A DNA stretch of 64,000 bases. It comes from Octopus bimaculoides (lineage: Eukaryota). The translations under genes and the position numbers were made by a program. Location: positions 37,888,293-37,952,292 of the forward strand of contig NC_068984.1 of assembly GCF_001194135.2 (NCBI RefSeq). Reading direction: 5' to 3'. Below the pieces are notes generated by a model that was not told where the DNA came from, made no database searches, and saw nothing but the letters and a program-made list of their open reading frames with translations. This document shows positions 1-64,000 of this stretch, in pieces; position 1 is the first letter of the stretch, and each line of letters starts with the position of its first letter.

Positions 1-160
1 AGGGGCACTGACAACGATCTCGCACGAAAGATATCATGTGTCACCCGCACATGAGCCAGTCCAGGGACACTGGCAAATGATCCCGCTCGAAACATTTCAT
101 GTGTCACCCGCACAAGAGCCAGTCCGGGGGCACTGGCAACGATCTCGCTCCAAATTTCTT
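1..160. repeat. GC-rich ~63-bp tandem repeat of the type found in the 3' UTR of local RTE-like LINEs (truncated by window edge)
   Basis: CATGTGTCACCCGCAC at 35 and 98 (period 63). Units with GAGCCAGT...GGCACTGGCAACGATC resemble the arrays at 19580-19850 and 58101-58345. Confidence 0.7.
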
Positions 161-856
161 CTATCATGGGTTGTTGCCATCAAGCCTCAGGGCAGCACTG
201 ATTCACCTGACCTTTGATCAAAGGCATTCCAGCTATGACCATCCCATCTTGATCTTCACACAGTGTATTGAGGACTATGTTATCCAAAATGTGTTCCTTC
301 TCTTTTAAGACAGTAGGGTGATTTGAAGGTAGAATTAACTGCTATTTCTTGCAGGTTGAATGATGGTATATTGTAGTTGTTATATTTTAATTATGCTTTA
401 CCTAACTAAAGTTTCCTTAGAATCCATCAGATTACAGAATGTGATACCCTATTAAAGACATTTCCTTGTAGACAAATGTGAAGTTTGTTCTAGGCTAAAA
501 GCTGTTTCATCACAAGAAATTCTGACTTCACATCCAAGAACAAACCCCAAATCTAGTCGATAAAAAGTTAACTCTAGCATATACTAACACTGTCATCACT
601 CACATACATTCAAGATATAGGAATTACTAAAAGCATATTCATGATGCACAAAGACTTTCAAATACAGGCTAGGTTCAGATTAATTTCTTCACTTGCAATA
701 AAATACCAGTCTGTCAAGGCACAAGAAACATTTCCAGTAACTATTTTTGCTATTGGAAACTGATAGTGATTTTCTTATTAATAAATGCATGTCATTTTTT
801 ATAAACCAATGAAAGTTTTGCTGTACATAGTGTCTTTTGGGTGTTCTAAGACTCAC

Positions 857-920
857 TATAAATACATCAGCAGCAAAAAAATCAATAATTGATTGTTGTA
901 GCATTTGTTGGCTAAACCAG
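857..920 (-). CDS. Candidate exon 4 of unidentified divergent gene (S-WFSQQMLQQSIIDFFAADVFI)
   Basis: T-rich tract plus ...CTTTGAAG acceptor before 920. Phase-2 entry matches the exit of the 1290-1434 exon. GTGAGT donor at 856, although the frame stays open to ~690, so the end is uncertain. Confidence 0.4.
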
Positions 921-1289
921 CTTCAAAGTCAACAACATAAGAAAAAAAAAACAAAGACTATGCCATTCTAGAAAAACATTACCAAATGTTTTTCTCCAAA
1001 ACTACAGACTGTGACAATTTGAGTTCTTGTAAGACAATGTAAAATTGGTATGTTAAGAACATCTATATAAAAGAAAATTCTCCAGAAATATGATACTATA
1101 AAATGTTCCTTTTTCTTTTAGGACTTGTACTATAATGTTCACTAGATTGAATATTTATATCATGCACAAATGGTTGACAAAATTTCGCCAGTTTTTTTTC
1201 CCCCTTAATCTTTTCCTTTTCATCTTGTATTCTTTACAAAACTCAGAAAAAATGTTTTCTGTTGTAAAAACCAACATTCACAATGATAC

Positions 1290-1434
1290 CTTAAGTTTCT
1301 TCTATAGGATCCATGTCCAAATTCCAGTTGAATATAATTGGACATTTGATAATAATGGTTCATTTGCTGTGCTTCAAAGAATTTGAAGTACTTTAAAATA
1401 TCGATGACAGCAGTCACTTTTAAAAGATGTGTTT
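1290..1434 (-). CDS. Candidate exon 3 of unidentified divergent gene (ETHLLKVTAVIDILKYFKFFEAQQMNHYYQMSNYIQLEFGHGSYRRNL)
   Basis: CTTTCTTGCTATTAG acceptor and AG|GTATCA donor. 145 nt, and the only open frame is the one predicted by phase-1 entry from the previous exon. Confidence 0.5.
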
Positions 1435-2371
1435 CTAATAGCAAGAAAGTGCTTTTATTTGTGTATAAAAAGCATTTATGTAATATTCAAGAAAAAAACA
1501 ATAACAACAAAACAGGTGACATGAAACATAAATTAAATGGAAGGCTGAATACATAAGTTTTATGGATGATAGAACTGAGGCTTGGTGTACTATTAGCATG
1601 CATGAAAGACAGAGTACAAGTGCACTGAGAGATGATGCATGCAGGAAAAAAAAGTCCACTGTGTAGAGAGGTGATGTTTAGGAGTGGTAACAGATGGAGC
1701 AATATGTGCCTTATGCTCTTGGTAGAGGGAAGAAACCCATGGAAAAGGGCGAACAAGTAAAATGTGGCAAAAATGAAGTCAGATATCAGGAAAGAGAGAT
1801 CAAATCCTGAGTGCATTAGAGTTGATAGACTATGTATCAGAGAGCCCTGTCAGTACACCACATCACAGTTTGACAGAAATGCTTTCAACTCAAGAAAACT
1901 TGGCAAGGAGACTGTTTTGTGCCAGACATGATCAATATTTTACTGATGTCAAGTGCAACAGCAATGCTTTTATAGTTTCTAAAATATGGGTATATGTAAA
2001 CTGTACTGAAGGCTGAGATGAGAAAAAATTAGGAGACTTGAGGTGACTTAACTATTGTTCTCATCAATTTTGAGATGTGGAAAGTGAGAGTGATAGGCTG
2101 ATATTTGATAGGGACAGAGTCTTCCTTGTTTGATGAAGGGATATCTTATAACAGGTTTCCAAAAATCAAGATAGATTCCTGGATAGAGTAGCTTTGAAGC
2201 AGGACTACGGAACCTTAGTGTTAAACATCTAATCATCTGGTTAGTAATGATTCTTAGTAATGTTTGGATTTAGGTTCAGAAATTTTTCCAAAACCTGCTC
2301 TTTTTAAAAATCCTATAGTCAACTTCATCCGAAAAAAATCAAATACTCAGCTCATTCATTCTCACAATTAC

Positions 2372-2500
2372 CTTCAACCCTGTAGCTTGGCATCTCAAAA
2401 CTTATTTTCAAGAAAATTCTTGTTTGAATTTGGCTAATATGCAGCAGAGAAATTGTCAAGATTCCATCGGAGGTGTGAAGGCAACAAGTGTCCTTTTTTT
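2372..2500 (-). CDS. Candidate exon 2 of unidentified divergent gene (EKKDTCCLHTSDGILTISLLHISQIQTRIFLKISFEMPSYRVE)
   Basis: CATAACTTTCAG acceptor and GAAG|GTAATT donor. 129 nt, open only in the frame set by exon 1 (phase 1). Confidence 0.6.
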
Positions 2501-3344
2501 CTGAAAGTTATGAGGAAACAAAGTCGATGGGGTGGGGCACAGTTGTATAGGTATGCTGCAATTGACACTGGTGCAATGAAAAGCCAAGATGACCTTTAAA
2601 CGATTTGAACTTTGCATAGTGATTTACCAAACTAGTAACAAATGGAGTATATAATTCGACATTCTGTTGTTATATAACTGTCCTTGATGTCTCTAAATAT
2701 ATTGCCTTTGACGAGGAACAATTGAAAATATTTGTAGATGAGGTATAATCAATTAAATATATTTTATCAGAACAACGAGGCAAAGTAAATGCAAGCAATA
2801 TTCAAATTCAGTATGTTGAGAGAATATTTAAAACTGAAAAAACATTTAAGTAGGAGCTAATTCGTTAGCTAAAACGTTACTAATTAAATGCTTTAACAAA
2901 CAACGAAGTTGTGGTATTCTAAATGTAAATAACATCGCATCGAGAAAAAAAGTTTATCAAAATAATGTCATTAAAGATTGTAAAGCCATACTTTAAAAAC
3001 CCAAAATGTCAGTAAAGCCATACTTTAAAAACCCAAAATTGGAATCAATTTATAAATCTTAAATATCATTTTGCCGAATATGAATACAGCATATCTATTA
3101 TAGAGTTACATAAAGTTGATGCGCCAAACTGAAGTTGTTTCAATAACATTTGCAATACAAACGCATTTTTTCAATGACGTTAGAGTACACAGATATTTAT
3201 ATTATGAAATAAGCTAAAAGCGCTCAGTAAAAAAAATTGCATTAACATAAGTGAGTGTATCTTTGGCAAGTTCAATGAATTATCAATGAAATAGAGAAAA
3301 ATCTGAGTAATAAAAGTGATGAATTAGTGCGAGGAGACACTCAC

Positions 3345-3360
3345 CTTTGATGGTCGCCAT
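3345..3360 (-). CDS. First coding exon of unidentified divergent gene (MATIK + G)
   Basis: Minus strand reads CAAG ATG GCG ACC ATC AAA G|GTGAGT: strong start context and consensus donor, in a locally GC/CpG-richer island. Confidence 0.65.
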
Positions 3361-3423
3361 CTTGCCCTTGCACTATCTCAAAGCGAGGCACTTCCGGTAA
3401 AAGAAAAAAGTATTGGGTCTAAA
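3361..3423. promoter_or_regulatory. Bidirectional promoter / short 5' UTRs between two head-to-head ATGs
   Basis: 63 bp between opposite-strand start codons. Contains CTTCCGG (ETS/GABP-type motif). Both ATGs sit in AA(A/G)ATGGCG (YY1/TISU-like) contexts. Confidence 0.7.
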
Positions 3424-3447
3424 ATGGCGGACGCGCAAGACTTGAAG
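3424..3447 (+). CDS. PIAS: PIAS / Su(var)2-10 SUMO E3 ligase, coding exon 1 (MADAQDLK)
   Basis: ATG GCG GAC GCG CAA GAC TTG AAG|GTTTGT. Splices in phase 0 to 40144 giving [20 protein letters not shown], matching vertebrate PIAS N-termini (MADxxELK/R-xMVxSxRVSELQ). Confidence 0.9.
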
Positions 3448-5042
3448 GTTTGTGATGATTTTTCTTTTACGCTTCTCTACATGTTTTCTTTCTGTTAACT
3501 TTGAATGAAAAGCATGTTTTCAATGTCGTTCCTTTACCTCGATCTCTTATCATTTTTGTTAGTTATCGTTTCTTAATAGCATTGGACCCACAAAGAAATG
3601 TGTATGTATTCATTAGTCGTGGTGGTAGTAGTAATAGCCAGTATTAAGTTAAGCTTTGAAAAAAAAATATAACAACAAAACAGCACTTTTTTAAAACTAA
3701 CAAACAAACGATCGAACAGGTTTTTATCATAGGACAGCTTAAGTACATTGTTCTTGATTTACTTTCACAATTACTGTTACTAAAAACAACTCCTGACTCT
3801 TCTGCTTTCATTGTTATTATTAATAATGGTACTAATAGTAGTAGTAGTAGTAATTTTAGTACTAGTACCACTAGCATAGGTAGATGGTGATACAGGCATA
3901 CATACATTGTAATGACATGGTTTAATATATATTTATACAATATGAATATAATTGTATATTTATACATGAATATAATGGTATAGAAACTGCTTGGTAGTTA
4001 TTACCACCACAACCCTTTACCCCATAAAGTTAATATGTTTGTCCTTACTCAAGCCTTTTTCTCTCCATTTACTGTTATACAATTTCTTCCACCAACGTGC
4101 ACACGGATCCTATTAACAATCTAACACTTACAAATTCTACCACTGAAAGTGCTATTTGAGTGTCTCTCTCCCATATATAATCAATCAATCTATCATGCAC
4201 ATAGTCATACATGCTATTCTACATGTGTATACTCTCCCCTCTAATTTAAGCTTCTCTTTATCATTTTAAAGATCTTCTTCCCTATCTATTGTCTGTATAT
4301 ATATGTTGGTTTTTGAGTAGGTTATCATTTATTTTATCTCTTGTTTTTAGTTTAATGTCTTAAAACTAAATAGAAATCAATGATCATACCCCCTCGTGGA
4401 TTACGTATGTCCTTTACTGTTCACTAGTTAATTATATAACCCACACACGCTTGCTTGTTAACGTGAGTGTGTGATCATGCCTAGTTAATATGTATGTCTG
4501 TAGTACACTAGTTTTTTTCTTCTTTTTATTTTTTACAAGAAGCGCCCGGTACATTGCTGTTCCGTCAGTCTGATTATATATAGTCCCGCTCTTTCATTCC
4601 TTTTCTCTCTCTATCGCTTCTCTTTGCTCCCAACCAAACCGCTTACTGCTTGACAGGTGGACTACTTGCTGGTTGAATTGATTGCTTGCTTGCCTGCTGT
4701 TTGAGCAAGCAATTCTAGGTTGCTAGCTTTGCAACAAGCTCTCTCGCTTGCTTGCTTGCCTGCTCTATAAGCTTTTCCAGCTAACTTAATTGTTGGCTGT
4801 CTTTTATAATTTCGCTACTCTACGGTTTTCTACTCTCCCTTTCCTCTATCTCATACTTTCTTCTTTCCATCCTGTACATTTTTTAATTATTGTCATCGCT
4901 TGGTTATAAACCACAGGAATACAATTATATTGCTATTATGAGCTAAATAAAAAAACGATACAATGTTTACTTATACATATCTTTTTTTTTTTTTTACTGA
5001 AGATGTATAAATATTGCATATACATTTTATNNNNNNNNNNAA

Positions 5043-5051
5043 GTATAGGTA

Positions 5052-5104
<53 letters not shown>

Positions 5105-5110
5105 ATGTGT
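5043..5110. repeat. (TG)n/(TA)n compound microsatellite
   Basis: Direct inspection; adjacent to a 10-N gap. Confidence 0.9.
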
Positions 5111-6854
5111 AAGATATTTTGGTGTGGAGGGATTTAACAGCCACTCAAATGGTTTGTAGATAATGTTGACATAGATTCCCACTTTCATCTTATTATTACC
5201 TTGTCGATGTATTGATGATATAAATACGTTTCTTGCAATTTCGAATCATTAAAATCAAAATCAATTTGGCTGACCTTCCATTCGTTTTCTTCTATTTTCC
5301 AGTTGTCAGTGTTTTTATTTCTTTTATCTTGTTACTTTCGGTTTCTTAAAACCTTTGTGAAGTGAGAAAAATAGAACAAAATAGATCGAGTTCCAGTAAT
5401 TTTTGACATGGGTGATTGATCACTATATGTTATTCGCATTATAAAACAACACTCACTTTGTAGACATTATCCTTTTTTATTTTTATTCTAGTTAAAATAA
5501 TGCAGACTTTTTTCCTAAAGAATTAGCTAACTTTTCTTAATCTGATGAGACATCGATATATATTATAATTGTTGTTAACTGAACTTTGATTACTCTCTTC
5601 TTTTTTTTCGCCTCTGTGACGACAGCTAGTACTAAATGATCAATCAAGTGATCGTGATATGTTTGTTTGTCGATTAATAATATTTTCATTGAAGTTGCAC
5701 ACAGAGCAGGATATGAATCGCTTCATTAAATCATTGTCATCAATTATGACATTATCTATTAATGTTATGTACCTTGATACTTGTTGTTTATAGTGTTCCT
5801 TAAGTTTTTATTTAATTATTTAAGTAAATTAAGGAGGGTTTGATGCCGTTACAGTGCATCGCTTCTGCTCATTGTGCTTTACATTGGTCATGGATATTGT
5901 TTCGCGATTAGCTTTATAAAAGACAATCCTTTCACTTTGTCGCAGACATCAATATCAGTTAAGTGATTAAAAAACAAAAACAAATCAAAACAACTTTCAA
6001 GACTCTCTCTCCCTTATTCTTGGATGGGGCAGAGGAAGCTAGGATAGAATAAAATACTATTTTCTTAATGTGATTGGGTACTTAAATATTTGCATTGTTG
6101 TAGTGTTTTTGTAAAACAGAAACAAAAATATTAAAATAATAATGTCATTGTTTAAGATTTGACCTAATTTGTGTGAAGCAATTTTTATTAGTCTGGCTGC
6201 TGTCTTTCTCTTCACACACACATATAAACATGTGTAAATCTAAAATAGAACTGAACTTTAAAAAATATTAGTTATAGAAAGGTTGCTTGAATCTGTTTAA
6301 GAAAAAGATCTAGGTTGTAAATTGCTGAATCAGTGTTTTTCGACCTTCCCAAGAGACAAGCAATTAATTTAGATTGTATTCCAGTTTCTGAATTCATAAC
6401 TGGTCGAAGATGAGTTGATTGGTTGAGGAATAAGTATATTCCACTGTTGTGACAAATTCAGTTAGCAGGACTTATGATAGACTGTTGTTCTCTCCCTATG
6501 GATTGTTGATGTAATTAACCACTCTTAGGCTTTATCTCTAATTGTAAAATGCGCATTCTTTTCCACTGAGTTATGTAACTTATGTAGCCTTAATCTTTTC
6601 TTTCTGTCTAGAACACACCATCTAATGTGCCATTGCTAAAGAATGTTCATGATATTAAGCTTTCTTTTTGATTTTTGTTTTTAATCAGAATTTTTATTTT
6701 GTTAGCTCCAGCACAATTTTAGAAACTTTTTTCCTGCTTCTAAAGTTATCAGGCATTATATACCAAACATTAATTTTGAGGACAATTTTTTTTTTTTTAG
6801 ACATAAAATTGTTTCACTTAATGATTTTGCAAAGAAGGGGGCTTGGAAATACCA

Positions 6855-8790
6855 TTATGAGAGGCTGCTAAATGTGGAGAATAAATGGTAGGTGGAGAGT
6901 CTGCCAAACATTAACCCAACTGAGAGACCAGCTATCCGAATCGACAGTGGCTTGTTAGATAATGCAGTTAAGGATATGAAAATAGGGAAAGCCCCTGGCC
7001 CATCAGGAATCACCACTGAGATGCTTAAAATATCTGGCAGAGTAGGATATAGCCTAGTCACCCATATAGTTAATCAGATTGTCCATGAGGGAGTCATACC
7101 CAATGATTGTTGTTGCTGCATTTTTGTCAACTGCAAAGGTGATGCTTTAGACAGAAATAATTACAGAGGCATCAATTGCTGGACCAGGTGATGGAAGTCA
7201 CAGAAAAGGTGATCACTCAGTTAATCAGGAAGAGAGTTACTGTAGATAAGTTGCAGTGTCTGTGATGATTCCTCTCTTTATGGTTGAAGAATAATGATAA
7301 TCATAAGATTGGTCTTTCTGAGACAAAAAAAAAAGGCAGCGCGCTGGCAGAAACGTTAGNNNNNNNNNNTCTTTCTGAGACAAAAAAAAAAGGCAGCGCG
7401 CTGGCAGAAACGTTAGCACGCCGGGCGAAATGCTTATCGGTATTTTGTCTGCCGTTAGGTTCTGAGTTCAAATTCCACCGAGGTCGAATTTGCCTTTCAT
7501 CTTTTTGGGGTCGATAATTTAAGTACCAGTTACGCACTGGGATCGATGTAATTGACTTAATCCCTTTGTCTGTCCTTGTTTGTCCCCTCTGTGTTTAGTC
7601 CCTTGTGGGCAATAAAGAAATAAGATGAGTTGAAGTTCGGATTTGTGCCAGGCAGGAGCACGACTGATGCTATATTCCTGGTAAGGCAACTGCAGGAGAA
7701 ATATTAAGTCAAAAATAAACTCTGTACTTGGCTTTTGCTGACATGGAGAAAGCCTTTGACAAGGTCCCCTGATCCCTTATCTAGTAGTCAATGTGGTAGC
7801 TAGGGATAGATGAGTGGTTGGTGAGAGCAGTACAAGCCATGTACAGATAGGAGTCTACCAAGGCTCAGTTCTTAGCCATCTCCTGTTTATCTTAGTCCTC
7901 CAGGCCTTAATAGAGGAATTCAAGACTGGCATAGAGCTTCTCTATGCTGATGACCTTGTTTGTATATAGCTGAATCACTACCTAACCTAAAGAAATTTCA
8001 GGTGTTGAAACAAGGTCTGCAAATCTTAGAGCTTTAGGGTTAATTTAGCAAAAGCCATAATCCTAGTAAGTAGGAAAACTGACAAATCACAAGTCCCTTC
8101 TGGGAGATGGCCCTGCTTGATATGTAAGAAGGGTGTTGGTAGAAACTCCATACGTTATACTCAGTGCAAGCTTTGGATGCAAAAAGTGCAGCAGTATCAC
8201 AGGAAGGTTAATGGAGAATATAGTCTTTGTATGTGGTAAATGTACAGGTACAATAAGCACTAAAAATACACAGATAATACGCTACCTCAAATGCTCAGGT
8301 GGATCATAAGCAGTAGTAGATAACTTCTGTTACCTAGGGTATCGAGTTAGTGGGGGAGGGAATCCTGAAAGTGTAGTTACTAGGATAAGAATTGGCTGGG
8401 TGAAGTTCAGTGAAAGGCTGAGTGTGTTATATGGCAGTGAAACATGGGCTTTGACTACAGAGGACTTGCGAATGCTTCAAAGAAATGAAGTTAGCATGCT
8501 TTGCAGGATGGGTAATGTCAGTGAGCATGCACAACAGAGTGTAAATGATTTAAGAGGAAAACTGTGTATTAGAGGTATCAGATGTTGTGTGCAAGAGAGA
8601 AGACTGTGCTGTGTATGGGTGAGTACAGCTGCATAAAGAAGTGCTGAGCTCTAATTGTGGAGGGAACAAGTGGAAGGAGTAGACCCAGGAAGATGTGGGA
8701 TAAAGTGGTGAGAAAGGATCTTTGGATGCTGAGCTTCACTGTGGAAATGACAAGGGACTGGGAGATGTGGCGATTTGCTGTACTTGATAA
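6855..8790 (+). mobile_element. Decayed RTE-clade LINE, reverse transcriptase region
   Basis: Fragmented motifs KAPGPSGI, DALDRNNYRGI, FGFVPGRSTTDAIFLVRQLQEKY, DMEKAFD, LLYADDL, YGSETW, with stops and frameshifts. Interrupted by a SINE. Confidence 0.9.
7392..7622 (+). mobile_element. tRNA-derived SINE (octopus OK/Nin-domain type) nested in the RTE LINE
   Basis: A-box-like TGGCAGAAACG, B-box GTTCAAATTCC, central TTTGCCTTTCATC...GGGGTCGATAA..AAGTACCAG domain and AATAAAGAAATAA tail. Degenerate 13-bp TSD AGAT(A/G)AGTTG(C/A)AG at 7244-7256 and 7623-7635. The head is duplicated at 7335 across a 10-N gap (assembly overlap). Confidence 0.85.
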
Positions 8791-8829
8791 GACATGTCTT
8801 GCTAAGTAAAATCGCTGTCTTCCACACAT

Positions 8830-8972
8830 ACAGGTGTTAAGAGGAGCATTCGGCTGTAGAAACCATATCACAACAGGCAGTTGGAGTCTGGACAGCTCCC
8901 TGCTAGCCAGCTCCGTGTCAAACTGTCCAACCCATGCCAACATGGAGAGTGGACATTAAATGATGATGATGC
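8830..8972 (+). mobile_element. Ceph-type SINE/LINE 3' tail with (GAT)n end
   Basis: GCATTCGGCTGTAGAAACC...GTCAAACTGTCCAACCCATGCCAACATGGA...AAATGATGATGAT; same motif recurs many times in the window. Confidence 0.75.
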
Positions 8973-10677
8973 AATCAATGTCTTTATATGTCACATATTG
9001 GAATTTAATTTAATATTCTACCTTATTCCCTTAATTATGCTGCTTTCAAAAACAGTTTCATTTGTAGACAAACTTTCTAACATAAGCTATCTTATGCCTC
9101 ATTGTTATTGTTATTTGATCAAGAAACTTAAGCACATACAAATACAAAAGATAGCTATTACTTTTATTGTCTTAGATAGAGATACACAAATGACACACTG
9201 TCTTTGCACTTTATTTCTCACAAGATTTCCACATGATTGGAGCACATTACTCCAAAATTTTTATATGACTTTGTTGTTTTTCAACTTCTGAGATAAAATT
9301 ATTATTTGCATATTCTAATCATAAGAAAAATCTATAACTTCAATGTATTTATCTATAATCATTATGACCATTCTATAAAAAGGAGTCTTAAACTATGTTA
9401 AATTTAGATTTTGTTTAAATCAAATTGTTAATCTTCTTGAACATATATTTCAGGGTATCAATTTAGGATTTTGTTACTATTTTTGGTTTGAGGTTGTGAA
9501 AATATAGTACATCTACATAGCTAACAAATATAGAATTTATTTTACTAAGGTCACTTTTGCTTTTAGTATGGATATCTGATGAGAAATTATACATTTTTGA
9601 TAAGTACTATTAAATTTAAATATATATTATTAATTTTTCTTTTAAATTAGTCCAAGACAGAATAGACGACTAGGAATGATTAATGAATTTGAAATGTAAT
9701 TTGAATATGAAAAGCACATTTGATGTTGTTTACATTTCTTTGTATATTGGTTGCCATTCTTTAGATTTAAAAAAATTTTCATGTGTGTGGTTGGTTCTTC
9801 CAATGGATTCATTACTGTAGAACTCTTGCTAGTCTCACATTTGCTAAAACATTGAAAAAACTTAAGCAGGTTATAATGATGAAGTCAAGTGGAAGAGATG
9901 GGGTTAATCCTTCAGAAGTAAGCACTTTTATAGTTAACCAGGAAATGATTTGAACTCTTAACTGAAAGTTGTTAAGTAGCTTATGTGTAAGTTATAGATG
10001 TATGACTGAGATCTTATAGAACTTTTACAGCCTCTCACATTGATGGTAAATTTTTTACATTTTGCTTTTATTTCATTTCCTAAAAAAGCCACCTGTTTTA
10101 GTGACAAACACTGCTTAATTACCTTCTTCTGAAAAAACTTTTAGTATTATTTGAATGACCATATATTTTTATTGGTTGATCTACTGCAAAAAATCCAAGC
10201 TAATAGCATGTAATGGTAATCAATTTAGTTGATGATAGTATGGAAAAGATAGGTGAAACTAGTATAGATAGTAATTTGTTTGAAGTAAAGATGGCAGAGA
10301 TAGCCAAGACAGTAAAATACTTAGCCTGATTTTACTTTTTATATTTCCAGAGTTGATATTTTACCAGTCAATCAAATATGTTCTTCAGCTACAAACAAGT
10401 AGCTTTGTTAGGAAAATATGTATTCTGTTTCGATATTAGAATTCACATTTGTTTAAGTAAAAATAGTTACCACTCTTAATCACAAGTCAGTGGTTGACAG
10501 AATGAAGAATATCCAGTTTTGAAAATAATTTCTCTAACATGTAAATACTGAAATGTTTTAAAATTCAACCTATTCATGCTAGTATGGACAGATGGAAAGC
10601 TAGGCAGGAGTTTGAAGGATTTCATAAAAAAAAAAGAAAAATGAAAAAACATCTTGTGAAAATATTTATAACATTTG

Positions 10678-10766
10678 AGATTGGAGCCTGGTGTAGCCAT
10701 ATGGTTTCACCAGTCCTCAGTCAAATTGTCCAACCCATGCTAGCATGGAAAGCGGACGTTAAACGA
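10678..10766 (+). mobile_element. Ceph-type SINE/LINE 3' tail fragment
   Basis: Near-identical to 32680-32770 (GGAGCCTGGTG...CCAACCCATGCTAGCATGGAAAGCGGACGTTAAACG). Confidence 0.8.
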
Positions 10767-11369
10767 AACAAACGAATGAACGAGACAGAATCTAATATAC
10801 CTGGCTTGCTTAGTATCTTAGGATCCTGTGTTCAGATTATCCTGAGGTCAACTTTGCCTTTAATCTCTTTGTTATTAATAAAATATATTTCCAAAACACT
10901 GGTGTAATCAAGTGTATACTGCTTTTAAAAAGCATTTTTTAATTTCTTGGTGGAAAAGAACCAGTAAATCAAGTATAAGAATTGTATAAGAAATTCTTCA
11001 TTGGAGCTATTTTACTTTGCTTGGTTTATTGATACCTTTGTGGGTGACATGAATGCCAAATAGTATAGGCTATTTCTGTACCTGTGTATGTACATGTGTG
11101 ACCTAGTCATTACAGTGTTGCATTCACATTCATGAGATTGTGGGTTTCATTCTTAGGCCAAATAGTGCATTGTGTTTTGAGTAAAACACGTCATTTCATG
11201 TTGCTCATTTTGACATCTGACTTGTAGCACACAATATACCTGTACAGGCAATGTCAATTTGATGAGGAGAGTGAGAGGTTATGTGCAGCAGAAACTATAA
11301 ATAAATCACTTGTGTAGGTTGTTTAGCAAGAAATTTTAGAACCATCTTTCCCAAACTCAAGAGAACACC

Positions 11370-11409
<40 letters not shown>

Positions 11410-11954
11410 ATGTATGTATACACATACACACACACATATACATACAGCCACTCATAAAAAGCAAAATTATCAAAGTCATATATTAACTGTTTGTGGGATT
11501 TTCCAGTCATGGAAGCTTTGTGCAGTGCATGTGTATAAGCAAACCAGTTTGAAACACTGGGTTACATAAATCAGCCAATGAAATCTTTTCTCTGCATTAA
11601 CTTCAGTGCATGTGTGTGAATCAATCATTATATACTAACAGAAGATTATGTCTTCTATTAATTTGCCATAGTAAATATTTTGCCTGCAATTTCATCATAA
11701 GCTAAACACATCATTGCTAAATTTACCATCATGCTAAATACATCATCAGCAAATTCATCCTCATGCTTTTATCTGGTGGACAATTACATCATTAAACATT
11801 ATAGTTTTATTTGTAGGTTTGATATGTCATATTTAATTATATCATTGATGGTTAGAGTATGTAAATATGTCGTATTTAATTATATCATTGGTGGTTAGAG
11901 TATGTATATGGAATATATTTCACAAATGTATGTGTGCATTTTTCACTGAAAAAC

Positions 11955-12445
11955 NNNNNNNNNNNNNNNNNNNNNNNNNNNNNNNNNNNNNNNNNNNNNN
12001 NNNNNNNNNNNNNNNNNNNNNNNNNNNNNNNNNNNNNNNNNNNNNNNNNNNNNNNNNNNNNNNNNNNNNNNNNNNNNNNNNNNNNNNNNNNNNNNNNNNN
12101 NNNNNNNNNNNNNNNNNNNNNNNNNNNNNNNNNNNNNNNNNNNNNNNNNNNNNNNNNNNNNNNNNNNNNNNNNNNNNNNNNNNNNNNNNNNNNNNNNNNN
12201 NNNNNNNNNNNNNNNNNNNNNNNNNNNNNNNNNNNNNNNNNNNNNNNNNNNNNNNNNNNNNNNNNNNNNNNNNNNNNNNNNNNNNNNNNNNNNNNNNNNN
12301 NNNNNNNNNNNNNNNNNNNNNNNNNNNNNNNNNNNNNNNNNNNNNNNNNNNNNNNNNNNNNNNNNNNNNNNNNNNNNNNNNNNNNNNNNNNNNNNNNNNN
12401 NNNNNNNNNNNNNNNNNNNNNNNNNNNNNNNNNNNNNNNNNNNNN
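11955..12445. other. Assembly gap with duplicated flanks
   Basis: N-run. About 65 bp (GTGGTTAGAGTATGT...CACTGAAAAAC) occurs on both sides. Confidence 0.95.
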
Positions 12446-12584
12446 CTCTTCCGATCTGTGGTTAGAGTATGTATATGGAATATATTTCACAAATGTATGT
12501 GTGCATTTTTCACTGAAAAACTAAACATTGGTATGGTAATTATTTACATTTGACGAATATTTGTCCTCATCTTGTTTATTGTTG

Positions 12585-12630
12585 GCACAACATTTTGGCT
12601 GATATACTCTCCAGCCTTCATCAGGTCTCT
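12585..12630 (-). ncRNA. Degenerate minimal hammerhead ribozyme (Penelope pLTR)
   Basis: Minus strand: GAGAC-CTGATGA-A-GGCTG-GAGAGTATAT-CAGCC-AAAA-TGTTGTG. Core and stem II present, GAAA mutated to AAAA. Confidence 0.6.
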
Positions 12631-13122
12631 TGGGGAAATTTCGAACCTGAGTTCTCAATCCTAAGGTATTTTTCGATATTATTATTATTATTATTATTCA
12701 GGTCACTGCCTGAAATCGAACTCAGAATTTTGGTCATATTCTCTTCTGTTGGTGGTTTTACCCGAAGGAGATATTTGTGAAGTGTTGTATTACTCTTGAA
12801 TACTGTCCTGATGTCATATGGGCCACATATCTTTTGTATCTTTTCAGAGATGCCTTTCACATAGAGTAGACAGACTGTAAACAGTTTATTGGTTTCATCC
12901 TCTCTTTTCTTCATAATTGGAGTAGATAGCATGTTTTTGGGGTAGTTGTTGCTTAATAGATTGTGACTGAGCTTGATCATTTCTTCATGGTGGGTATCAC
13001 GATTGCTACTTATATTCTTTGCTCAATGTTTTAGGCACTGAGTTTGATTCCAGGCAGTGACTTGAATAATAATAACATCGAAAAATACCTTAGGAATGAG
13101 AACTCAGGTTCGAAATTTCCCC

Positions 13123-13150
13123 AAGACACCTGATGAAGGCTGAAATGTTT
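13123..13150 (+). ncRNA. Internally deleted hammerhead ribozyme remnant (second pLTR)
   Basis: AAGACAC-CTGATGA-AGGCT-GAAA-TGTTT. Core and GAAA kept, most of stem II deleted relative to the other pLTR copy. Confidence 0.5.
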
Positions 13151-14389
13151 CAACAACAAACAAGATGAGGACAAATATCCATCAAATGTAAATAATGTAC
13201 ATAAATCCTCATCTCTTAAATATAGAACTGTATTGGTATGGTAAACCTATAAAAACAGCACTACTGTCAACATAGATCCCATTGACCTATTGTCCATTGA
13301 CCGTTGAGATTAAATTAAAAAATTATCAATAAGAATACCATGTATAGTGCACAAATTTTCATTTATTGTGGTAGCATTTATTAAACTATAATTTGTGCTT
13401 TTAAACAAAATTTTCTGTTAATTGTCCCTCTCTAACAATATTTAGTACACTACATTTACCCCAACTGTTTGCACATGTAATGAGCAGAGAAAGTGTAAGG
13501 TTGTCTGGTTTACTTTGTCTTATCTCACAGATGACTATTCAGCCTTTCTAGTATTGGTGCTATAAGAAAATGCACCTAGTACACATTATGAAGTGGTTGG
13601 CAACAGGAAAGGCATCCAACTGTAGAAATCAAACCACATACATGCACAAGTTTATGAGAGCAGTAGCTCTTAATAAATGTCTCCGATCATAATAACCCCC
13701 TCCAATTTATGTCAGCATGTAAAGCTGATATAAAATGACTATGACAGTGATCACTATTTTGTGTATGCCTTTGAGTGAATTTGGTTAACAAAAACTGTAG
13801 GAATTTGGCATGGATTAGTATGGCCATCATGGTTGGAGTCAGCATGTTTTCAGTTGTAATGTTCACTTAGAAGGGTTGTGGGGACTTCATCTTGTTCACA
13901 TCTTATTTTTTGTTTGGTTTCTGTGGCTGGATGCCCTTCTTAACATCACTCACTTTAAGGTACTGTTTTTCATAGCACCAGTATTGGAGAATGTTATGTT
14001 CTTGACAAGATTAAAGGGTCCTCACACCCTCACTCTTTATAGAGTGTACTGGGTGTATTTTTTTAACACAAACAGCAAGAGAAGTAGCCATTTCCTCATC
14101 ATGGCTAAAGAGACCTTACCACTTCATGTCTCTGCTTTCTCATCAGCCTCTTTACAAAGTGAGTAGTATGAGTGATAGCAACATGGATGAGAGTGATGAG
14201 AAAGATGCGTGATAGAGGGTGGATTGATAGGAGTACTCTGTATTCTGAGATAGTATTTATATTCAAGGCATTGTAACTGGGAAAGCTGAGAGATAACAGA
14301 AATCTATGTGATACAAGAGATGGAGAGATGACAGAGGCTCGGGATGTGTGAGAGAAAAGAAACAGGAGTAGACTCATTATTCCCATGTT

Positions 14390-14666
14390 GTTGTTTGTTC
14401 CTTCTTGAGCCATGCCCAACTCATAAGGGCCGGTTTCATTGGCATATAGGTTCTCCACTTCAACAGGACACCAGCTCAATGCAGGAGGAAAGAGTGAGAG
14501 AAAGTTGTGGCGAAAGAGCCAGCAGAAGTTTACCATTACCTTCTGCCAGAGCTGCGTGGAGTTGAGGTGTTTCATTCATAAACACATACATCACCTGGTC
14601 TGAGATTCAAACCCACAATCCCTCGATCACGAGTCTGCTACTCTAACCACTAGGCCATGTGCTTCC
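14390..14666 (-). mobile_element. tRNA-derived SINE (OR-type head), full length
   Basis: Minus-strand head TGGAAGCACATGGCCTAGTGGTTAG...GGGTTTGAATC (A/B boxes) and (CAA)n tail. 11-bp TSD ATTCCCATGTT at 14379-14389 and 14667-14677. Confidence 0.85.
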
Positions 14667-15084
14667 ATTCCCATGTTACTCTGTGATGTAAGGTGATGAC
14701 AAACCATATAGCTGGGAAGGGCAAAGGTAGAGTGAAGTAGGCACAAATGGTCCAATATGGTCACCTATACTTAAGTTACAAGATGGGTGGGTGGAGTCAA
14801 GTGATGAGGGTGGTGATGGAGAATGGAAGTTGTGTCCTGTAACAGTGAGTGGTACAAAAGAATGTTGGGCGAGGGTCAGATTAGGTGTAACAACATCATT
14901 CCACAGTTTCTCTCCATATTTAGAGGTTGGCATTTTTATGCAGCATGTAACTATATCAGTGCTGTCTTCTTTCTTGCACTACATGTGATACCTCTTATAC
15001 CCAATTTTTCTCACAAAACATGTACACTTTCTCATACAAATGATATAGATGTTCAAGGGGTAAAATGCTATCAAAGACATTGTC

Positions 15085-15243
15085 CAGCGCACGCTGTAAA
15101 ATGGTTGATGTTAGGAAAGGCACCCAACCATAAAAACCATGCCAAATCAGACTGGATGGTGCAGCTCTCCAGCTTGCCAGCCCTGGTCAAACCATCCAAC
15201 CTATACCAGCTTGGAAAACAGACGATGAATGATGATGATGATA
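15085..15243 (+). mobile_element. Ceph-type SINE/LINE 3' tail
   Basis: TTAGGAAAGGCACCCAACCATAAAAACC...GTCAAACCATCCAACC...(GAT)n. Confidence 0.7.
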
Positions 15244-15490
15244 TATATCGTTGCTATTATGCAAAAGTGTCGTAAGTTCAAGACGTTGCTTTTTCAGAAA
15301 ACGGAAAAGTGTCACCTTCCCATAGCAAAACCATTGTACTACACTTTGAAAATTTTTGATACCTTGGCATCTGAAACAGCTGGAGATATGATAGTTTGAC
15401 CAAAAGAACTGGCTATGGCAAGCAAAAATAAATATTGAAAAAAATGCATTTGGCCAAATTTAGACATACGACACTTTAACAATAGCAACA

Positions 15491-15523
<33 letters not shown>

Positions 15524-15524
15524 G

Positions 15525-15670
15525 GCATTAGGAAGGGCATCCAGCTGTAGGAAACATATCAAATCAAACTGGAACCTGGTGCAGCCCTTTGGCTTACCAG
15601 TTCCAGTCAAACTGTTTAACCCATGCCAGCATGGAAAGCAGATGTTAATTGATGAGGATGATGATTGATG
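15525..15670 (+). mobile_element. Ceph-type SINE/LINE 3' tail
   Basis: GGCATTAGGAAGGGCATCCAGCTGTAG...AACCCATGCCAGCATGGAAAGCAGATG...GATGA. Confidence 0.75.
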
Positions 15671-17237
15671 TGGTGCACCAGCATGACCACAGCCACTTGG
15701 CTGAAACCCATAAATAAATAAATAAATATATATATATGCATATGCACAGGCACACTCATATGCTTAGCAATACATACCTGTATATATACAAATATACATA
15801 ACAATTTTAGCATCCATCTTGACCTGGCCAGTGGGCAAACAAGTCTTCTACACTGTGCTGCCAGTCAATACTGTTCTTCATCTCTCTAAGGAGTTTTAGC
15901 TCTATATTTACCACTTCATTCCAAGTTGTTTTTGGTTTCCCTCTTCAACAGGCTCCATATGGGTTTGTGTATGTGTATATGTTTGGGTGTATGTGCGAAT
16001 TGATGTGAATATTGACATCCCATCACTTTACTTGTCACTGCTGCTACTAGGATGTTTATGTTCCTTATTGTCATTATGATTGCTCACTACATTTAAAGAC
16101 CTGTGGTATAAAAAAATCCCTTACTTGTAAAACAATATTTCAAAATTGTAATTGTCCAAAACATGCTAGCATAGAAATAGATATGCTGTAAAGACTGAAT
16201 GGAGCCCTCTATCTCTAATTATTTCACACACACCCTGTATCTTTATCTTGCTTCAGTGTATTTTACTAAGTGAAATATAGTGAGTAACTAAAGCTAAAGT
16301 CAATAATTATAGCATAAGTTTTCAATTACACTGTATCAAAAAATTAATTTTAGTACACTATCTTGTTTGTTTATGAATATGTGTATATATTATGTGTGTG
16401 TGTGTGTTTATGTAAATTATTTATTTGGGATATTTCTAAACAGCCACTTAAGCAACCAGGAAAGGATATTGGAAGTGTCATTCAACATAAAAACAATGAC
16501 AGATATCTGAAATAAATACGGAAAACATGCATAGACATGAATATTGTTAACAATGAGATTACATATATATAACACAAGCATGGGTTTGGGTGATTAAGAA
16601 GTTTACTTTTCAGTTAGTGTATAAACCCATGTAATTTACACACTTTGTTTTCGCAAAAACAAAAATAAACCTTAGTGGGTGCGTAAATTACATGAGATCT
16701 TTTCCAGAATGTTTTTAGAAATTTTTTTTGTTGAAAAATGATGTACAAAACATAAACATTCGTACGGGAAGTTGACTCATTTAATGTCAGAATAGGTTTT
16801 TACAGAAAAAATATAATAATGAAGTTGACTTCTTACCACCAACCACTTTACAGAGTGTACCAGGTGCTTTTTACATGGTGTTGGCTCTATTGAGGTCACC
16901 AAGTAACGTGCAAGATGAGACCTCCACCTTCAACTTAAGGAGAAGTAATATTGATGGAGATGGCTTTATGCTAGGTGATGAGGGACCTAAACAGGTGTCT
17001 TGTAGGAAGATATATGGTTACTTCAGTTGAAAAATAAAGAGAATGGTGAGGAAGATGTCAGAACATACCTTCAAGTTACAGGCAAATGACTACAGTAATC
17101 CCTTGCCATATCATGGCTCACCTATTGCAGTTTATTATTTAAGCTTACATCGATTCCTCCCTGGTGTTGTTTTACATTTATAATAAAATAAATATATACA
17201 AATTATAAAAGTANNNNNNNNNNGTACTGTTTCTACT

Positions 17238-18100
17238 TTGTTAATTTTCACTTATCACAGGGGAGTTTGGGACATAACACCCGCGATAGCCGAAGGATTA
17301 CTGTATAAGGAAAGTGGTATGGATGGCTATGTGTGTGAAGAGGGTGGAAAGCTCCTAGAGTTCTGTGATGCAGTTGATCTAACAATTTGCAACACGCATT
17401 TCAAAAATTGGTCAGCACCTCAACACCTACCAGCCTGATGAGCATGCAAGTCAGATGTCATTCTCACCAGGTAACATGATAGAACAAATTAGTAAGTAAT
17501 CACTCCAGCGTCAAAGCTAGACAGAAGACAACATGGAAACTAAGAGATCCAGCAGTTGGTCATAGATTTAGAGAAATACTAAATGATGCGTATTACTAAG
17601 TAGGAGGAATTGGATATCTATATCAATGATGACTACTGGGAGTTACTGCAAGATAATCTGCTGAGGGTTACAGAGTAGATGTGTGGCTTGTGTAAGGTTG
17701 TAGCTAAACTGAAGGTGATGTGGTGGTGGAATGATATAGTAGATAGAGCTGTAAAAGCTAAGAGACAGGCTTAGAAAATATGGCAGGAAGGTGGTAGTAG
17801 AGAGCATTATCAAGTAGCTAGAAGAGAAACTGTGTCAGGTATACTTTAAGTAGGTAAGAAGTTGGGAAAAAGAAATTTGCACATGTTCTGTGGCATGAGG
17901 ATCAAAGGCAAAAAGGTGTTCAGGATTGAAAGACAGTGTGTTAGAGAGAACAGTGATGTCATTGGAGAGAAGTGTATATGAAAATGATAGAGGCACACTT
18001 GCCATTGCCATTGATGTCAAGAAAGAGGCATAGTAGCTGTTGAATGTGGAGAATGCTTTGGATAAAAAGGGGTTACCTAAACTGACCCTACAAAGCAATT
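17238..18100 (+). mobile_element. Decayed RTE LINE, endonuclease-to-RT linker region
   Basis: EEGGKLLEFCDAVDLTICNTHFK and KVMWWWNDIVDRAVKAKRQA...GGSREHYQVARRE motifs with disablements. Confidence 0.8.
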
Positions 18101-18149
18101 TAATACATGTAGATAGGCAAAGCTCAGCAAATCTATTGGGAGTTACATA

Positions 18150-18294
18150 TATGGATCAAAACAGTTGGATTCAAATTCATTGGTACCCTTGAGTTTCAAG
18201 CGTGATGCTAGTCGTCAGGAAATGGCTGATGACTAGCATCACGCTTGAAACTCAAGAGTACCAACAAATTTGAATCAAACTGTTTTGATCCATA
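18150..18294. repeat. Near-perfect hairpin: 69-bp arms, 7-nt loop
   Basis: TATGGATCAAAACAG...GCTAGTCGTCAG / GAAATGG / CTGATGACTAGC...CTGTTTTGATCCATA, with 5 mismatched positions. Confidence 0.95.
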
Positions 18295-18932
18295 CACATA
18301 TATATATAAATAAACAATCCTCACATTACAGAATCTTGTGCATGTGGAAATTGTACAGTATGACCACAAGTTTTGTGATACAGTCTGTAATTTCACCCTT
18401 ACAAGAACTTGGGTAACTTTTTATAAATTAAAAAATATAACCATTACATTTCAGTGTATATTTTCTTGGGTCACAATAATGAATATCTGTTTATCTCTGT
18501 TATATATATATATATATATAAACTTCTTCTTTCTATATATATCTCACTATGCAATCACCATTATCAAAAACCAATACCACTCTAACACCATCATTTGAAT
18601 AACCAACTGGCAATAATATTCTCAGCATGATAGCAGTGTCTGTAGCTACATATGCTTTATATCAACACAATAGTGTGTGTGGAATTTTGCTGTCTCAAAT
18701 TAGAGCTGCAAGGAGTGAAGTGTCCATAAATCGGGTAACCCTTCAACTCTCTGTAACCATACGGTACTTCCTCCGGCCTCCCTCCTTTACTTTTTCATCT
18801 TATCATTTATATTCTTACATCCATAGGAATAGAGTAATTTCTTGCTCTTACAAAGAAATTCTTTCCTGATGTTATTATTTTTGCTACATATTTGTTGATT
18901 GCCACCACTGTTGGATATATCTATAATTTAAG

Positions 18933-19260
18933 ATGTCTGGAAAGAAGCTACCAAGTGGAACTATAGGCAGTAGTGTGTTAAAGAAATGTAAAAGAATTAC
19001 ATTGGATATTAAACTTGAGGTTTTAAAAAGGCTCAATGCTGTGGAGAAAATCAGCCACATTACAAAAACATTAAAGTGCTCAAGAAGCTACTCAGTTGAC
19101 TGCTCTGACCTTTTACCGCAAACCTTATATGATGCTTAAAACAGAACAAGTCTTGAGTGAATGGATTGAGGATCAGACTTAATGTAATGAGCTGATAAAC
19201 ACATTTTGCATTAGCAAAATGAGTATGTGTATGATGAAAAAGCCAGAAGCAACTCAAAAT
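18933..19260 (+). mobile_element. Tigger/pogo-like transposase remnant (CENP-B-type N-terminal HTH)
   Basis: KKCKRITLDIKLEVLKRLNAVEKISHITKTL resembles the Tigger KRKxITLExKLEVIKR HTH. Downstream degenerate WIEDQ motif. Confidence 0.65.
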
Positions 19261-19430
19261 ATCCATTCTGTTTGTAAGTAATAGTGCTTGAACAAAAGAA
19301 GTTGCAGAAGATAGTTTGAAAAGTTCAAAAATGGTGATTTCAGCTAAAAGAGAGAGGTCACAAACAGGATGCTCTGTTGAATTTGATCATTAGCTTCTTT
19401 TGTCAGAACTTGAGAAGAATAATGTGTTAG

Positions 19431-19960
19431 TTTAACGTCCGCTTACCATGTTAGCATGGGTTGGACGATTTGACTGAGGACTGGCGAACCAGATAGCTGC
19501 ACCAGGCTCCAATCTGATCTGGCAGAGTTTCTACAGCTGGATGCCCTTCCTAACGCCAACCACTCCGAGAGTGTAGTGGGTGCTTTTACGTGCCATCGGC
19601 ATGAGGGCCAGTCAGGTGGTACTGGCAACGGCCAGTATTTTACATGCCACCTGCACAGGAGCTTGTCCAACGGCACTGGCAATGACCTCGCTCAAATGTT
19701 TTCTAACGTACCACCAGCACAAGTGCCAGTAAGGCGACGCTGGTAACGATCACGCACAAATAGTGCTATTTACGTGCCACAGGCACGGAAGCCAGACGGC
19801 TGCTCTGGCAATAATCATGCTCGGACGGTGCTGTTAGTGCTTCACTGGCATAGATGCCAGTCATCGAATATGGTTCGATTTCGATTTCACTTGCCCCAAC
19901 AGGTCTTTGCAAGCAGAGTTTAGTGTCCAATGAAGGAGAGGTTGGCATGGGTGTCAGTTG
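19431..19960 (-). mobile_element. Ceph-tailed LINE-derived 3' end containing GC-rich tandem array
   Basis: Reverse complement of the Ceph tail (...CTACAGCTGGATGCCCTTCCTAACGCCAACC) followed by 4-5 diverged TTTACGTGCCAC...GGCACTGGCAACG units. Confidence 0.8.
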
Positions 19961-20726
19961 TCGAATTTGATTGTGGTCGTTTAACAGGTCGTCAGTTGTT
20001 CTAGTACTGAAGACTGACTTCCAATGCTGATCTTGTTGCTATTGTTTAGTTGTGGTAAGGGTAGTAGCAGTAAAACATAATGATGATGATAGGTCACTTG
20101 TGGTATTGCAAAGAAATGACAAAGTGGATAGCCAAACTCTGAAGGGCTCTTGATTGTAGAGTTGAATAGTTCATTGATTGTGCTAGTACCGAGGAGTGGC
20201 TTTGGCTCTTGTTTATATGTAAAATTTTAATGTTGAGGAAGTTTTAGTTCAGTAATATATCTTTCTAGCAATTTGTGGCAGGAGAAGGGGTTTTTTTTAA
20301 AATTTAGTTTTGTTCTTTGTTCTTATTTTGTGATGAAACCTAACTTCAAGCAACTTTTTATAGATCAATTTTTAAACACTATTTTCCAAGCCTGAGAAAG
20401 GTAAGTAGGGGTGCAATAGTGAATTTTGCACCCCAACAAAATTTTAGGGAGTGCAAGTGCACCCCCTGTTCCCAGGCCTTTTGATATCAATGTGTATGAA
20501 TAGTTCATACCTAGATTATGTAGTTATATATCTCACATAGATACCATATCTAATTGGAATCCATCTGTACTGAGCAGTGTTGCTGATTCACTCATGCTAA
20601 CTTACATGTCATTAACATTATAATTTTAATGTCCACTTTTCCATGTTCACTTGAATCAGATGAAATTTGTTGGAGCAGATCTCCTCTGGCCAGATGCACT
20701 CTTTCTGTGGCCAACTTTTAGCTGTT

Positions 20727-21387
20727 TCCTGGTATTTTTTGACATGGTCATAAAAACAACATCACATGACATAATTTTTGAATGTATAGAGCGGTGGCCC
20801 TCAAACTGTGTGCTGTAAGGAGTATTTCAGTATGAAGCAGGTTTCTCAAAAAATGCAAACATGTAGTTTTAGGTTCAGTCTCATTGCATGACACCTTGAG
20901 CAAATGTGTTCCATTATAGTTCAACAGTTCAATAGTTCAAATGTGTTCCACTATAGTGAACAGTACAACAGCTGGACATGGTTTCATGGAAGATTGCAAA
21001 CTAATACATGACAGTGACATTTGTTTACAACAAGTGTGCAATGTCAAGATAAGGACACACTCTTATATATACATGCATGTGCATACACACACATGCTCTC
21101 ATATATGCATGCATACATATATTCGCATACACATAATGGGCTTCTTTCAGTTTTCATCACCCAAAGCCACTCTCAGAATTCTGGTTGGCTTGGAACTATA
21201 GTGGAACACATTTGCTCAAAGTGTCATGCAATGAGACTGAACCTAAAACTACATGTTTGCATTTTTTGAGAAACCTGCTTCACACTGAATACTCCTTACA
21301 GCACACAGTTTGAGGGCCACTGCTCTATACTTTCAAAAATTCTGTCTTGTGATGTTGTTTTTATGACCATGTCAAAAAATACCAGGA
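20727..21387. repeat. Long inverted repeat, ~196-bp arms around a 270-bp spacer
   Basis: 20727-20922 is the reverse complement of 21193-21387 with few substitutions. Confidence 0.95.
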
Positions 21388-23399
21388 TTAATGCACAAGT
21401 ATACATGAACTCTAGATTTGATTAAAGGAAATGAAAATTCACTGCATGCAAAACAAATTTTGTGAAGCAACTCACTAACCGATCCACCTTAATATCAAGC
21501 AAAGCTAAGTGAGGTGAGGTGAATTGTTTTATCCTATTCAAGACTAAAAAAAAATTGAAGAACAAGAAGTCTGTTACTAGTTAATATTTACTCACAATGG
21601 ACCATGGCTTATTAAATTCACAATTACAGTAATGAAGATGAGAAATGAGAGATTTTGAAAGATGCCTTTGTGAAAGTAACATGGCTATAATAATTTCTTG
21701 GATGGAAATAAAGTTTTATAGGTAATAGTAGTAAGACCCAATCAAATAGACAATTTACTAGTAGAATAGGTCACAAGAACAGCAATATTCAATTACAATT
21801 GTAAAGTGTTAGACAAAAAAAAAAATTTCAGAATAAATGGATACCATTATATCGTTCAATTATTACCAGTGATAAAGAAAACAGTGAGACAAGGAAGTAT
21901 CACAGAGGCTTTATATATATATATATAAATAAAATGTTTTGTGGAAACACTAGAGGCAGGTGGGATGTTGGAGAGATGTGTCTGAAGATAGTGAATAAAA
22001 CAATTAAGAATACGGAAAGCAGAAGCTCCTTTAGAGTTAATGTTCCATTAGTCAGTCGCTTAGTTAATAAATTCACACTAAAGTTATTATCCATACTGAT
22101 TGGTATGTTACTGCCAATATGAACTGCTGCAAATGTAAAGATACACTTGAGAGAGGAAATGTCAAGGTTCTTAAAGATGGTAGAGAGTAGAAATTTTTAA
22201 TTAACTTTATGTTAAAAATTTTTTACTTGCATCTTATTTTGGAATCTACAAATGAACAAAGTCATAATGCTATCGGCAATATTGATGTATTTTCAGTTTA
22301 AAATATGATTTCAGTATTTTTAGATTTCTACATCTCATCATTATCATTTTGTCTGCTTTTCATGCTGGTATGGGTCAGATAGGCTGCCACAATCCAAGAC
22401 AGTTCTTTATCAGAGTTACCCCCAAGATTACATAGAGGATCACATATCACTTTTGTTTTAGTTTTGGCACAGTTTCTGTCTGGATGCTACTTGTCATTGA
22501 CCACTTTGTAGAGTACCGAGTGTATATTATTATGACCCCAGCACCAGTGAGATTACTTTATACCCAGTAACACTAAAGAGCCCTCTCTAATCTAAGATGT
22601 GTTCATTCATCCAAAGTATAAACCAGAATGGTGAACAGAGAAATTGATGACAGAAGAGCCAGGCTAGAGAGAATGAGTATATAATGGTAGAAACAGGGTG
22701 ATAGAGAGCAAGGGCAAATAATGTATAGTGATGGTGGTGGACAGTGATATGGTTGAGTGATGAGAGAGTGTATTGATTACAGACAGGCCCAATGCAATTC
22801 CTTACACGTAGGCCTTTTGATAAGATTAGTGGTGGTAAGGGTTACTGGATACAGATAGGTCCAATACCTATTAAGAAAATACGAGAGAGAGGGTGAGTGT
22901 CAGAAAGATGGATGGGTTTGACAGAACCAAAGCCATCCCTAATCACACAGGCAGTATGATACAATGAATAGGAGAGATCAGCTTTTCTGGGCTTCAGCAT
23001 AGTAAATAGCGAGAGAGAGAGAGAGAAAGAGAGCTGTGTGATAGGGAGACAAGAATGTATCTAGAGAGATAAGGCAGTAGATATAGACTTAGCTGGGACT
23101 ATTGGACTAGAGAAACAAATATACATGCCTCCAAGCTTCCACCATTACTGCTCGTTTTTAATACTTTTAATGTTCATTTCACCATGCCTGCATATTTGGG
23201 TAGGTTTTCTCAAATACTGCCACCAATCATATCTTTGTTATCTCCTTTGTGGGGCACAGGATCCAGAGATCATTCTTCAGCCCTTATCTTCCTTGGTTTC
23301 TCTCAACTTCAGTACCCAGCACTTCATTGTACAATTTTGATCTTTCATACAAATCACATGCTCAAACCAGCACAGTCTTCTCTTTTGTAAACTACATCT

Positions 23400-24380
23400 G
23401 ATTCCCTTTTATCTAATTATTCTCTCAGTTTATTTGTACTCTGTTGTTCATGCACATTATACATGCATACTGGATACACAGTATGGAATTCCTACCTACT
23501 CCTTTACTGCATATTGATGTTAGTAGGGTCCTGTCTTTCCTATATACTAATGCTTAAGTCTTCATTAAGTTTACTTCGAGCTTCTTGATTCTTGATTTTG
23601 TTTCCTGTATTTAATTCATCTATGAAAACTAGGTCATCAGCATACAGAAACTCTTATAGACAACTAGTCTTCAACTTCTTTGTTATTGCATGGAGGACTA
23701 TGATAAATAGAAGTAGATTGAGAACTGATCCCTGGTGGAACTCTACATGCAACTTAATTTCTTTGCTTTACTCATTGCTGCCTCTCATATTGAGGGCAGC
23801 ATCCCAGTATGTGGTTTGCATGGCCCTTGTAAGCCATTTGTTGATCACTAGTTTCCATAGTGACTGCCAAATCAAAGGGCATGGAACCTGTCAAAACTTT
23901 CTCTAGGTCTATGAATGTTAGATACAGTGGCTTACTCTGAGCTCAGTAGTTTTGCAGTTGTCTTTCTAGGAAGATGGCCCCAATAGTTCTTTCTGGCACA
24001 AACCTCGACTTCATATCTTCTAGGTTACTTTTTTTCCTAGCCAGTTGGGCTGTAACTCTTTATCTGTTCCAACATTTGTTATTTAATGCCTCTGTAAATT
24101 CCTGTCTCTAGTGCATTGTCGTTGCCCTTGCAGCAGTTAATGATGACATTGCTACACCAGTCATTGAATATGATACCTTTCTGCTTGACTATGCAAGTGA
24201 CCAACCCACACCTTACTCTGCCAGATATTTTAATCATTGTAGCATCTATCCCTAATGGACCAAGGTTATTTTCCACCTTTATGTCCTTCATTTCTCTATC
24301 TTCTATACTGTTGTGAACTTGAATGTTAGGCCTCTTTGTTGGGTCTGAGTAGACTTTTTCTTTCCCATGCTTCATCCATT
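23400..24380 (-). mobile_element. Decayed RTE LINE RT region
   Basis: Minus-strand IKISGRV, NALETGIYRGIK, VEFHQGSVLNLLLFIIVL, EFLYADDLVF motifs. Confidence 0.85.
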
Positions 24381-25782
24381 CTTAAGAGCCTCTTATAGAA
24401 GCACTTCTGTACCTCTTTCTTTTTGGTGTCAGTAAGATTAAGTGTGCCATTATCGTTCCAAAGTGATAACATCTGGGTTGAATCTATTATTCCCATGTTG
24501 CAATCATTAATCACCAATAAAATAATTATATATATTTAGATTTAGTAAAAATCAAAGTTATAGATCATCGACTTTACATGTCTTATATATTATTGACAAA
24601 AGACAGAGAAAGCAAATATTGATTGTGTTTTCCTGGGCACATGGTTGTAGGCAACAGAATCTATTTGATTTTAGTATAATCTAGTACTTATTTTATTGAC
24701 TCAACAAGGGATGAAATGTAGGCAGACAGGAAAAGAAATTTGAAATAAGAGAAGATATTGTTGATTTTACACAAGAGGGAAACATAACAGCAGTAACCTG
24801 TTTATTTTATTTATCTGTACAGAATGATTGATGTAATGACTTCCTAATTAGTGGTGATAATAAACAAAATTAAATGAGCTGCGAAACATTTCTTTCTGAT
24901 TTTCACAGAAATTAAATTTTTCAATACCAACTCATTCAAAATTGAGCTAAAAAGTTAAAAGTTAAAATTCCATAATTACGTGATTGGTATCAGCAGATCT
25001 CTTTGGATAAGTTTCAAATTAAATTCATGCAAGAATATTTTATGTTCTATTCTTAATAACAGTTAAATATATAAAAGAAAAGGTTGATTGTTTGACTAAA
25101 CCTATCCAAATTCTTGACTGTTGACAGTATATTTTTATTGGAAATATTGTCATGAAAGAGTTAAAAAAACCATACCTGTCTAGACGAGTCCTTCAATTTA
25201 CCTGCAGTCAGCATGTTAACTTAGAGATTTTGTATGTTGATGTTGCATTTTATCTCACCATAGTTAACTAATTAAATATCATTCTATATACTAAGTTGAT
25301 TCAGTACCCTTTCCTTGATGGGTGGCCTTGTGCCAATATATAAAATCATTATTATTTATCAGTAATTCATTCAGTTATACTAGATGTTCTGTTGTATCCA
25401 AAGTGTCATTACAGTGTTTTGAGTTCATTGTGGTTCAACTTTTTCTTTCATTCACAGAAATAAAATTGGTATCACTACATTATATATTAACAATAATTAC
25501 TTCATTTTTTTTGTACCAGAAACATTGGCCTTGCCCAATCATTGCCTCTCACTACTAAAATAAACTTAGAACTGTATTTTTACGCACCAAAAAAAATGCT
25601 GCCAAGTTGTAATTTCTCAGATCTTATTTCATGATTACATTTACTTGTTAGATACTTCACCAAGATTTGGTATGTCACACATTAACATTTATGGAGTTTC
25701 ATCAACATTTGAATCTGTAAAAACATGCCCTCATTTGGCATTTAGGTTATTGAGGAAGTTAGTTCTTAGTCACATTATAGAT

Positions 25783-26127
25783 CAGGGGTTCTCAACTATT
25801 TTTTTATCTATGGACCCCTTTGATTGCTATTTTATTCTGGTGGTCCCCCATAGCTATTCAATGTTTAAAACTTGTTTTATATAAACTTCTTTCAAAATTC
25901 CTATTTTGCTTTATTCACATTAACTTGTGTAGCTTCAACTATGTAAAATGTTAGAGAAAGAAACCTAGCTGTTTCTTACAATACATACCAATACATCTAA
26001 AATGGAATTTTTTCAGGGACCCTTAAAATAATATTGTGGATCCCCAATTTACTATCTTGTTGTGTGGATTCCCATAAATCTTATATGGACCCTCAGGAGT
26101 CATGTGGACCGTGGTTTAGAACCACTG
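25783..26127. mobile_element. hAT (Charlie-type) MITE
   Basis: Termini CAGGGGTTCTCAAC ... GTTTAGAACCACTG. 8-bp TSD TTATAGAT / TTCTAGAT (7/8), close to the NTCTAGAN target preference of Charlie-type hAT elements. Confidence 0.75.
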
Positions 26128-26677
26128 TTCTAGATCATACACTACCAGAAAATTGAAAATTGAATGCAAAGAAAGAATAAAATTTTTACATAATTTAAGT
26201 TTAGAACCATTGTCATGAGCATAACTCAATGCCTGCATTAATAGTTGCTACTTTACATGAAATTCAAGGCTAAATAAAGTTCTGTCATTTCTTTAAGACC
26301 ATTATTTTTTGTGTGTATGTGTGTGTTTTATGATATAGTGAGTAGTTTCAAAATATTTTACCCATATTTCTCTGTTGTTTGTTATTTAGTGTTATTGCAT
26401 CATATTATTTTGCTCTAATTAGTGGTGGAAATAAAAATTAATATAAGTGGGGAAAACAAGCTTGTTACTTTGTCTAAAAAATCCCCCCCCCCCCCAATCC
26501 CATATCAGCATCTCAAAATTTATATGTCAAACAAAAACACTATAAAGTTTCCATATTACTCTTGTCCAGACAAGTGGCTTTAATAGAATCCAAAATATGT
26601 TGGGCTTGAGCTGTTTTCTTGCTGCAATTACAGCCATGAAGATTTATAAAGAAAGTACTCGTGGTCTACATTTATTA

Positions 26678-29045
26678 CACTGGACAACAAAGATTTTGCT
26701 ACTGGAGTAAAAGCATGTGTTTTAGATTGATGGGGATGCTGATTCTGAATCCACATTCAGAATTGTTCTAGCACGTCAGGATTTTGAGTTGTGCGCATGC
26801 GCAAGATTATAACTATACTTTCGGCTAGATATAGGCTGTGTTATAAAATTTGATAAAATGAAAGCGGTCTTAATTCAAAATTAAAGAATGAACAACAATA
26901 AAACAAACGATAAGAAAGTTCATTATTTAGTTTAGCAATAGATGGTGCTAATGTATTATGTGTAAGCACTAAACACATCAGTTTGTTCTTGATAATTCTC
27001 AGTGTTGTTTGCACTGTAGTCATGTGTGGTATGTGTATCTCTTGCTCTGCGTGATTACTGTTTCAACTGTATTCGTTGTGTTAAATCATGAATAATAGAG
27101 GCTGTGTGAACCACCCAGACAACTTTTATTATGTCTGGAAAATTTGCTCCATGTGACCAGCTGAAGAACATTACCATCAAATTAAAAACTGCTTATAAAT
27201 ATTATTTTGGGTGTAAAATTGGGGACCAAGACAAGAGATGGGCACCTCCTATATGCTGTACTGTGTTACTCAGAGCTTCCACAGTGGCTGAATGGAAAAC
27301 AGAAGGGAATGCCTTTTGCTGTGCCAATGGTATGGCATGAGCCAACCAATCATGTCTCTGATTGTTACTTTTGCATGACTAATATTACTGGTTTCTCAAA
27401 GGAAACCAAAGCAAAAACTGTGTATACAGATTGTAAGTCGGCTCTAAAATTGGTCCCACATGATTTTGAGAACCCTGTCCCAGTTCCCCTCTCACAGGAT
27501 TCATTTGAAGACCTTGACACGTCACACAATGAACTCCCTGATTCTCCTATTGACGAAAAGTATGTAGTTGATTCTAAGAAAAATGACCCATGCTTGTTTA
27601 ATCAAGAAGATTTGAACGATTTAGTAAGAGACCTATGGTTGTCAAAGGAGAAAACAGAAGTTTTAGGATCCAGATTACAATAGAATCTCCTACAGCAAGG
27701 TATGAAAATTTCCATTTTCTGTTCTCACCATGAAGGCTTTATCTGACTTTTTTGAGCAAGAAAATAATGCTTGTCTCTGTACTGACGTTAATGCACTCAT
27801 GCAAAAACTAGGACATGTGCATGTGGCTAACGAATGGAGATTGTCTGTGGACTCAAGTAAGGTTAGCTGCAAAGCTGTGTTGTTACATTGTGGTAATGAA
27901 AAACCTTCCATTCCTGTGGATCATGTTGTTGGTATGGAAGAAACTTATGAATCGATGGAATTCTTTCTGAAAGGAGTTAATTATTCAGTTCATAAGTGGA
28001 ATATTTGTGGTGATTTAAAGGTGATTTTCCTTCCTCCTAGGACTGCAGCTGGGATATACCAAAAATATGTGCTTCTTGTGTGTTTGGAACAGCTGCAACG
28101 ACAGCAATCATTACACTGTAAAAGACTGGCCTAAAGGAGATGAGCACATAGTTGGTCGGTACAATGTGCAGCATATGCCACTGGTATACCCTACAAAAGA
28201 TCTTCCTTTCACCTCTTCACATCAAACTCAGCCTCATGAAAAGCTTTGTAAAAACAATGACACAATGGATGTGGCTTCCAGTACCTAAAAGTAAAATTAG
28301 ATGCAAAGAAAAGTGACACAAAACTGAAAGCAGGCATTTTCATTGGAACCAAGATCAGAGAATCAATGTTTGATAGCAAATTCAGAGGTAAACTGAATCC
28401 AGTTGAACTGACGGCATGGGGTTCATTCGTGTTAGTTGTACAGAACTTTCTTGGAAATCATAGAGCTGAAAACTGCTGATTTAATAAATAACATGCTAAC
28501 AGTGTATGAAAGAATGGGATGCCAAATGTCCCTTAAAATGCACTTCTTGCATTCCCATTTCAATTTTTTTCCAACAAATTTTGGTCCCATTAGTGATGAG
28601 CATGGTGAAAGGTTCCACCAGGACATAGCTGAGGTGGAAACAAGGTATCAAGGCTGGTTCAATCCAGGCATGATGGGTGACTACTGCTGGTTCCTACAAC
28701 AGGAGACCAGCACGATGCATAATTGCAAGAGCAAGTGTCTCAACCATATTATAATACTATTATAATAATTATTTACCATGAACTTAACTTTTCATGATAC
28801 TAGTATAGTATTAATATATAATTATGCACATATATAACACTACTGTAACTACAAAAGATAAATCAAGTTAGTCATATTTTTGTGGCTTCAGAGTTTTCTG
28901 AGATTTCTAGCTCCTTTGTTATGTTGTCAATAGACAGGATGTCTTTGAATCCAAATTTAATGTACATGTCTTAAGATTTGACAAATTGTTTTGGCAACTC
29001 TATTACAATTAGGCCATCAAATACAAGCACTTGCTTTCTTCAGTG
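26678..29045 (+). mobile_element. Chapaev3-like (CMC group) DNA transposon, near full length, transposase pseudogenised (~27088-28765)
   Basis: Frame-shifted MNNRGCVNHPDNF, YFGCKIGDQDKRWAP, PMVWHEPTNHVSDCYFC, DLNDLVRDLWLSKEK, WRLSVDSSK, WNICGDLKV, MSLKMHFLHSH, SDEHGERFHQDI, YQGWFNPGMMGDYCW. 5' end CACTGGACAAC after TTA; degenerate right TIR (CCATCAAATACAAGCACTTGC...CAGTG), right boundary uncertain. Family name recalled from motif similarity. Confidence 0.75.
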
Positions 29046-29967
29046 TTTGTTGTACATCCATATATATAATGTGAATTGTGGGGAAAAAATGAAAACAAAA
29101 CTTTTAAGCTAGTTATCTTTGTTTTTGCATTAGATCCAAAAATGTTAGCCTTTTTGAGATATGACTTAATTCAGGTTTAGTTATTTTTGCAGCAGCACAT
29201 TTTAAAATCTTCATGTGAACAATCTTGTATTGTTTGTGGGATATTGAAGATCTTTCAGTTTGATTGCATTAATACCACATAATGCAAAGAATTTGGCTTG
29301 GCCAATCCAAATTTAGTGTCTTCTTTCAGCAGTTTTGAGTTAAAAACTATTAACTATGCATTTGTCTCTTCTGTATTATCAAGATTTAAGTGTTTATTAG
29401 ATACTATTATAATGTTGTTAGCTAATTATTAGAGTTACACATCTTTGATGCCAATTGTTGTGTTATCAATAACTAACCCTTTTGTTACCATCAAGGCCGT
29501 AGCCACCTGTAATGTTTTTTGTTAGTATTACCAAACCACCCGAAACCAGCAGAAATTACCTATTCATATTTTAATGAGAACTTCAGTGCAAATCTCAGTA
29601 GATTCATGAAAACACGTGGTTTTACTGTGTAAACAATTGAGTTTCTGCAATTATTGTACATGATATCTGAGCACTGAATTTTTGGAGATTTTTTTTTCCA
29701 CTTCAATCTTCTGAAATGTTTCACCAAGGAAGGAAAATGGATACCATTTTCATGTTGTCAAGTAGTGAGTTTGAAATCCAAGTATTTTCAAAAGACATTA
29801 AAAAAATCTAAGAAAATATATGACAAACATAAAAAACCACATGTGATTATTAATTGGGCATTTTATTTTTCCACAAGTGAAACGATTCTGACAACAGTTC
29901 TGATAGATATTTTCAAGTTTCTCATATACTTGGAAGAAAGTTAGAAATCCAAGCAACTTTAGGAATA

Positions 29968-29998
<31 letters not shown>

Positions 29999-31269
29999 GG
30001 AGAAAGAGAGAATTTGATTTATAAGTATTTAAATATTTTTTTCTGAATTTATCTCATTTTTTTTTTTATTTACTTATAATTTACCTGTAAAATGTATGAC
30101 AATGACAAAGTTTGATTAATTTGGATTGTAAATTGTGATTATATGTGTTTCTGTGAATGTATGTATATGTGTGAGTTTATTTCATTTAGTTGATGACATA
30201 ATATTCATTTCCTAGTTTTCCTCAAAGACAGGTTCCAGTATTCCATTCTGTTTTACCTTTATGATACACCTGTCTTATGTGAATCTAATAAATACACTAG
30301 TAATTTCCACAATTCCTCTCAGTTAAAATTTTGATTAGTCATTGAATATTAGCTGATAAATCATTTTCTATGTTGCTGTTTAAACAAAATTTATATTTTG
30401 TTGAATTTAGCTGTAATCAGACTCACTTTGAGACAAAAATTATGAAACAGATTTGATTAAGAACCTTTTGTTAAATTGTGTTCCAAAAATCACATTAATA
30501 TTTTGATAAATAAAAAAAAAAGATTTGTTTTATGAAACCAGTCTAAATTCATGATTATTTTAGAATTTAATTGAAACACATAAGGGTGTATTTTGGTTAG
30601 ATATATAGTAATGAATAGGTTAAATAGGTCCACATTGCAACTACTTCAAGCCTACAACAGTTAGTTACAGTCAACTTTCAGGTATCTATCATGATGCCAC
30701 ATTAATCAAGACCCAAAAAACTAACAGGAAAAAAGAGAGATGGAAAATTGCAAGTGCATTTCATTCATGTTCCTTGTTTACTTTGCATGTGTATGTATAT
30801 ATATATTAATAATAGTGTTAATGTTTAGAACAATATACATATTGCAGTATGTTATAATATTAATCTGGATGTCTTTCCAAAATCTATTTGGTGGGATGGA
30901 GAACAATTATTGACTTGTATTCTGTCTGGATAGCAAGGCAGGCAAATGGTTAAGAGGATAAAATCAATCCCAGGTGAGATATATGTTGTCCAATATAGAT
31001 TATCAGCATCATAGCTCACACTAGCAGTAGTAATGTAATATAGGAAACAGACTGTTGGAGAAATGTATAAAGTCACTCTATAAATGGTTTTCAGCTTTTA
31101 GTGTTATCTATAAGTAGGTTTTAGTTAAATTGTATTAGCCATGCAGCTGATTCTTCAATATTATGAAAATTTATACCTATAAAAAATAAAACAATAATCT
31201 AGTTGTTTAGCCCCAGGTCAACCCTGATCAAGTAATGATGGACAGAACACAAATGAACTGAGAAGAAAT

Positions 31270-31530
31270 TTTATTGAAAGAGGTACCTGTTGTAGTGTGC
31301 TAGAGATAAGATTGTCTTCATACAGACAGTGTGATGTGTATGGCTAGCTGTTGGGCAAAGAAGTGCTAAGCAATTCAAGTTGAAGAAAGCTGAGAAGAAA
31401 GAGAACCAAAGAAGACATTGGAAGAAGTGGTGAAAACTGACCCCAAGAGGCTGAAGCCCAGGAAACCACTTAGGAAATGACAAAATACTGCAAGTGGTGA
31501 GATATTGTACTGAAGAAGACTCATCTAATC
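31270..31530 (+). mobile_element. RTE LINE 3' fragment
   Basis: Degenerate RRLRW/HV region followed by GAAGAAGTGGTGAAAACTGACC, similar to other local RTE ends. Confidence 0.55.
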
Positions 31531-32635
31531 CATGCAAGCTTGAAAAAATGGGTTAAAACAGTAGTGTAGTGGTGGAGGCAGCACTGATTAACTCTATGAT
31601 TTGTAGCATATTAGGAAGAAAAAACTTTTATATATACAAGGTTGCCAGAAAGAATAGGCAGTGGTGCAGAAAACCTTGAAGAAAGGTGAGAGCAAGTATA
31701 TTCAGATAGTGTATATAGAATTGAGTAGCAAGTTCATTTATCAAAGAGACAGAAAATAAAATCACTTGCACTAAGGTCTTTGAAAACGTTTCAATAATGC
31801 TACTGATATTCTAGAATTAAGTCTGCTTTAGTCAGTGCTGAAAAGGAAAAAAATAAAAACATCATAGTATGTGTGTGTATCTTTAAATTCCACTTTTACC
31901 ACTTACAGTTATAGACCTTGCCTATTCTAATTGATAAGATAATTATTCTAAGTGACATAAAACAGTGATTCAAAGCAATTTGTATCAAAATAAACAACAA
32001 TTCAAGTAATATGAAATAGTAGTTTATATGTTTGTACAAAAGGTTGTGAGTGCAGATCTAAATTACTTAGCAATTCATAACTGGTTTTAAAATGTCAACA
32101 TTTGAAAAAGCTTAGTTTCATTTGGGTGCATGAATGAATACAAATTCATTTTGAAAGTCTTGCATGGTTCAAAAAAGATAATTTCGTTTTGGTAAAAAAA
32201 AATGCACTTTTTTTTTTTTTTTAACCTGAGTTAGCAGAAATAGTTAATGCTTTGTGAGACTACCTGATTGAGTAGTTCTATTCAAAGTAGAGATTTTCTT
32301 GATGCGGTGCAGGTTGAAGGACATGTGTGAGTGATGCAGCTTGGAACAAGCTGTGGTCAAATTATCATATGAAGGTCCTGTGTGTGAGCTGTATAGTGAG
32401 AGAAATTTGTCATTGCCTTTAGCATTCATATTACTTTGTCTTCTTTTGAATTATGTATTATCTTGTAGTATCAAGATTTCTATGATGAAATTGTTTATTT
32501 TTAGATTGACATTGTAGGGTAAGTGAGTGACCAGATCTGGCCAATTTGAACATAAAACGGGTAGAATATTTGGGCTGGATATGGCTAGTTTAAATAAATA
32601 GTAAAAGGCTAATGTCTAATGTGACTTTTTTTTTA

Positions 32636-32790
32636 GTGGTTGGCGTTAGGAAGGGCATCCAGCTGTAGAAACTCTGCCAAATTAGATTGGAGCCTGGTGT
32701 TGCCATCCGGTTTCACCAGTCCTCAGTCAAATCGTCCAACCCATGCTAGCATGGAAAGCGGACGTTAAACGATGATGATGATGATGATGA
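32636..32790 (+). mobile_element. Young Ceph-type SINE/LINE 3' tail with (GAT)n
   Basis: GTGGTTGGCGTTAGGAAGGGCATCCAGCTGTAGAAACTCTGCC...GGACGTTAAAC(GAT)n with CpGs retained. Confidence 0.85.
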
Positions 32791-34380
32791 CCTATTTATT
32801 TGGTAGTCTGTAGAGTAAAGCAAAATTTCAAGAGTCTGTGCTGGCAAAGCTGTAATGGTTGGTAAACTAGACTGCATGATTAATGATCTGAATAACTGAT
32901 CTGTGTACCTGTTTGATTGCTGTAATGGTCGAATGAAAATTGAGAGATGTTGGTATCTTATCACGGGACTCTGTAAAGGTGAAAGTTGTCAGTGAAAAGC
33001 CATCAAAGAGCATGCTATTGAGGTATGGTTTCAAAAAGCTAAAGTGTATGATTGTGGTAGTAGATTGTTTGGGTTCATTTCTAGTATAACTCTGACTTTC
33101 AATAGCATGGAATGTTTAATCCAGAACACAAATAGTTCAAATTCATGTTTTAAGATCACCATGAGTGGCTAACAAATCTGTATTCAAAGGAAGATAGCAG
33201 TTTTAACAGTGTACTTTTTTTTTTTTTTTTTTTTTTTACAAGAAGGCAGGCAGTGAATTTAATTGTCACCATGATAGCAAACTGGTTAATTTGTTGCTGC
33301 TGCTGATTCTGCAGTCACTGAATAGCTATGATGATTAATTCTCAATTATATAAGCTTCAAATCGAATTTGTGGCTGCTAGATCATATCATTACCCTGCCA
33401 TAAAAATACTTTTCCTTTTTCTTAAACAATTCACTATACCCTAAAAAGTGATGAGTTGTGTGTCATTACTAATTATAAGGACCGCTTCAGTTTATCTTAA
33501 TAGATAAATAATTAAGCTAATTAAGTGGGAACATTTAAATAATGCTATGTACATAGTAAACTGTTTGACATACATTAATACATCACATTTTCTAGTGTTT
33601 TGTTGAATATAAATGACTACATTCTGCATTGTTAGTTATAAGTTTCTAAGGGGGCTAGCATGGATTCACTGCATTTCTGCCAGTAAGAATAACAAGGGAT
33701 TCTCAACTGGTGCAAGGAAAATCATTCCTAAAAAGGCCATTTTCTCATTTTCTCACTAATGTTTATATTCTATATTGATGCAAACCAGTGGAAGATATAT
33801 AAATATATGCATGTATGTGTGTACACAGACACACACGAGAGGCACAGACATGGCTGTGTGGTTAAGAAGTTTACTTCTCAACTTTATGGCTTCAGATTCA
33901 GTTCCACTGTGTAGCATGCCTGACCAACGGGAAATATTACCTATGAAATAAATACGGGTTGATGACAGGCAGAACATCCATCTGTAGAAATGTCTCAATA
34001 AACTCTGTCCAAAGCATGCAAACATGGTAATGCAGAAGTTGAAATGATGATTTGTGTTACCTATCATTTAACAGGTAATTTTGGAAGTACGCTTTCACCA
34101 TTATAGGTAATATCAGGAAAATATAATTGCCTGATGTTTTATCACTTCTCCCTATTTTCCCATTCCATGACACAGGGGAACAGTTTTGAACATAATTTCT
34201 ACTGAGTTTGCCTTTTCACTTGATTTAAACTAAAATTGATATGCTGATTTCAAAACTACAGTCAGTTTTCTTCCATCACGTCAAACTTTTTTCTACAGCT
34301 TACTCTCTGAATAAGCACAATAGTATTGTTTGTCTGTAAGCAATAGGGCTGGTCAGCTGCTTTTATTATTTTATTGATAA

Positions 34381-35900
34381 CACTGAAACTTGTTCAAAAA
34401 AATTTTGACTTCCCTTGCTTTTTACAATTAGCTCTACCTAATTTGATGATGCTGGATTCAGAAATGCCTTTAGAAATTTTCTATCATGTCAAGTTTTTCT
34501 GTTAAACTGGAATTAATTTTTTTTTACCAAAAAATGTTGATTTTGCCATTAAATTCAATAGTATAACAGAAACTAACACAAACTAAATAGTACTTTTAGT
34601 GTTTAACAACCATATTACACAAAATGTTTAATTACACATTTTAGGATAGATATTTCTGTCAAATACCCAAGGAGTGAACTTTCTCTTTACTGCTTTGTAT
34701 GAATAACTTGCATCAGGACAGTCTCTGGATCTTTTTTAAAACGGGGGCCACATTTTTCATTAACGAAACACTTTGAAACTTGGAACACTGGTAGAATGTG
34801 TCATATAAAACATCTTTTTCTCTTAGTCTTCTTAAAAAAAAAAGAAATCCATAAATTATTCCATGTTAAAGTTGTCGTATTTCTGTAATTTCAACCAATC
34901 ACTGACGTCCATTCAGCCGATATACATTAAGTGCCGACTACATAAACAAACGATTCTGAAACAATTAACCCTAACCCTAACCCTAACTCTAACTCTAACC
35001 CTAACCCTAACCCTAGGGTTAGGGTTAGGGTTAAAGCAAATTTAAAATGAAAAAAGCAAATAAAACGAAGAATCGTTTGTTTATGTAGTCGGCACTTAAT
35101 GTATATCGGCTGAATGGACGTCAGTGATTGGTTGAAATTATCGAAATAAGACAATTTTTTACATGAAATAAATTCGAATACAAAAATATTTTTCTGTTCT
35201 ATAACACAAAATAGATAAGTATACGAAGTTTGAAAGTCTTTCGGTACCAAAAACACTACGTAAAACATTAATGAAAAATGTGGCCCCCGTTTTAAAAAAG
35301 ATCCCAGTCTCTTTACAGAGACCACCTGTAGCCAGTCATCATGTTTGTGCTCCACCTACTTTGATGACTGCACAAGAAGTGCACTTTCGTGCTCATGTAG
35401 CTCAATGCTCAAAAAACTGGTTAACAGGGTCTGCACATGTTCATAATTTGATGACTTCCTGTTTCCCAGGAAATTACGCACAACTGCGATAAAAGCATTC
35501 CATGCTTCTTTTTCTAGGTCAGACATGATCTCCAAAACCTGTTCATCCTGTAATAACCTAATCTGTAACCTGTCAAACACACCAGCCTTAATTTTCTCAT
35601 AAGACAAAGTTGGAAACTTTCTGCTTAAGTTTTTGAAACTGTCACTGTCTCTGTGTTTCAACACATGTATTACACACGATATGAGGTAGCCAGACTTTAT
35701 TTTGATCACCCAGTTTTATGCTAAAGTAAGCTTCCTTCCTTGTTTTACTGCCTAGGTAAAGTGTAACATCCACAAATATAGCAGAAAACATCAGGGCTGT
35801 TTTCGCATTTTCTTCTCTCACAACTGACCATATTTTTGAAATACAAAACATATTCGAGTCAGTTGTCACCTGGGAAAAGCATTTTCAGAATTGTTAGCAG
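34381..35900 (-). mobile_element. Second, internally deleted Chapaev3-like transposon fossil
   Basis: Minus-strand AYFSIKLGDQNKVWLPHIVCNTC, KFPTLSYEKIKAGVF, EKEAWNAFIAVVRNFLGNRKSSNY and a RYQGRW-like end. CACTG...GATGCTGGATTCAGA terminal block at 34381. Boundaries approximate. Confidence 0.7.
34727..35304. mobile_element. Foldback MITE with 37-bp perfect TIRs, 8-bp TSD and central telomere-like repeats (Merlin-like termini)
   Basis: TIR GGATCTTTTTTAAAACGGGGGCCACATTTTTCATTAA at both ends; TSD CAGTCTCT at 34719-34726 and 35305-35312. Inner perfect 72-bp IR 34886-34957 / 35069-35140; core (CCCTAA)n then (TTAGGG)n. Confidence 0.9.
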
Positions 35901-36987
35901 TTATAAAGTAAGCAAATGCAGATTTGTGATGGCAAAATTTCATAAAGAGCATATGTACCATGAAGTTCTTTCTACAGCTTTTTGACCATACTTGACAAAA
36001 AGTGACCTTAACCCATGTGACCTTACAATTAAAACATTATGGGGACATTCAAAATACCAATTTTCATAAGAAATAGTTAAAGACTCAACAAAACATGTTT
36101 CACCTGGTTTGCAATGATAGTCACACTAAATCAAGCACAGCATGGTTATATCTGCAGACAACTTCCACAAATATGAGACAGGTATGATGTCAAGGATGAC
36201 AGAAATGTGTTGTTTATTAGCATCTAATTATATAAAAGACATTTCTGTCATCATTGTGACATTTAAAACTGGTTAGATTGAAAATAGTGAAAGTTACTCA
36301 AGTTGGATGCATTTTATTTACTGAAAATACTTAAATCATGACTTTGTTTTCACTTTTGTAATTGCATTTTCTTTAAATGACATTGAAAAACTATGTTTTC
36401 CAAATTATTTCAAGATCCATACATAGGTCTGCATTTGATGAAGCCACATCTCTCCTTAGAAATGGTGACAATACCTGAAATGTTGAGAAATGAACATTTG
36501 AGTTTGTGAAAAATCTTGATGTGATAGAGCAAAATGGATTTCAGTTTTGGAATCAGCACTCCAAAATAATTAGGAAATATGTCTCTAACACTAGACAAAA
36601 AAAAAAAAAAAGAATTCTGTTCCCCAGTGCAATGTGTTTGTTGGAAGTAGTATAGTTCCTATTAAAATGTATTAATGTTCTCATATGTATGTATTTAAGC
36701 ATTGATTGCTTTAAGTAAATTTCCTAGAGTTTTTTTTCAAGTTCTTAGTAAGATTTTCATTAATCTCTTAGAGACTGAGGACTTGCTTCTTTATTTTACA
36801 CAGCCTTCACTCTCCTATCAGTCACTCCCCCACTACCATCTTTATGTTATTTTATCAACATAAACACAATCAGTTTCATGGAAAACTTATTTCAGTGAAA
36901 TTTTATATAAAGATATGTATTTTTCAGAAAGTTATCATTGCCTGCTACCAAGCCTCATATGTGCACTCATCCTACAGCTATTATGTT

Positions 36988-36989
<2 letters not shown>

Positions 36990-37038
<49 letters not shown>

Positions 37039-37149
37039 NNNNNNNNNNNNNNNNNNNNNNNNNNNNNNNNNNNNNNNNNNNNNNNNNNNNNNNNNNNNNN
37101 NNNNNNNNNNNNNNNNNNNNNNNNNNNNNNNNNNNNNNNNNNNNNNNNN

Positions 37150-37198
<49 letters not shown>
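36990..37198. repeat. (TC)n microsatellite spanning an N gap
   Basis: Direct inspection; gap 37039-37149. Confidence 0.95.
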
Positions 37199-37203
<5 letters not shown>

Positions 37204-39228
37204 TATCAGCTTTTATTATATAGAGATCCGTAAACATATATAAAACTCCGTAGAGTTACTGCTTCTTTACTTCTTCCTACCAACTACTTGTCAAGTTTGC
37301 TCTCCTACTGGAACTGCAGTTATGTGTCTGTGTGTTGCTTTTAGCATCTTTACTATCCATCTACCACTGCTTGTCAGTTTTAATGCTCCCTTTCCGACTT
37401 GGACTTTTTATGTTAACTCTCTTTGTATCCCTCTTTTGCTTTCTCTCTCTCTCTCTGATTCACACGTATCTGGAGAAATCAACCAAAAACCAACATTTAT
37501 ATCAGTTATTATTATATGGCTGTGTGTGTGTGTCTATCATTATCATCATCATTTTAATGTCCACTATTCTATACTTGCATGAGTTGGATGGAGTTTATTG
37601 AGGTAGATTTTCTATGGTCAGGTGTTTTTATCACCAACCCTCACCTGTTTCTAAGCAAGGTAATATTTCTCCTTGGCCAAACATATTCTCTAAGAATATT
37701 GAAAATGAATGATACTACTTGTGTGACAGTAACACTTATTTTACAGATATTATATGATATTAAAAGAAGGAGACAGACATTCATATACTCACAGTCACAC
37801 ACATATATGCACATATATGAGGGACTTCTTTCAATTTCCATCTATTTTCACAAAAGATAGATATTAGATATATCTAAATATGTGTAAAATATCTTCTATA
37901 ATAACTATTTCAATACACTTGTTCTTACTGACCCTTATATTATGGCCGCTACTGTACTTACATAGGTGTTAACCAAATGGTTAAGAAGTTAGCTTTGCAA
38001 CCATGAAGTCTTTAACTCAGTTCCATTGTTTTTTAGATAGACTCATATCTTGTGAATGAAACTGGGTTGACAAAATCTGTATAGAAGCCCATTTGGATTA
38101 TATCTATATCTCAGATGTACAGCTTTGTCATAAACTGTCAAGCTAATTTGACCTGTGTATTATTTTAAGGGTACACATGTCTGTGGGATGCAGTCAGTTC
38201 ACTAGTAGCTGATCCAGTTTATCAAATAACTGAATATTCATTGTAGAAACCAAAAGATCCCTCCACGTATACACACACATACACGCATGTGATTGATTTC
38301 TGCACAATTTCTGCATACCAAATTCCACTCTCAAAGTATTCAGTCCACCTCAAGTTTTCAAAGACACTTGCACAGTGGGATCAAATCCAGAATCTCTTTA
38401 TTACAAAACAAACTCTGTAACTACACAACTATGCTACATATTAAACGCTTATCAGAACAAAATTTTACGGATTGTAAGGAACTCTAGAGCTAAAACAATT
38501 TCAGTTTTTGTAGCATTAAACTAATGAGAGATAAAAGTCTTTATCCTGATGAGACAATGGTGTGTTGCAGGTCACTTTGCTTGGAAAACTATTTATTTCC
38601 TCACAGCTAGTGTTTCCCAATACAAAATCAACCTGAAGCTGTAGAAACTCATATTTAAGTATCGATCTGAACTTATTTTTATTTTGTATTCATATGAACT
38701 GAAGTATTGGTAATTCTTTTGCAATCCTTTATTTTTTCAATGTTACACCAATTAGTTAAGCAATAACTATTTGTATTTGTTGTTTGTGTTATCCATTTTT
38801 CTTTTTAGCTGTATAGTGTTTGGTTGATTAAACTGTATGATTTAAAGGCCATTAGTTCAAACTATTCCCCCCCACCTATTTCTGGAACATATTATCATAC
38901 TTGGCTCAGTAAACATTATTGAAAATACATAGCATGTCTAATTTATTTGGTATCCCTAAAAAACTTAATTCAGAGAACAAAAGAAAGAGTCAATAATCAT
39001 ATACTTGCTCTTTTCACCACTCCCTCCATTCAATTGTTGATTGATTGTATGTATGCATCTGATATTTAAGATGAATGTTTCACCTTCATAAACTCATTAC
39101 TCTACCATTCAGTAATGATATTAAATTTATATTCAAACAAACTACTTAATTTATTTACAAACCAGTGGGAACCATTTCTCATTTATACATGTGAAATTAT
39201 TTGACAGATGGCACAAATATATATATGC

Positions 39229-39260
<32 letters not shown>

Positions 39261-39356
39261 CTTGTACTATAGCCTTGGGCTGACTAAAGCCTTGTGAGTG
39301 GGTTTGGTAGGTAGAAACTGAAAGAAGCCCGTCGTGTATATATATATATATATATA

Positions 39357-39546
39357 TTGACCGTTGACTGAACACTATTCAATTTTTTTTCTCCGTGTTT
39401 TTCTCCTTGTCTCCGTATTCTTTCTGTTGAAGAGCGTAGCTCGAAACGTCAAGGACTTTCCGTATTCCCGAGCGTCATACTAATATATCCTTTTGTTATT
39501 TACACCACCTGTCCTCGTCTGTTGTTATTATTTGTATATTCTCCCA
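39357..39546 (+). mobile_element. Solo Penelope-type pLTR / retrozyme-like insert between (TA)n tracts
   Basis: CpG-retaining ~190-bp block flanked by TA microsatellites, following a SINE tail, carrying a hammerhead motif. Confidence 0.55.
39419..39455 (+). ncRNA. Minimal type I hammerhead ribozyme motif (CUGUUGA core variant)
   Basis: TCTTT-CTGTTGA-A-GAGC-GTA-GCTC-GAAA-CGTC-AAGGA: stem I TCTTT/AAGGA (one G-U), stem II GAGC/GCTC, palindromic ACGT stem III, GUC cleavage triplet. Confidence 0.7.
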
Positions 39547-40143
39547 TATATATATATATATGTACGTGTGTCTTTGTGTCCGTGTTTGTACCCCCACCAT
39601 CGCTTGACAACCAATGTTGGTGTGTTTATGTCCCCAAAACTTATCAGTTCACCAAAAGAGACCGATAGAATAAGTTCTGGGGTCGATTTCTTCAACTAAA
39701 AGTGGTGCTCCAGCATGGCCACAGTCAAATAACTGAGACATGTAAAAGAGTATAATATATATATATATTTTTTCAAAATTCTAATTTCTGGAAAAGTAGT
39801 TCATTTACCATTTTGATACCAAATTTTTATTGAAATACATTGTATTTGTTTCAATTAATTTTAGAAATAATGAAGAACTGAGTAAAATAACTTTGTTGTT
39901 ACTGTACTGGTTTCTGTGAATCAAATTTTTGATGGAAAGTTTTAATTTAAAACACTTTAAAAGTGAAAGTTTGTATCATAGGACTATGGGTGATCTCAGG
40001 CAGGTTAGTATCATGAGAGTTAATGGGCTAAATGCTTTGATATGAAGCCTTCGTTTGGTACCTGACATTTTTATTTAAACTATTCTACTAATTCTCATGA
40101 AATTCATTTTACTTACATGTATTTTCATTTCTATTTCCTTTAG

Positions 40144-40304
40144 CACATGATTATGAGCTTCCGTGTGTCAGAACTTCAAGTCTTACTTGGTTTTGCTGGT
40201 AAAAGTAAAAGTGGTCGCAAACAAGAACTTCTACAAAGAGCTTTAGGTTTGGTATCCCGAGTCTGTTCAATACCTGTTCAAATAAAAATTCGTGAACTAT
40301 ACAG
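40144..40304 (+). CDS. PIAS: PIAS coding exon 2, SAP domain ([53 protein letters not shown])
   Basis: Closely matches the PIAS SAP signature [30 protein letters not shown]...[19 protein letters not shown] acceptor, AG|GTATGT donor, phase 0 to phase 2. Confidence 0.97.
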
Positions 40305-42969
40305 GTATGTTGTTACATTTGTATCTGTTAAACACTACTATGTGCTTGCTTCACTTATATTTGTAGTCAGTTTATTATTATACTTCATTCTAAAATTCAC
40401 TCCTATATTCTTTTGATTATAGAATTTCATTCATCTTCAAAATGATTTAATCGTTATGTTTCTGTATGCATATTTTCACCTGCATGTCATAACTTGATGG
40501 TAATGTGATTGTTTTAAATATAGGCTGAATTATTAGTGACTAATTCACTTTTTAATTCAGAATTGTTAAAGGTGAAATTATAAATTGCTTGATTTTTCAA
40601 TTTGCTAAGTAAGCTCTGGTTTATAAAAGAGCTGCTTATGTCTGCATAAACAAGGCACCCAGACAGCCAGTCAGTATCTAAGTCAGTGGTCTTATCACTT
40701 TTTCTGTACTGGGTTCTTGAACAAGCAACTTCACTTTTGTATGTATCACAGAATATTATAATTCACTGCTAACAACAGTGAAAAAGTGATGAGTGTTTTG
40801 CCAGTGAATAGTATTACAATTCCTCTCATGGATATGGTCAGAAGAGATGTTGAGTCCTATTGGTCTCCTCCATATATCCAACTGTACCATGGCATTAGGT
40901 ACAGTCCCTGACTATCAAATTTGGGGCTGGGGTGGGCTCATTTTTCCCTCTTGGTTTTTGATATATAAAGTAATAAAAAATATTGGAATTTCCTTAAATG
41001 ATATTTATTTCTCGTTTTTCTTGTTTTAGATTAATTGTTAAAAAAAAAAAAAATTGTCTCTTTTTTTTCTTTCTGACAAAACTTTGTCTATTTACAGTTA
41101 AATATTCTGCACCATCTCAGTAAAAGACATTTAAATATTTTCATTTTCCATTGTATATATATTTAGTTGCATTTCATTTAAATTATATATGAAAGATATT
41201 TCAGCAACTCTGAAATTAAATATAGCTGAAGAAATTATTAAAAATATAGAACACCAATGTTTTTGTAGAATGTAGTGTCTAGAGATGCTTTATAATTGGT
41301 TAGAAATAATAATCAATAAATACAAAGTTCCATGTTAATTAAAATAAATATAGAAAATTTTTACAACCATTATAGTCATATTGATTACTAGCTTCAAAAT
41401 GGATAGCTTTCCTAGTTGATTAAATTATCAATTGTATATTCTAATCTTGTGAAAGTAATAAGCAACAGTATACTTACATTGTCTGATATTTTATTTTGGG
41501 TCAAGAAGTTATGTCTAGTAGTTAATCTAAAAATGGAAAATTATTTTACACAGTGATTTATGCTAACTTAAAGTCAAGATATTTTTATATCTTAAAATTT
41601 AAAAGCCTCTTTCTCGACATAATTATTTTTTCATTGGTTTTAATTTTATATTGGTGCTGCAGGTACCAGTTTTCAGTTCATCATATAGGTTTGAGTGAAA
41701 ATATATTTATTAATGTATAATGTAGTAATATATGTTTATACAGTATTGAACTTTGAAATCGAAAGTTCAGCTTCTGTTGGCTTCCAAGATATTTCTTTTT
41801 TATACCTTGAAGTATTTTATTTTATTTTCTTAAATGTTATATATTCACTTTTCTATGCTAATACAGTTTGGCAGCATTTTCAAAACCATAGTTTGTCCTT
41901 TATTTAAGAGCATAATTCTATGTTTGTCATAGGTTGTGTGGCTATGATCTAAGAATTATCTTAATCATGCATGGTCAGTATGTAACATGCATCCCTCTAA
42001 AATCTGAAGTGTGTGTGTTAATTCATATTTAGAAGAATCTCTTGAATTTACAAAAGACCTTATGTAGTTCTCATTTTCCCTAAAAGTGAAGTTCATGCAC
42101 ACACAAGCGAAAAAAGCAATGTACATACACGCACATACACACACATTCTTATTTGGCAAATTCAAAATCTGTTTATTAAATTTGGAATGTACTTTTACAA
42201 TACTGTGAACATAAATTAGCTCGCTGCATGAAAATTAATGTGTTTATTTCTCTTGAAAAGGAGGGAAAAATAGAAACTGCTTTTGGAAAAAATGTCTCTT
42301 TTCAATTAACAAATTATTCATGTTAATATAAGACTTCTTATAGCAACTACTCTATAATGCTTTGCTTGTGAACATTCTTGCTAAAGTGAACTAACTTCAT
42401 ATCTACCAGGTATAATAGGCATGTCTCAGGAGTAATTGTGTGAAATTCTCAAATTATTTTAAAATACTTCAATTACTTTGATCCCTTATTTATAGGCAGA
42501 ATATTGAAGATGGTTCATAAATTTGGGGAGCTGGCCTGCATACATATTTTAAGATATTTAATTTGATGTTCCATTATTCTGCAAGTCATGAATAACAGGG
42601 TATGAACTTTTCATACCCTGTTATTAAAAATAATTCATAAAAATAATTCCATTGAAAAGTAAACCAGAATTATCCATAAAATATTGTTCCTTTAACCAAG
42701 GAGATACACTAGTTAAAATTCTGAGTTAAATATATTATACAAGCATGACTGTGTTGTTAACAAGCTCATTTTGCAATTGTGTCTTTGGGCTCTGTCCCAC
42801 TGTGCTGCACCTTGGGCAAGTGTGTTCTATAACCCTAGGCTGATCAGTGCCTTGAAGGTGAAAGGGTGAATTTGATAGACAGAAACTGTGTGGAAGACAA
42901 TCGTGTGTGTGTGTGTGTGTATACACCACTCTTGGGGTAGTTTGCATTAGGAAGGGCATTCAGCTGTAG

Positions 42970-43408
42970 TTGTTGGCACTTCGTCGCTTACGACGTCGAG
43001 GGTTCCAGTTGATCCGATCAACGGAACAGCCTGCTCGTGAAATTAACGTGCATGTGGCTGAGCACTCCACAGACACGCGTACCCTTAACGTAGTTCTCGG
43101 GGATATTCAGCGTGACACAGTGTGACAAGNNNNNNNNNNCTTAACGTAGTTCTCGGGGATATTCAGCGTGACACAGTGTGACAAGGCTGACTCTTTGAAT
43201 TACAGGCACAACAGAAACAGGAAGTAAGAGTGAGAGAAAGTTGTGGTGAAAGAGTACAGCAGGGTTCGCCACCATCCCCTGCTGGAACCTCGTGGAACTT
43301 TACGTGTTTTCGCTCGATAAACACTCACAACACCCGATCTGGGAATCGAAACCACGATCCTATGATCGCGAGTCCGCTGCCCTAACCACTGGGCCATTGT
43401 GCCTCCAC
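42970..43408 (-). mobile_element. Young tRNA-derived SINE (OR-type head) inserted into a Ceph tail
   Basis: Minus-strand head TGTGGAGGCACAATGGCCCAGTGGTTAGGGC...GGTTTCGATTCCC. 12-bp TSD AT(T/C)CAGCTGTAG at 42958-42969 and 43409-43420 splits AGGAAGGGCATCCAGCTGTAGAAACC. Internal 10-N gap with duplicated overlap. Confidence 0.88.
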
Positions 43409-46400
43409 ATCCAGCTGTAGAAACCATGCCAAATCAGATTGGAACTTGGTGCAACTGTCCAGCTTACTAGTTCCAGCCAAACGGTTTAACCTATGTCAGC
43501 ATGGAAAGTAGATGCTAAATGATGACGACACGCACATACTCATGTGTGTATATCTTTGTTTGTCACCACCAACACCACTTGACAACTGGTGTTGGCTTGT
43601 TTTATGTTCAGCAGAAGAGACTAATAGAATAAGTACCAGGCGTGAAAAATATGTACTGAGGTTGATTTGTTCGACTAAGCTCTTCAGTGGGGTGCTCAGC
43701 ATGTCAGCAGTCCAATGACTGAAAGAAGTAAAAGATACTTTCTCTTAAATTCATTGCAAATCAAATCCAGACAAGAGTTCTGAATATTGTTGTAGTAAAT
43801 ATCTCTTGCTTTCTGAGAAGGTTTCTTTAATTTCTTCATTTTCGCTTTAAATATATTGACATGTGTTGTCTGATCTCAGTTTACTATTTATTGAAAGAAC
43901 AAAGCTTAAATAGTATGAAAAATTTAAACTTACATTTTTTATTAAACTTTATTAGATTGTCTTATTTAAAGTTTGCTTTAGATTCTATATATGAAGCCCA
44001 TTTGCATTCACCTCAACATGCGGTCTTACAAATTCTTAAATATTTCTAAATTTAAGCCCTTCATATTTCTTTCTCACTTTTTACACAACATTCCAGAAAC
44101 TTCATTTCTGAAGTAAGACAAAAGTCAAAAGTGAATAATAAATTTTTATTTATATGATGTTTGTTGAGAAGGATTTAGCACAAATTTAAATTAAGATTTT
44201 TTTTTTTCAATTATATTCTTGTGGGCGTTCATTATTTCACAAATGTTTCATTTCCTTACAGTTGTTTGTAGTCAAATGATATATTTTTCTCTACATTACT
44301 TTGTTCAATCGATTTTGTTGAAAGGAAACACGAAACTTGCTACATTGTAAAATTCTCCCTTCCCTAAATAAGCTATAACCTTATTTTGAAAGCATCTGCA
44401 AAAATTTATCAAGTGTGTATCAATACTTCTTAAAAACGAACAAAAACAGAAAAAATAGTAATGTTATTCGATTTGTTATTAAATATTTCCTCCCTTGTTT
44501 CTTAATCAATGTAAAAATGCTCCTTATTCAAATATATAGTAAATATTTTGGCTAATTTCAATTTCTGTATTGTGTCTATTGAAACATAGGTGCTTTTGAT
44601 GAACTCATTATTTTTATTATTGTCAACTAAATTTTTTTAAAAGATTCTGGTTATAACATTAAGCCTGTTTTAGACTTTATGATGTTTGTGTGTATGCATA
44701 TACATGTATGTATAATTATGTTTGTGTATGTGTGCAGTTGTGCATGTGTGCTAATATATATATATACATATACATTTTGGTGTGTGCATATATATTTGTG
44801 TCCAATTTTTTAAAAAATAATGTAAAAGTTATGAATATTATCTAAATATCAACAACTATCAGAATGTTGGATGAAATTTGTTAAAAGTTCTGATAACTTT
44901 TGCATAAATCATCATAGCTGCTTTTAGATTTCTTGTGGTGGTGCAATGAAAACTCAGACACATTTTTTAGAAATCTCTTTGAAGATGAAAACATAGCATT
45001 TAAAATATAGCAAATACATTGGGAGAATTGTCCTTGTCTAGCAATTGATTCGATTTGAGACTTGAAACTGAAGCAATTACTTCATGGAAGAGCTACTCTA
45101 AACCAATTAATAAACGCAAAAAAACTGTCAAATTCACTTTGAATTTATTTGATAAGGTGTCAAAAGTTTTGTTAGTCAACTATGATGTGGTCACTGACAC
45201 AGTTCCACTACAAGTGTTTGGAAGTTTGTTATAAAGATTAACAAACTTTCTAAGTATTTCAGTGGAAATGTATCAGTGACCAGCTTGCAGTTGTGTGATG
45301 AAAATTTTGGCACTAGTTTTGTGTTACAAAATAGCTAATGTTGCTAATTGAAAATGTACTTATGTATAAAAGTATACCTAATTAATATCTAAGTTACTCT
45401 GTGCTGTTAAGTTCATTTATCCATTGTCTGTCTGTGTCTATCTCATTGTCAGCCAGTTACATTCATATTCCAAGTTGTAGAAAGGGCATCCAACTGTGAA
45501 AACACTCCAACAATATGCAGTTGCTAGCATGGAGTAAAATATATAAAATAGTATTAAACGTTTTAAAAATAACTTTATATTAACTGTTTGGCTATAAGTA
45601 TATAATATGCCAGTTATTGATATTTCTATTATTATAAAGATTTTGTGAGTTTATTCTTTTATTGATTTTTAATCAAATGAATAGTCATTTACATTAAGTC
45701 CATTGTTTTACTTTTCACTAAAGAATAAAAGGCAAAAAATCACTCAGAATGGTATTTGAACTCAGAACATACAGGAGTGTAATTAAATAAATACTAATTT
45801 TTACCAATCTACCATTCTCATAAAACTATATCTTTTTTACCATGATTTGTGTAATTTTCTTATCTCTATTTTCATCATTAATATTGGAAATTACTTTTAA
45901 GTATTTGTATTTATTACTATTTTCTACATTGGATCATTTAAGAGTTTTTTGTGTTCACACACACATATCTACTAATAATTGTAAAATATTGTTTAATTCC
46001 TATCTTTCTCATTAAAAAAAATATATATATTGATATAAGGAAATCAGTTGATTTTATTTCAATGTAAAAGTGTATTTGGATTATATATGTTTAGTTGATA
46101 ACCTTTCTATATCTAGTATCAGCATATTGGTAATCAATATTTCTGCTAGTTGAAAACTGTTCTCAATATTTTCTGGCTCTATTGATCCAAAATGTATCTA
46201 AAATATTCTAGAGAAATTCCAATGCTGTTTCTTATTAAATTGAAAATTGTATTAACTATTTTATCATATATTCTGATCAGTTGTTGTAATATGATTAATA
46301 TTAAACTTGTTAATTTATGACTAATGCTTTATTTAAAGAAAGTTTAATAGGATTTTTCTTTGTGATTAGCCATCAATTAAATAATTAAAAAAAAAATTGC

Positions 46401-47031
46401 TTTTTATCTACTCACATCTAATCCTCTGTTGTTTGGTTTTCAAATCTATTACCTCTGTCTTGGGATCATGTAACTTATCTGAAGTTAGTGACTAAAAGTT
46501 CAAAGATTATCTGGTCTTGGATTCTATATGCAAGATGCCAGTTCAAGGATTTTTACAAGGAAAATATTTGCAAATATTTTTGTTCAGATTGGTGGTTCAG
46601 TTAATGCATTAAAATATAACATCTTATTTAGAACAAAAACTTTTGTGGGTATATAAACTTGTGGGGTCTTCTAATCTCAAGAGACTAAATGATTTAGAAC
46701 CAAACAACAGTTTGTAAAATACATGTAGAAAAGTCAAAATTTAGTCTACTAAGTTGAAATTAGTAATAAACATTGGTTTAAGAATTGTTATTTCTACAGG
46801 GTGTCCTGAAAATCTAAGAGACATTGATGTAAATGATGGTTAACTTTGTTATGTGTAAAGTATATTGTCCATAATGAAAAAAAACCCCCAAAAAGCTTTG
46901 CTTAGTGAGATGGATCAGCATTTTCAGGACAGCCTATAGTTTAATAAATAATTGGCAAACATAATTCAACCCCTCCTTTCCTCTATCTATCTCTTTTCCC
47001 TCCTTTTTCTTTCTTTTTTTTATTATTCAAG

Positions 47032-47088
47032 ACAACTTCCTATTTTGACTGATTATTCATCTGTTGGGAACTCCATCTCTGGTGTGAG
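47032..47088 (+). CDS. PIAS: Candidate alternative 57-nt PIAS cassette exon (R-QLPILTDYSSVGNSISGV-R)
   Basis: Long pyrimidine tract 46971-47020, AAG acceptor, GAG|GTAAGA donor. Length 57, phase 2/2 matches intron 2, no stop codon. Confidence 0.55.
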
Positions 47089-49019
47089 GTAAGATATTTG
47101 ACTGATATATATGAATGTATGTGCAGATGTGTGGATGTGTGTGTTTGTGTATGTAATGGATGTTTGTATGTATGCATGTATGTACATTCATACATATAAA
47201 ATATATGTGTGTGTATGTGTGTATTTATTATTCAGGTAACTGTACTGTTTGTGTCTATATATTAGAAGATATGTGGAGGTTGATAGTAAAAACAAACTTG
47301 AATCACTGAAGTCTTCAAATGGCCTATATTAAAAACAATCATTTTGCTACCAAACTATTTAGATGTAAAGATTTATGTTTGCAAAAACTTGTACTTTATT
47401 TTCCATGTCATATCCTGCCTCTATATTTTCATTGCTTGTTTTGAATTTGTATAATCTTTTCAAGTAATGTTAATGATATATTTGTAGTGAGTTGTGGTCA
47501 CTAATGTGTATTTCATTAAACATGAACTTGAATTTAGAACAAAGCACTTTGATTTCAAATTTATTTCTAATTGATTGTACACTAACACACTTCTTGTCAA
47601 AGGAAGCTTCAGTTATTAAGAATTGAATTTCACTTACATGCTTTTGGCTGCTTCAAATTGTTACTGTTTTGCTAATGTACTTATTACTTTTGCATGCAAT
47701 ATGAACACATTCTAACTTAACTTTGCATGCCATAGTATGTGCCCTTTGAAAATTTAAATTCTTTACAAAAAAAGAGAAAAAGGTTTCTTCCATTCATATA
47801 GATGTACTAACCACATTTTTCGTTGTTGTTCTTTACAACACACATCACATACATACATATATATACATATATGCAGAAACACATACATATGAAATGTAAA
47901 ACCAAGACATAGACCCCCAAGCTGCGTCGCTGACTACCTGTCAAGGAGTAACTAACTGTAACTTTGCACAAGAATTGATACAGGGTAGAGGGGATTCTAG
48001 GTCTGCTGCATAGGACAACCTCTCTCGTCCTGGTGGCAGAACATTATATTATGGTATGTATCTAGGCCACATTGTAAAACAAACCTAACAAAGTTAACTA
48101 TGTGTACTAGATGGCATGGTGTTATGGCCAGCGGTGAGATGCAGTATGATCCATCCAAACCATGCCAGTATGTATATGTGGGTGGGGTAAAAATTTAAAA
48201 TAAAGTGGTGGCAGCAGTGGTGGTATATTCAGCATACAAGACAATAATTTCTCTATTATAGTTTCAATTCTCAGAAATATATATTTATATTTTGTTTCAA
48301 ACTTTTTGCTGTCTCCCTGCATGAAATACTACCTTCCCGTCTAATTAAGAATTCATTTTTGTAACATCTCAGCAATCTTGAATGTCACGACTCCATATAC
48401 TTTATTTTGGTATTTTGGATGTTATCTTTACTTTCAAATATATACTGATATAAACTATGGTTGCCTATTCTTCTGACTACTACCACTCAGTTGTATAAAT
48501 GGTTCCATAGAAAGAGTTCTCTGCTGTCAAAGATTAAATCCATACTTTTTACAATCTGAGACAAAAAAAGAAAAAAAATCCAGCATCAAACATTTTAAGT
48601 CTGTTTACTCTGCTAAAGTGGGATTTAGATTTGCATATCCTCTATTTTGAATACATCATAGTTCCCATTACGAGGAAGTGTTTTATGAAATGAGTATCTT
48701 TCGTATTGCCAACCCTTTCAGTCACCTGTTATTACATGTTGATATACAGTGTACTTCTAAAACTGGCATACATACCTAAAGCACCTTAATTCAAAAGTAA
48801 AAGATCTGTTTCATGAATAATGTCGGTAATATATAGTAAATTGATTATTAGTATGTAGTTATCCTTTATTTTTTACTTGTTTAAGTCAGTGGAAGGACAT
48901 CAGACAAATTAACGACAGTTCTTATTATTTTTAAGTTTGGTACTTTCTATCAACCCTTTTTGCTGAGCTGTTAATTTATTGGAACATAAACAAACTAACA
49001 GCAGTTGTCCAGCACTGGT

Positions 49020-49558
49020 GGGGGACAAACACACACATATGACAGACTTCTTTCAGTTTCCATCTACCAAATCATCCACTCACAAGGCTTGGGGCTATAG
49101 TAGAAGACACTTGCCCAAGGTGCCACGCAATGGGGCTGAACCCAGAACCATGTGGTTGCGAAACAAACCTCTTAATACACAGCTTCACCTTTGCCTATGC
49201 AAGTATTTGGAATTTTAGAAATTCAAGATATTGGATATTTCTCTAACTCTTTTACTTGTTTCAGTCATTTGACTGTCCAACTATCGGTCTCTTTTGCCGA
49301 AACACTGAGTTACGTGGATATAAACACACCAACATCAGTTGTCAAGCGATGTTGGTGGGGAATAACACAGATACGCAAATACATACATATATATGATAGG
49401 CTTCCTTCAGTTTCCGTCTACCAAATTCACTCACAAGGCTTTGGTCAGCCCGAGGCTATAGTAGAAGACACTTACCAAAGGTGCCAAGCAGTGGAACTGA
49501 ACCCAGAACCATGTGGTTAGGAAGCAAGCTTCTTACCACACAGCCACTCTTGCGCCTA
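49020..49558 (-). mobile_element. Two tandem copies of a CORE-like tRNA-derived SINE
   Basis: Both ~49020-49200 and ~49390-49558 contain CTTTCAGTTTCCRTCTACCAAAT..CACTCACAAGGCTT...TAGTAGAAGACACTT(G/A)CC..AGGTGCCA...GAACCCAGAACCATGTGGTT. Confidence 0.75.
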
Positions 49559-49924
49559 TTTCTGTAACAATTTTATCCCAAATTTAGCTTTAGTATTTTA
49601 TTTTTAATATGAAATTTTATTGTTTTGTAGTAGGTATAGAACTAAATAAATCCCTATCCTTTGGAACCCAAACTTAAGTTCTTTTAGTAAAATGATTTTA
49701 CTAAAATTTCATTTCATGAATAATCTGTATAAAACATGAAATGTAAACAAATATTGATTTTGTTTCTAATATTAAGTCCAGCGTTGATCAGTAAATTAGT
49801 GCAACTTTTAATGAAAAATATAATCACTATTTTGAAAATATTTAAATCTAATTTGTACTGTACTTTTTCTTGGAGAGCTTCCAAAAAGAAACATTTTGAT
49901 ATCTTATTTATGAAATTTGGATGA

Positions 49925-50222
49925 ATCATCATCATCATCATTTAACATCCGCTATCCATGCTGGCATGGGTTGGATGGTTTGACCAGGGCTGGAAGGCTG
50001 CACCAGACTCCTGTCTGATTTGGCATGGTTTTCTACAGCGGGATGTCATTCCTAATGCCAACCACTCTGATAGTGTAATGGCTGCTTTTACGTGCCACTT
50101 GCACAGGTGCCATTTGCTTGACACCAGTATCTATCACGGCTGCGATTTTGCCCGGCTTGATGAGTTTTTTCAAGCACAACATAATGCCAAAGGTCTCGGT
50201 CATTGCCTCTATGAGGCCCAGG
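49925..50222 (-). mobile_element. RTE LINE 3' end with Ceph tail and (GAT)n
   Basis: (CAT)n, CCATGCTGGCATGGGTTGG, CTACAGCGGGATGTCATTCCTAATGCCAACC, then TATGAGGCCCA similar to the RT C-terminus at ~58530. Confidence 0.75.
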
Positions 50223-50973
50223 AAATATGACAATTTGAATGGTCAGTATATTGGTCGAAATTTTGCCTAATTGGCCTAAATGAAGAACAACTAGCCATAT
50301 CTGTGATGTTATATCTTTGAAACTGAGGTGATAGACATTTTCAAATTACACAAATTAATAGTTGCCTAATTTTTTTCAGGTTCTTGAAAGTGAAATGGGG
50401 TGGGGGCAATTTTTTAAATATTTATGTAAAGCCTATTTTGTTACATGTAACAAACGGTCGATTTTGTGGTGTTTTTGGATGTAGCTAAATCCAAAAGTAC
50501 AAACCACAGGGATTTGAATTTTGGCATATTTGTAGTAGGTATAGAACTAAATATATCCTAAGATTTTTGGACATGATACCAGTTCAATAAAAATGGTGGG
50601 GTTTTGAATCAGGGCACCCACATAAGTTGGATTTTCTCCATTTTGGCAGGAATTTTCCCAATTTTTTCTCACCATGGCCTTGGAAATGGGGGGGGGGTTT
50701 AAATTTTTTTTTCATGCATCCTCCTGACCAATTTTGGCATAATTTTTTTTAGCATTATGCACTTAAAAATGATAGGAGAAACCCTTTTTGGTAAAAAAAA
50801 AAATTTTTTTTTTTTTCAAAATATTTTCAGGCAAAAAGGTGTGTGATTTAAGGGAGATTTAGCTGTTGCTTCTAGCACATTCTGTGACCACCTGGTACCT
50901 GTCTCAGAATTGTATGTAAACCTAGATTGAAAAAAACAAAAACAAAATGTAAAAACTAATTCCTTGTTTTAGC

Positions 50974-51538
50974 NNNNNNNNNNNNNNNNNNNNNNNNNNN
51001 NNNNNNNNNNNNNNNNNNNNNNNNNNNNNNNNNNNNNNNNNNNNNNNNNNNNNNNNNNNNNNNNNNNNNNNNNNNNNNNNNNNNNNNNNNNNNNNNNNNN
51101 NNNNNNNNNNNNNNNNNNNNNNNNNNNNNNNNNNNNNNNNNNNNNNNNNNNNNNNNNNNNNNNNNNNNNNNNNNNNNNNNNNNNNNNNNNNNNNNNNNNN
51201 NNNNNNNNNNNNNNNNNNNNNNNNNNNNNNNNNNNNNNNNNNNNNNNNNNNNNNNNNNNNNNNNNNNNNNNNNNNNNNNNNNNNNNNNNNNNNNNNNNNN
51301 NNNNNNNNNNNNNNNNNNNNNNNNNNNNNNNNNNNNNNNNNNNNNNNNNNNNNNNNNNNNNNNNNNNNNNNNNNNNNNNNNNNNNNNNNNNNNNNNNNNN
51401 NNNNNNNNNNNNNNNNNNNNNNNNNNNNNNNNNNNNNNNNNNNNNNNNNNNNNNNNNNNNNNNNNNNNNNNNNNNNNNNNNNNNNNNNNNNNNNNNNNNN
51501 NNNNNNNNNNNNNNNNNNNNNNNNNNNNNNNNNNNNNN
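50974..51538. other. Assembly gap
   Basis: N-run; further large gaps at 55681-55862 and 62098-62478. Confidence 0.99.
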
Positions 51539-54500
51539 TGAAAATTAATGATGAAATTTTCACTTTTATATATTTTATAATGATAATCTGACCCCATTGA
51601 TTCTTATATCAAAATAAAGCAAAAGCAGTCTTCTTCATGACTATGATTTTTAAGGCAAGACTAATCCCTCAGACGTAGGAAAACACTCCTAAATTGAAGA
51701 TGCTCTCACTCAGCAGGAATAAAACCCAGGCAAACCAAATGTGGCATACATCAAGATTAATGTTCTGTCGAAAAACATAATATTCAAATCTCCACATTAT
51801 CTCTTCACATGATCAACAAGGCAAACATACTCTTCTTTTGGGTCAGTTTTTCTACCAAACTATCAAAGATGATATGCTCTAACTTTGAATGCCAACAGAT
51901 TGGGATACAGACTGGATGCTGAATCAAAGACATTGATGAAATTAGCCTATCTTTCATTGTGGGGTCACTCGTAGCCATATGCAGTTCAAGCGTTTTTGAC
52001 CCCTGTATAGTAGCTTTCAAGTGTCTCTGGAAGATGAACAAATGAAGTGTATCTAATAACACTAGAACAGCATCTAGACAAGTATCAAAGTAACACACAT
52101 GCAAAATTTCAGCTTATTACAGCCGTTATTCTTGGAGGTGTGACCTAAAGATTGCTGCTCATAGTCAAAAATGTCATTTTGAGAAAAATGCAAAAAACGC
52201 TGGAAATAGTTGATCTTACAACAATGCCCAACTACACAAGAATAATGTCCACATTTTAGTGAAATATTTGCAGTTTTGCACAGTCAGTAATGCCCAGATG
52301 CATATCCTTTGCTATTTTTCTGAGATTTTGCTATCTGAAACCTGGGGTACTAGTTACAATAACACTTTAGCTCATTGAAATAGAATGAGGGCTACCATTT
52401 GGCAGAAAAAAGGGTGGGGGACAAACTCTGTGAATGGATTGAACTACCAGGGTGATTGAGGGACCCTGTCATAATATGTGTCAGATTTTGATCAAAACTA
52501 TATGAGAAGCAAGTTCACATCCAGAACTTTCAAATGCTTGATAATTTTCTATGGAAAAAAAAATGCAGTTTGACATGAAAATGATCAAGCAAGAAGTGTT
52601 TATGTGTGTTCAAACTGTGCTTGTATCCTGTCTACAGTGATACCTAATAATAGATAGAAGCAGCAATTATTATAAAAAAGAAAGACTGAAAATATATATT
52701 TAAATTTTAAAAACTATATTTTAAGTAAATAATGACTCACTGGATATGCAGCAATATTTCTGTACACACAGTAATGTCAAAGTTAATTAATGAAATTAAC
52801 TAGTGCGTTTAAATATTTATTTAAACTATTTAATATATATTATAAACACATTTTTATCATTTTTTAAAACTATTTTAAATACTCAAGCTTTCCACTTTAT
52901 CAAATCTTTGATGCAATGCCTTGAGACTATAACTTATAAATATCAGGCCATAAATAATCTCTAATCCAGTAGAAATTATGAATAACTTTCGGGTTTATTT
53001 TTGTATCTCAGTATGCAGTGATAAATGCTTTCATTTCTTTCTCATTCATGATATAGTATCTATATAAACAGCAAATTGGCAGATATTGGAACATTGGGGA
53101 GATTGTCTCATGCTATTTGTTCTGTCTGTGCATTCTGAGTTCAAATTGTACTGAAGTCAATTTTAGGATCAGTGAAAAAAGTATCAATCAGACTGGATGC
53201 CTTGCAGTTTTTATTCTGGTTCTGTATTCTGAATTAAAATCTTGCAATAGATTATTCGGGTGGTAAGCCCAATTTAACATCACCATTGTAGGATAAGTGT
53301 GAAAGGCTGGATATGGCTAGTTTAAACATAAGACAGGTAGAATATTTTGGCCAGATATGGCCAGTTTAAAAACTAAAGGGTTAAAAGTGTACCTCAGTTA
53401 AATATATTTGAATTTAAATATCTTTCAGTATAAAACCTATGTTATTGTTAATTGTGAGTGTTCACTATTTGCTAATATAAATCACCAAAACTACCCATAT
53501 ATAATATCGGAGAAAAGTTAATGACAGTTAACTTTGTATTGGCTAATTTTTTTTTATTGTTCAGTTTCAACAACAATGACTTGCATAAACTAACTAAATA
53601 TTTCAGAATAAAACTGCAAGATATGTCAAAATGAAAGTACAATAAACATTTTCTCATTGCACATAACTAGTTAGAACACAGAACAGTTCCTTATGGCATA
53701 TATTCTTTATTTTAAGATTGAGATTTATATTCTTGTTATTTGGATTTCTAAAATAATTAATGATTTCCCTTCTAGAATTCAAGTGTGGAATCTCAATAAC
53801 ATTGTTATGGTTATACTTACTTAAATATTAAAACATTCATGTTAAAGAGAATAATCATGATGCTAATGACATCACAATGATAATGAAATCATAGAAACAT
53901 TAAGTCAAAATTAGGCAGTTAGTGATAAATATTTCAGCAAGGAGAGAGATAGTGAAGGTTGGTTAAATCAAGATGTGAATATGTAAAAAAAAAAATTTAT
54001 GAAGATAATTCTCATTCTTATTGCTTTTATTTCTATTTTATGTGCTGGCAGTTGTTGGGTGGGTTTGCAAAACAATATTTACTTTTGTCTCAAATCTATT
54101 ATCTTAGGTTAATACAAAAGGCTAAGCTTTCTAATATGGTAGGATCTCACATATGTAATAAAGTGAATTGAAAACTTTTATTAAGTGAGATTATCAAAGC
54201 AAATATTAAACAGGAACTCCTAGTATTAAAAAAAAAAAAAAATATTAAAAGGGGTTAAAAAAGTGGTGGTGATGATGACTACAATAAGATAAACTGAACA
54301 TAATTTTTGAACAATATAGACAATTGGAGTGAATCCAGACTTTAAAGCCAACAAGTGAAAACAATGAACATGTTTGCTCTCATTAAACCTTTTCAGTCAG
54401 TAAAAGATATTTCACTCAGTGGCAAGACTGAAGAGTGATCGATATATTATCATCATCATTTTAACATAGATTTTTCCATGCTTGCATGAGACAGACTTTC

Positions 54501-55862
54501 TACAACTGGATGCTCTTCTTATAGCCAATCCTCAATTGTTCCTACACAAGATAATACTTCTTTGTGACTTGGCATGTTTTCATGGAAGATTGAAAATGAA
54601 TGACACCACTTGTATGGCAGTCACATTTATTTACAACTATCACACAATGTCAAAGCAGAAGCACAAACAAATGCATATATATGTATATACATAGCTTTTT
54701 TTCAGTTTAAGTTCACCAAATCCACTCATAAAGTTTTGTTTAGCCTGGGACTATAGAAAATACTTGCCCATGCTGACATTTGCTTAGGAAGCAAACTTCT
54801 ATACCATACAATCATATTTTTGCCTGTTATTCAACACAAACACACACACCACACAGAGGTATGGTCAATTCCCAACCATGTGGTTTTAGGTTCAGTCTTA
54901 CTACCTGGCAACTTGAGCTAATGTCCTCTACCATGCCCTCAGATTACCCAAAGCCTTGTGAGTGAATTTTGTAGATGGAAACTGAAGGAAGCCCACCATA
55001 TATATTTGTGTACATGTGTGTGTGTTTCCTTGTTTTAACATTGTGATAGTTGTAAATGAGCAATATTGTCATACAAGTAGTGTCTGTCATGTCCAATCTT
55101 CTGTGACATGTCCAGCTATAGGGAAATTTTACTTTGCTTGCAGACTGGAAAGGCATTTGTCTCAATAAATTCCATCTGACCCATTCAACGAGTATGGAAA
55201 AGTAGACACTAAAGCAATGATGATCTCATACATATATCAATGTGCTGGTGCCACGTAAAAAGCGCTAGTGCTGATGTCATATAAAGGCACCAGTACACTC
55301 TGTCAAGTGGTTGGCATTTAGGAAGGGTGTCTAGCTGTAGAAACTCTATCAAAACAGACATTTAAAACCTGATGCAGCTCTCTGGCTTATCAAACTCCTG
55401 TCAAACTATCCACCCATGTCAGCATGGAAAATGAATGTTTAGTGAGGATGATGATGATGATATATTTATATACATAAGCATATATATATATATATATATA
55501 TATTAGTGTGTTTGTTAGCTTGATGCGTGATGCGAAACCAGTTCTCACTTTATGTTGAAAGAACGAAAATCTTATTTTGTACAAAATTGTATAATATCTT
55601 TATTATTATGACTCTAATATACTCCTTAATCTTGTAAAACAATTTTTTTAAAAATCTTTTCTCTTTCTATGTGTGTGTATNNNNNNNNNNNNNNNNNNNN
55701 NNNNNNNNNNNNNNNNNNNNNNNNNNNNNNNNNNNNNNNNNNNNNNNNNNNNNNNNNNNNNNNNNNNNNNNNNNNNNNNNNNNNNNNNNNNNNNNNNNNN
55801 NNNNNNNNNNNNNNNNNNNNNNNNNNNNNNNNNNNNNNNNNNNNNNNNNNNNNNNNNNNNNN

Positions 55863-55990
55863 AACTTGGTCGCCCAGATAGCGGAAGCTATCGACTACCT
55901 CTAGTTTTTCACCCTGGAATGAGATAGAAGTTGTTTCCTGTTTGTTTGCAGTCTTTATTGCACCTGAACATCTGCCACAAACAAAAACTA
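55863..55990 (-). mobile_element. RTE LINE fragment
   Basis: CTTGGTCGCCCAGATAGCGGAAGCTATCGACTACCTCTAG... aligns by eye with 58978-59100. Confidence 0.6.
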
Positions 55991-56379
55991 ACTTGCTAGT
56001 TAACCTGCCAAGTTAGTTATATATATATATATATATAGGCACACTCATGTGTGTCACTCCTTGGCTTGATATCTCCAATAGTTGTAATTATCATCATCAT
56101 GCAAGTGATGCTCTTCATTTCCAGTCTTCTGTGAGGAATGGATGAATGGCTTGTGAGAGTTAGCAACTTTGGGATGAATTCAGTGTGTAAATAGGGAGCC
56201 ACCAGGCCTCAAGACTCAACCCTCTTTTATTTATAATAGTCATCCTGGCCATAAAAGAGGAGTTTTAAGACTGGGTGCCCCAGTAGGACTAGAGGAAAAA
56301 TTCCAGTTATGGAAGCAAAACCTGGAATTTTTGAGCTTCAAAGTTAACTTAGCAAAGATCAAAGTCTTAGTAAATAAGA

Positions 56380-57120
56380 AAACAGAAAGGACATTGATAC
56401 CGTGAAAGAAAAGTCCTTGCTTGATAGAAAAAGAGTGGGTAAAAATTTGATACAGTGCAATTTATGGACCAAACTATGGACATAAGCAGGTTAACAGAGA
56501 AAGCAAACTTTGTATGTGGTAAAAAAGCAGGAAACTCTAAGTGCACATGGAAAATAGATACTCTCAAATTACTCAGGAGGGTTTCTAGAGGTAACAAAAG
56601 CTTTCTGTTTACTAAGTGACCTAATTAGCTGTGGTGCAGGATGATTTCAAAGATAGTTACTAGAATAGCTTCAAGGGTCTATTACCTCTGTTAGTAGCTA
56701 AAGGTTTCTCTCTCAGATTGAAAAGCAGACAGTATGATACCTGAATATGAACTGGACCTTGAATGCAGAGGACCTGTGGAGACTAGAAAGAAAGAAAGAA
56801 AGAAAGCATGCTCTGCTGGAAGTGTATTGTCTGTGGATGATCAATGCAGAAGAAATGTGTTGTTGAAAGAAAAACTGGGTGTGAGAAGAATCAGATGTAG
56901 TGTGTGAGAGAGAAGACTGTGTTGGTTTAGGCATGTGATGTATATGCATGAGGATAGTTGTATAAAGAAGTGTTGTTCATTTACAGTAGATGAAACCTGT
57001 GTAAGAATACCCAGGCCAACATGGGATGAGGTGGTGAAGATTAATCCCAGGATGCTGAAACTCATGAAAGTGATGATAAAAGGATTGATTGGCAATATTC
57101 AGCACTCAAGAAAACCTGTC
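56380..57120 (+). mobile_element. Decayed RTE LINE 3' half
   Basis: FVCGK, degenerate YLSDL, EKLGVRRIRCSV, MYMHEDSCIKKC...PRPTWDEVVK motifs. Confidence 0.8.
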
Positions 57121-57949
57121 CAGACAGCATGTTGTGATTGAGGCTTTCTGATCATATTATGTATACATACAATTAAGCTCTTGCCAACATTAAAACTCCT
57201 GTTTCTCCCTTCTTACTAGTCCTACTAGAGCACCCAGTCTTAAAACTCCTCTCCTTGAACTTTTCCTATTGACAGCCACTCCTTATGCTTACTAATGATT
57301 ACTTCATACCCTTCTTGGTATCCATCTCTTTTCCCTATTTGTAACCTTTAAACCCACTCCTCATCACCCTGTCCTTAATCCTCTATTGTATCATCTGTAT
57401 TATTCTATTGCTGTGAGAAATGAAAGCAGAACCTGTTACTATACACCACACTATATTGCTATCTCTACTGCCAGTCACTACTCTACTACTTCCAGTCAGC
57501 ATCTGTCTCTCATCTTTATCATCTCTGCCCAATGTTTATATCCATTTCTCACTCTCCTCCCACACTTTTACAACCTTTACTCATCACTGTATCCATGCAT
57601 TCTTCTATACATCTCTTGGACATGTTACCATGTATGTTCTAGACTATTGACACTTCTGTATTTATCTCTCTTTGGGCACTACACTGGCCTCTACTATCCA
57701 CCTATGTAAAATGTGTGCTCTGTTGTTGTGCTGGTACCATGAAAATAGCACCCAGTACACTCAGTAAAGTGGTTAGTATAAAGGGCATCCAGCTGTAGAT
57801 ACCATACCACAACTGAAAACTGGCATGCTGGAGCAAAATGGAGTCCTCTGATTCATTGAATCGCTGTCAAAATATTCAATGCAATGGAAATAAACTGAGA
57901 TGGAGGAGGAGTGTGTGTGTAAACACATATGCACACATCATCATCATCA

Positions 57950-59100
57950 ACATTTAACATCCATTTTCCATGCTGGCATGGGTTGGACGGTTTGACTGAG
58001 GTCTGGAGTGCCAGCAGCTGCACCAGGCTCCAATCTGATCTGGCAGTGTTTCTACAGCTGGATACCCTTCCTAACGCCAACCACTCCCAAGGGTGTAGTG
58101 GGTGCCTGTTTACGTGCCACCAGCACAGGAGCCAATCAGGCAGGCCTGGCATCGATCACGTTTGGATGGTGCTTTTTATATGCCATCAGCACAAGAGTCA
58201 GTCAGCGGGTACTGGCATTGGCCACGATTGGTTGGTGCTTTTTACGTGCTGCCAGCATGGGAGCCAGTCAGGTGGACCTGGCATTGACCACGTTCAGATA
58301 GTGCTTTTTATGTGCCACCAGCACAGGAGCCAGTCAGGGAGCACTGGCCCCAGCTATGATATTGGCTTTACTTGATTCAACAGGTCTTCTCAAGCATATC
58401 ATTTAGTCCTATGCATCAGAGGTATTTTTAACAGAGCCGGACATGCATGGCTGTGATCTCACTTTAGTTGCTGGGTCTTCTCAATCACAGCATATCTCCA
58501 AAGGTCCCAGTCTCCTGTCATTGCCTTTGTGAGGCCCAATGTTCGAAGGTCATGTTTCACCACCTCATGTCTTCCTGGGTCTACCTTTTCCACAGGTTCC
58601 TTCTACAGTTAGGGAGTGGCACTTCCTTACACAGCTGTCTTCATTCATACATAACACATAGCCACACCAGCGCAGTCGCCTCTCTTGCACACCACATTTT
58701 ATGCTTTTTATGCCCAACTTTTCTCTCAGGGCATTTACACTCTGTGTATGTGCACTGACATTACACATCCAGCAGATCATACTAGCTTCATTTCTTTCAA
58801 GCCTACGCATGTCCTCAGCATTCACGGCCCATGTTTCACACATGCATCATACTGTCTACTTTTCACCCTGAGCGAGAGGCCCTTAGTTTCCAGCAGAAGT
58901 AGGAGCTCCTTGAACTTTGCCCAGGCTATTCTTACTCTAGTCGCTACACTCTCAAAGCAACCACCCCCACTACAGACTCGGTCACCTAGGTAGCAAGAGC
59001 TATTAATTACTTCTAGTTTCTCCCCCTGGCATGTGATGGAATCTGTTTTTTTGTACATCTTCAGTGTTTATTTCCCCAGTGCATCTGCCACCCACAAAAA
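57950..59100 (-). mobile_element. RTE LINE 3' end: RT C-terminus, 66-bp tandem array in 3' UTR, Ceph tail, (GAT)n
   Basis: Minus-strand CYLGDRVCSGGGCFESVATRVRIAWAKFKELL, CETWAVNAEDMRRLERNEASM, QERRLRWCG, GKGRPRKT, then tandem array 58101-58345 and Ceph tail. Confidence 0.92.
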
Positions 59101-62100
59101 CTATTTTCCCGGTATTTAAAAGTCAGACATGAGTTAAAGGATTATATGGTCTCCTTTTGCCTTATGTAGTCTACCAATGTCATTCTCTCACTACTTCTCA
59201 TCTATTCATGTTACATATCAGCTTTCCTCTATATGTCAGTTAATGCTACCGGTACTAATGTCATCTTAGAAATTGCATTTAACTCATTTCCTCACCAACT
59301 GTTGCATAGCCTGTAAATTTTCTATTTAGTTTCACCATGGTTGCAGTCCAATGACTGAAGCGAGTAAAAGAGTAAATTAGCAAATAAGCCGAATCTTGGG
59401 AAAATAAAGGCAATGCAGTTTTGAGTACATTACCTAACATTAGCTCTTATAAATTGACAGACCAGATAAATGGGCCCAACATTTTTGTGCAAGAAAGATG
59501 GATGATCTGTCACAGGAAATGTGTGTGTTTGTAGATCTATTCATGCATAGGTGCATGGATATATACATATATACTTTCTTTTATCTTGATATTTAGATTT
59601 TTTTAATAGAATTTTAGATAACATTCTTATTCTTTTCATAGCTCATGAAAATTATTCTGTCACCTTTAGTTTAAGCATCAGTAGGTTTTTGTCTTCAAGG
59701 TTGAATTTGTCCTTCTATATACAGCACATGTAATCACAGGCTACAGACAAAGTATTATAACATATGAGATTCAATGCTTGCAAAAAAAATGTTTGTATAA
59801 TAATCTACCGTGGAATATGTTGCAATCAGTGTCCGGTCCAATTTGTTGGAGTGAGAGTTAATATAGTGTCTGAGCCACTGAATAGTCACATGCAATGAAA
59901 AACAAAACTGTTTCATTTGTGAAAACTTACATTAATGAGGGGATATATGTTTGGTATTTTAAAGCTGACTTAGGAAGTCAGTACAAAGTGCTGTGTGTGT
60001 GTGTGCATGTGTGTCATGATCATCAATTTAATATTCATATCTTTGTTTTTGTTTTTTTTTTTTCAATCCTTAGAACATCAGTGAATTCTGTCCATGATTT
60101 TCTCAAAAGTTTTCTCTATGCCCACATTGCAGTCTTATCTGTTAGATAATGTGTTTATTAATGTCCATGTTGCAGTTCCATGTAGTAGAATGGACTATAC
60201 ATATCATTTCAGTAATCTTTTTCTAAGTTAATTTTTTTTACATATTTTACTTCAAACCTTCCTCTAGTTTCTACTTCACATTTCCTGTTCTTTTTTTATT
60301 GTCTACATCCCAGGTGTATTAAACTTTGGTGTCTGTTTAAATGAATTTTCTTCTCTGGTAATATACATTTGCAGTAACTGTGTTTTCTTGCTAAATACTA
60401 CTGATTTTGTTTACTTTACCTTTATTCTCATACCACAGGTCAGTCCTTTGTCTTTTACCTTTCTGCAGTAGCATTGGCTGCATATATAAGTTTGTTGATG
60501 TTCATATTGATACATCTTGGCAGGTCGTCTGAGTGCATAGATTAAATTGGCTAGAGAATAGTACATTATTTTGCCTGGCTTCCTAATTTTAAATTCTGAA
60601 GCATTTCTCCTTTTAGTTTTTATCATTGCTGTTTGTACCCAATACATTTTGATAATTATTTGAAGGTCTTTATCTCATACTTCAAGTTTTGATACACATT
60701 CAGTCCTCTTTGCATGTTTTGTTCTGCATATGTATTGGTATAGTCTTTATGCTTAGAACATTCTTGATAAAAAATCACTTTGCAGTTGACTTATTTCTTA
60801 ATTTATTCTTGATGTAATTTTATTGCATGCATGTGCGTGCACATGCACACGCACACACATGCATATCTTAAGCTGATGTTAATTTACATTTTGGTTAAAA
60901 AATTTTTTTTTTTTAATCTTTAATTAAAAATCCCTTGTAATGTTTGTGGTACACCAAGTTACAGGAGCTCCCTTGTCTTTCTTGTTGTCAGAAATACATT
61001 GGAATATATAATCCAGGATGCTATTCTTCACAATTGTAATACAAAATGAAAAGTAAATGAATCCTAGCAAATAATCTTTCCTAATAATCCCAGTATAAAA
61101 CATAGAAAAGGATTTTACTGTAATAGTAGTAGCATTTATGCATTGGGTTTCAAAATTTAGACCTTGGATTTGGCCTTGAAGTTGTATATTCAGTGTAGAG
61201 AATTTACTACATGGATTGCAGTTGGTCCATATCATGAATCATCTGAACAGTTTGATATGTGCTTTATTTAAAGATAAACGTTATGATTTCTCCCTATGAT
61301 GTTTATTTGCTTATAACTTTAAAACTTAATTTTGTCTCTTCAACTTTTTAAATCATTTCTATCTGGTACAAGTGTGAACAGGGAGTGGAGAATAAGTATA
61401 TATAGTACATGTAAGTGTTTTGGCAAGATAAAATGTATAGTTTGTGATAATTTAGCTTTTGAAATGTAGTGTAAAGCAAAAGAATCAGATAATATAATAC
61501 TCTTTCATATTTAATTGGAGAGGACACACTGGAGAAGTAATTTAGGTATTGGTGAAAATGCTTTTCCTAAGTACATTATTAGCATAAAATTAAATAACTA
61601 CAAGCAGAAATTGGATCAAGGTTGTAAGAATATTACATGGAAAAATGAGCAAAATTATTTATACTAGTCAAAAATGAAAGCAGCACACTTTTAAAAAAAT
61701 TATATGTAATAAAAATGATTAAGTAAGAAATTGTTTTCTTTTGTTTTGTCCCCTGCCTCCGGGGGGGGGGGGGGGTTAAGGAAAATGCATCATGAAGAAA
61801 ACACACACACACACACACACACTCTCTCTCTCTCTCTCTCTCTCATACACACACTCACGCAACTAAATTAAACTGCTTCAGTGAAACTTCAGTCTAGACA
61901 ACATTGTGCAACCCCTGTTATTTTCATGTTTAATTCCTATTTGAGTATTACCTAGTGCAAGTCAGATGGTGCAAATGTTAGAGTACTGAACTTGATACTT
62001 CACAGTATTTAGTTTGAACTAGTCTGAATTCATATTCTACAATCAATAGAATACCTACCAGTGTTATATTGGTTTATATATATATATATATATATATNNN

Positions 62101-63510
62101 NNNNNNNNNNNNNNNNNNNNNNNNNNNNNNNNNNNNNNNNNNNNNNNNNNNNNNNNNNNNNNNNNNNNNNNNNNNNNNNNNNNNNNNNNNNNNNNNNNNN
62201 NNNNNNNNNNNNNNNNNNNNNNNNNNNNNNNNNNNNNNNNNNNNNNNNNNNNNNNNNNNNNNNNNNNNNNNNNNNNNNNNNNNNNNNNNNNNNNNNNNNN
62301 NNNNNNNNNNNNNNNNNNNNNNNNNNNNNNNNNNNNNNNNNNNNNNNNNNNNNNNNNNNNNNNNNNNNNNNNNNNNNNNNNNNNNNNNNNNNNNNNNNNN
62401 NNNNNNNNNNNNNNNNNNNNNNNNNNNNNNNNNNNNNNNNNNNNNNNNNNNNNNNNNNNNNNNNNNNNNNNNNNNNNNTTATTGTAAAATTTGTATTGGT
62501 TGCAACTTGTAAATTTCATCTGACAGTTTAGTCACCCAGACTGGTTGGATTTTCTGTTGAGTGAAACTAAAAATTCCAGTCAACATGAATTTTACAATGT
62601 ATTCTTTTTGAATCTTTGTTATTATCTTTTGGTGAATGTTGTTTCTATGTACATATACAAATTATAACTCATTACTCTAAATTATTTTTAAAATAACTTA
62701 ACTTTAAAATTTAGACAATTGTAGGTTAGAGTTTTTTTAGATTAAGCTTTTTTTTTTTTCATTTAGATATGTTATGCGATATGGGGGGGAGTGGCCTGCT
62801 AAACATTGATACACTTAAAATTTTATGATAAAAATTATTTTAAAATCTTTCTATTTAGCAAATCTTCATTGAAAATTGATTATTGAATACAAAGTATCTA
62901 AATTTTTTCGTTGGTAACTATGATAATGGAAAAAGAAAGGTTTTATTGATCTATGTTGTGTGCAAAATAGCTATATCAATCAAATCACTTAGATAAAATG
63001 ATAATAGTTGATTTATATAATCACAAAATTATTTCAGGTAGTATTAAATATAAACTTGTGAAATTACTAAGGTCTCATGTGTATGTATTTACATTAACAA
63101 AATAGTTTGTTCTTTCATTTAATATGTACTAAGTTAGTTCTTGATAACATTGTTTCTGATAATGTTTCTATTGATTCATTTAACATTCTTCTATAGAAAT
63201 ATCTCAGTAAAACAAAAACTTAGTTTGCATAAAATTAATTTGTTTTCACATAGAAATTTCGCATGATAGGCTTAAGGATCATATTTTCTTTCATCATGGA
63301 CTTGATTTTATAAAATATCATACAGAAAAACAGAGAGAAAGGATTATATATATTCAATTTGTATTTTGTCTTATTCTTGTACCAAAATTATTTTATCTAA
63401 ATGATTTGAAAATTTTCTTTTAAACTAGTTTGACATTCTTAATTATGTTTGCCTGTGTCCATATTAAACAAAGCAAAAGAAAAATAACAGTTCTTATACT
63501 TTACTTTCAG

Positions 63511-63617
63511 ACGCCGATTTCCTAGCAGAAATACTAGCCCAAACCAAAATGCCACGTCTCAACCCAGTTCTGACTCTGGTTCGTCATCAAGCAATTTTCA
63601 GGGGAAACAAAGTTCTT
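63511..63617 (+). CDS. PIAS: PIAS coding exon 3 (R-RRFPSRNTSPNQNATSQPSSDSGSSSSNFQGKQSS)
   Basis: TTACTTTCAG acceptor and T|GTAAGT donor. AG+A completes Arg so the splice gives ELYRRRFP, as in vertebrate PIAS1/3. Confidence 0.93.
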
Positions 63618-64000
63618 GTAAGTTAAAATTTTAAACGTTTATTATCCTCAGGTTTTTCTACTTATTCTTCCTGGAGAGCTTGGAAGAACTCTTTTGCAGG
63701 TATAATGGTAATAGTATTTAATTTATTTTTTATCTTCTCTAGAGTTGACAATTTCAGCCTTACCAATTGAAAAGATTGAAGTGCACTGGGTTATTATATA
63801 TAAAATATTTTATTTGGTAAAAAAAAAAAAACTCTGAAAGCTATAAATTAGTACATTATAATGAATTAATTATACTAATTTCACATGATACAAGCTACAT
63901 CTGTATTTTTATGCTAAGTTTAGTATGAATTGATTAGGTTAGTAACTGACCTTTTTTATTTCTAATTATACTGCATTCCAATCAACACTCTTCAATCATC

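What the first reader, a model, noticed from the sequence alone, without database searches (positions are those of the whole stretch)
3345..3447. Ultra-compact bidirectional promoter: 63 bp between ATGs with mirrored YY1/TISU-like starts
The two start codons face away from each other only 63 bp apart. Both sit in AA(G/A)ATGGCG, the YY1 motif and core of the mammalian TISU short-5'-UTR initiator, and a CTTCCGG ETS/GABP-type site lies between them. Both genes have tiny first coding exons (16 and 24 nt). The 5' UTRs must be very short or the transcripts must overlap at their 5' ends. This resembles a vertebrate housekeeping-promoter grammar in a mollusc (inference).
Basis: partly seen in the sequence, partly recalled or inferred. 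Interest (0 to 1): 0.7.

Follow-up and report, generated by a model that had tools for sequence, protein, structure and literature searches.

The report
Octopus PIAS–NDUFS7 shared 63-bp promoter
Two unrelated housekeeping genes of an octopus, a SUMO ligase (PIAS) and a mitochondrial complex I subunit (NDUFS7), start back to back only 63 bases apart, and this tiny shared promoter has been kept across molluscs for hundreds of millions of years; it is an unusually compact and old example of a known kind of promoter.

Summary
ATG 3424 (+) starts a PIAS-type SUMO E3 ligase: the exon is 24 nt (MADAQDLK), and exon 2 (SAP domain) lies 36.7 kb downstream. The 63-bp spacer holds an exact GABP consensus, CCGGAAGTG, at its centre.

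Annotated genomes show the same head-to-head pair, with 56–76 bp between the ATGs, in Octopus vulgaris, Argonauta, Patella, Haliotis and a chiton. The pair also exists with a wider spacer in a bivalve (4 kb) and an annelid (about 300 bp). It is absent in a nemertean and a spider.

In poly(A)+ RNA-seq assemblies of the cuttlefish Sepia esculenta, both spliced mRNAs sit on one contig. RNA therefore covers the whole spacer, so the 5' ends overlap or some transcripts cross it.

The spacer plus the two mini-exons is the only part of the first 12 kb that aligns between octopus and cuttlefish. It is also the least CpG-depleted kilobase of the window.

YY1, TISU and GABP function is inferred from sequence and conservation only. 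This is a new, extreme member of a known kind, the ETS/NRF-1/YY1 bidirectional housekeeping promoter.

The parts
3345..3360 (-). First coding exon of NDUFS7 (complex I 20-kDa/PSST subunit). ATGGCGACCATCAAAG = MATIK plus the first base of a Val codon. Splice donor GTGAGT begins at 3344.
   Evidence: Sequence. N-termini of orthologues: O. vulgaris MATVRV..., Argonauta MAAVKV..., Patella MATCRV.... The same 16-nt exon sits next to PIAS in L005, L006, L001 and L009. Spliced Sepia mRNA reads ATGGCGGTCTCTAGAG|TTCTT. No further NDUFS7 exon lies in 1-3344; in O. vulgaris exon 2 is 6.1 kb away.
3353..3364 (-). YY1/TISU-like element around the NDUFS7 start codon: CAAGATGGCGAC, 11 of 12 matches to SAASATGGCGGC.
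   Evidence: Sequence. TISU consensus and properties from PMC2518114. The context agggcaagATGGCG is identical in O. vulgaris and Sepia. Patella has tcaagATGGCG and the chiton caaagATGGCGGC.
3361..3423 (.). 63-bp spacer between the two start codons; the shared core promoter and/or the overlapping 5' UTRs.
   Evidence: Identical bases against the window in the aligned spacer: 60 in Argonauta, 58 in O. vulgaris, 51 in Sepia. Spacers of 56-76 bp in six further taxa. Fully covered by poly(A)+ RNA 31-mers in Sepia.
3389..3397 (-). Exact strict GABP/ETS consensus CCGGAAGTG. It lies 26 bp from the PIAS ATG and 28 bp from the NDUFS7 ATG, so it is central.
   Evidence: Sequence; single occurrence of CCGGAAGT in the 64 kb. 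Invariant in O. vulgaris and Argonauta; CCGGAAGTT in Sepia. This 9-mer was sufficient to induce reverse-direction activity in 4 of 6 human promoters (PMC2077898).
3379..3389 (-). Conserved block GCCTCGYTYTG with no assigned factor.
   Evidence: TGCCTCGTTCTG in O. vulgaris and Sepia, AGCCTCGTTCTGG in the chiton Liolophura, AGCCTCGTTCC in Haliotis.
3399..3410 (-). Pyrimidine run CTTTTTTCTTTT on the NDUFS7-sense strand (purine run on the PIAS-sense strand). TOP/TCT-initiator-like; a candidate NDUFS7 start region (inference only).
   Evidence: Invariant in the three octopods; a T-rich tract at the same place in Sepia.
3420..3431 (+). YY1/TISU-like element around the PIAS start codon: TAAAATGGCGGA, 9 of 12 matches to the TISU consensus, with the core ATGGCGG intact.
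   Evidence: AAATGGCGGA is invariant in all seven aligned molluscs. Ala codon 2 is GCG in 9 of 9 species, while the other Ala codons of the same mini-exon vary (GCG, GCA, GCC, GCT).
3424..3447 (+). First coding exon of the PIAS-type SUMO E3 ligase gene (MADAQDLK). Donor GT at 3448.
   Evidence: Sequence. Spliced Sepia mRNA encodes MADAQDLK|[12 protein letters not shown].... The annotated PIAS genes (SAP, PINIT, zf-MIZ) of O. vulgaris and Argonauta end at exactly this ATG. Patella has MAEAAELK.
40144..40304 (+). PIAS exon 2 (SAP domain), after the acceptor ttcctttag. Intron 1 is about 36.7 kb.
   Evidence: Sequence. 100% identity to Sepia PIAS residues 9-62. Pfam SAP on homologues.
63511..63617 (+). 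PIAS exon 3 (RRFPSRNTSPNQ...); boundaries approximate.
   Evidence: tblastn with Sepia PIAS, 83% identity. Acceptor tttcag and donor gtaagt are present.
2751..3750 (.). CpG-undepleted island around the promoter: CpG observed/expected 1.05 at only 31% G+C.
   Evidence: Highest of 249 one-kb windows. Median 0.19, whole window 0.26. The core 3330-3460 has 47% G+C and o/e 0.96.

Best explanation
Positions 3345-3447 are the common 5' end of two divergently transcribed housekeeping genes of an Octopus species. PIAS (SUMO E3 ligase) is on the + strand and NDUFS7 (mitochondrial complex I subunit) is on the − strand. The 63-bp spacer is one shared, TATA-less bidirectional core promoter that sits in a CpG-undepleted island.

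Proposed mechanism:
- A single central ETS site of the GABP (NRF-2) type nucleates initiation in both directions.
- Each start codon lies inside a YY1/TISU-like element oriented with its own gene.
- That element may act both as a downstream promoter element and as a strong start context for a short leader.
- Because there is so little room, the two mRNAs begin within or across the spacer, and at least some of them overlap at their 5' ends.
- The pair is held together because any breakpoint or insertion in about 60 bp would damage both promoters.

Shown here: the gene identities, the exon structure, the motif content, the conservation, the CpG state, and (in the cuttlefish) RNA coverage of the whole spacer.

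Inferred: which factors bind, where the start sites are, TISU-type translation, and co-regulation.
For: Gene identity and exons:
- PIAS exons 1, 2 and 3 are in the window.
- The NDUFS7 N-terminus matches cephalopod and gastropod orthologues.

Same head-to-head pair in annotated genomes, with the number of bp between the ATGs:
- O. vulgaris 65
- Argonauta 64
- Patella 56
- Liolophura 59
- Haliotis 76

The pair also exists with a wider spacer: Solemya 4021 bp and Capitella about 298 bp.

RNA evidence:
- Ten Logan contigs join the spliced NDUFS7 mRNA to PIAS sequence across a 71-bp spacer. Eight join it to spliced PIAS mRNA and two to unspliced PIAS intron 1.
- Two of the runs are documented poly(A)+ RNA-seq of Sepia esculenta.
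- Logan assembles 31-mers that were seen at least twice.

Conservation:
- Only window 3355-3463 aligns to Sepia within the first 12 kb.
- The spacer is nearly invariant among octopods.

Motifs:
- Exact CCGGAAGTG.
- TISU match of 11/12 for NDUFS7 and 9/12 for PIAS.
- The wobble base of PIAS Ala2 is invariant in 9 species, while other Ala codons in the exon vary.
- TISU genes are enriched for mitochondrial functions.

CpG: observed/expected is 1.05 at the promoter against a median of 0.19.
Against: - No start-site, chromatin or binding data exist for this species in the tools.
- AARATGGC is also what an ordinary invertebrate Kozak context plus a Met-Ala N-terminus gives.
- NDUFS7 codon 2 is GCT in Argonauta and Solemya and ACG in Capitella. 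The YY1-like site at NDUFS7 is therefore dispensable in some lineages.
- The ETS site is found only in cephalopods. The other molluscs and the annelid have an NRF-1-like GCGCATG at the same place, so the central element is not the conserved part.
- The Sepia contigs require an overlap of at least 30 nt. At least one leader must then exceed about 50 nt in some transcripts, which is longer than the +5 to +30 TISU rule.
- The libraries are unstranded, so the direction of the RNA over the spacer is unknown.
Confidence: 0.7

Rival explanations
1. The bidirectional promoter is real, but the 'YY1/TISU' part is coincidence. ATGGCG is simply Met-Ala with +4 G in the A-rich Kozak context usual for invertebrates. 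The ETS site (or the NRF-1-like site in other lineages) does the work, and translation starts by ordinary scanning.
For: - Many lophotrochozoan NDUFS7 proteins begin with MA.
- NDUFS7 uses GCT or ACG at codon 2 in three lineages.
- PIAS matches TISU at only 9 of 12 positions.
Against: - The wobble base of PIAS Ala2 is G in 9 of 9 species across two phyla. In the same 24-nt exon the other Ala codons and the Asp codons change synonymously.
- GCG carries a CpG, and the genome has CpG o/e of 0.26.
- The non-coding CAAG before the NDUFS7 ATG is kept from octopus to Patella.
Confidence: 0.35
2. There are two interleaved promoters rather than one shared promoter. Each gene starts beyond the other gene's start codon, inside the partner's first exon or intron. 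The 63 bp would then be mostly transcribed leader for both genes, with a long sense-antisense overlap.
For: - The Sepia contigs need an overlap of at least 30 nt.
- Contigs L019 and L020 join spliced NDUFS7 mRNA to more than 1.1 kb of unspliced PIAS intron 1.
- Conservation extends about 16 nt into PIAS intron 1.
Against: - L019 and L020 are equally explained by PIAS pre-mRNA reads.
- Beyond 3463 nothing aligns between octopus and Sepia, so no conserved upstream promoter is visible there.
- The CpG-undepleted region and the motif cluster are centred on the spacer.
Confidence: 0.2
3. The mini-exons are internal. The true first exons are non-coding and lie far upstream, so the spacer is not a promoter.
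For: None found.
Against: - For either gene, an upstream exon would have to lie inside the partner gene.
- The Sepia mRNA contigs are collinear with the octopus genomic sequence upstream of both ATGs, with no splice junction.
- The spacer carries no AG-acceptor-plus-polypyrimidine pattern directly before either ATG.
- CpG state and conservation both mark a promoter.
Confidence: 0.04

Closest known systems
Mammalian GABP-bound bidirectional promoters (Collins et al. 2007, PMC2077898; head-to-head genes with start sites less than 1 kb apart)
   Same: - Head-to-head housekeeping genes.
- No TATA box.
- CpG content above the genome background.
- An exact strict GABP consensus CCGGAAGTG between the genes.
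- YY1-type motifs, and NRF-1-like motifs in relatives, accompany it.
   Different: - The spacer is 63 bp between start codons, not between start sites, which is far more compact than the usual few hundred bp.
- There is a single ETS site.
- G+C is only 47% in the core and 31% over the island, so it is not a classical CpG island.
- Binding and bidirectional activity are untested in any mollusc.
[quoted passage not shown]
   Same: - The SAASATGGCGGC-like sequence contains the start codon (NDUFS7 11/12, PIAS 9/12).
- It fits a YY1 site in the sense orientation.
- NDUFS7 belongs to the mitochondrial class in which TISU is enriched.
- The room available forces short leaders unless the transcripts overlap.
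   Different: - The defining position (+5 to +30 from the start site; median leader 12 nt) is unknown here.
- Cuttlefish RNA implies some leaders longer than about 50 nt.
- TISU was described from human promoters, and its activity outside vertebrates was not tested here.
HSPD1-HSPE1 and other ancient conserved head-to-head pairs (Irimia et al. 2012, PMC3514665)
   Same: - A 5'-5' orientation kept over very long times.
- A very short intergenic distance.
- One partner is a nuclear gene for a mitochondrial protein.
   Different: - The partners are functionally unrelated (SUMO ligase and complex I subunit).
- The pair was seen here only in molluscs and one annelid. It was absent in a nemertean and a spider.
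- The pair is not mentioned in that paper's main text, and no paper on it appeared among the 12 listed by the search.
Mammalian OXPHOS gene promoters driven by NRF-1, NRF-2/GABP and YY1 (established knowledge, not checked in a paper here)
   Same: A complex I subunit gene carries a GABP-type site in cephalopods, an NRF-1-like GCGCATG in the other molluscs and the annelid, and a YY1-like site at its start.
   Different: The element is shared with a non-mitochondrial gene. The central site appears to have turned over between lineages, NRF-1-like in most and ETS in cephalopods.

Membership tests
Bidirectional promoter | Two protein-coding genes lie head to head on opposite strands. | tested here: met
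   PIAS on + and NDUFS7 on −. Confirmed by annotated orthologues and spliced mRNAs.
Bidirectional promoter | Transcription start sites are less than 1 kb apart. | tested here: inconclusive
   The start codons are 63 bp apart, and Sepia mRNA is collinear with the genome across the spacer. The start sites themselves were not mapped. L019 and L020 leave room for starts more than 1 kb away.
Bidirectional promoter | The shared sequence drives transcription in both directions, and the partners are co-expressed. | not testable with these tools
   Needs reporter assays and expression data. The only relevant observation is that both mRNAs are present in the same Sepia libraries.
GABP/ETS-dependent promoter | A strict consensus CCGGAAGTG lies in the core promoter. 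| tested here: met
   Minus strand 3397→3389. Invariant in octopods, 8 of 9 positions in Sepia.
GABP/ETS-dependent promoter | The site is occupied by GABP and is required for activity. | not testable with these tools
   No ChIP or mutagenesis is available.
TISU element | Sequence SAASATGGCGGC. | tested here: met
   NDUFS7 has CAAGATGGCGAC, 11 of 12. PIAS has TAAAATGGCGGA, 9 of 12, with the core ATGGCGG intact. This is met for NDUFS7 and only partly for PIAS.
TISU element | The ATG of the element is the start codon of the main ORF. | tested here: met
   Both ATGs begin the orthologous proteins.
TISU element | The element lies +5 to +30 from the start site, giving a very short leader (median 12 nt). 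| tested here: inconclusive
   The spacer length allows it. However, the joined Sepia contigs require that some transcripts have summed leaders of at least about 101 nt over a 71-bp spacer.
TISU element | Initiation is cap-proximal and scanning-free, and transcription depends on YY1. | not testable with these tools
   Needs translation and binding assays.
Classical CpG island | At least 200 bp with G+C of at least 50% and CpG o/e of at least 0.6. | tested here: not met
   CpG o/e is 1.05 over 1 kb, so that criterion is met. G+C is 31% over 1 kb and 47% over 131 bp, so that criterion is not met. It works like an unmethylated island in a CpG-poor, AT-rich genome but does not meet the vertebrate definition.
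PIAS family (Siz/PIAS SUMO E3 ligases) | SAP, PINIT and SP-RING (zf-MIZ) domains. | tested here: met
   The SAP exon is in the window. The orthologous full genes carry SAP, PINIT and zf-MIZ. The PINIT and MIZ exons lie outside the window.
NDUFS7 / NuoB (Oxidored_q6) | The conserved Fe-S subunit domain PF01058. | tested here: inconclusive
   Only the 16-nt first exon is in the window. The assignment rests on N-terminal similarity, identical exon structure and conserved position next to PIAS in six annotated genomes whose neighbour carries PF01058.

The most novel reading that the evidence does not exclude
A TISU-type dual element, acting as a YY1 site in DNA and as a strong cap-proximal start context in RNA, operates on both genes of a 5'-overlapping sense-antisense pair in molluscs.

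If so, two things follow. The NRF-1/GABP/YY1 grammar of OXPHOS and housekeeping promoters would date to the bilaterian ancestor, and TISU at least to the ancestor shared by molluscs and vertebrates. And the central activator site would have been swapped from NRF-1-like to ETS in the cephalopod stem, while the roughly 60-bp architecture stayed fixed for more than 500 million years.
Probability: 0.25. Interest if true: 0.65.

Novelty: new member of a known kind. Interest (0 to 1): 0.5.

Why it matters
Cephalopod genomes are large. Here the first introns are 36.7 kb and more than 3.3 kb. Yet these two genes keep their start codons about 60 bp apart in every molluscan class sampled with a compact spacer.

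That makes the locus a clean natural experiment in three respects:
- How little DNA a two-way promoter needs.
- Why some gene neighbourhoods resist rearrangement.
- Whether the YY1/TISU, GABP and NRF-1 logic worked out in mammalian cells is ancestral to bilaterians.

It also gives annotators a practical warning. The 16-nt and 24-nt first coding exons are easily missed. The Capitella model lacks the PIAS one, and the Solemya PIAS mini-exon uses a GC donor.

It does not reveal a new kind of mechanism.

Tried and rejected
- I looked for NDUFS7 exon 2 in window 1-3344 with tblastn (human, Patella-derived and O. vulgaris queries). Nothing was found. In O. vulgaris that exon is 6.1 kb from exon 1, so it lies outside the window.
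- The first homologue search with the PIAS N-terminus returned only short ORF fragments and no full cephalopod PIAS. It still gave the Patella entry that revealed the neighbour.
- The third homologue search was aimed at transcripts of the window's own species (MATIKV...). It found none and did not even list O. vulgaris. Direct 5'-end evidence for this species could therefore not be obtained.
- Lineus NDUFS7 (P0071) was not on record.
- A literature search for the NDUFS7-PIAS pair and for cephalopod start-site mapping found nothing relevant.
- Pfam scans of five long open stretches in PIAS intron 1 and beyond, suspected to be retroelement remnants, gave no hit at E ≤ 0.01.
- A CCAAT box (GACCCAATAC) in the octopus spacer was considered and dropped, because Sepia has CCAAG there.
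- I found no match to the Staf/ZNF143 site for the conserved GCCTCGTTCTG block. That comparison was from memory only.
- The idea that the joined Sepia contigs are an assembly artefact was rejected. The junction reproduces the genomic order seen in three cephalopod genomes and recurs in at least ten runs.
Full report
**1. What is in the sequence**

The window is AT-rich (34% G+C) and strongly CpG-depleted (observed/expected 0.26). It contains assembly gaps, so it is a eukaryotic genome assembly.

At the stated place the + strand reads ctaaaATGGCGGACGCGCAAGACTTGAAG|gtttgt (ATG 3424-3426, 24 coding nt). The − strand reads ggcaagATGGCGACCATCAAAG|gtgagt (ATG 3360→3358, 16 coding nt). Exactly 63 bp (3361-3423) lie between the start codons.

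CACTTCCGG sits at 3389-3397. On the − strand this is CCGGAAGTG.

AANATGGCG occurs nowhere else in the 64 kb on either strand (0.39 expected). CCGGAAGT occurs only here (0.18 expected).

**2. The plus-strand gene is PIAS**

- An exon at 40144-40304, behind the acceptor ttcctttag, encodes [30 protein letters not shown]...
- Joined to exon 1, the protein begins MADAQDLKHMIMSF... This has the same layout as the Patella protein, MAEAAELKHMIMSF.
- A third exon lies at about 63511-63617.
- Intron 1 is therefore about 36.7 kb and intron 2 about 23 kb.

**3. The minus-strand gene is NDUFS7**

Looking up the Patella PIAS fragment showed a head-to-head neighbour with Pfam Oxidored_q6, only 56 bp away. 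tblastn identified it as NDUFS7, the 20-kDa/PSST subunit of complex I, with 91-95% identity to human in the core exons.

N-termini of NDUFS7 proteins:

| Species | N-terminus |
|---|---|
| Octopus vulgaris | MATVRVLKLGG... |
| Argonauta hians | MAAVKVLQLGG... |
| Patella | MATCRVLGLRG... |

The window's exon gives MATIK plus the G of a Val codon. That is the same 16-nt, phase-1 first exon as in Patella (ATGGCGACTTGCAGAG|gt) and Haliotis.

No other NDUFS7 exon lies in 1-3344. In O. vulgaris exon 2 is 6.1 kb from exon 1, and the window maps about 0.9 kb short of it.

The window is 83-92% identical to O. vulgaris in introns. It therefore comes from another Octopus species.

**4. The arrangement is old**

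| Taxon | Upstream neighbour of NDUFS7 | bp between the ATGs |
|---|---|---|
| Window (Octopus sp.) | PIAS | 63 |
| O. vulgaris | PIAS (SAP, PINIT, zf-MIZ) | 65 |
| Argonauta | PIAS | 64 |
| Sepia esculenta (RNA contigs) | PIAS | 71 |
| Patella (gastropod) | PIAS fragment (SAP only) | 56 |
| Liolophura (chiton) | PIAS | 59 |
| Haliotis (gastropod) | PIAS | 76 |
| Solemya (protobranch bivalve) | PIAS | 4021 |
| Capitella (annelid) | PIAS | about 298 |
| Tubulanus (nemertean) | Tmemb_185A gene | not a pair |
| Parasteatoda (spider) | histone deacetylase gene | not a pair |

Two details on the wider spacers:
- In Solemya the PIAS mini-exon is MADAAGLK, with a GC donor.
- In Capitella the published PIAS model starts at exon 2. 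An unannotated candidate mini-exon, ATGGCGGACTACGCGGAGCTCCAG|gta, lies about 298 bp from the NDUFS7 ATG.

The ultra-compact state is thus shared by cephalopods, gastropods and chitons. The pair itself is shared by molluscs and at least one annelid.

**5. Transcript evidence**

It could be addressed in a relative.

An NDUFS7 protein of decapodiform type (P0046) is encoded on Logan assemblies of many sequencing runs. Ten places were shown.
- Eight carry, on one contig, the intron-free NDUFS7 ORF on one strand and an intron-free PIAS ORF on the other, with 71 bp between the ATGs. In L013 the PIAS ORF is complete (597 aa, beginning MADAQDLKHMIMSF...).
- Two further contigs (L019, L020) join spliced NDUFS7 mRNA to more than 1.1 kb of unspliced PIAS intron 1.

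Two of the runs, SRR20545807 and SRR19578103, are poly(A)-selected, non-directional RNA-seq of juvenile golden cuttlefish, Sepia esculenta (PMC9538352).

Logan builds contigs from 31-mers seen at least twice (PMC12424806). Every 31-mer across the spacer is therefore present in poly(A)+ RNA. Either the two sets of transcripts overlap by at least 30 nt, or some transcripts of one gene run right through the spacer. By my arithmetic the summed leaders are then at least about 101 nt over a 71-bp spacer, so at least one leader exceeds about 50 nt in some molecules.

This does not identify the main start sites, and the libraries are unstranded. It does show two things. The sequence upstream of both ATGs in mature RNA is collinear with the genome, so there is no spliced non-coding leader. 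And non-overlapping short leaders alone cannot account for these contigs.

**6. Conservation and chromatin proxy**

Within the first 12 kb of the window, the only segment that aligns to the Sepia sequence is 3355-3463. That is the two mini-exons, the spacer and 16 nt of PIAS intron 1, at 81% identity.

Against the window's 63-bp spacer, 58 aligned bases are identical in O. vulgaris and 60 in Argonauta, while the flanking introns diverge.

Conserved blocks, read in the NDUFS7 sense:
- CCGCCATTTTAGAYCCAA
- a T-rich run
- TTACCGGAAGT(T)GCCTCGYTYTG
- TGCAAGGGCAAGATGGCG

GCCTCGTTCTG recurs in the chiton and Haliotis. TCCGCCATTT is invariant in all seven molluscs.

The kilobase 2751-3750 has the highest CpG observed/expected of all 249 one-kb windows: 1.05 against a median of 0.19. 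That is the signature of a region kept unmethylated in the germ line. Its G+C (31%; 47% in the 131-bp core) is too low for the vertebrate definition of a CpG island.

**7. The motifs**

*ETS site.* CCGGAAGTG is the strict GABP consensus. Inserted as a single copy, it raised reverse-direction activity in four of six human unidirectional promoters, and GABP binds more than 80% of human divergent promoters (PMC2077898). Here it lies 26 bp from the PIAS ATG and 28 bp from the NDUFS7 ATG.

It is present only in cephalopods. At the equivalent place, about 15-30 bp before the PIAS ATG, the other taxa carry an NRF-1-like half or full site: GCGCATG in Patella and Haliotis, GCATGCGC in Solemya, GCGCATGTGC in Capitella, and GCGCACG in the chiton. 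This suggests turnover of the central activator site within a fixed architecture (inference).

*TISU.* It is defined as SAASATGGCGGC, located +5 to +30 from the start site. It fits a YY1 site and usually contains the start codon of an mRNA with a median 12-nt leader. It is enriched in mitochondrial and other basic-function genes (PMC2518114).

| Start | Sequence | Matches to TISU |
|---|---|---|
| NDUFS7, window | CAAGATGGCGAC | 11/12 |
| NDUFS7, Sepia | CAAGATGGCGGT | 11/12 |
| NDUFS7, chiton | AAAGATGGCGGC | 11/12 |
| PIAS, window | TAAAATGGCGGA | 9/12 |

Part of this is expected from Met-Ala in an A-rich Kozak context. One observation argues for constraint at the nucleotide level. PIAS codon 2 is GCG in all nine species from two phyla. 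In the same 24-nt exon the other Ala codons appear as GCG, GCA, GCC or GCT, and the Asp codons switch between GAC and GAT. This occurs in a genome that otherwise loses CpG.

NDUFS7 codon 2 is GCG in six of nine species. The exceptions include both wide-spacer taxa, Solemya and Capitella, and one compact-spacer taxon, Argonauta.

**8. Most likely mechanism**

A single TATA-less, unmethylated core promoter is nucleated by a central GABP-type ETS site. It fires in both directions. Each gene has a sense-oriented YY1/TISU-like element around its ATG.

Start sites lie within or across the spacer and give short, partly overlapping leaders.

A speculative placement would fit the required overlap of at least 30 nt. 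NDUFS7 would start in the TOP-like run CTTTTTTCTTTT (3410→3399), and PIAS would start near the GCCTCG block. That would give leaders of about 45-50 nt that cross over the ETS site.

The pair persists because about 60 bp leaves no neutral place for a breakpoint.

I give 0.7 to the overall statement. For its parts: about 0.9 for 'real gene pair with a shared compact promoter region', about 0.65 for a functional ETS site, and about 0.4-0.5 for YY1/TISU function.

**9. Comparison with what is known, and novelty**

Bidirectional promoters with GABP, NRF-1 and YY1 motifs are well described in mammals. NRF-1 and YY1/Kozak-like promoter motifs are described even in a sponge (PMC4773876). Ancient head-to-head pairs such as HSPD1-HSPE1 are known (PMC3514665).

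No paper on an NDUFS7-PIAS pair appeared among those listed by the search. The Irimia et al. main text does not mention it.

This is therefore a new and unusually extreme member of a known kind, not a new kind. Its interest lies in four points:
- The contrast between a 63-bp intergenic space and introns of tens of kilobases.
- Its depth of conservation.
- The apparent swap of the central factor site.
- It offers a concrete test of TISU outside vertebrates.

Noticed in passing
L009 (Haliotis asinina) 19509-25392: A Ribosomal_S19 (eukaryotic RPS15) gene lies just downstream of NDUFS7. From memory, RPS15 and NDUFS7 are also close neighbours on human 19p13.3, where PIAS4 also lies a few Mb away. 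This may be a remnant of an older linkage group.
   Followed up: no
L010 (Capitella teleta) 9679-9702, minus strand: An unannotated candidate first coding exon of PIAS (ATGGCGGACTACGCGGAGCTCCAG|gta, MADYAELQ) lies 298 bp from the NDUFS7 ATG. The deposited model begins at exon 2 (…[14 protein letters not shown]). An NRF-1-like TGCGCATGTGCA lies just upstream of the candidate exon.
   Followed up: partly
L008 (Solemya velum) 5956-5979, minus strand: The PIAS mini-exon MADAAGLK is followed by GCAAGT, an apparent GC-AG intron. Here the spacer to NDUFS7 has grown to 4 kb, and NDUFS7 codon 2 is GCT rather than GCG.
   Followed up: partly
L010 (Capitella) about 55 bp upstream of the NDUFS7 ATG, plus strand: A YY1/TISU-like CACAAGATGGCTGAAATGTAA forms a four-codon upstream ORF in the NDUFS7 sense. 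It may be a relic or a displaced copy of the element that sits on the start codon in molluscs.
   Followed up: no
L019 1-1110 and L020 1-1241 (Sepia esculenta-type RNA contigs): Spliced NDUFS7 mRNA is contiguous with more than 1.1 kb of unspliced PIAS intron 1. This is either PIAS pre-mRNA reads or NDUFS7 transcripts that start far upstream, antisense to PIAS.
   Followed up: partly
window 3379-3389 and L007, L009, L005, L013: The block GCCTCGTTCTG(G), 25-30 bp upstream of the NDUFS7 ATG, is shared by chiton, abalone, octopus and cuttlefish. I could not assign a factor to it.
   Followed up: partly
window 2980-3007 and 3012-3039: There are two direct copies of GTAAAGCCATACTTTAAAAACCCAAAAT, 32 bp apart, in NDUFS7 intron 1, inside the CpG-undepleted zone.
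   Followed up: no
window, whole; for example 34251-35750 and 43001-44000: CpG observed/expected is 0.26 overall, with a median of 0.19 per kb. This implies heavy germ-line methylation. A few other kilobases reach 0.69-0.76 and were not examined.
   Followed up: no
window 6892-8650, 55629-56012, 58568-59067 and assembly gaps near 5000, 7350, 11950-12460, 50970-51545, 55700-55870, 62100-62480: PIAS introns hold long open stretches that look like retroelement remnants, repeated copies of which hit many places in the O. vulgaris locus. The five stretches tested in Pfam (6892-7188, 8310-8633, 12624-13022, 14108-14575, 58568-58846) gave no hit at E ≤ 0.01. Several N gaps interrupt the region.
   Followed up: partly
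(tool behaviour): The word-indexed homologue search returned no full-length cephalopod PIAS. With a 123-aa query differing from O. vulgaris NDUFS7 at two residues, it did not list that protein. Absence from such a list is not evidence of absence.
   Followed up: no

What the first reader, a model, noticed from the sequence alone, without database searches (positions are those of the whole stretch)
47032..47088. Hidden 57-nt in-frame cassette exon right after the PIAS SAP domain
A ~50-nt pyrimidine tract, an AAG acceptor and a GAG|GTAAGA donor bound exactly 57 nt. The segment enters and exits in phase 2, has no stop, and regenerates the junction Arg. Inclusion gives ...IRELY-R-QLPILTDYSSVGNSISGV-RRRFP..., inserting 19 aa between the SAP domain and the basic RRRFP motif. 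The non-YAG acceptor is consistent with regulated inclusion. Such an isoform could alter nuclear targeting or chromatin/partner binding of a SUMO ligase whose fly orthologue acts in piRNA-guided silencing (functional part is inference).
Basis: partly seen in the sequence, partly recalled or inferred. Interest (0 to 1): 0.7.

Follow-up and report, generated by a model that had tools for sequence, protein, structure and literature searches.

The report
Known alternative exon in octopus PIAS
The 57-base segment is a real, in-frame optional exon of the octopus PIAS SUMO-ligase gene, but public RefSeq and GenBank isoform models of three Octopus species already contain it, so it is an ordinary annotated splice variant whose function is untested.

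Summary
Window 47032-47088 is 57 nt long. A 66-nt pyrimidine tract and an AAG acceptor precede it, and GAG|GTAAGA follows it. It is open in the frame set by PIAS exon 2 (40144-40304) and exon 3 (63511-63617), and it inserts QLPILTDYSSVGNSISGV after ...IRELYR.

From sequence alone this is only suggestive. Six signal-passing acceptor/donor pairs lie in the 23-kb intron, and about 0.2-0.4 frame-compatible ones are expected by chance.

The decisive evidence is annotation. The window matches Octopus sinensis PIAS2. RefSeq isoforms X1 (XP_029634640.1) and X3 (XP_029634642.1) carry exactly this 19-aa insert; X2 and X4 (XP_036358436.1) skip it. O. bimaculoides X1/X3 and four O. vulgaris models carry the identical peptide.

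So the cassette exon is real but not hidden: it is already annotated.

The insert sits right after helix 4 of the N-terminal SAP four-helix bundle. It is predicted disordered and moves the conserved RRRFP 19 residues away. Any functional consequence is untested.

Other molluscs vary at the same codon (QIF... extension of exon 3), and mammalian PIAS3L carries a 35-aa insert between SAP and PINIT.

Novelty: already known. Interest is low.

The parts
3424..3447 (+). PIAS coding exon 1 (ATG GCG GAC GCG CAA GAC TTG AAG = MADAQDLK), donor GTTTGT
   Evidence: Regex scan and sequence. Identical to residues 1-8 of XP_036358436.1.
40144..40304 (+). PIAS exon 2 (SAP domain, HMIMSF...IRELY + AG of the split Arg codon), phase-2 donor CAG|GTATGT
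   Evidence: 100% identical to residues 9-61 of P0033. Pfam SAP PF02037.
46940..47029 (+). AG-free zone upstream of the acceptor. The only yUnAy branch-point candidate at a workable distance is TTAAT at 46941-46945 (A at 46944, 87 nt from the AG).
   Evidence: Branch-point use is inferred, not shown.
46964..47029 (+). Long polypyrimidine tract (at least 90% C/T), degenerate TCTTTTTCCT-like repeats
47030..47031 (+). Acceptor AG (context cAAG|A; non-YAG, weak)
47032..47088 (+). 57-nt alternative cassette exon, phase 2 in and out, encoding (R)QLPILTDYSSVGNSISGV(R)
   Evidence: The peptide is present in RefSeq and GenBank isoforms of three Octopus species. GC is 0.40 against 0.28-0.30 in the flanks. 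It is unique in the window.
47089..47094 (+). Donor GTAAGA (GAG|GTAAGA; 7 contiguous consensus positions, -2 to +5)
47105..47224 (+). TG/TGTA-rich microsatellite-like intron sequence just downstream, containing one TGCATG at 47173-47178
   Evidence: A regulatory role is speculative: the motif occurs about once per 1.8 kb per strand.
63511..63617 (+). PIAS exon 3 (A|CGC CGA TTT CCT... = RRRFPSRNTSP...GKQSS + T), acceptor tttcag, donor GTAAGT
   Evidence: Identical to P0033 residues 62-98.

Best explanation
Window 47032-47088 is a genuine, frame-preserving alternative (cassette) exon of the single Octopus PIAS-type SP-RING SUMO E3 ligase gene, annotated 'PIAS2'. The window matches Octopus sinensis/vulgaris.

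Inclusion adds 19 residues (QLPILTDYSSVGNSISGV) after Arg62. That is immediately after helix 4 of the N-terminal SAP four-helix bundle and before the conserved basic RRRFP. Skipping gives the canonical metazoan ...RELYRRRFP....

Shown:
- the exon geometry;
- inclusion and skipping isoform models in three Octopus species;
- 19/19 residue identity across those species;
- the position of the insert relative to the solved PIAS1 N-terminal domain.

Inferred:
- The exon is recognised by exon definition, through a strong donor and a very long pyrimidine tract with a distant branch point.
- The weak AAG acceptor and the short exon, between 6.7-kb and 16.4-kb introns, make inclusion optional and regulatable.
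- At protein level the insert lengthens the disordered SAP-to-PINIT linker and moves the RRRFP patch away from the DNA-binding bundle. This could tune DNA/chromatin tethering or docking of partners on the linker.
For: Geometry and frame:
- establish the exon boundaries and reading frame.
- It is the only signal-passing, frame-compatible pseudo-exon in the 23-kb intron.
- It has an exon-like GC of 0.40 against 0.28-0.30 in the flanks, and a 91-nt AG-free zone upstream.
- The pyrimidine tract is rare in the window.

Gene identity:
- XP_036358436.1 (O. sinensis PIAS2 X4) is 100% identical to exons 1-3 of the window.

Isoform models (alignment, lists):
- The exact insert is present in O. sinensis X1 (718 aa) and X3 (690 aa), O. 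bimaculoides X1 (719 aa) and X3 (691 aa), and O. vulgaris CAI9720736/39/40/43.
- It is absent from X2 and X4 of both RefSeq species and from two O. vulgaris models.
- The lengths 671/690/699/718 are the four combinations of this 19-aa cassette and a second 28-aa cassette.

Conservation:
- Non-coding sequence around exon 2 in a related octopus read set is only 89% identical to the window.
- The cassette peptide is invariant in the three annotated species.

Structure:
- PDB 1V66 (PIAS1 residues 1-65) aligns without gaps to residues 1-65 of the skip form.
- The AlphaFold2 model of X3 has helices 4-13, 16-26, 34-48 and 54-63. Residues 63-131, which include the cassette, have pLDDT below 50.
Against: - I could not see primary RNA evidence. 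No junction reads were available, and no transcript-derived fragment with the insert appeared in the protein search with the inclusion peptide.
- XP_ records are computational models.
- The O. vulgaris annotation may have used Octopus proteins as hints, so the three annotations are not fully independent.
- The acceptor is a weak AAG.
- Sequence-only statistics are not significant.
- The species of the 89%-identical read set is unknown, so the neutral baseline for O. bimaculoides was not measured.
- The AlphaFold2 model has low confidence in the N-terminal region (pLDDT 51-61 in the SAP bundle).
- Nothing tests the functional part.
Confidence: 0.9

Rival explanations
1. Chance pseudo-exon that gene-prediction pipelines picked up and passed between Octopus annotations by protein homology, so it is never or hardly ever spliced in.
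For: - The sequence-only expectation is 0.2-0.4 such segments per intron.
- The acceptor is a weak AAG.
- No transcript-derived fragment with the insert was retrieved.
- The annotations may share evidence.
Against: - Inclusion and skipping models exist in two RefSeq species, in all four combinations with a second cassette.
- By my knowledge of NCBI's Gnomon pipeline, alternative variants are reported only with transcript or RNA-seq alignment support. I did not check this here.
- The peptide is 19/19 identical in O. bimaculoides, although octopus intron sequence can differ by about 11%.
- GC is exon-like, and the AG-free zone plus long pyrimidine tract form a coherent 3' splice-site architecture.
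Confidence: 0.06
2. Origin hypothesis A. The cassette is the detached descendant of an old molluscan 5' extension of exon 3. That extension is alternative in scallop models and is present in every gastropod model seen here (Q-I-F/Y-x-S/T-N...). It would have become a free-standing exon when intron sequence was inserted between it and the RRRFP core.
For: - The codon and phase are the same, and the first bases are similar: A|CAA ATA TTT in Patella and Lottia, G|CAA ATT TTT in Haliotis, A|CAA CTT CCT in Octopus.
- The gastropod extension ends in AG|A. This is an internal acceptor that would give RELYRRRF, just as the Octopus cassette ends in AG.
- Scallop RefSeq isoforms exist with and without QIFSSS.
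- Octopus exon 3 itself has no such extension.
Against: - Similarity beyond Q-(I/L) is nil.
- The Octopus peptide is twice as long.
- No intermediate (squid, nautilus) could be examined.
- A short match at a splice junction is easily convergent.
Confidence: 0.2
3. Origin hypothesis B. The cassette arose by lineage-specific exonisation of intronic low-complexity or repeat-derived sequence in octopods.
For: - The exon sits between a CT-rich low-complexity tract and a TG/TGTA microsatellite.
- The intron is very large, 23 kb against 0.2-3.3 kb in gastropods.
- No homologue of the peptide was found outside Octopus.
Against: - The 57 nt are unique within the 64-kb window and show no repeat copies.
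- The exon is already fixed and identical in three species.
- The absence of cephalopod data outside Octopus in the searchable collections makes 'Octopus-only' untested.
Confidence: 0.6

Closest known systems
RefSeq Octopus sinensis PIAS2 isoforms X1 (XP_029634640.1) and X3 (XP_029634642.1), with orthologous O. bimaculoides X1/X3 (XP_014783344.1, XP_014783360.1) and O. vulgaris CAI9720736.1 and related models
   Same: They contain exactly RQLPILTDYSSVGNSISGV between RELY and RRRFP. This is the very feature under study.
   Different: Nothing differs. The finding re-discovers an annotated exon. Those records are computational models with no functional study.
Mammalian PIAS3 versus PIAS3L splice variants
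   Same: An optional peptide segment between the SAP domain and the PINIT domain of a PIAS ligase. PIAS3L has 35 additional residues there (PMC10999569).
   Different: The lineage, length (35 aa against 19 aa) and sequence all differ. Whether the insertion point is the same codon was not tested. There is no evidence of common origin.
Molluscan exon-3 5' extension or tandem acceptor at the same junction (Patella, Lottia, Haliotis, Littorina, Mytilus, Ostrea; alternative in Mizuhopecten RefSeq isoforms)
   Same: The same phase-2 codon after RELY(R/N). The inserted peptide starts Q-(I/L). The result is a variable spacer before RRR(F/Y).
   Different: In gastropods the 27-30 nt are contiguous with exon 3 (alternative 3' splice site geometry) and encode 6-10 residues. 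In Octopus the segment is a separate exon 16.4 kb upstream of exon 3 and encodes 19 residues.
Human PIAS1 N-terminal domain, PDB 1V66 (residues 1-65)
   Same: The Octopus skip isoform aligns to residues 1-65 without gaps (E=1e-21). This places the insertion after residue 62, three residues before the end of the solved domain.
   Different: No inserted form has been solved. The effect on DNA or partner binding is unknown.

Membership tests
Frame-preserving cassette exon (alternative splicing) | Bounded by AG acceptor and GT donor, with a polypyrimidine tract | tested here: met
   cAAG|ACAACT...GTGAG|GTAAGA, with a 66-nt tract of at least 90% pyrimidine. The acceptor is a weak non-YAG.
Frame-preserving cassette exon (alternative splicing) | Length a multiple of 3, open in the frame of the flanking exons | tested here: met
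   57 nt, phase 2 in and out, no stop.
Frame-preserving cassette exon (alternative splicing) | Both inclusion and skipping products exist | tested here: met
   Met at the level of public isoform models. X1 and X3 include it; X2 and X4 skip it in O. sinensis and O. bimaculoides; both forms occur in O. vulgaris.
Frame-preserving cassette exon (alternative splicing) | Junction-spanning RNA reads or cDNA, and tissue pattern | not testable with these tools
   No RNA-seq access. The peptide search retrieved no transcript fragment with the insert.
Frame-preserving cassette exon (alternative splicing) | Conserved in related species above the intron background | tested here: inconclusive
   The peptide is 19/19 identical in O. 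bimaculoides and O. vulgaris. Intron near exon 2 is 89% identical in an unnamed related octopus. The orthologous cassette DNA could not be fetched.
PIAS/Siz SP-RING SUMO E3 ligases | N-terminal SAP domain, PINIT domain and SP-RING (zf-MIZ) | tested here: met
   Precomputed Pfam hits PF02037, PF14324 and PF02891 on P0033 and P0177. 1V66 match. Only the SAP part lies inside the window.
PIAS/Siz SP-RING SUMO E3 ligases | SUMO ligase activity | not testable with these tools
   Needs biochemistry.
PIAS3L-type insertion | Optional segment between SAP and PINIT | tested here: met
   The location is met: the cassette lies after residue 62, and the ordered (PINIT-containing) region of the model begins around residue 132. 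PIAS3L description from PMC10999569.
PIAS3L-type insertion | Homologous sequence or the same intron position as the mammalian insert | not tested
   No PIAS3L sequence was aligned here.
Molluscan exon-3 5' extension (QIF...) | Contiguous with exon 3 (tandem acceptors) | tested here: not met
   The Octopus segment is 16,422 nt upstream of exon 3 and has its own donor. Octopus exon 3 has no extension.
Molluscan exon-3 5' extension (QIF...) | Same codon and phase, and a recognisably similar peptide | tested here: inconclusive
   The codon and phase are the same and the peptide starts Q-(I/L), but nothing beyond that is similar.
Repeat/TE-derived exonisation | Exon sequence present as dispersed copies | tested here: not met
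   Self-BLAST shows the 57 nt are unique in the 64-kb window; only the TG microsatellite flank recurs. A genome-wide test was not possible.

The most novel reading that the evidence does not exclude
The boundary between the SAP bundle and the RRRFP linker would be an ancient, regulated splice hot spot of lophotrochozoan PIAS genes. On this reading the Octopus 57-nt cassette is the detached, expanded descendant of the molluscan Q-I/L-F/Y exon-3 extension. Its inclusion would be tissue-specific, for example neural, driven by the CU-rich tract upstream and the UG-rich/UGCAUG sequence downstream. It would tune chromatin tethering of the only PIAS ligase in the animal, a functional parallel to vertebrate PIAS3/PIAS3L.
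Probability: 0.15. Interest if true: 0.35.

Novelty: already known. Interest (0 to 1): 0.12.

Why it matters
As it stands it matters little. The exon is already part of the public gene models of three Octopus species, so the scan has re-found annotation. That is a useful positive control: a tool-less reader located a real 57-nt exon inside a 23-kb intron.

The residual interest is modest. Octopus appears to have one PIAS-type ligase, and it is modelled with two independent cassettes and SAP-less alternative N-termini. The position of this cassette, at the end of the DNA-binding SAP bundle, coincides with a junction that also varies in gastropods, bivalves, a chiton and a brachiopod. In mammals PIAS3L carries an insert between SAP and PINIT.

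If inclusion proved tissue-specific and changed chromatin or partner binding, it would be a small, tractable example of splicing-based diversification of a single-copy SUMO ligase. None of that is shown.

Tried and rejected
1. Protein search with the 109-aa inclusion peptide. It returned only short ORF fragments of exon 2 reading into the intron, or spliced fragments from other phyla. None carried the insert. It also missed the full-length Octopus isoforms that contain the query 100%, so the word index is biased towards short proteins and the negative result is uninformative.

2. Patella caerulea P0005. Its RELYR-QIFASNAH-RRRF looked like a homologous cassette, but tblastn and the DNA show the extra 27 nt are contiguous with exon 3. 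Haliotis and Lottia are the same.

3. O. bimaculoides DNA for the orthologous cassette. X3 is not on record. For X1 the gene range is 112 kb, so no DNA was returned. DNA-level conservation therefore stays untested.

4. The species of the 89%-identical Logan contigs (SRR11869384/390/391) could not be identified. A paper search for the accession found nothing.

5. TGCATG (Rbfox-type motif) lies 85 nt downstream of the donor. The motif occurs 72 times in the window on both strands together, so one local copy is not meaningful.

6. Repeat or TE origin. Self-BLAST finds no second copy of the 57 nt.

7. The second cassette (SLNSVK...) and the alternative N-termini (MAPKKSTV..., MNYPTHGQ...) were searched for in the window. 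They are absent and lie downstream of base 64000.

8. No paper in the held library links PIAS, octopus and alternative splicing in a relevant way.

9. The third large protein search was deliberately not spent. It would have used a chimeric query of intronic ORFs to fish for orthologous genomic contigs. Intronic ORFs were not called as genes on the related contigs, so the chance of success was judged below 10%, and the verdict would not change.

Full report
**1. Observation**

Exon 2 of a PIAS-type gene ends at 40304 (...ATT CGT GAA CTA TAC AG|gtatgt). Exon 3 begins at 63511 (tttcag|A CGC CGA TTT CCT). Between them, 47032-47088 is exactly 57 nt. Before it lies ...ttattattcAAG and after it GAG|GTAAGA.

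Splicing it in keeps the frame and has no stop. It regenerates Arg (AG|A) at both junctions and yields ...IRELY-R-QLPILTDYSSVGNSISGV-RRRFP....

The upstream pyrimidine tract (46964-47029) is at least 90% C/T. It is one of only three such tracts on the + strand of the window, with none on the - strand. There is no AG from 46940 to 47029.

**2. Is it more than chance?**

The intron contains 653 AG...GT pairs of 30-300 nt that are in frame and open, so frame alone means nothing.

Two filters were then applied: at least 80% pyrimidines in the 25 nt before the AG, and a donor matching MAG|GTRAGT at 7 or more of 9 positions. These leave 12 acceptors, 34 donors and 6 pairs in the intron. Four of the six use this acceptor, and only this pair is frame-compatible.

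In the whole window, 1 of 21 (+ strand, the target itself) and 1 of 15 (- strand) such pairs are frame-compatible. About 0.2-0.4 would therefore be expected in this intron. From sequence alone the candidate is the best in the intron but not statistically compelling.

Supporting details:
- GC is 0.40, close to exons 2 and 3 (0.38 and 0.45), against 0.28-0.30 in the flanks.
- The 57 nt are unique in the window. The flanks are low-complexity: CT-rich repeats upstream and a TG/TGTA microsatellite downstream.

**3. What the gene is**

A full scan of protein representatives with exon 2 found a 671-aa protein, P0033, that is 100% identical. It is XP_036358436.1, 'E3 SUMO-protein ligase PIAS2 isoform X4 [Octopus sinensis]'.

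Its first 98 residues equal exon 1 (3424-3447, MADAQDLK) plus exon 2 plus exon 3 of the window, with the 57 nt skipped. Pfam SAP, PINIT and zf-MIZ are on record for it. The window therefore holds the 5' part of the Octopus sinensis/vulgaris PIAS gene, with introns of 36.7 kb and 23.2 kb.

**4. Decisive evidence**

Searching with P0033 returned isoform X3 of the same gene (P0177, XP_029634642.1, 690 aa, which is 671 + 19). The alignment shows the only difference is RQLPILTDYSSVGNSISGV inserted between RELY and RRRFP. That is exactly the predicted peptide.

Cluster listing and a motif scan give the following.

| Species | Cassette present | Cassette absent |
|---|---|---|
| O. sinensis | X1 (718 aa), X3 (690 aa) | X2 (699 aa), X4 (671 aa) |
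| O. bimaculoides | X1 (719 aa), X3 (691 aa) | X2 (700 aa), X4 (672 aa) |
| O. vulgaris | CAI9720736, CAI9720739, CAI9720740, CAI9720743 | P0178, P0179 |

The four O. sinensis lengths are the four combinations of this 19-aa cassette with a second, 28-aa cassette (SLNSVK...GMQGK) after exon 3. The peptide is 19/19 identical in all three species.

So the exon is real, is modelled as alternative, and is already public. 'Hidden' applies only to a reader without annotation.

Caveats:
- These are computational models.
- I could not inspect the RNA-seq support.
- The three annotations may share evidence.

**5. Conservation background**

Three Logan contigs from one read-set series (SRR11869384/390/391; species not identified) cover exon 2 and 2 kb of flanking intron. 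They are 89% identical to the window. Congeneric introns can therefore differ by about 11%.

If O. bimaculoides is similarly distant, about 6 substitutions would be expected in 57 neutral bases. An unchanged peptide would then indicate constraint. That is a conditional inference, because O. bimaculoides DNA could not be fetched.

**6. How it most likely works**

*RNA level (inferred).* The donor pairs with U1 at seven contiguous positions (-2 to +5). The 3' splice site combines a very long pyrimidine tract, a 91-nt AG-free zone and a probable distant branch point (TTAAT at 46941-46945). Its AAG acceptor is poor.

A 57-nt exon between 6.7-kb and 16.4-kb introns must be recognised by exon definition. 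With a weak acceptor it is the kind of exon whose inclusion depends on trans-acting factors.

CU-rich tracts and UG-rich or UGCAUG elements are classical binding sites of PTB-, CELF- and Rbfox-type regulators (general knowledge). The single TGCATG at 47173 is not statistically meaningful here.

*Protein level.* The skip form aligns without gaps to the solved N-terminal domain of human PIAS1 (PDB 1V66, residues 1-65). The cassette therefore enters after residue 62, three residues before the end of that domain.

An AlphaFold2 model of X3 (34-sequence alignment) gives helices 4-13, 16-26, 34-48 and 54-63. Residues 63-131 have pLDDT below 50. Confidence in the SAP bundle itself is only moderate (pLDDT 51-61).

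The cassette thus lengthens the disordered SAP-PINIT linker right at the C-cap of helix 4. It moves the conserved basic RRRFP 19 residues away. Effects on DNA/chromatin tethering or partner docking are plausible but untested. LPIL followed by TDYSS loosely fits a hydrophobic-core-plus-Ser/acidic pattern, but such matches are common, and I give it no weight.

**7. Comparison with what is known**

(a) The feature itself is in RefSeq and GenBank (section 4 above).

(b) Mammalian PIAS3L differs from PIAS3 by 35 extra residues between SAP and PINIT (PMC10999569). This is the closest functional analogue. Homology was not tested.

(c) The same codon is variable across lophotrochozoans:

| Taxon | Sequence at the junction |
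|---|---|
| Patella | RELYR-QIFASNAH-RRRF |
| Lottia | QIFATNANN |
| Haliotis | QIFSSNLH |
| Littorina | QIYASNH |
| Mytilus / Ostrea | N-QIF(S/G)SN-RRK |
| Chiton | KKINDQLFLSA-RRRF |
| Scallop (RefSeq isoforms) | RELYNQIFSSSRRK, RELYNRRK and RELYKRK |
| Lingula | RRRFP and RRFP |

In Patella, Haliotis and Lottia the extra 27-30 nt are contiguous with exon 3. They end in AG|A, an internal acceptor that would give the canonical RELYRRR(F/Y). This is tandem-acceptor geometry, not a cassette.

Octopus exon 3 lacks any such extension. Both kinds of insert begin (A/G)|CAA (A/C)T., that is R-Q-(I/L). Whether the Octopus cassette descends from that extension or arose by exonisation in a greatly expanded intron cannot be decided with the data reachable here. 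No cephalopod outside Octopus was present in the searchable collections.

(d) The fly orthologue Su(var)2-10 does link piRNA-guided recognition to chromatin silencing (bioRxiv 10.1101/533091). Nothing connects that role to this region.

**8. Verdict**

- Observation: confirmed.
- Structural interpretation: supported.
- Novelty: none, because the exon is already annotated.
- Functional claims: untested.
- Interest: low. The residual curiosity is the recurrent variability of this junction in molluscs.

Noticed in passing
window 3340-3447 (minus-strand ATGGCGACCATCAAAG|gtgagt at about 3344-3362; PIAS ATG at 3424): A gene with the Oxidored_q6 domain (NDUFS7-like) starts head-to-head about 60-80 bp from PIAS exon 1. 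The same divergent pairing is annotated in O. bimaculoides, Patella caerulea and Haliotis rufescens, which suggests a conserved bidirectional promoter across molluscs.
   Followed up: partly
outside the window (downstream of 64000); proteins P0296, P0301, P0290, P0299: A second independent cassette of 28 aa (SLNSVKSELIRNLAVHPLNLKSSIGMQGK) follows exon 3. Two alternative N-termini lack the SAP domain (MAPKKSTV..., MNYPTHGQ...). None of them is encoded in the window.
   Followed up: partly
L004 15655-15700 (Patella), L005 4770-4810 (Haliotis), L006 2095-2140 (Lottia): Gastropod PIAS exon 3 carries a 27-30-nt 5' extension (QIF..N..) that ends in an internal AG|A acceptor. Use of that acceptor would restore RELYRRR(F/Y). 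Scallop RefSeq isoforms show three alternative forms at this junction, and Lingula isoforms differ by one Arg (NAGNAG-like).
   Followed up: partly
window 36978-37043 and 37145-37214 (+ strand): Two further pyrimidine tracts of at least 50 nt and at least 90% C/T lie in intron 1, about 3 kb upstream of exon 2. All three such tracts in the window are on the transcribed strand and none on the other strand. I did not examine whether they mark untranslated alternative exons.
   Followed up: no
window 47105-47224 and many other sites (e.g. 5049-5112, 11369-11440, 39218-39260): TG/TGTA-rich microsatellite-like sequence recurs throughout the window. One block begins 17 nt after the cassette donor and contains a single TGCATG at 47173-47178.
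   Followed up: partly
L001-L003 (Logan SRR11869390/391/384) against window 39829-42139: Genomic contigs from an unidentified related octopus are 89% identical across exon 2 and its flanking intron. The exon-2 ORF reads through into the intron and was called as an 88-aa 'protein' (P0001).
   Followed up: partly
P0032 (2177 aa): The top hit of the representative search is a 2177-aa protein with 28 matched stretches to the SAP exon, which looks like a tandem array of SAP-like repeats. It was not examined.
   Followed up: no
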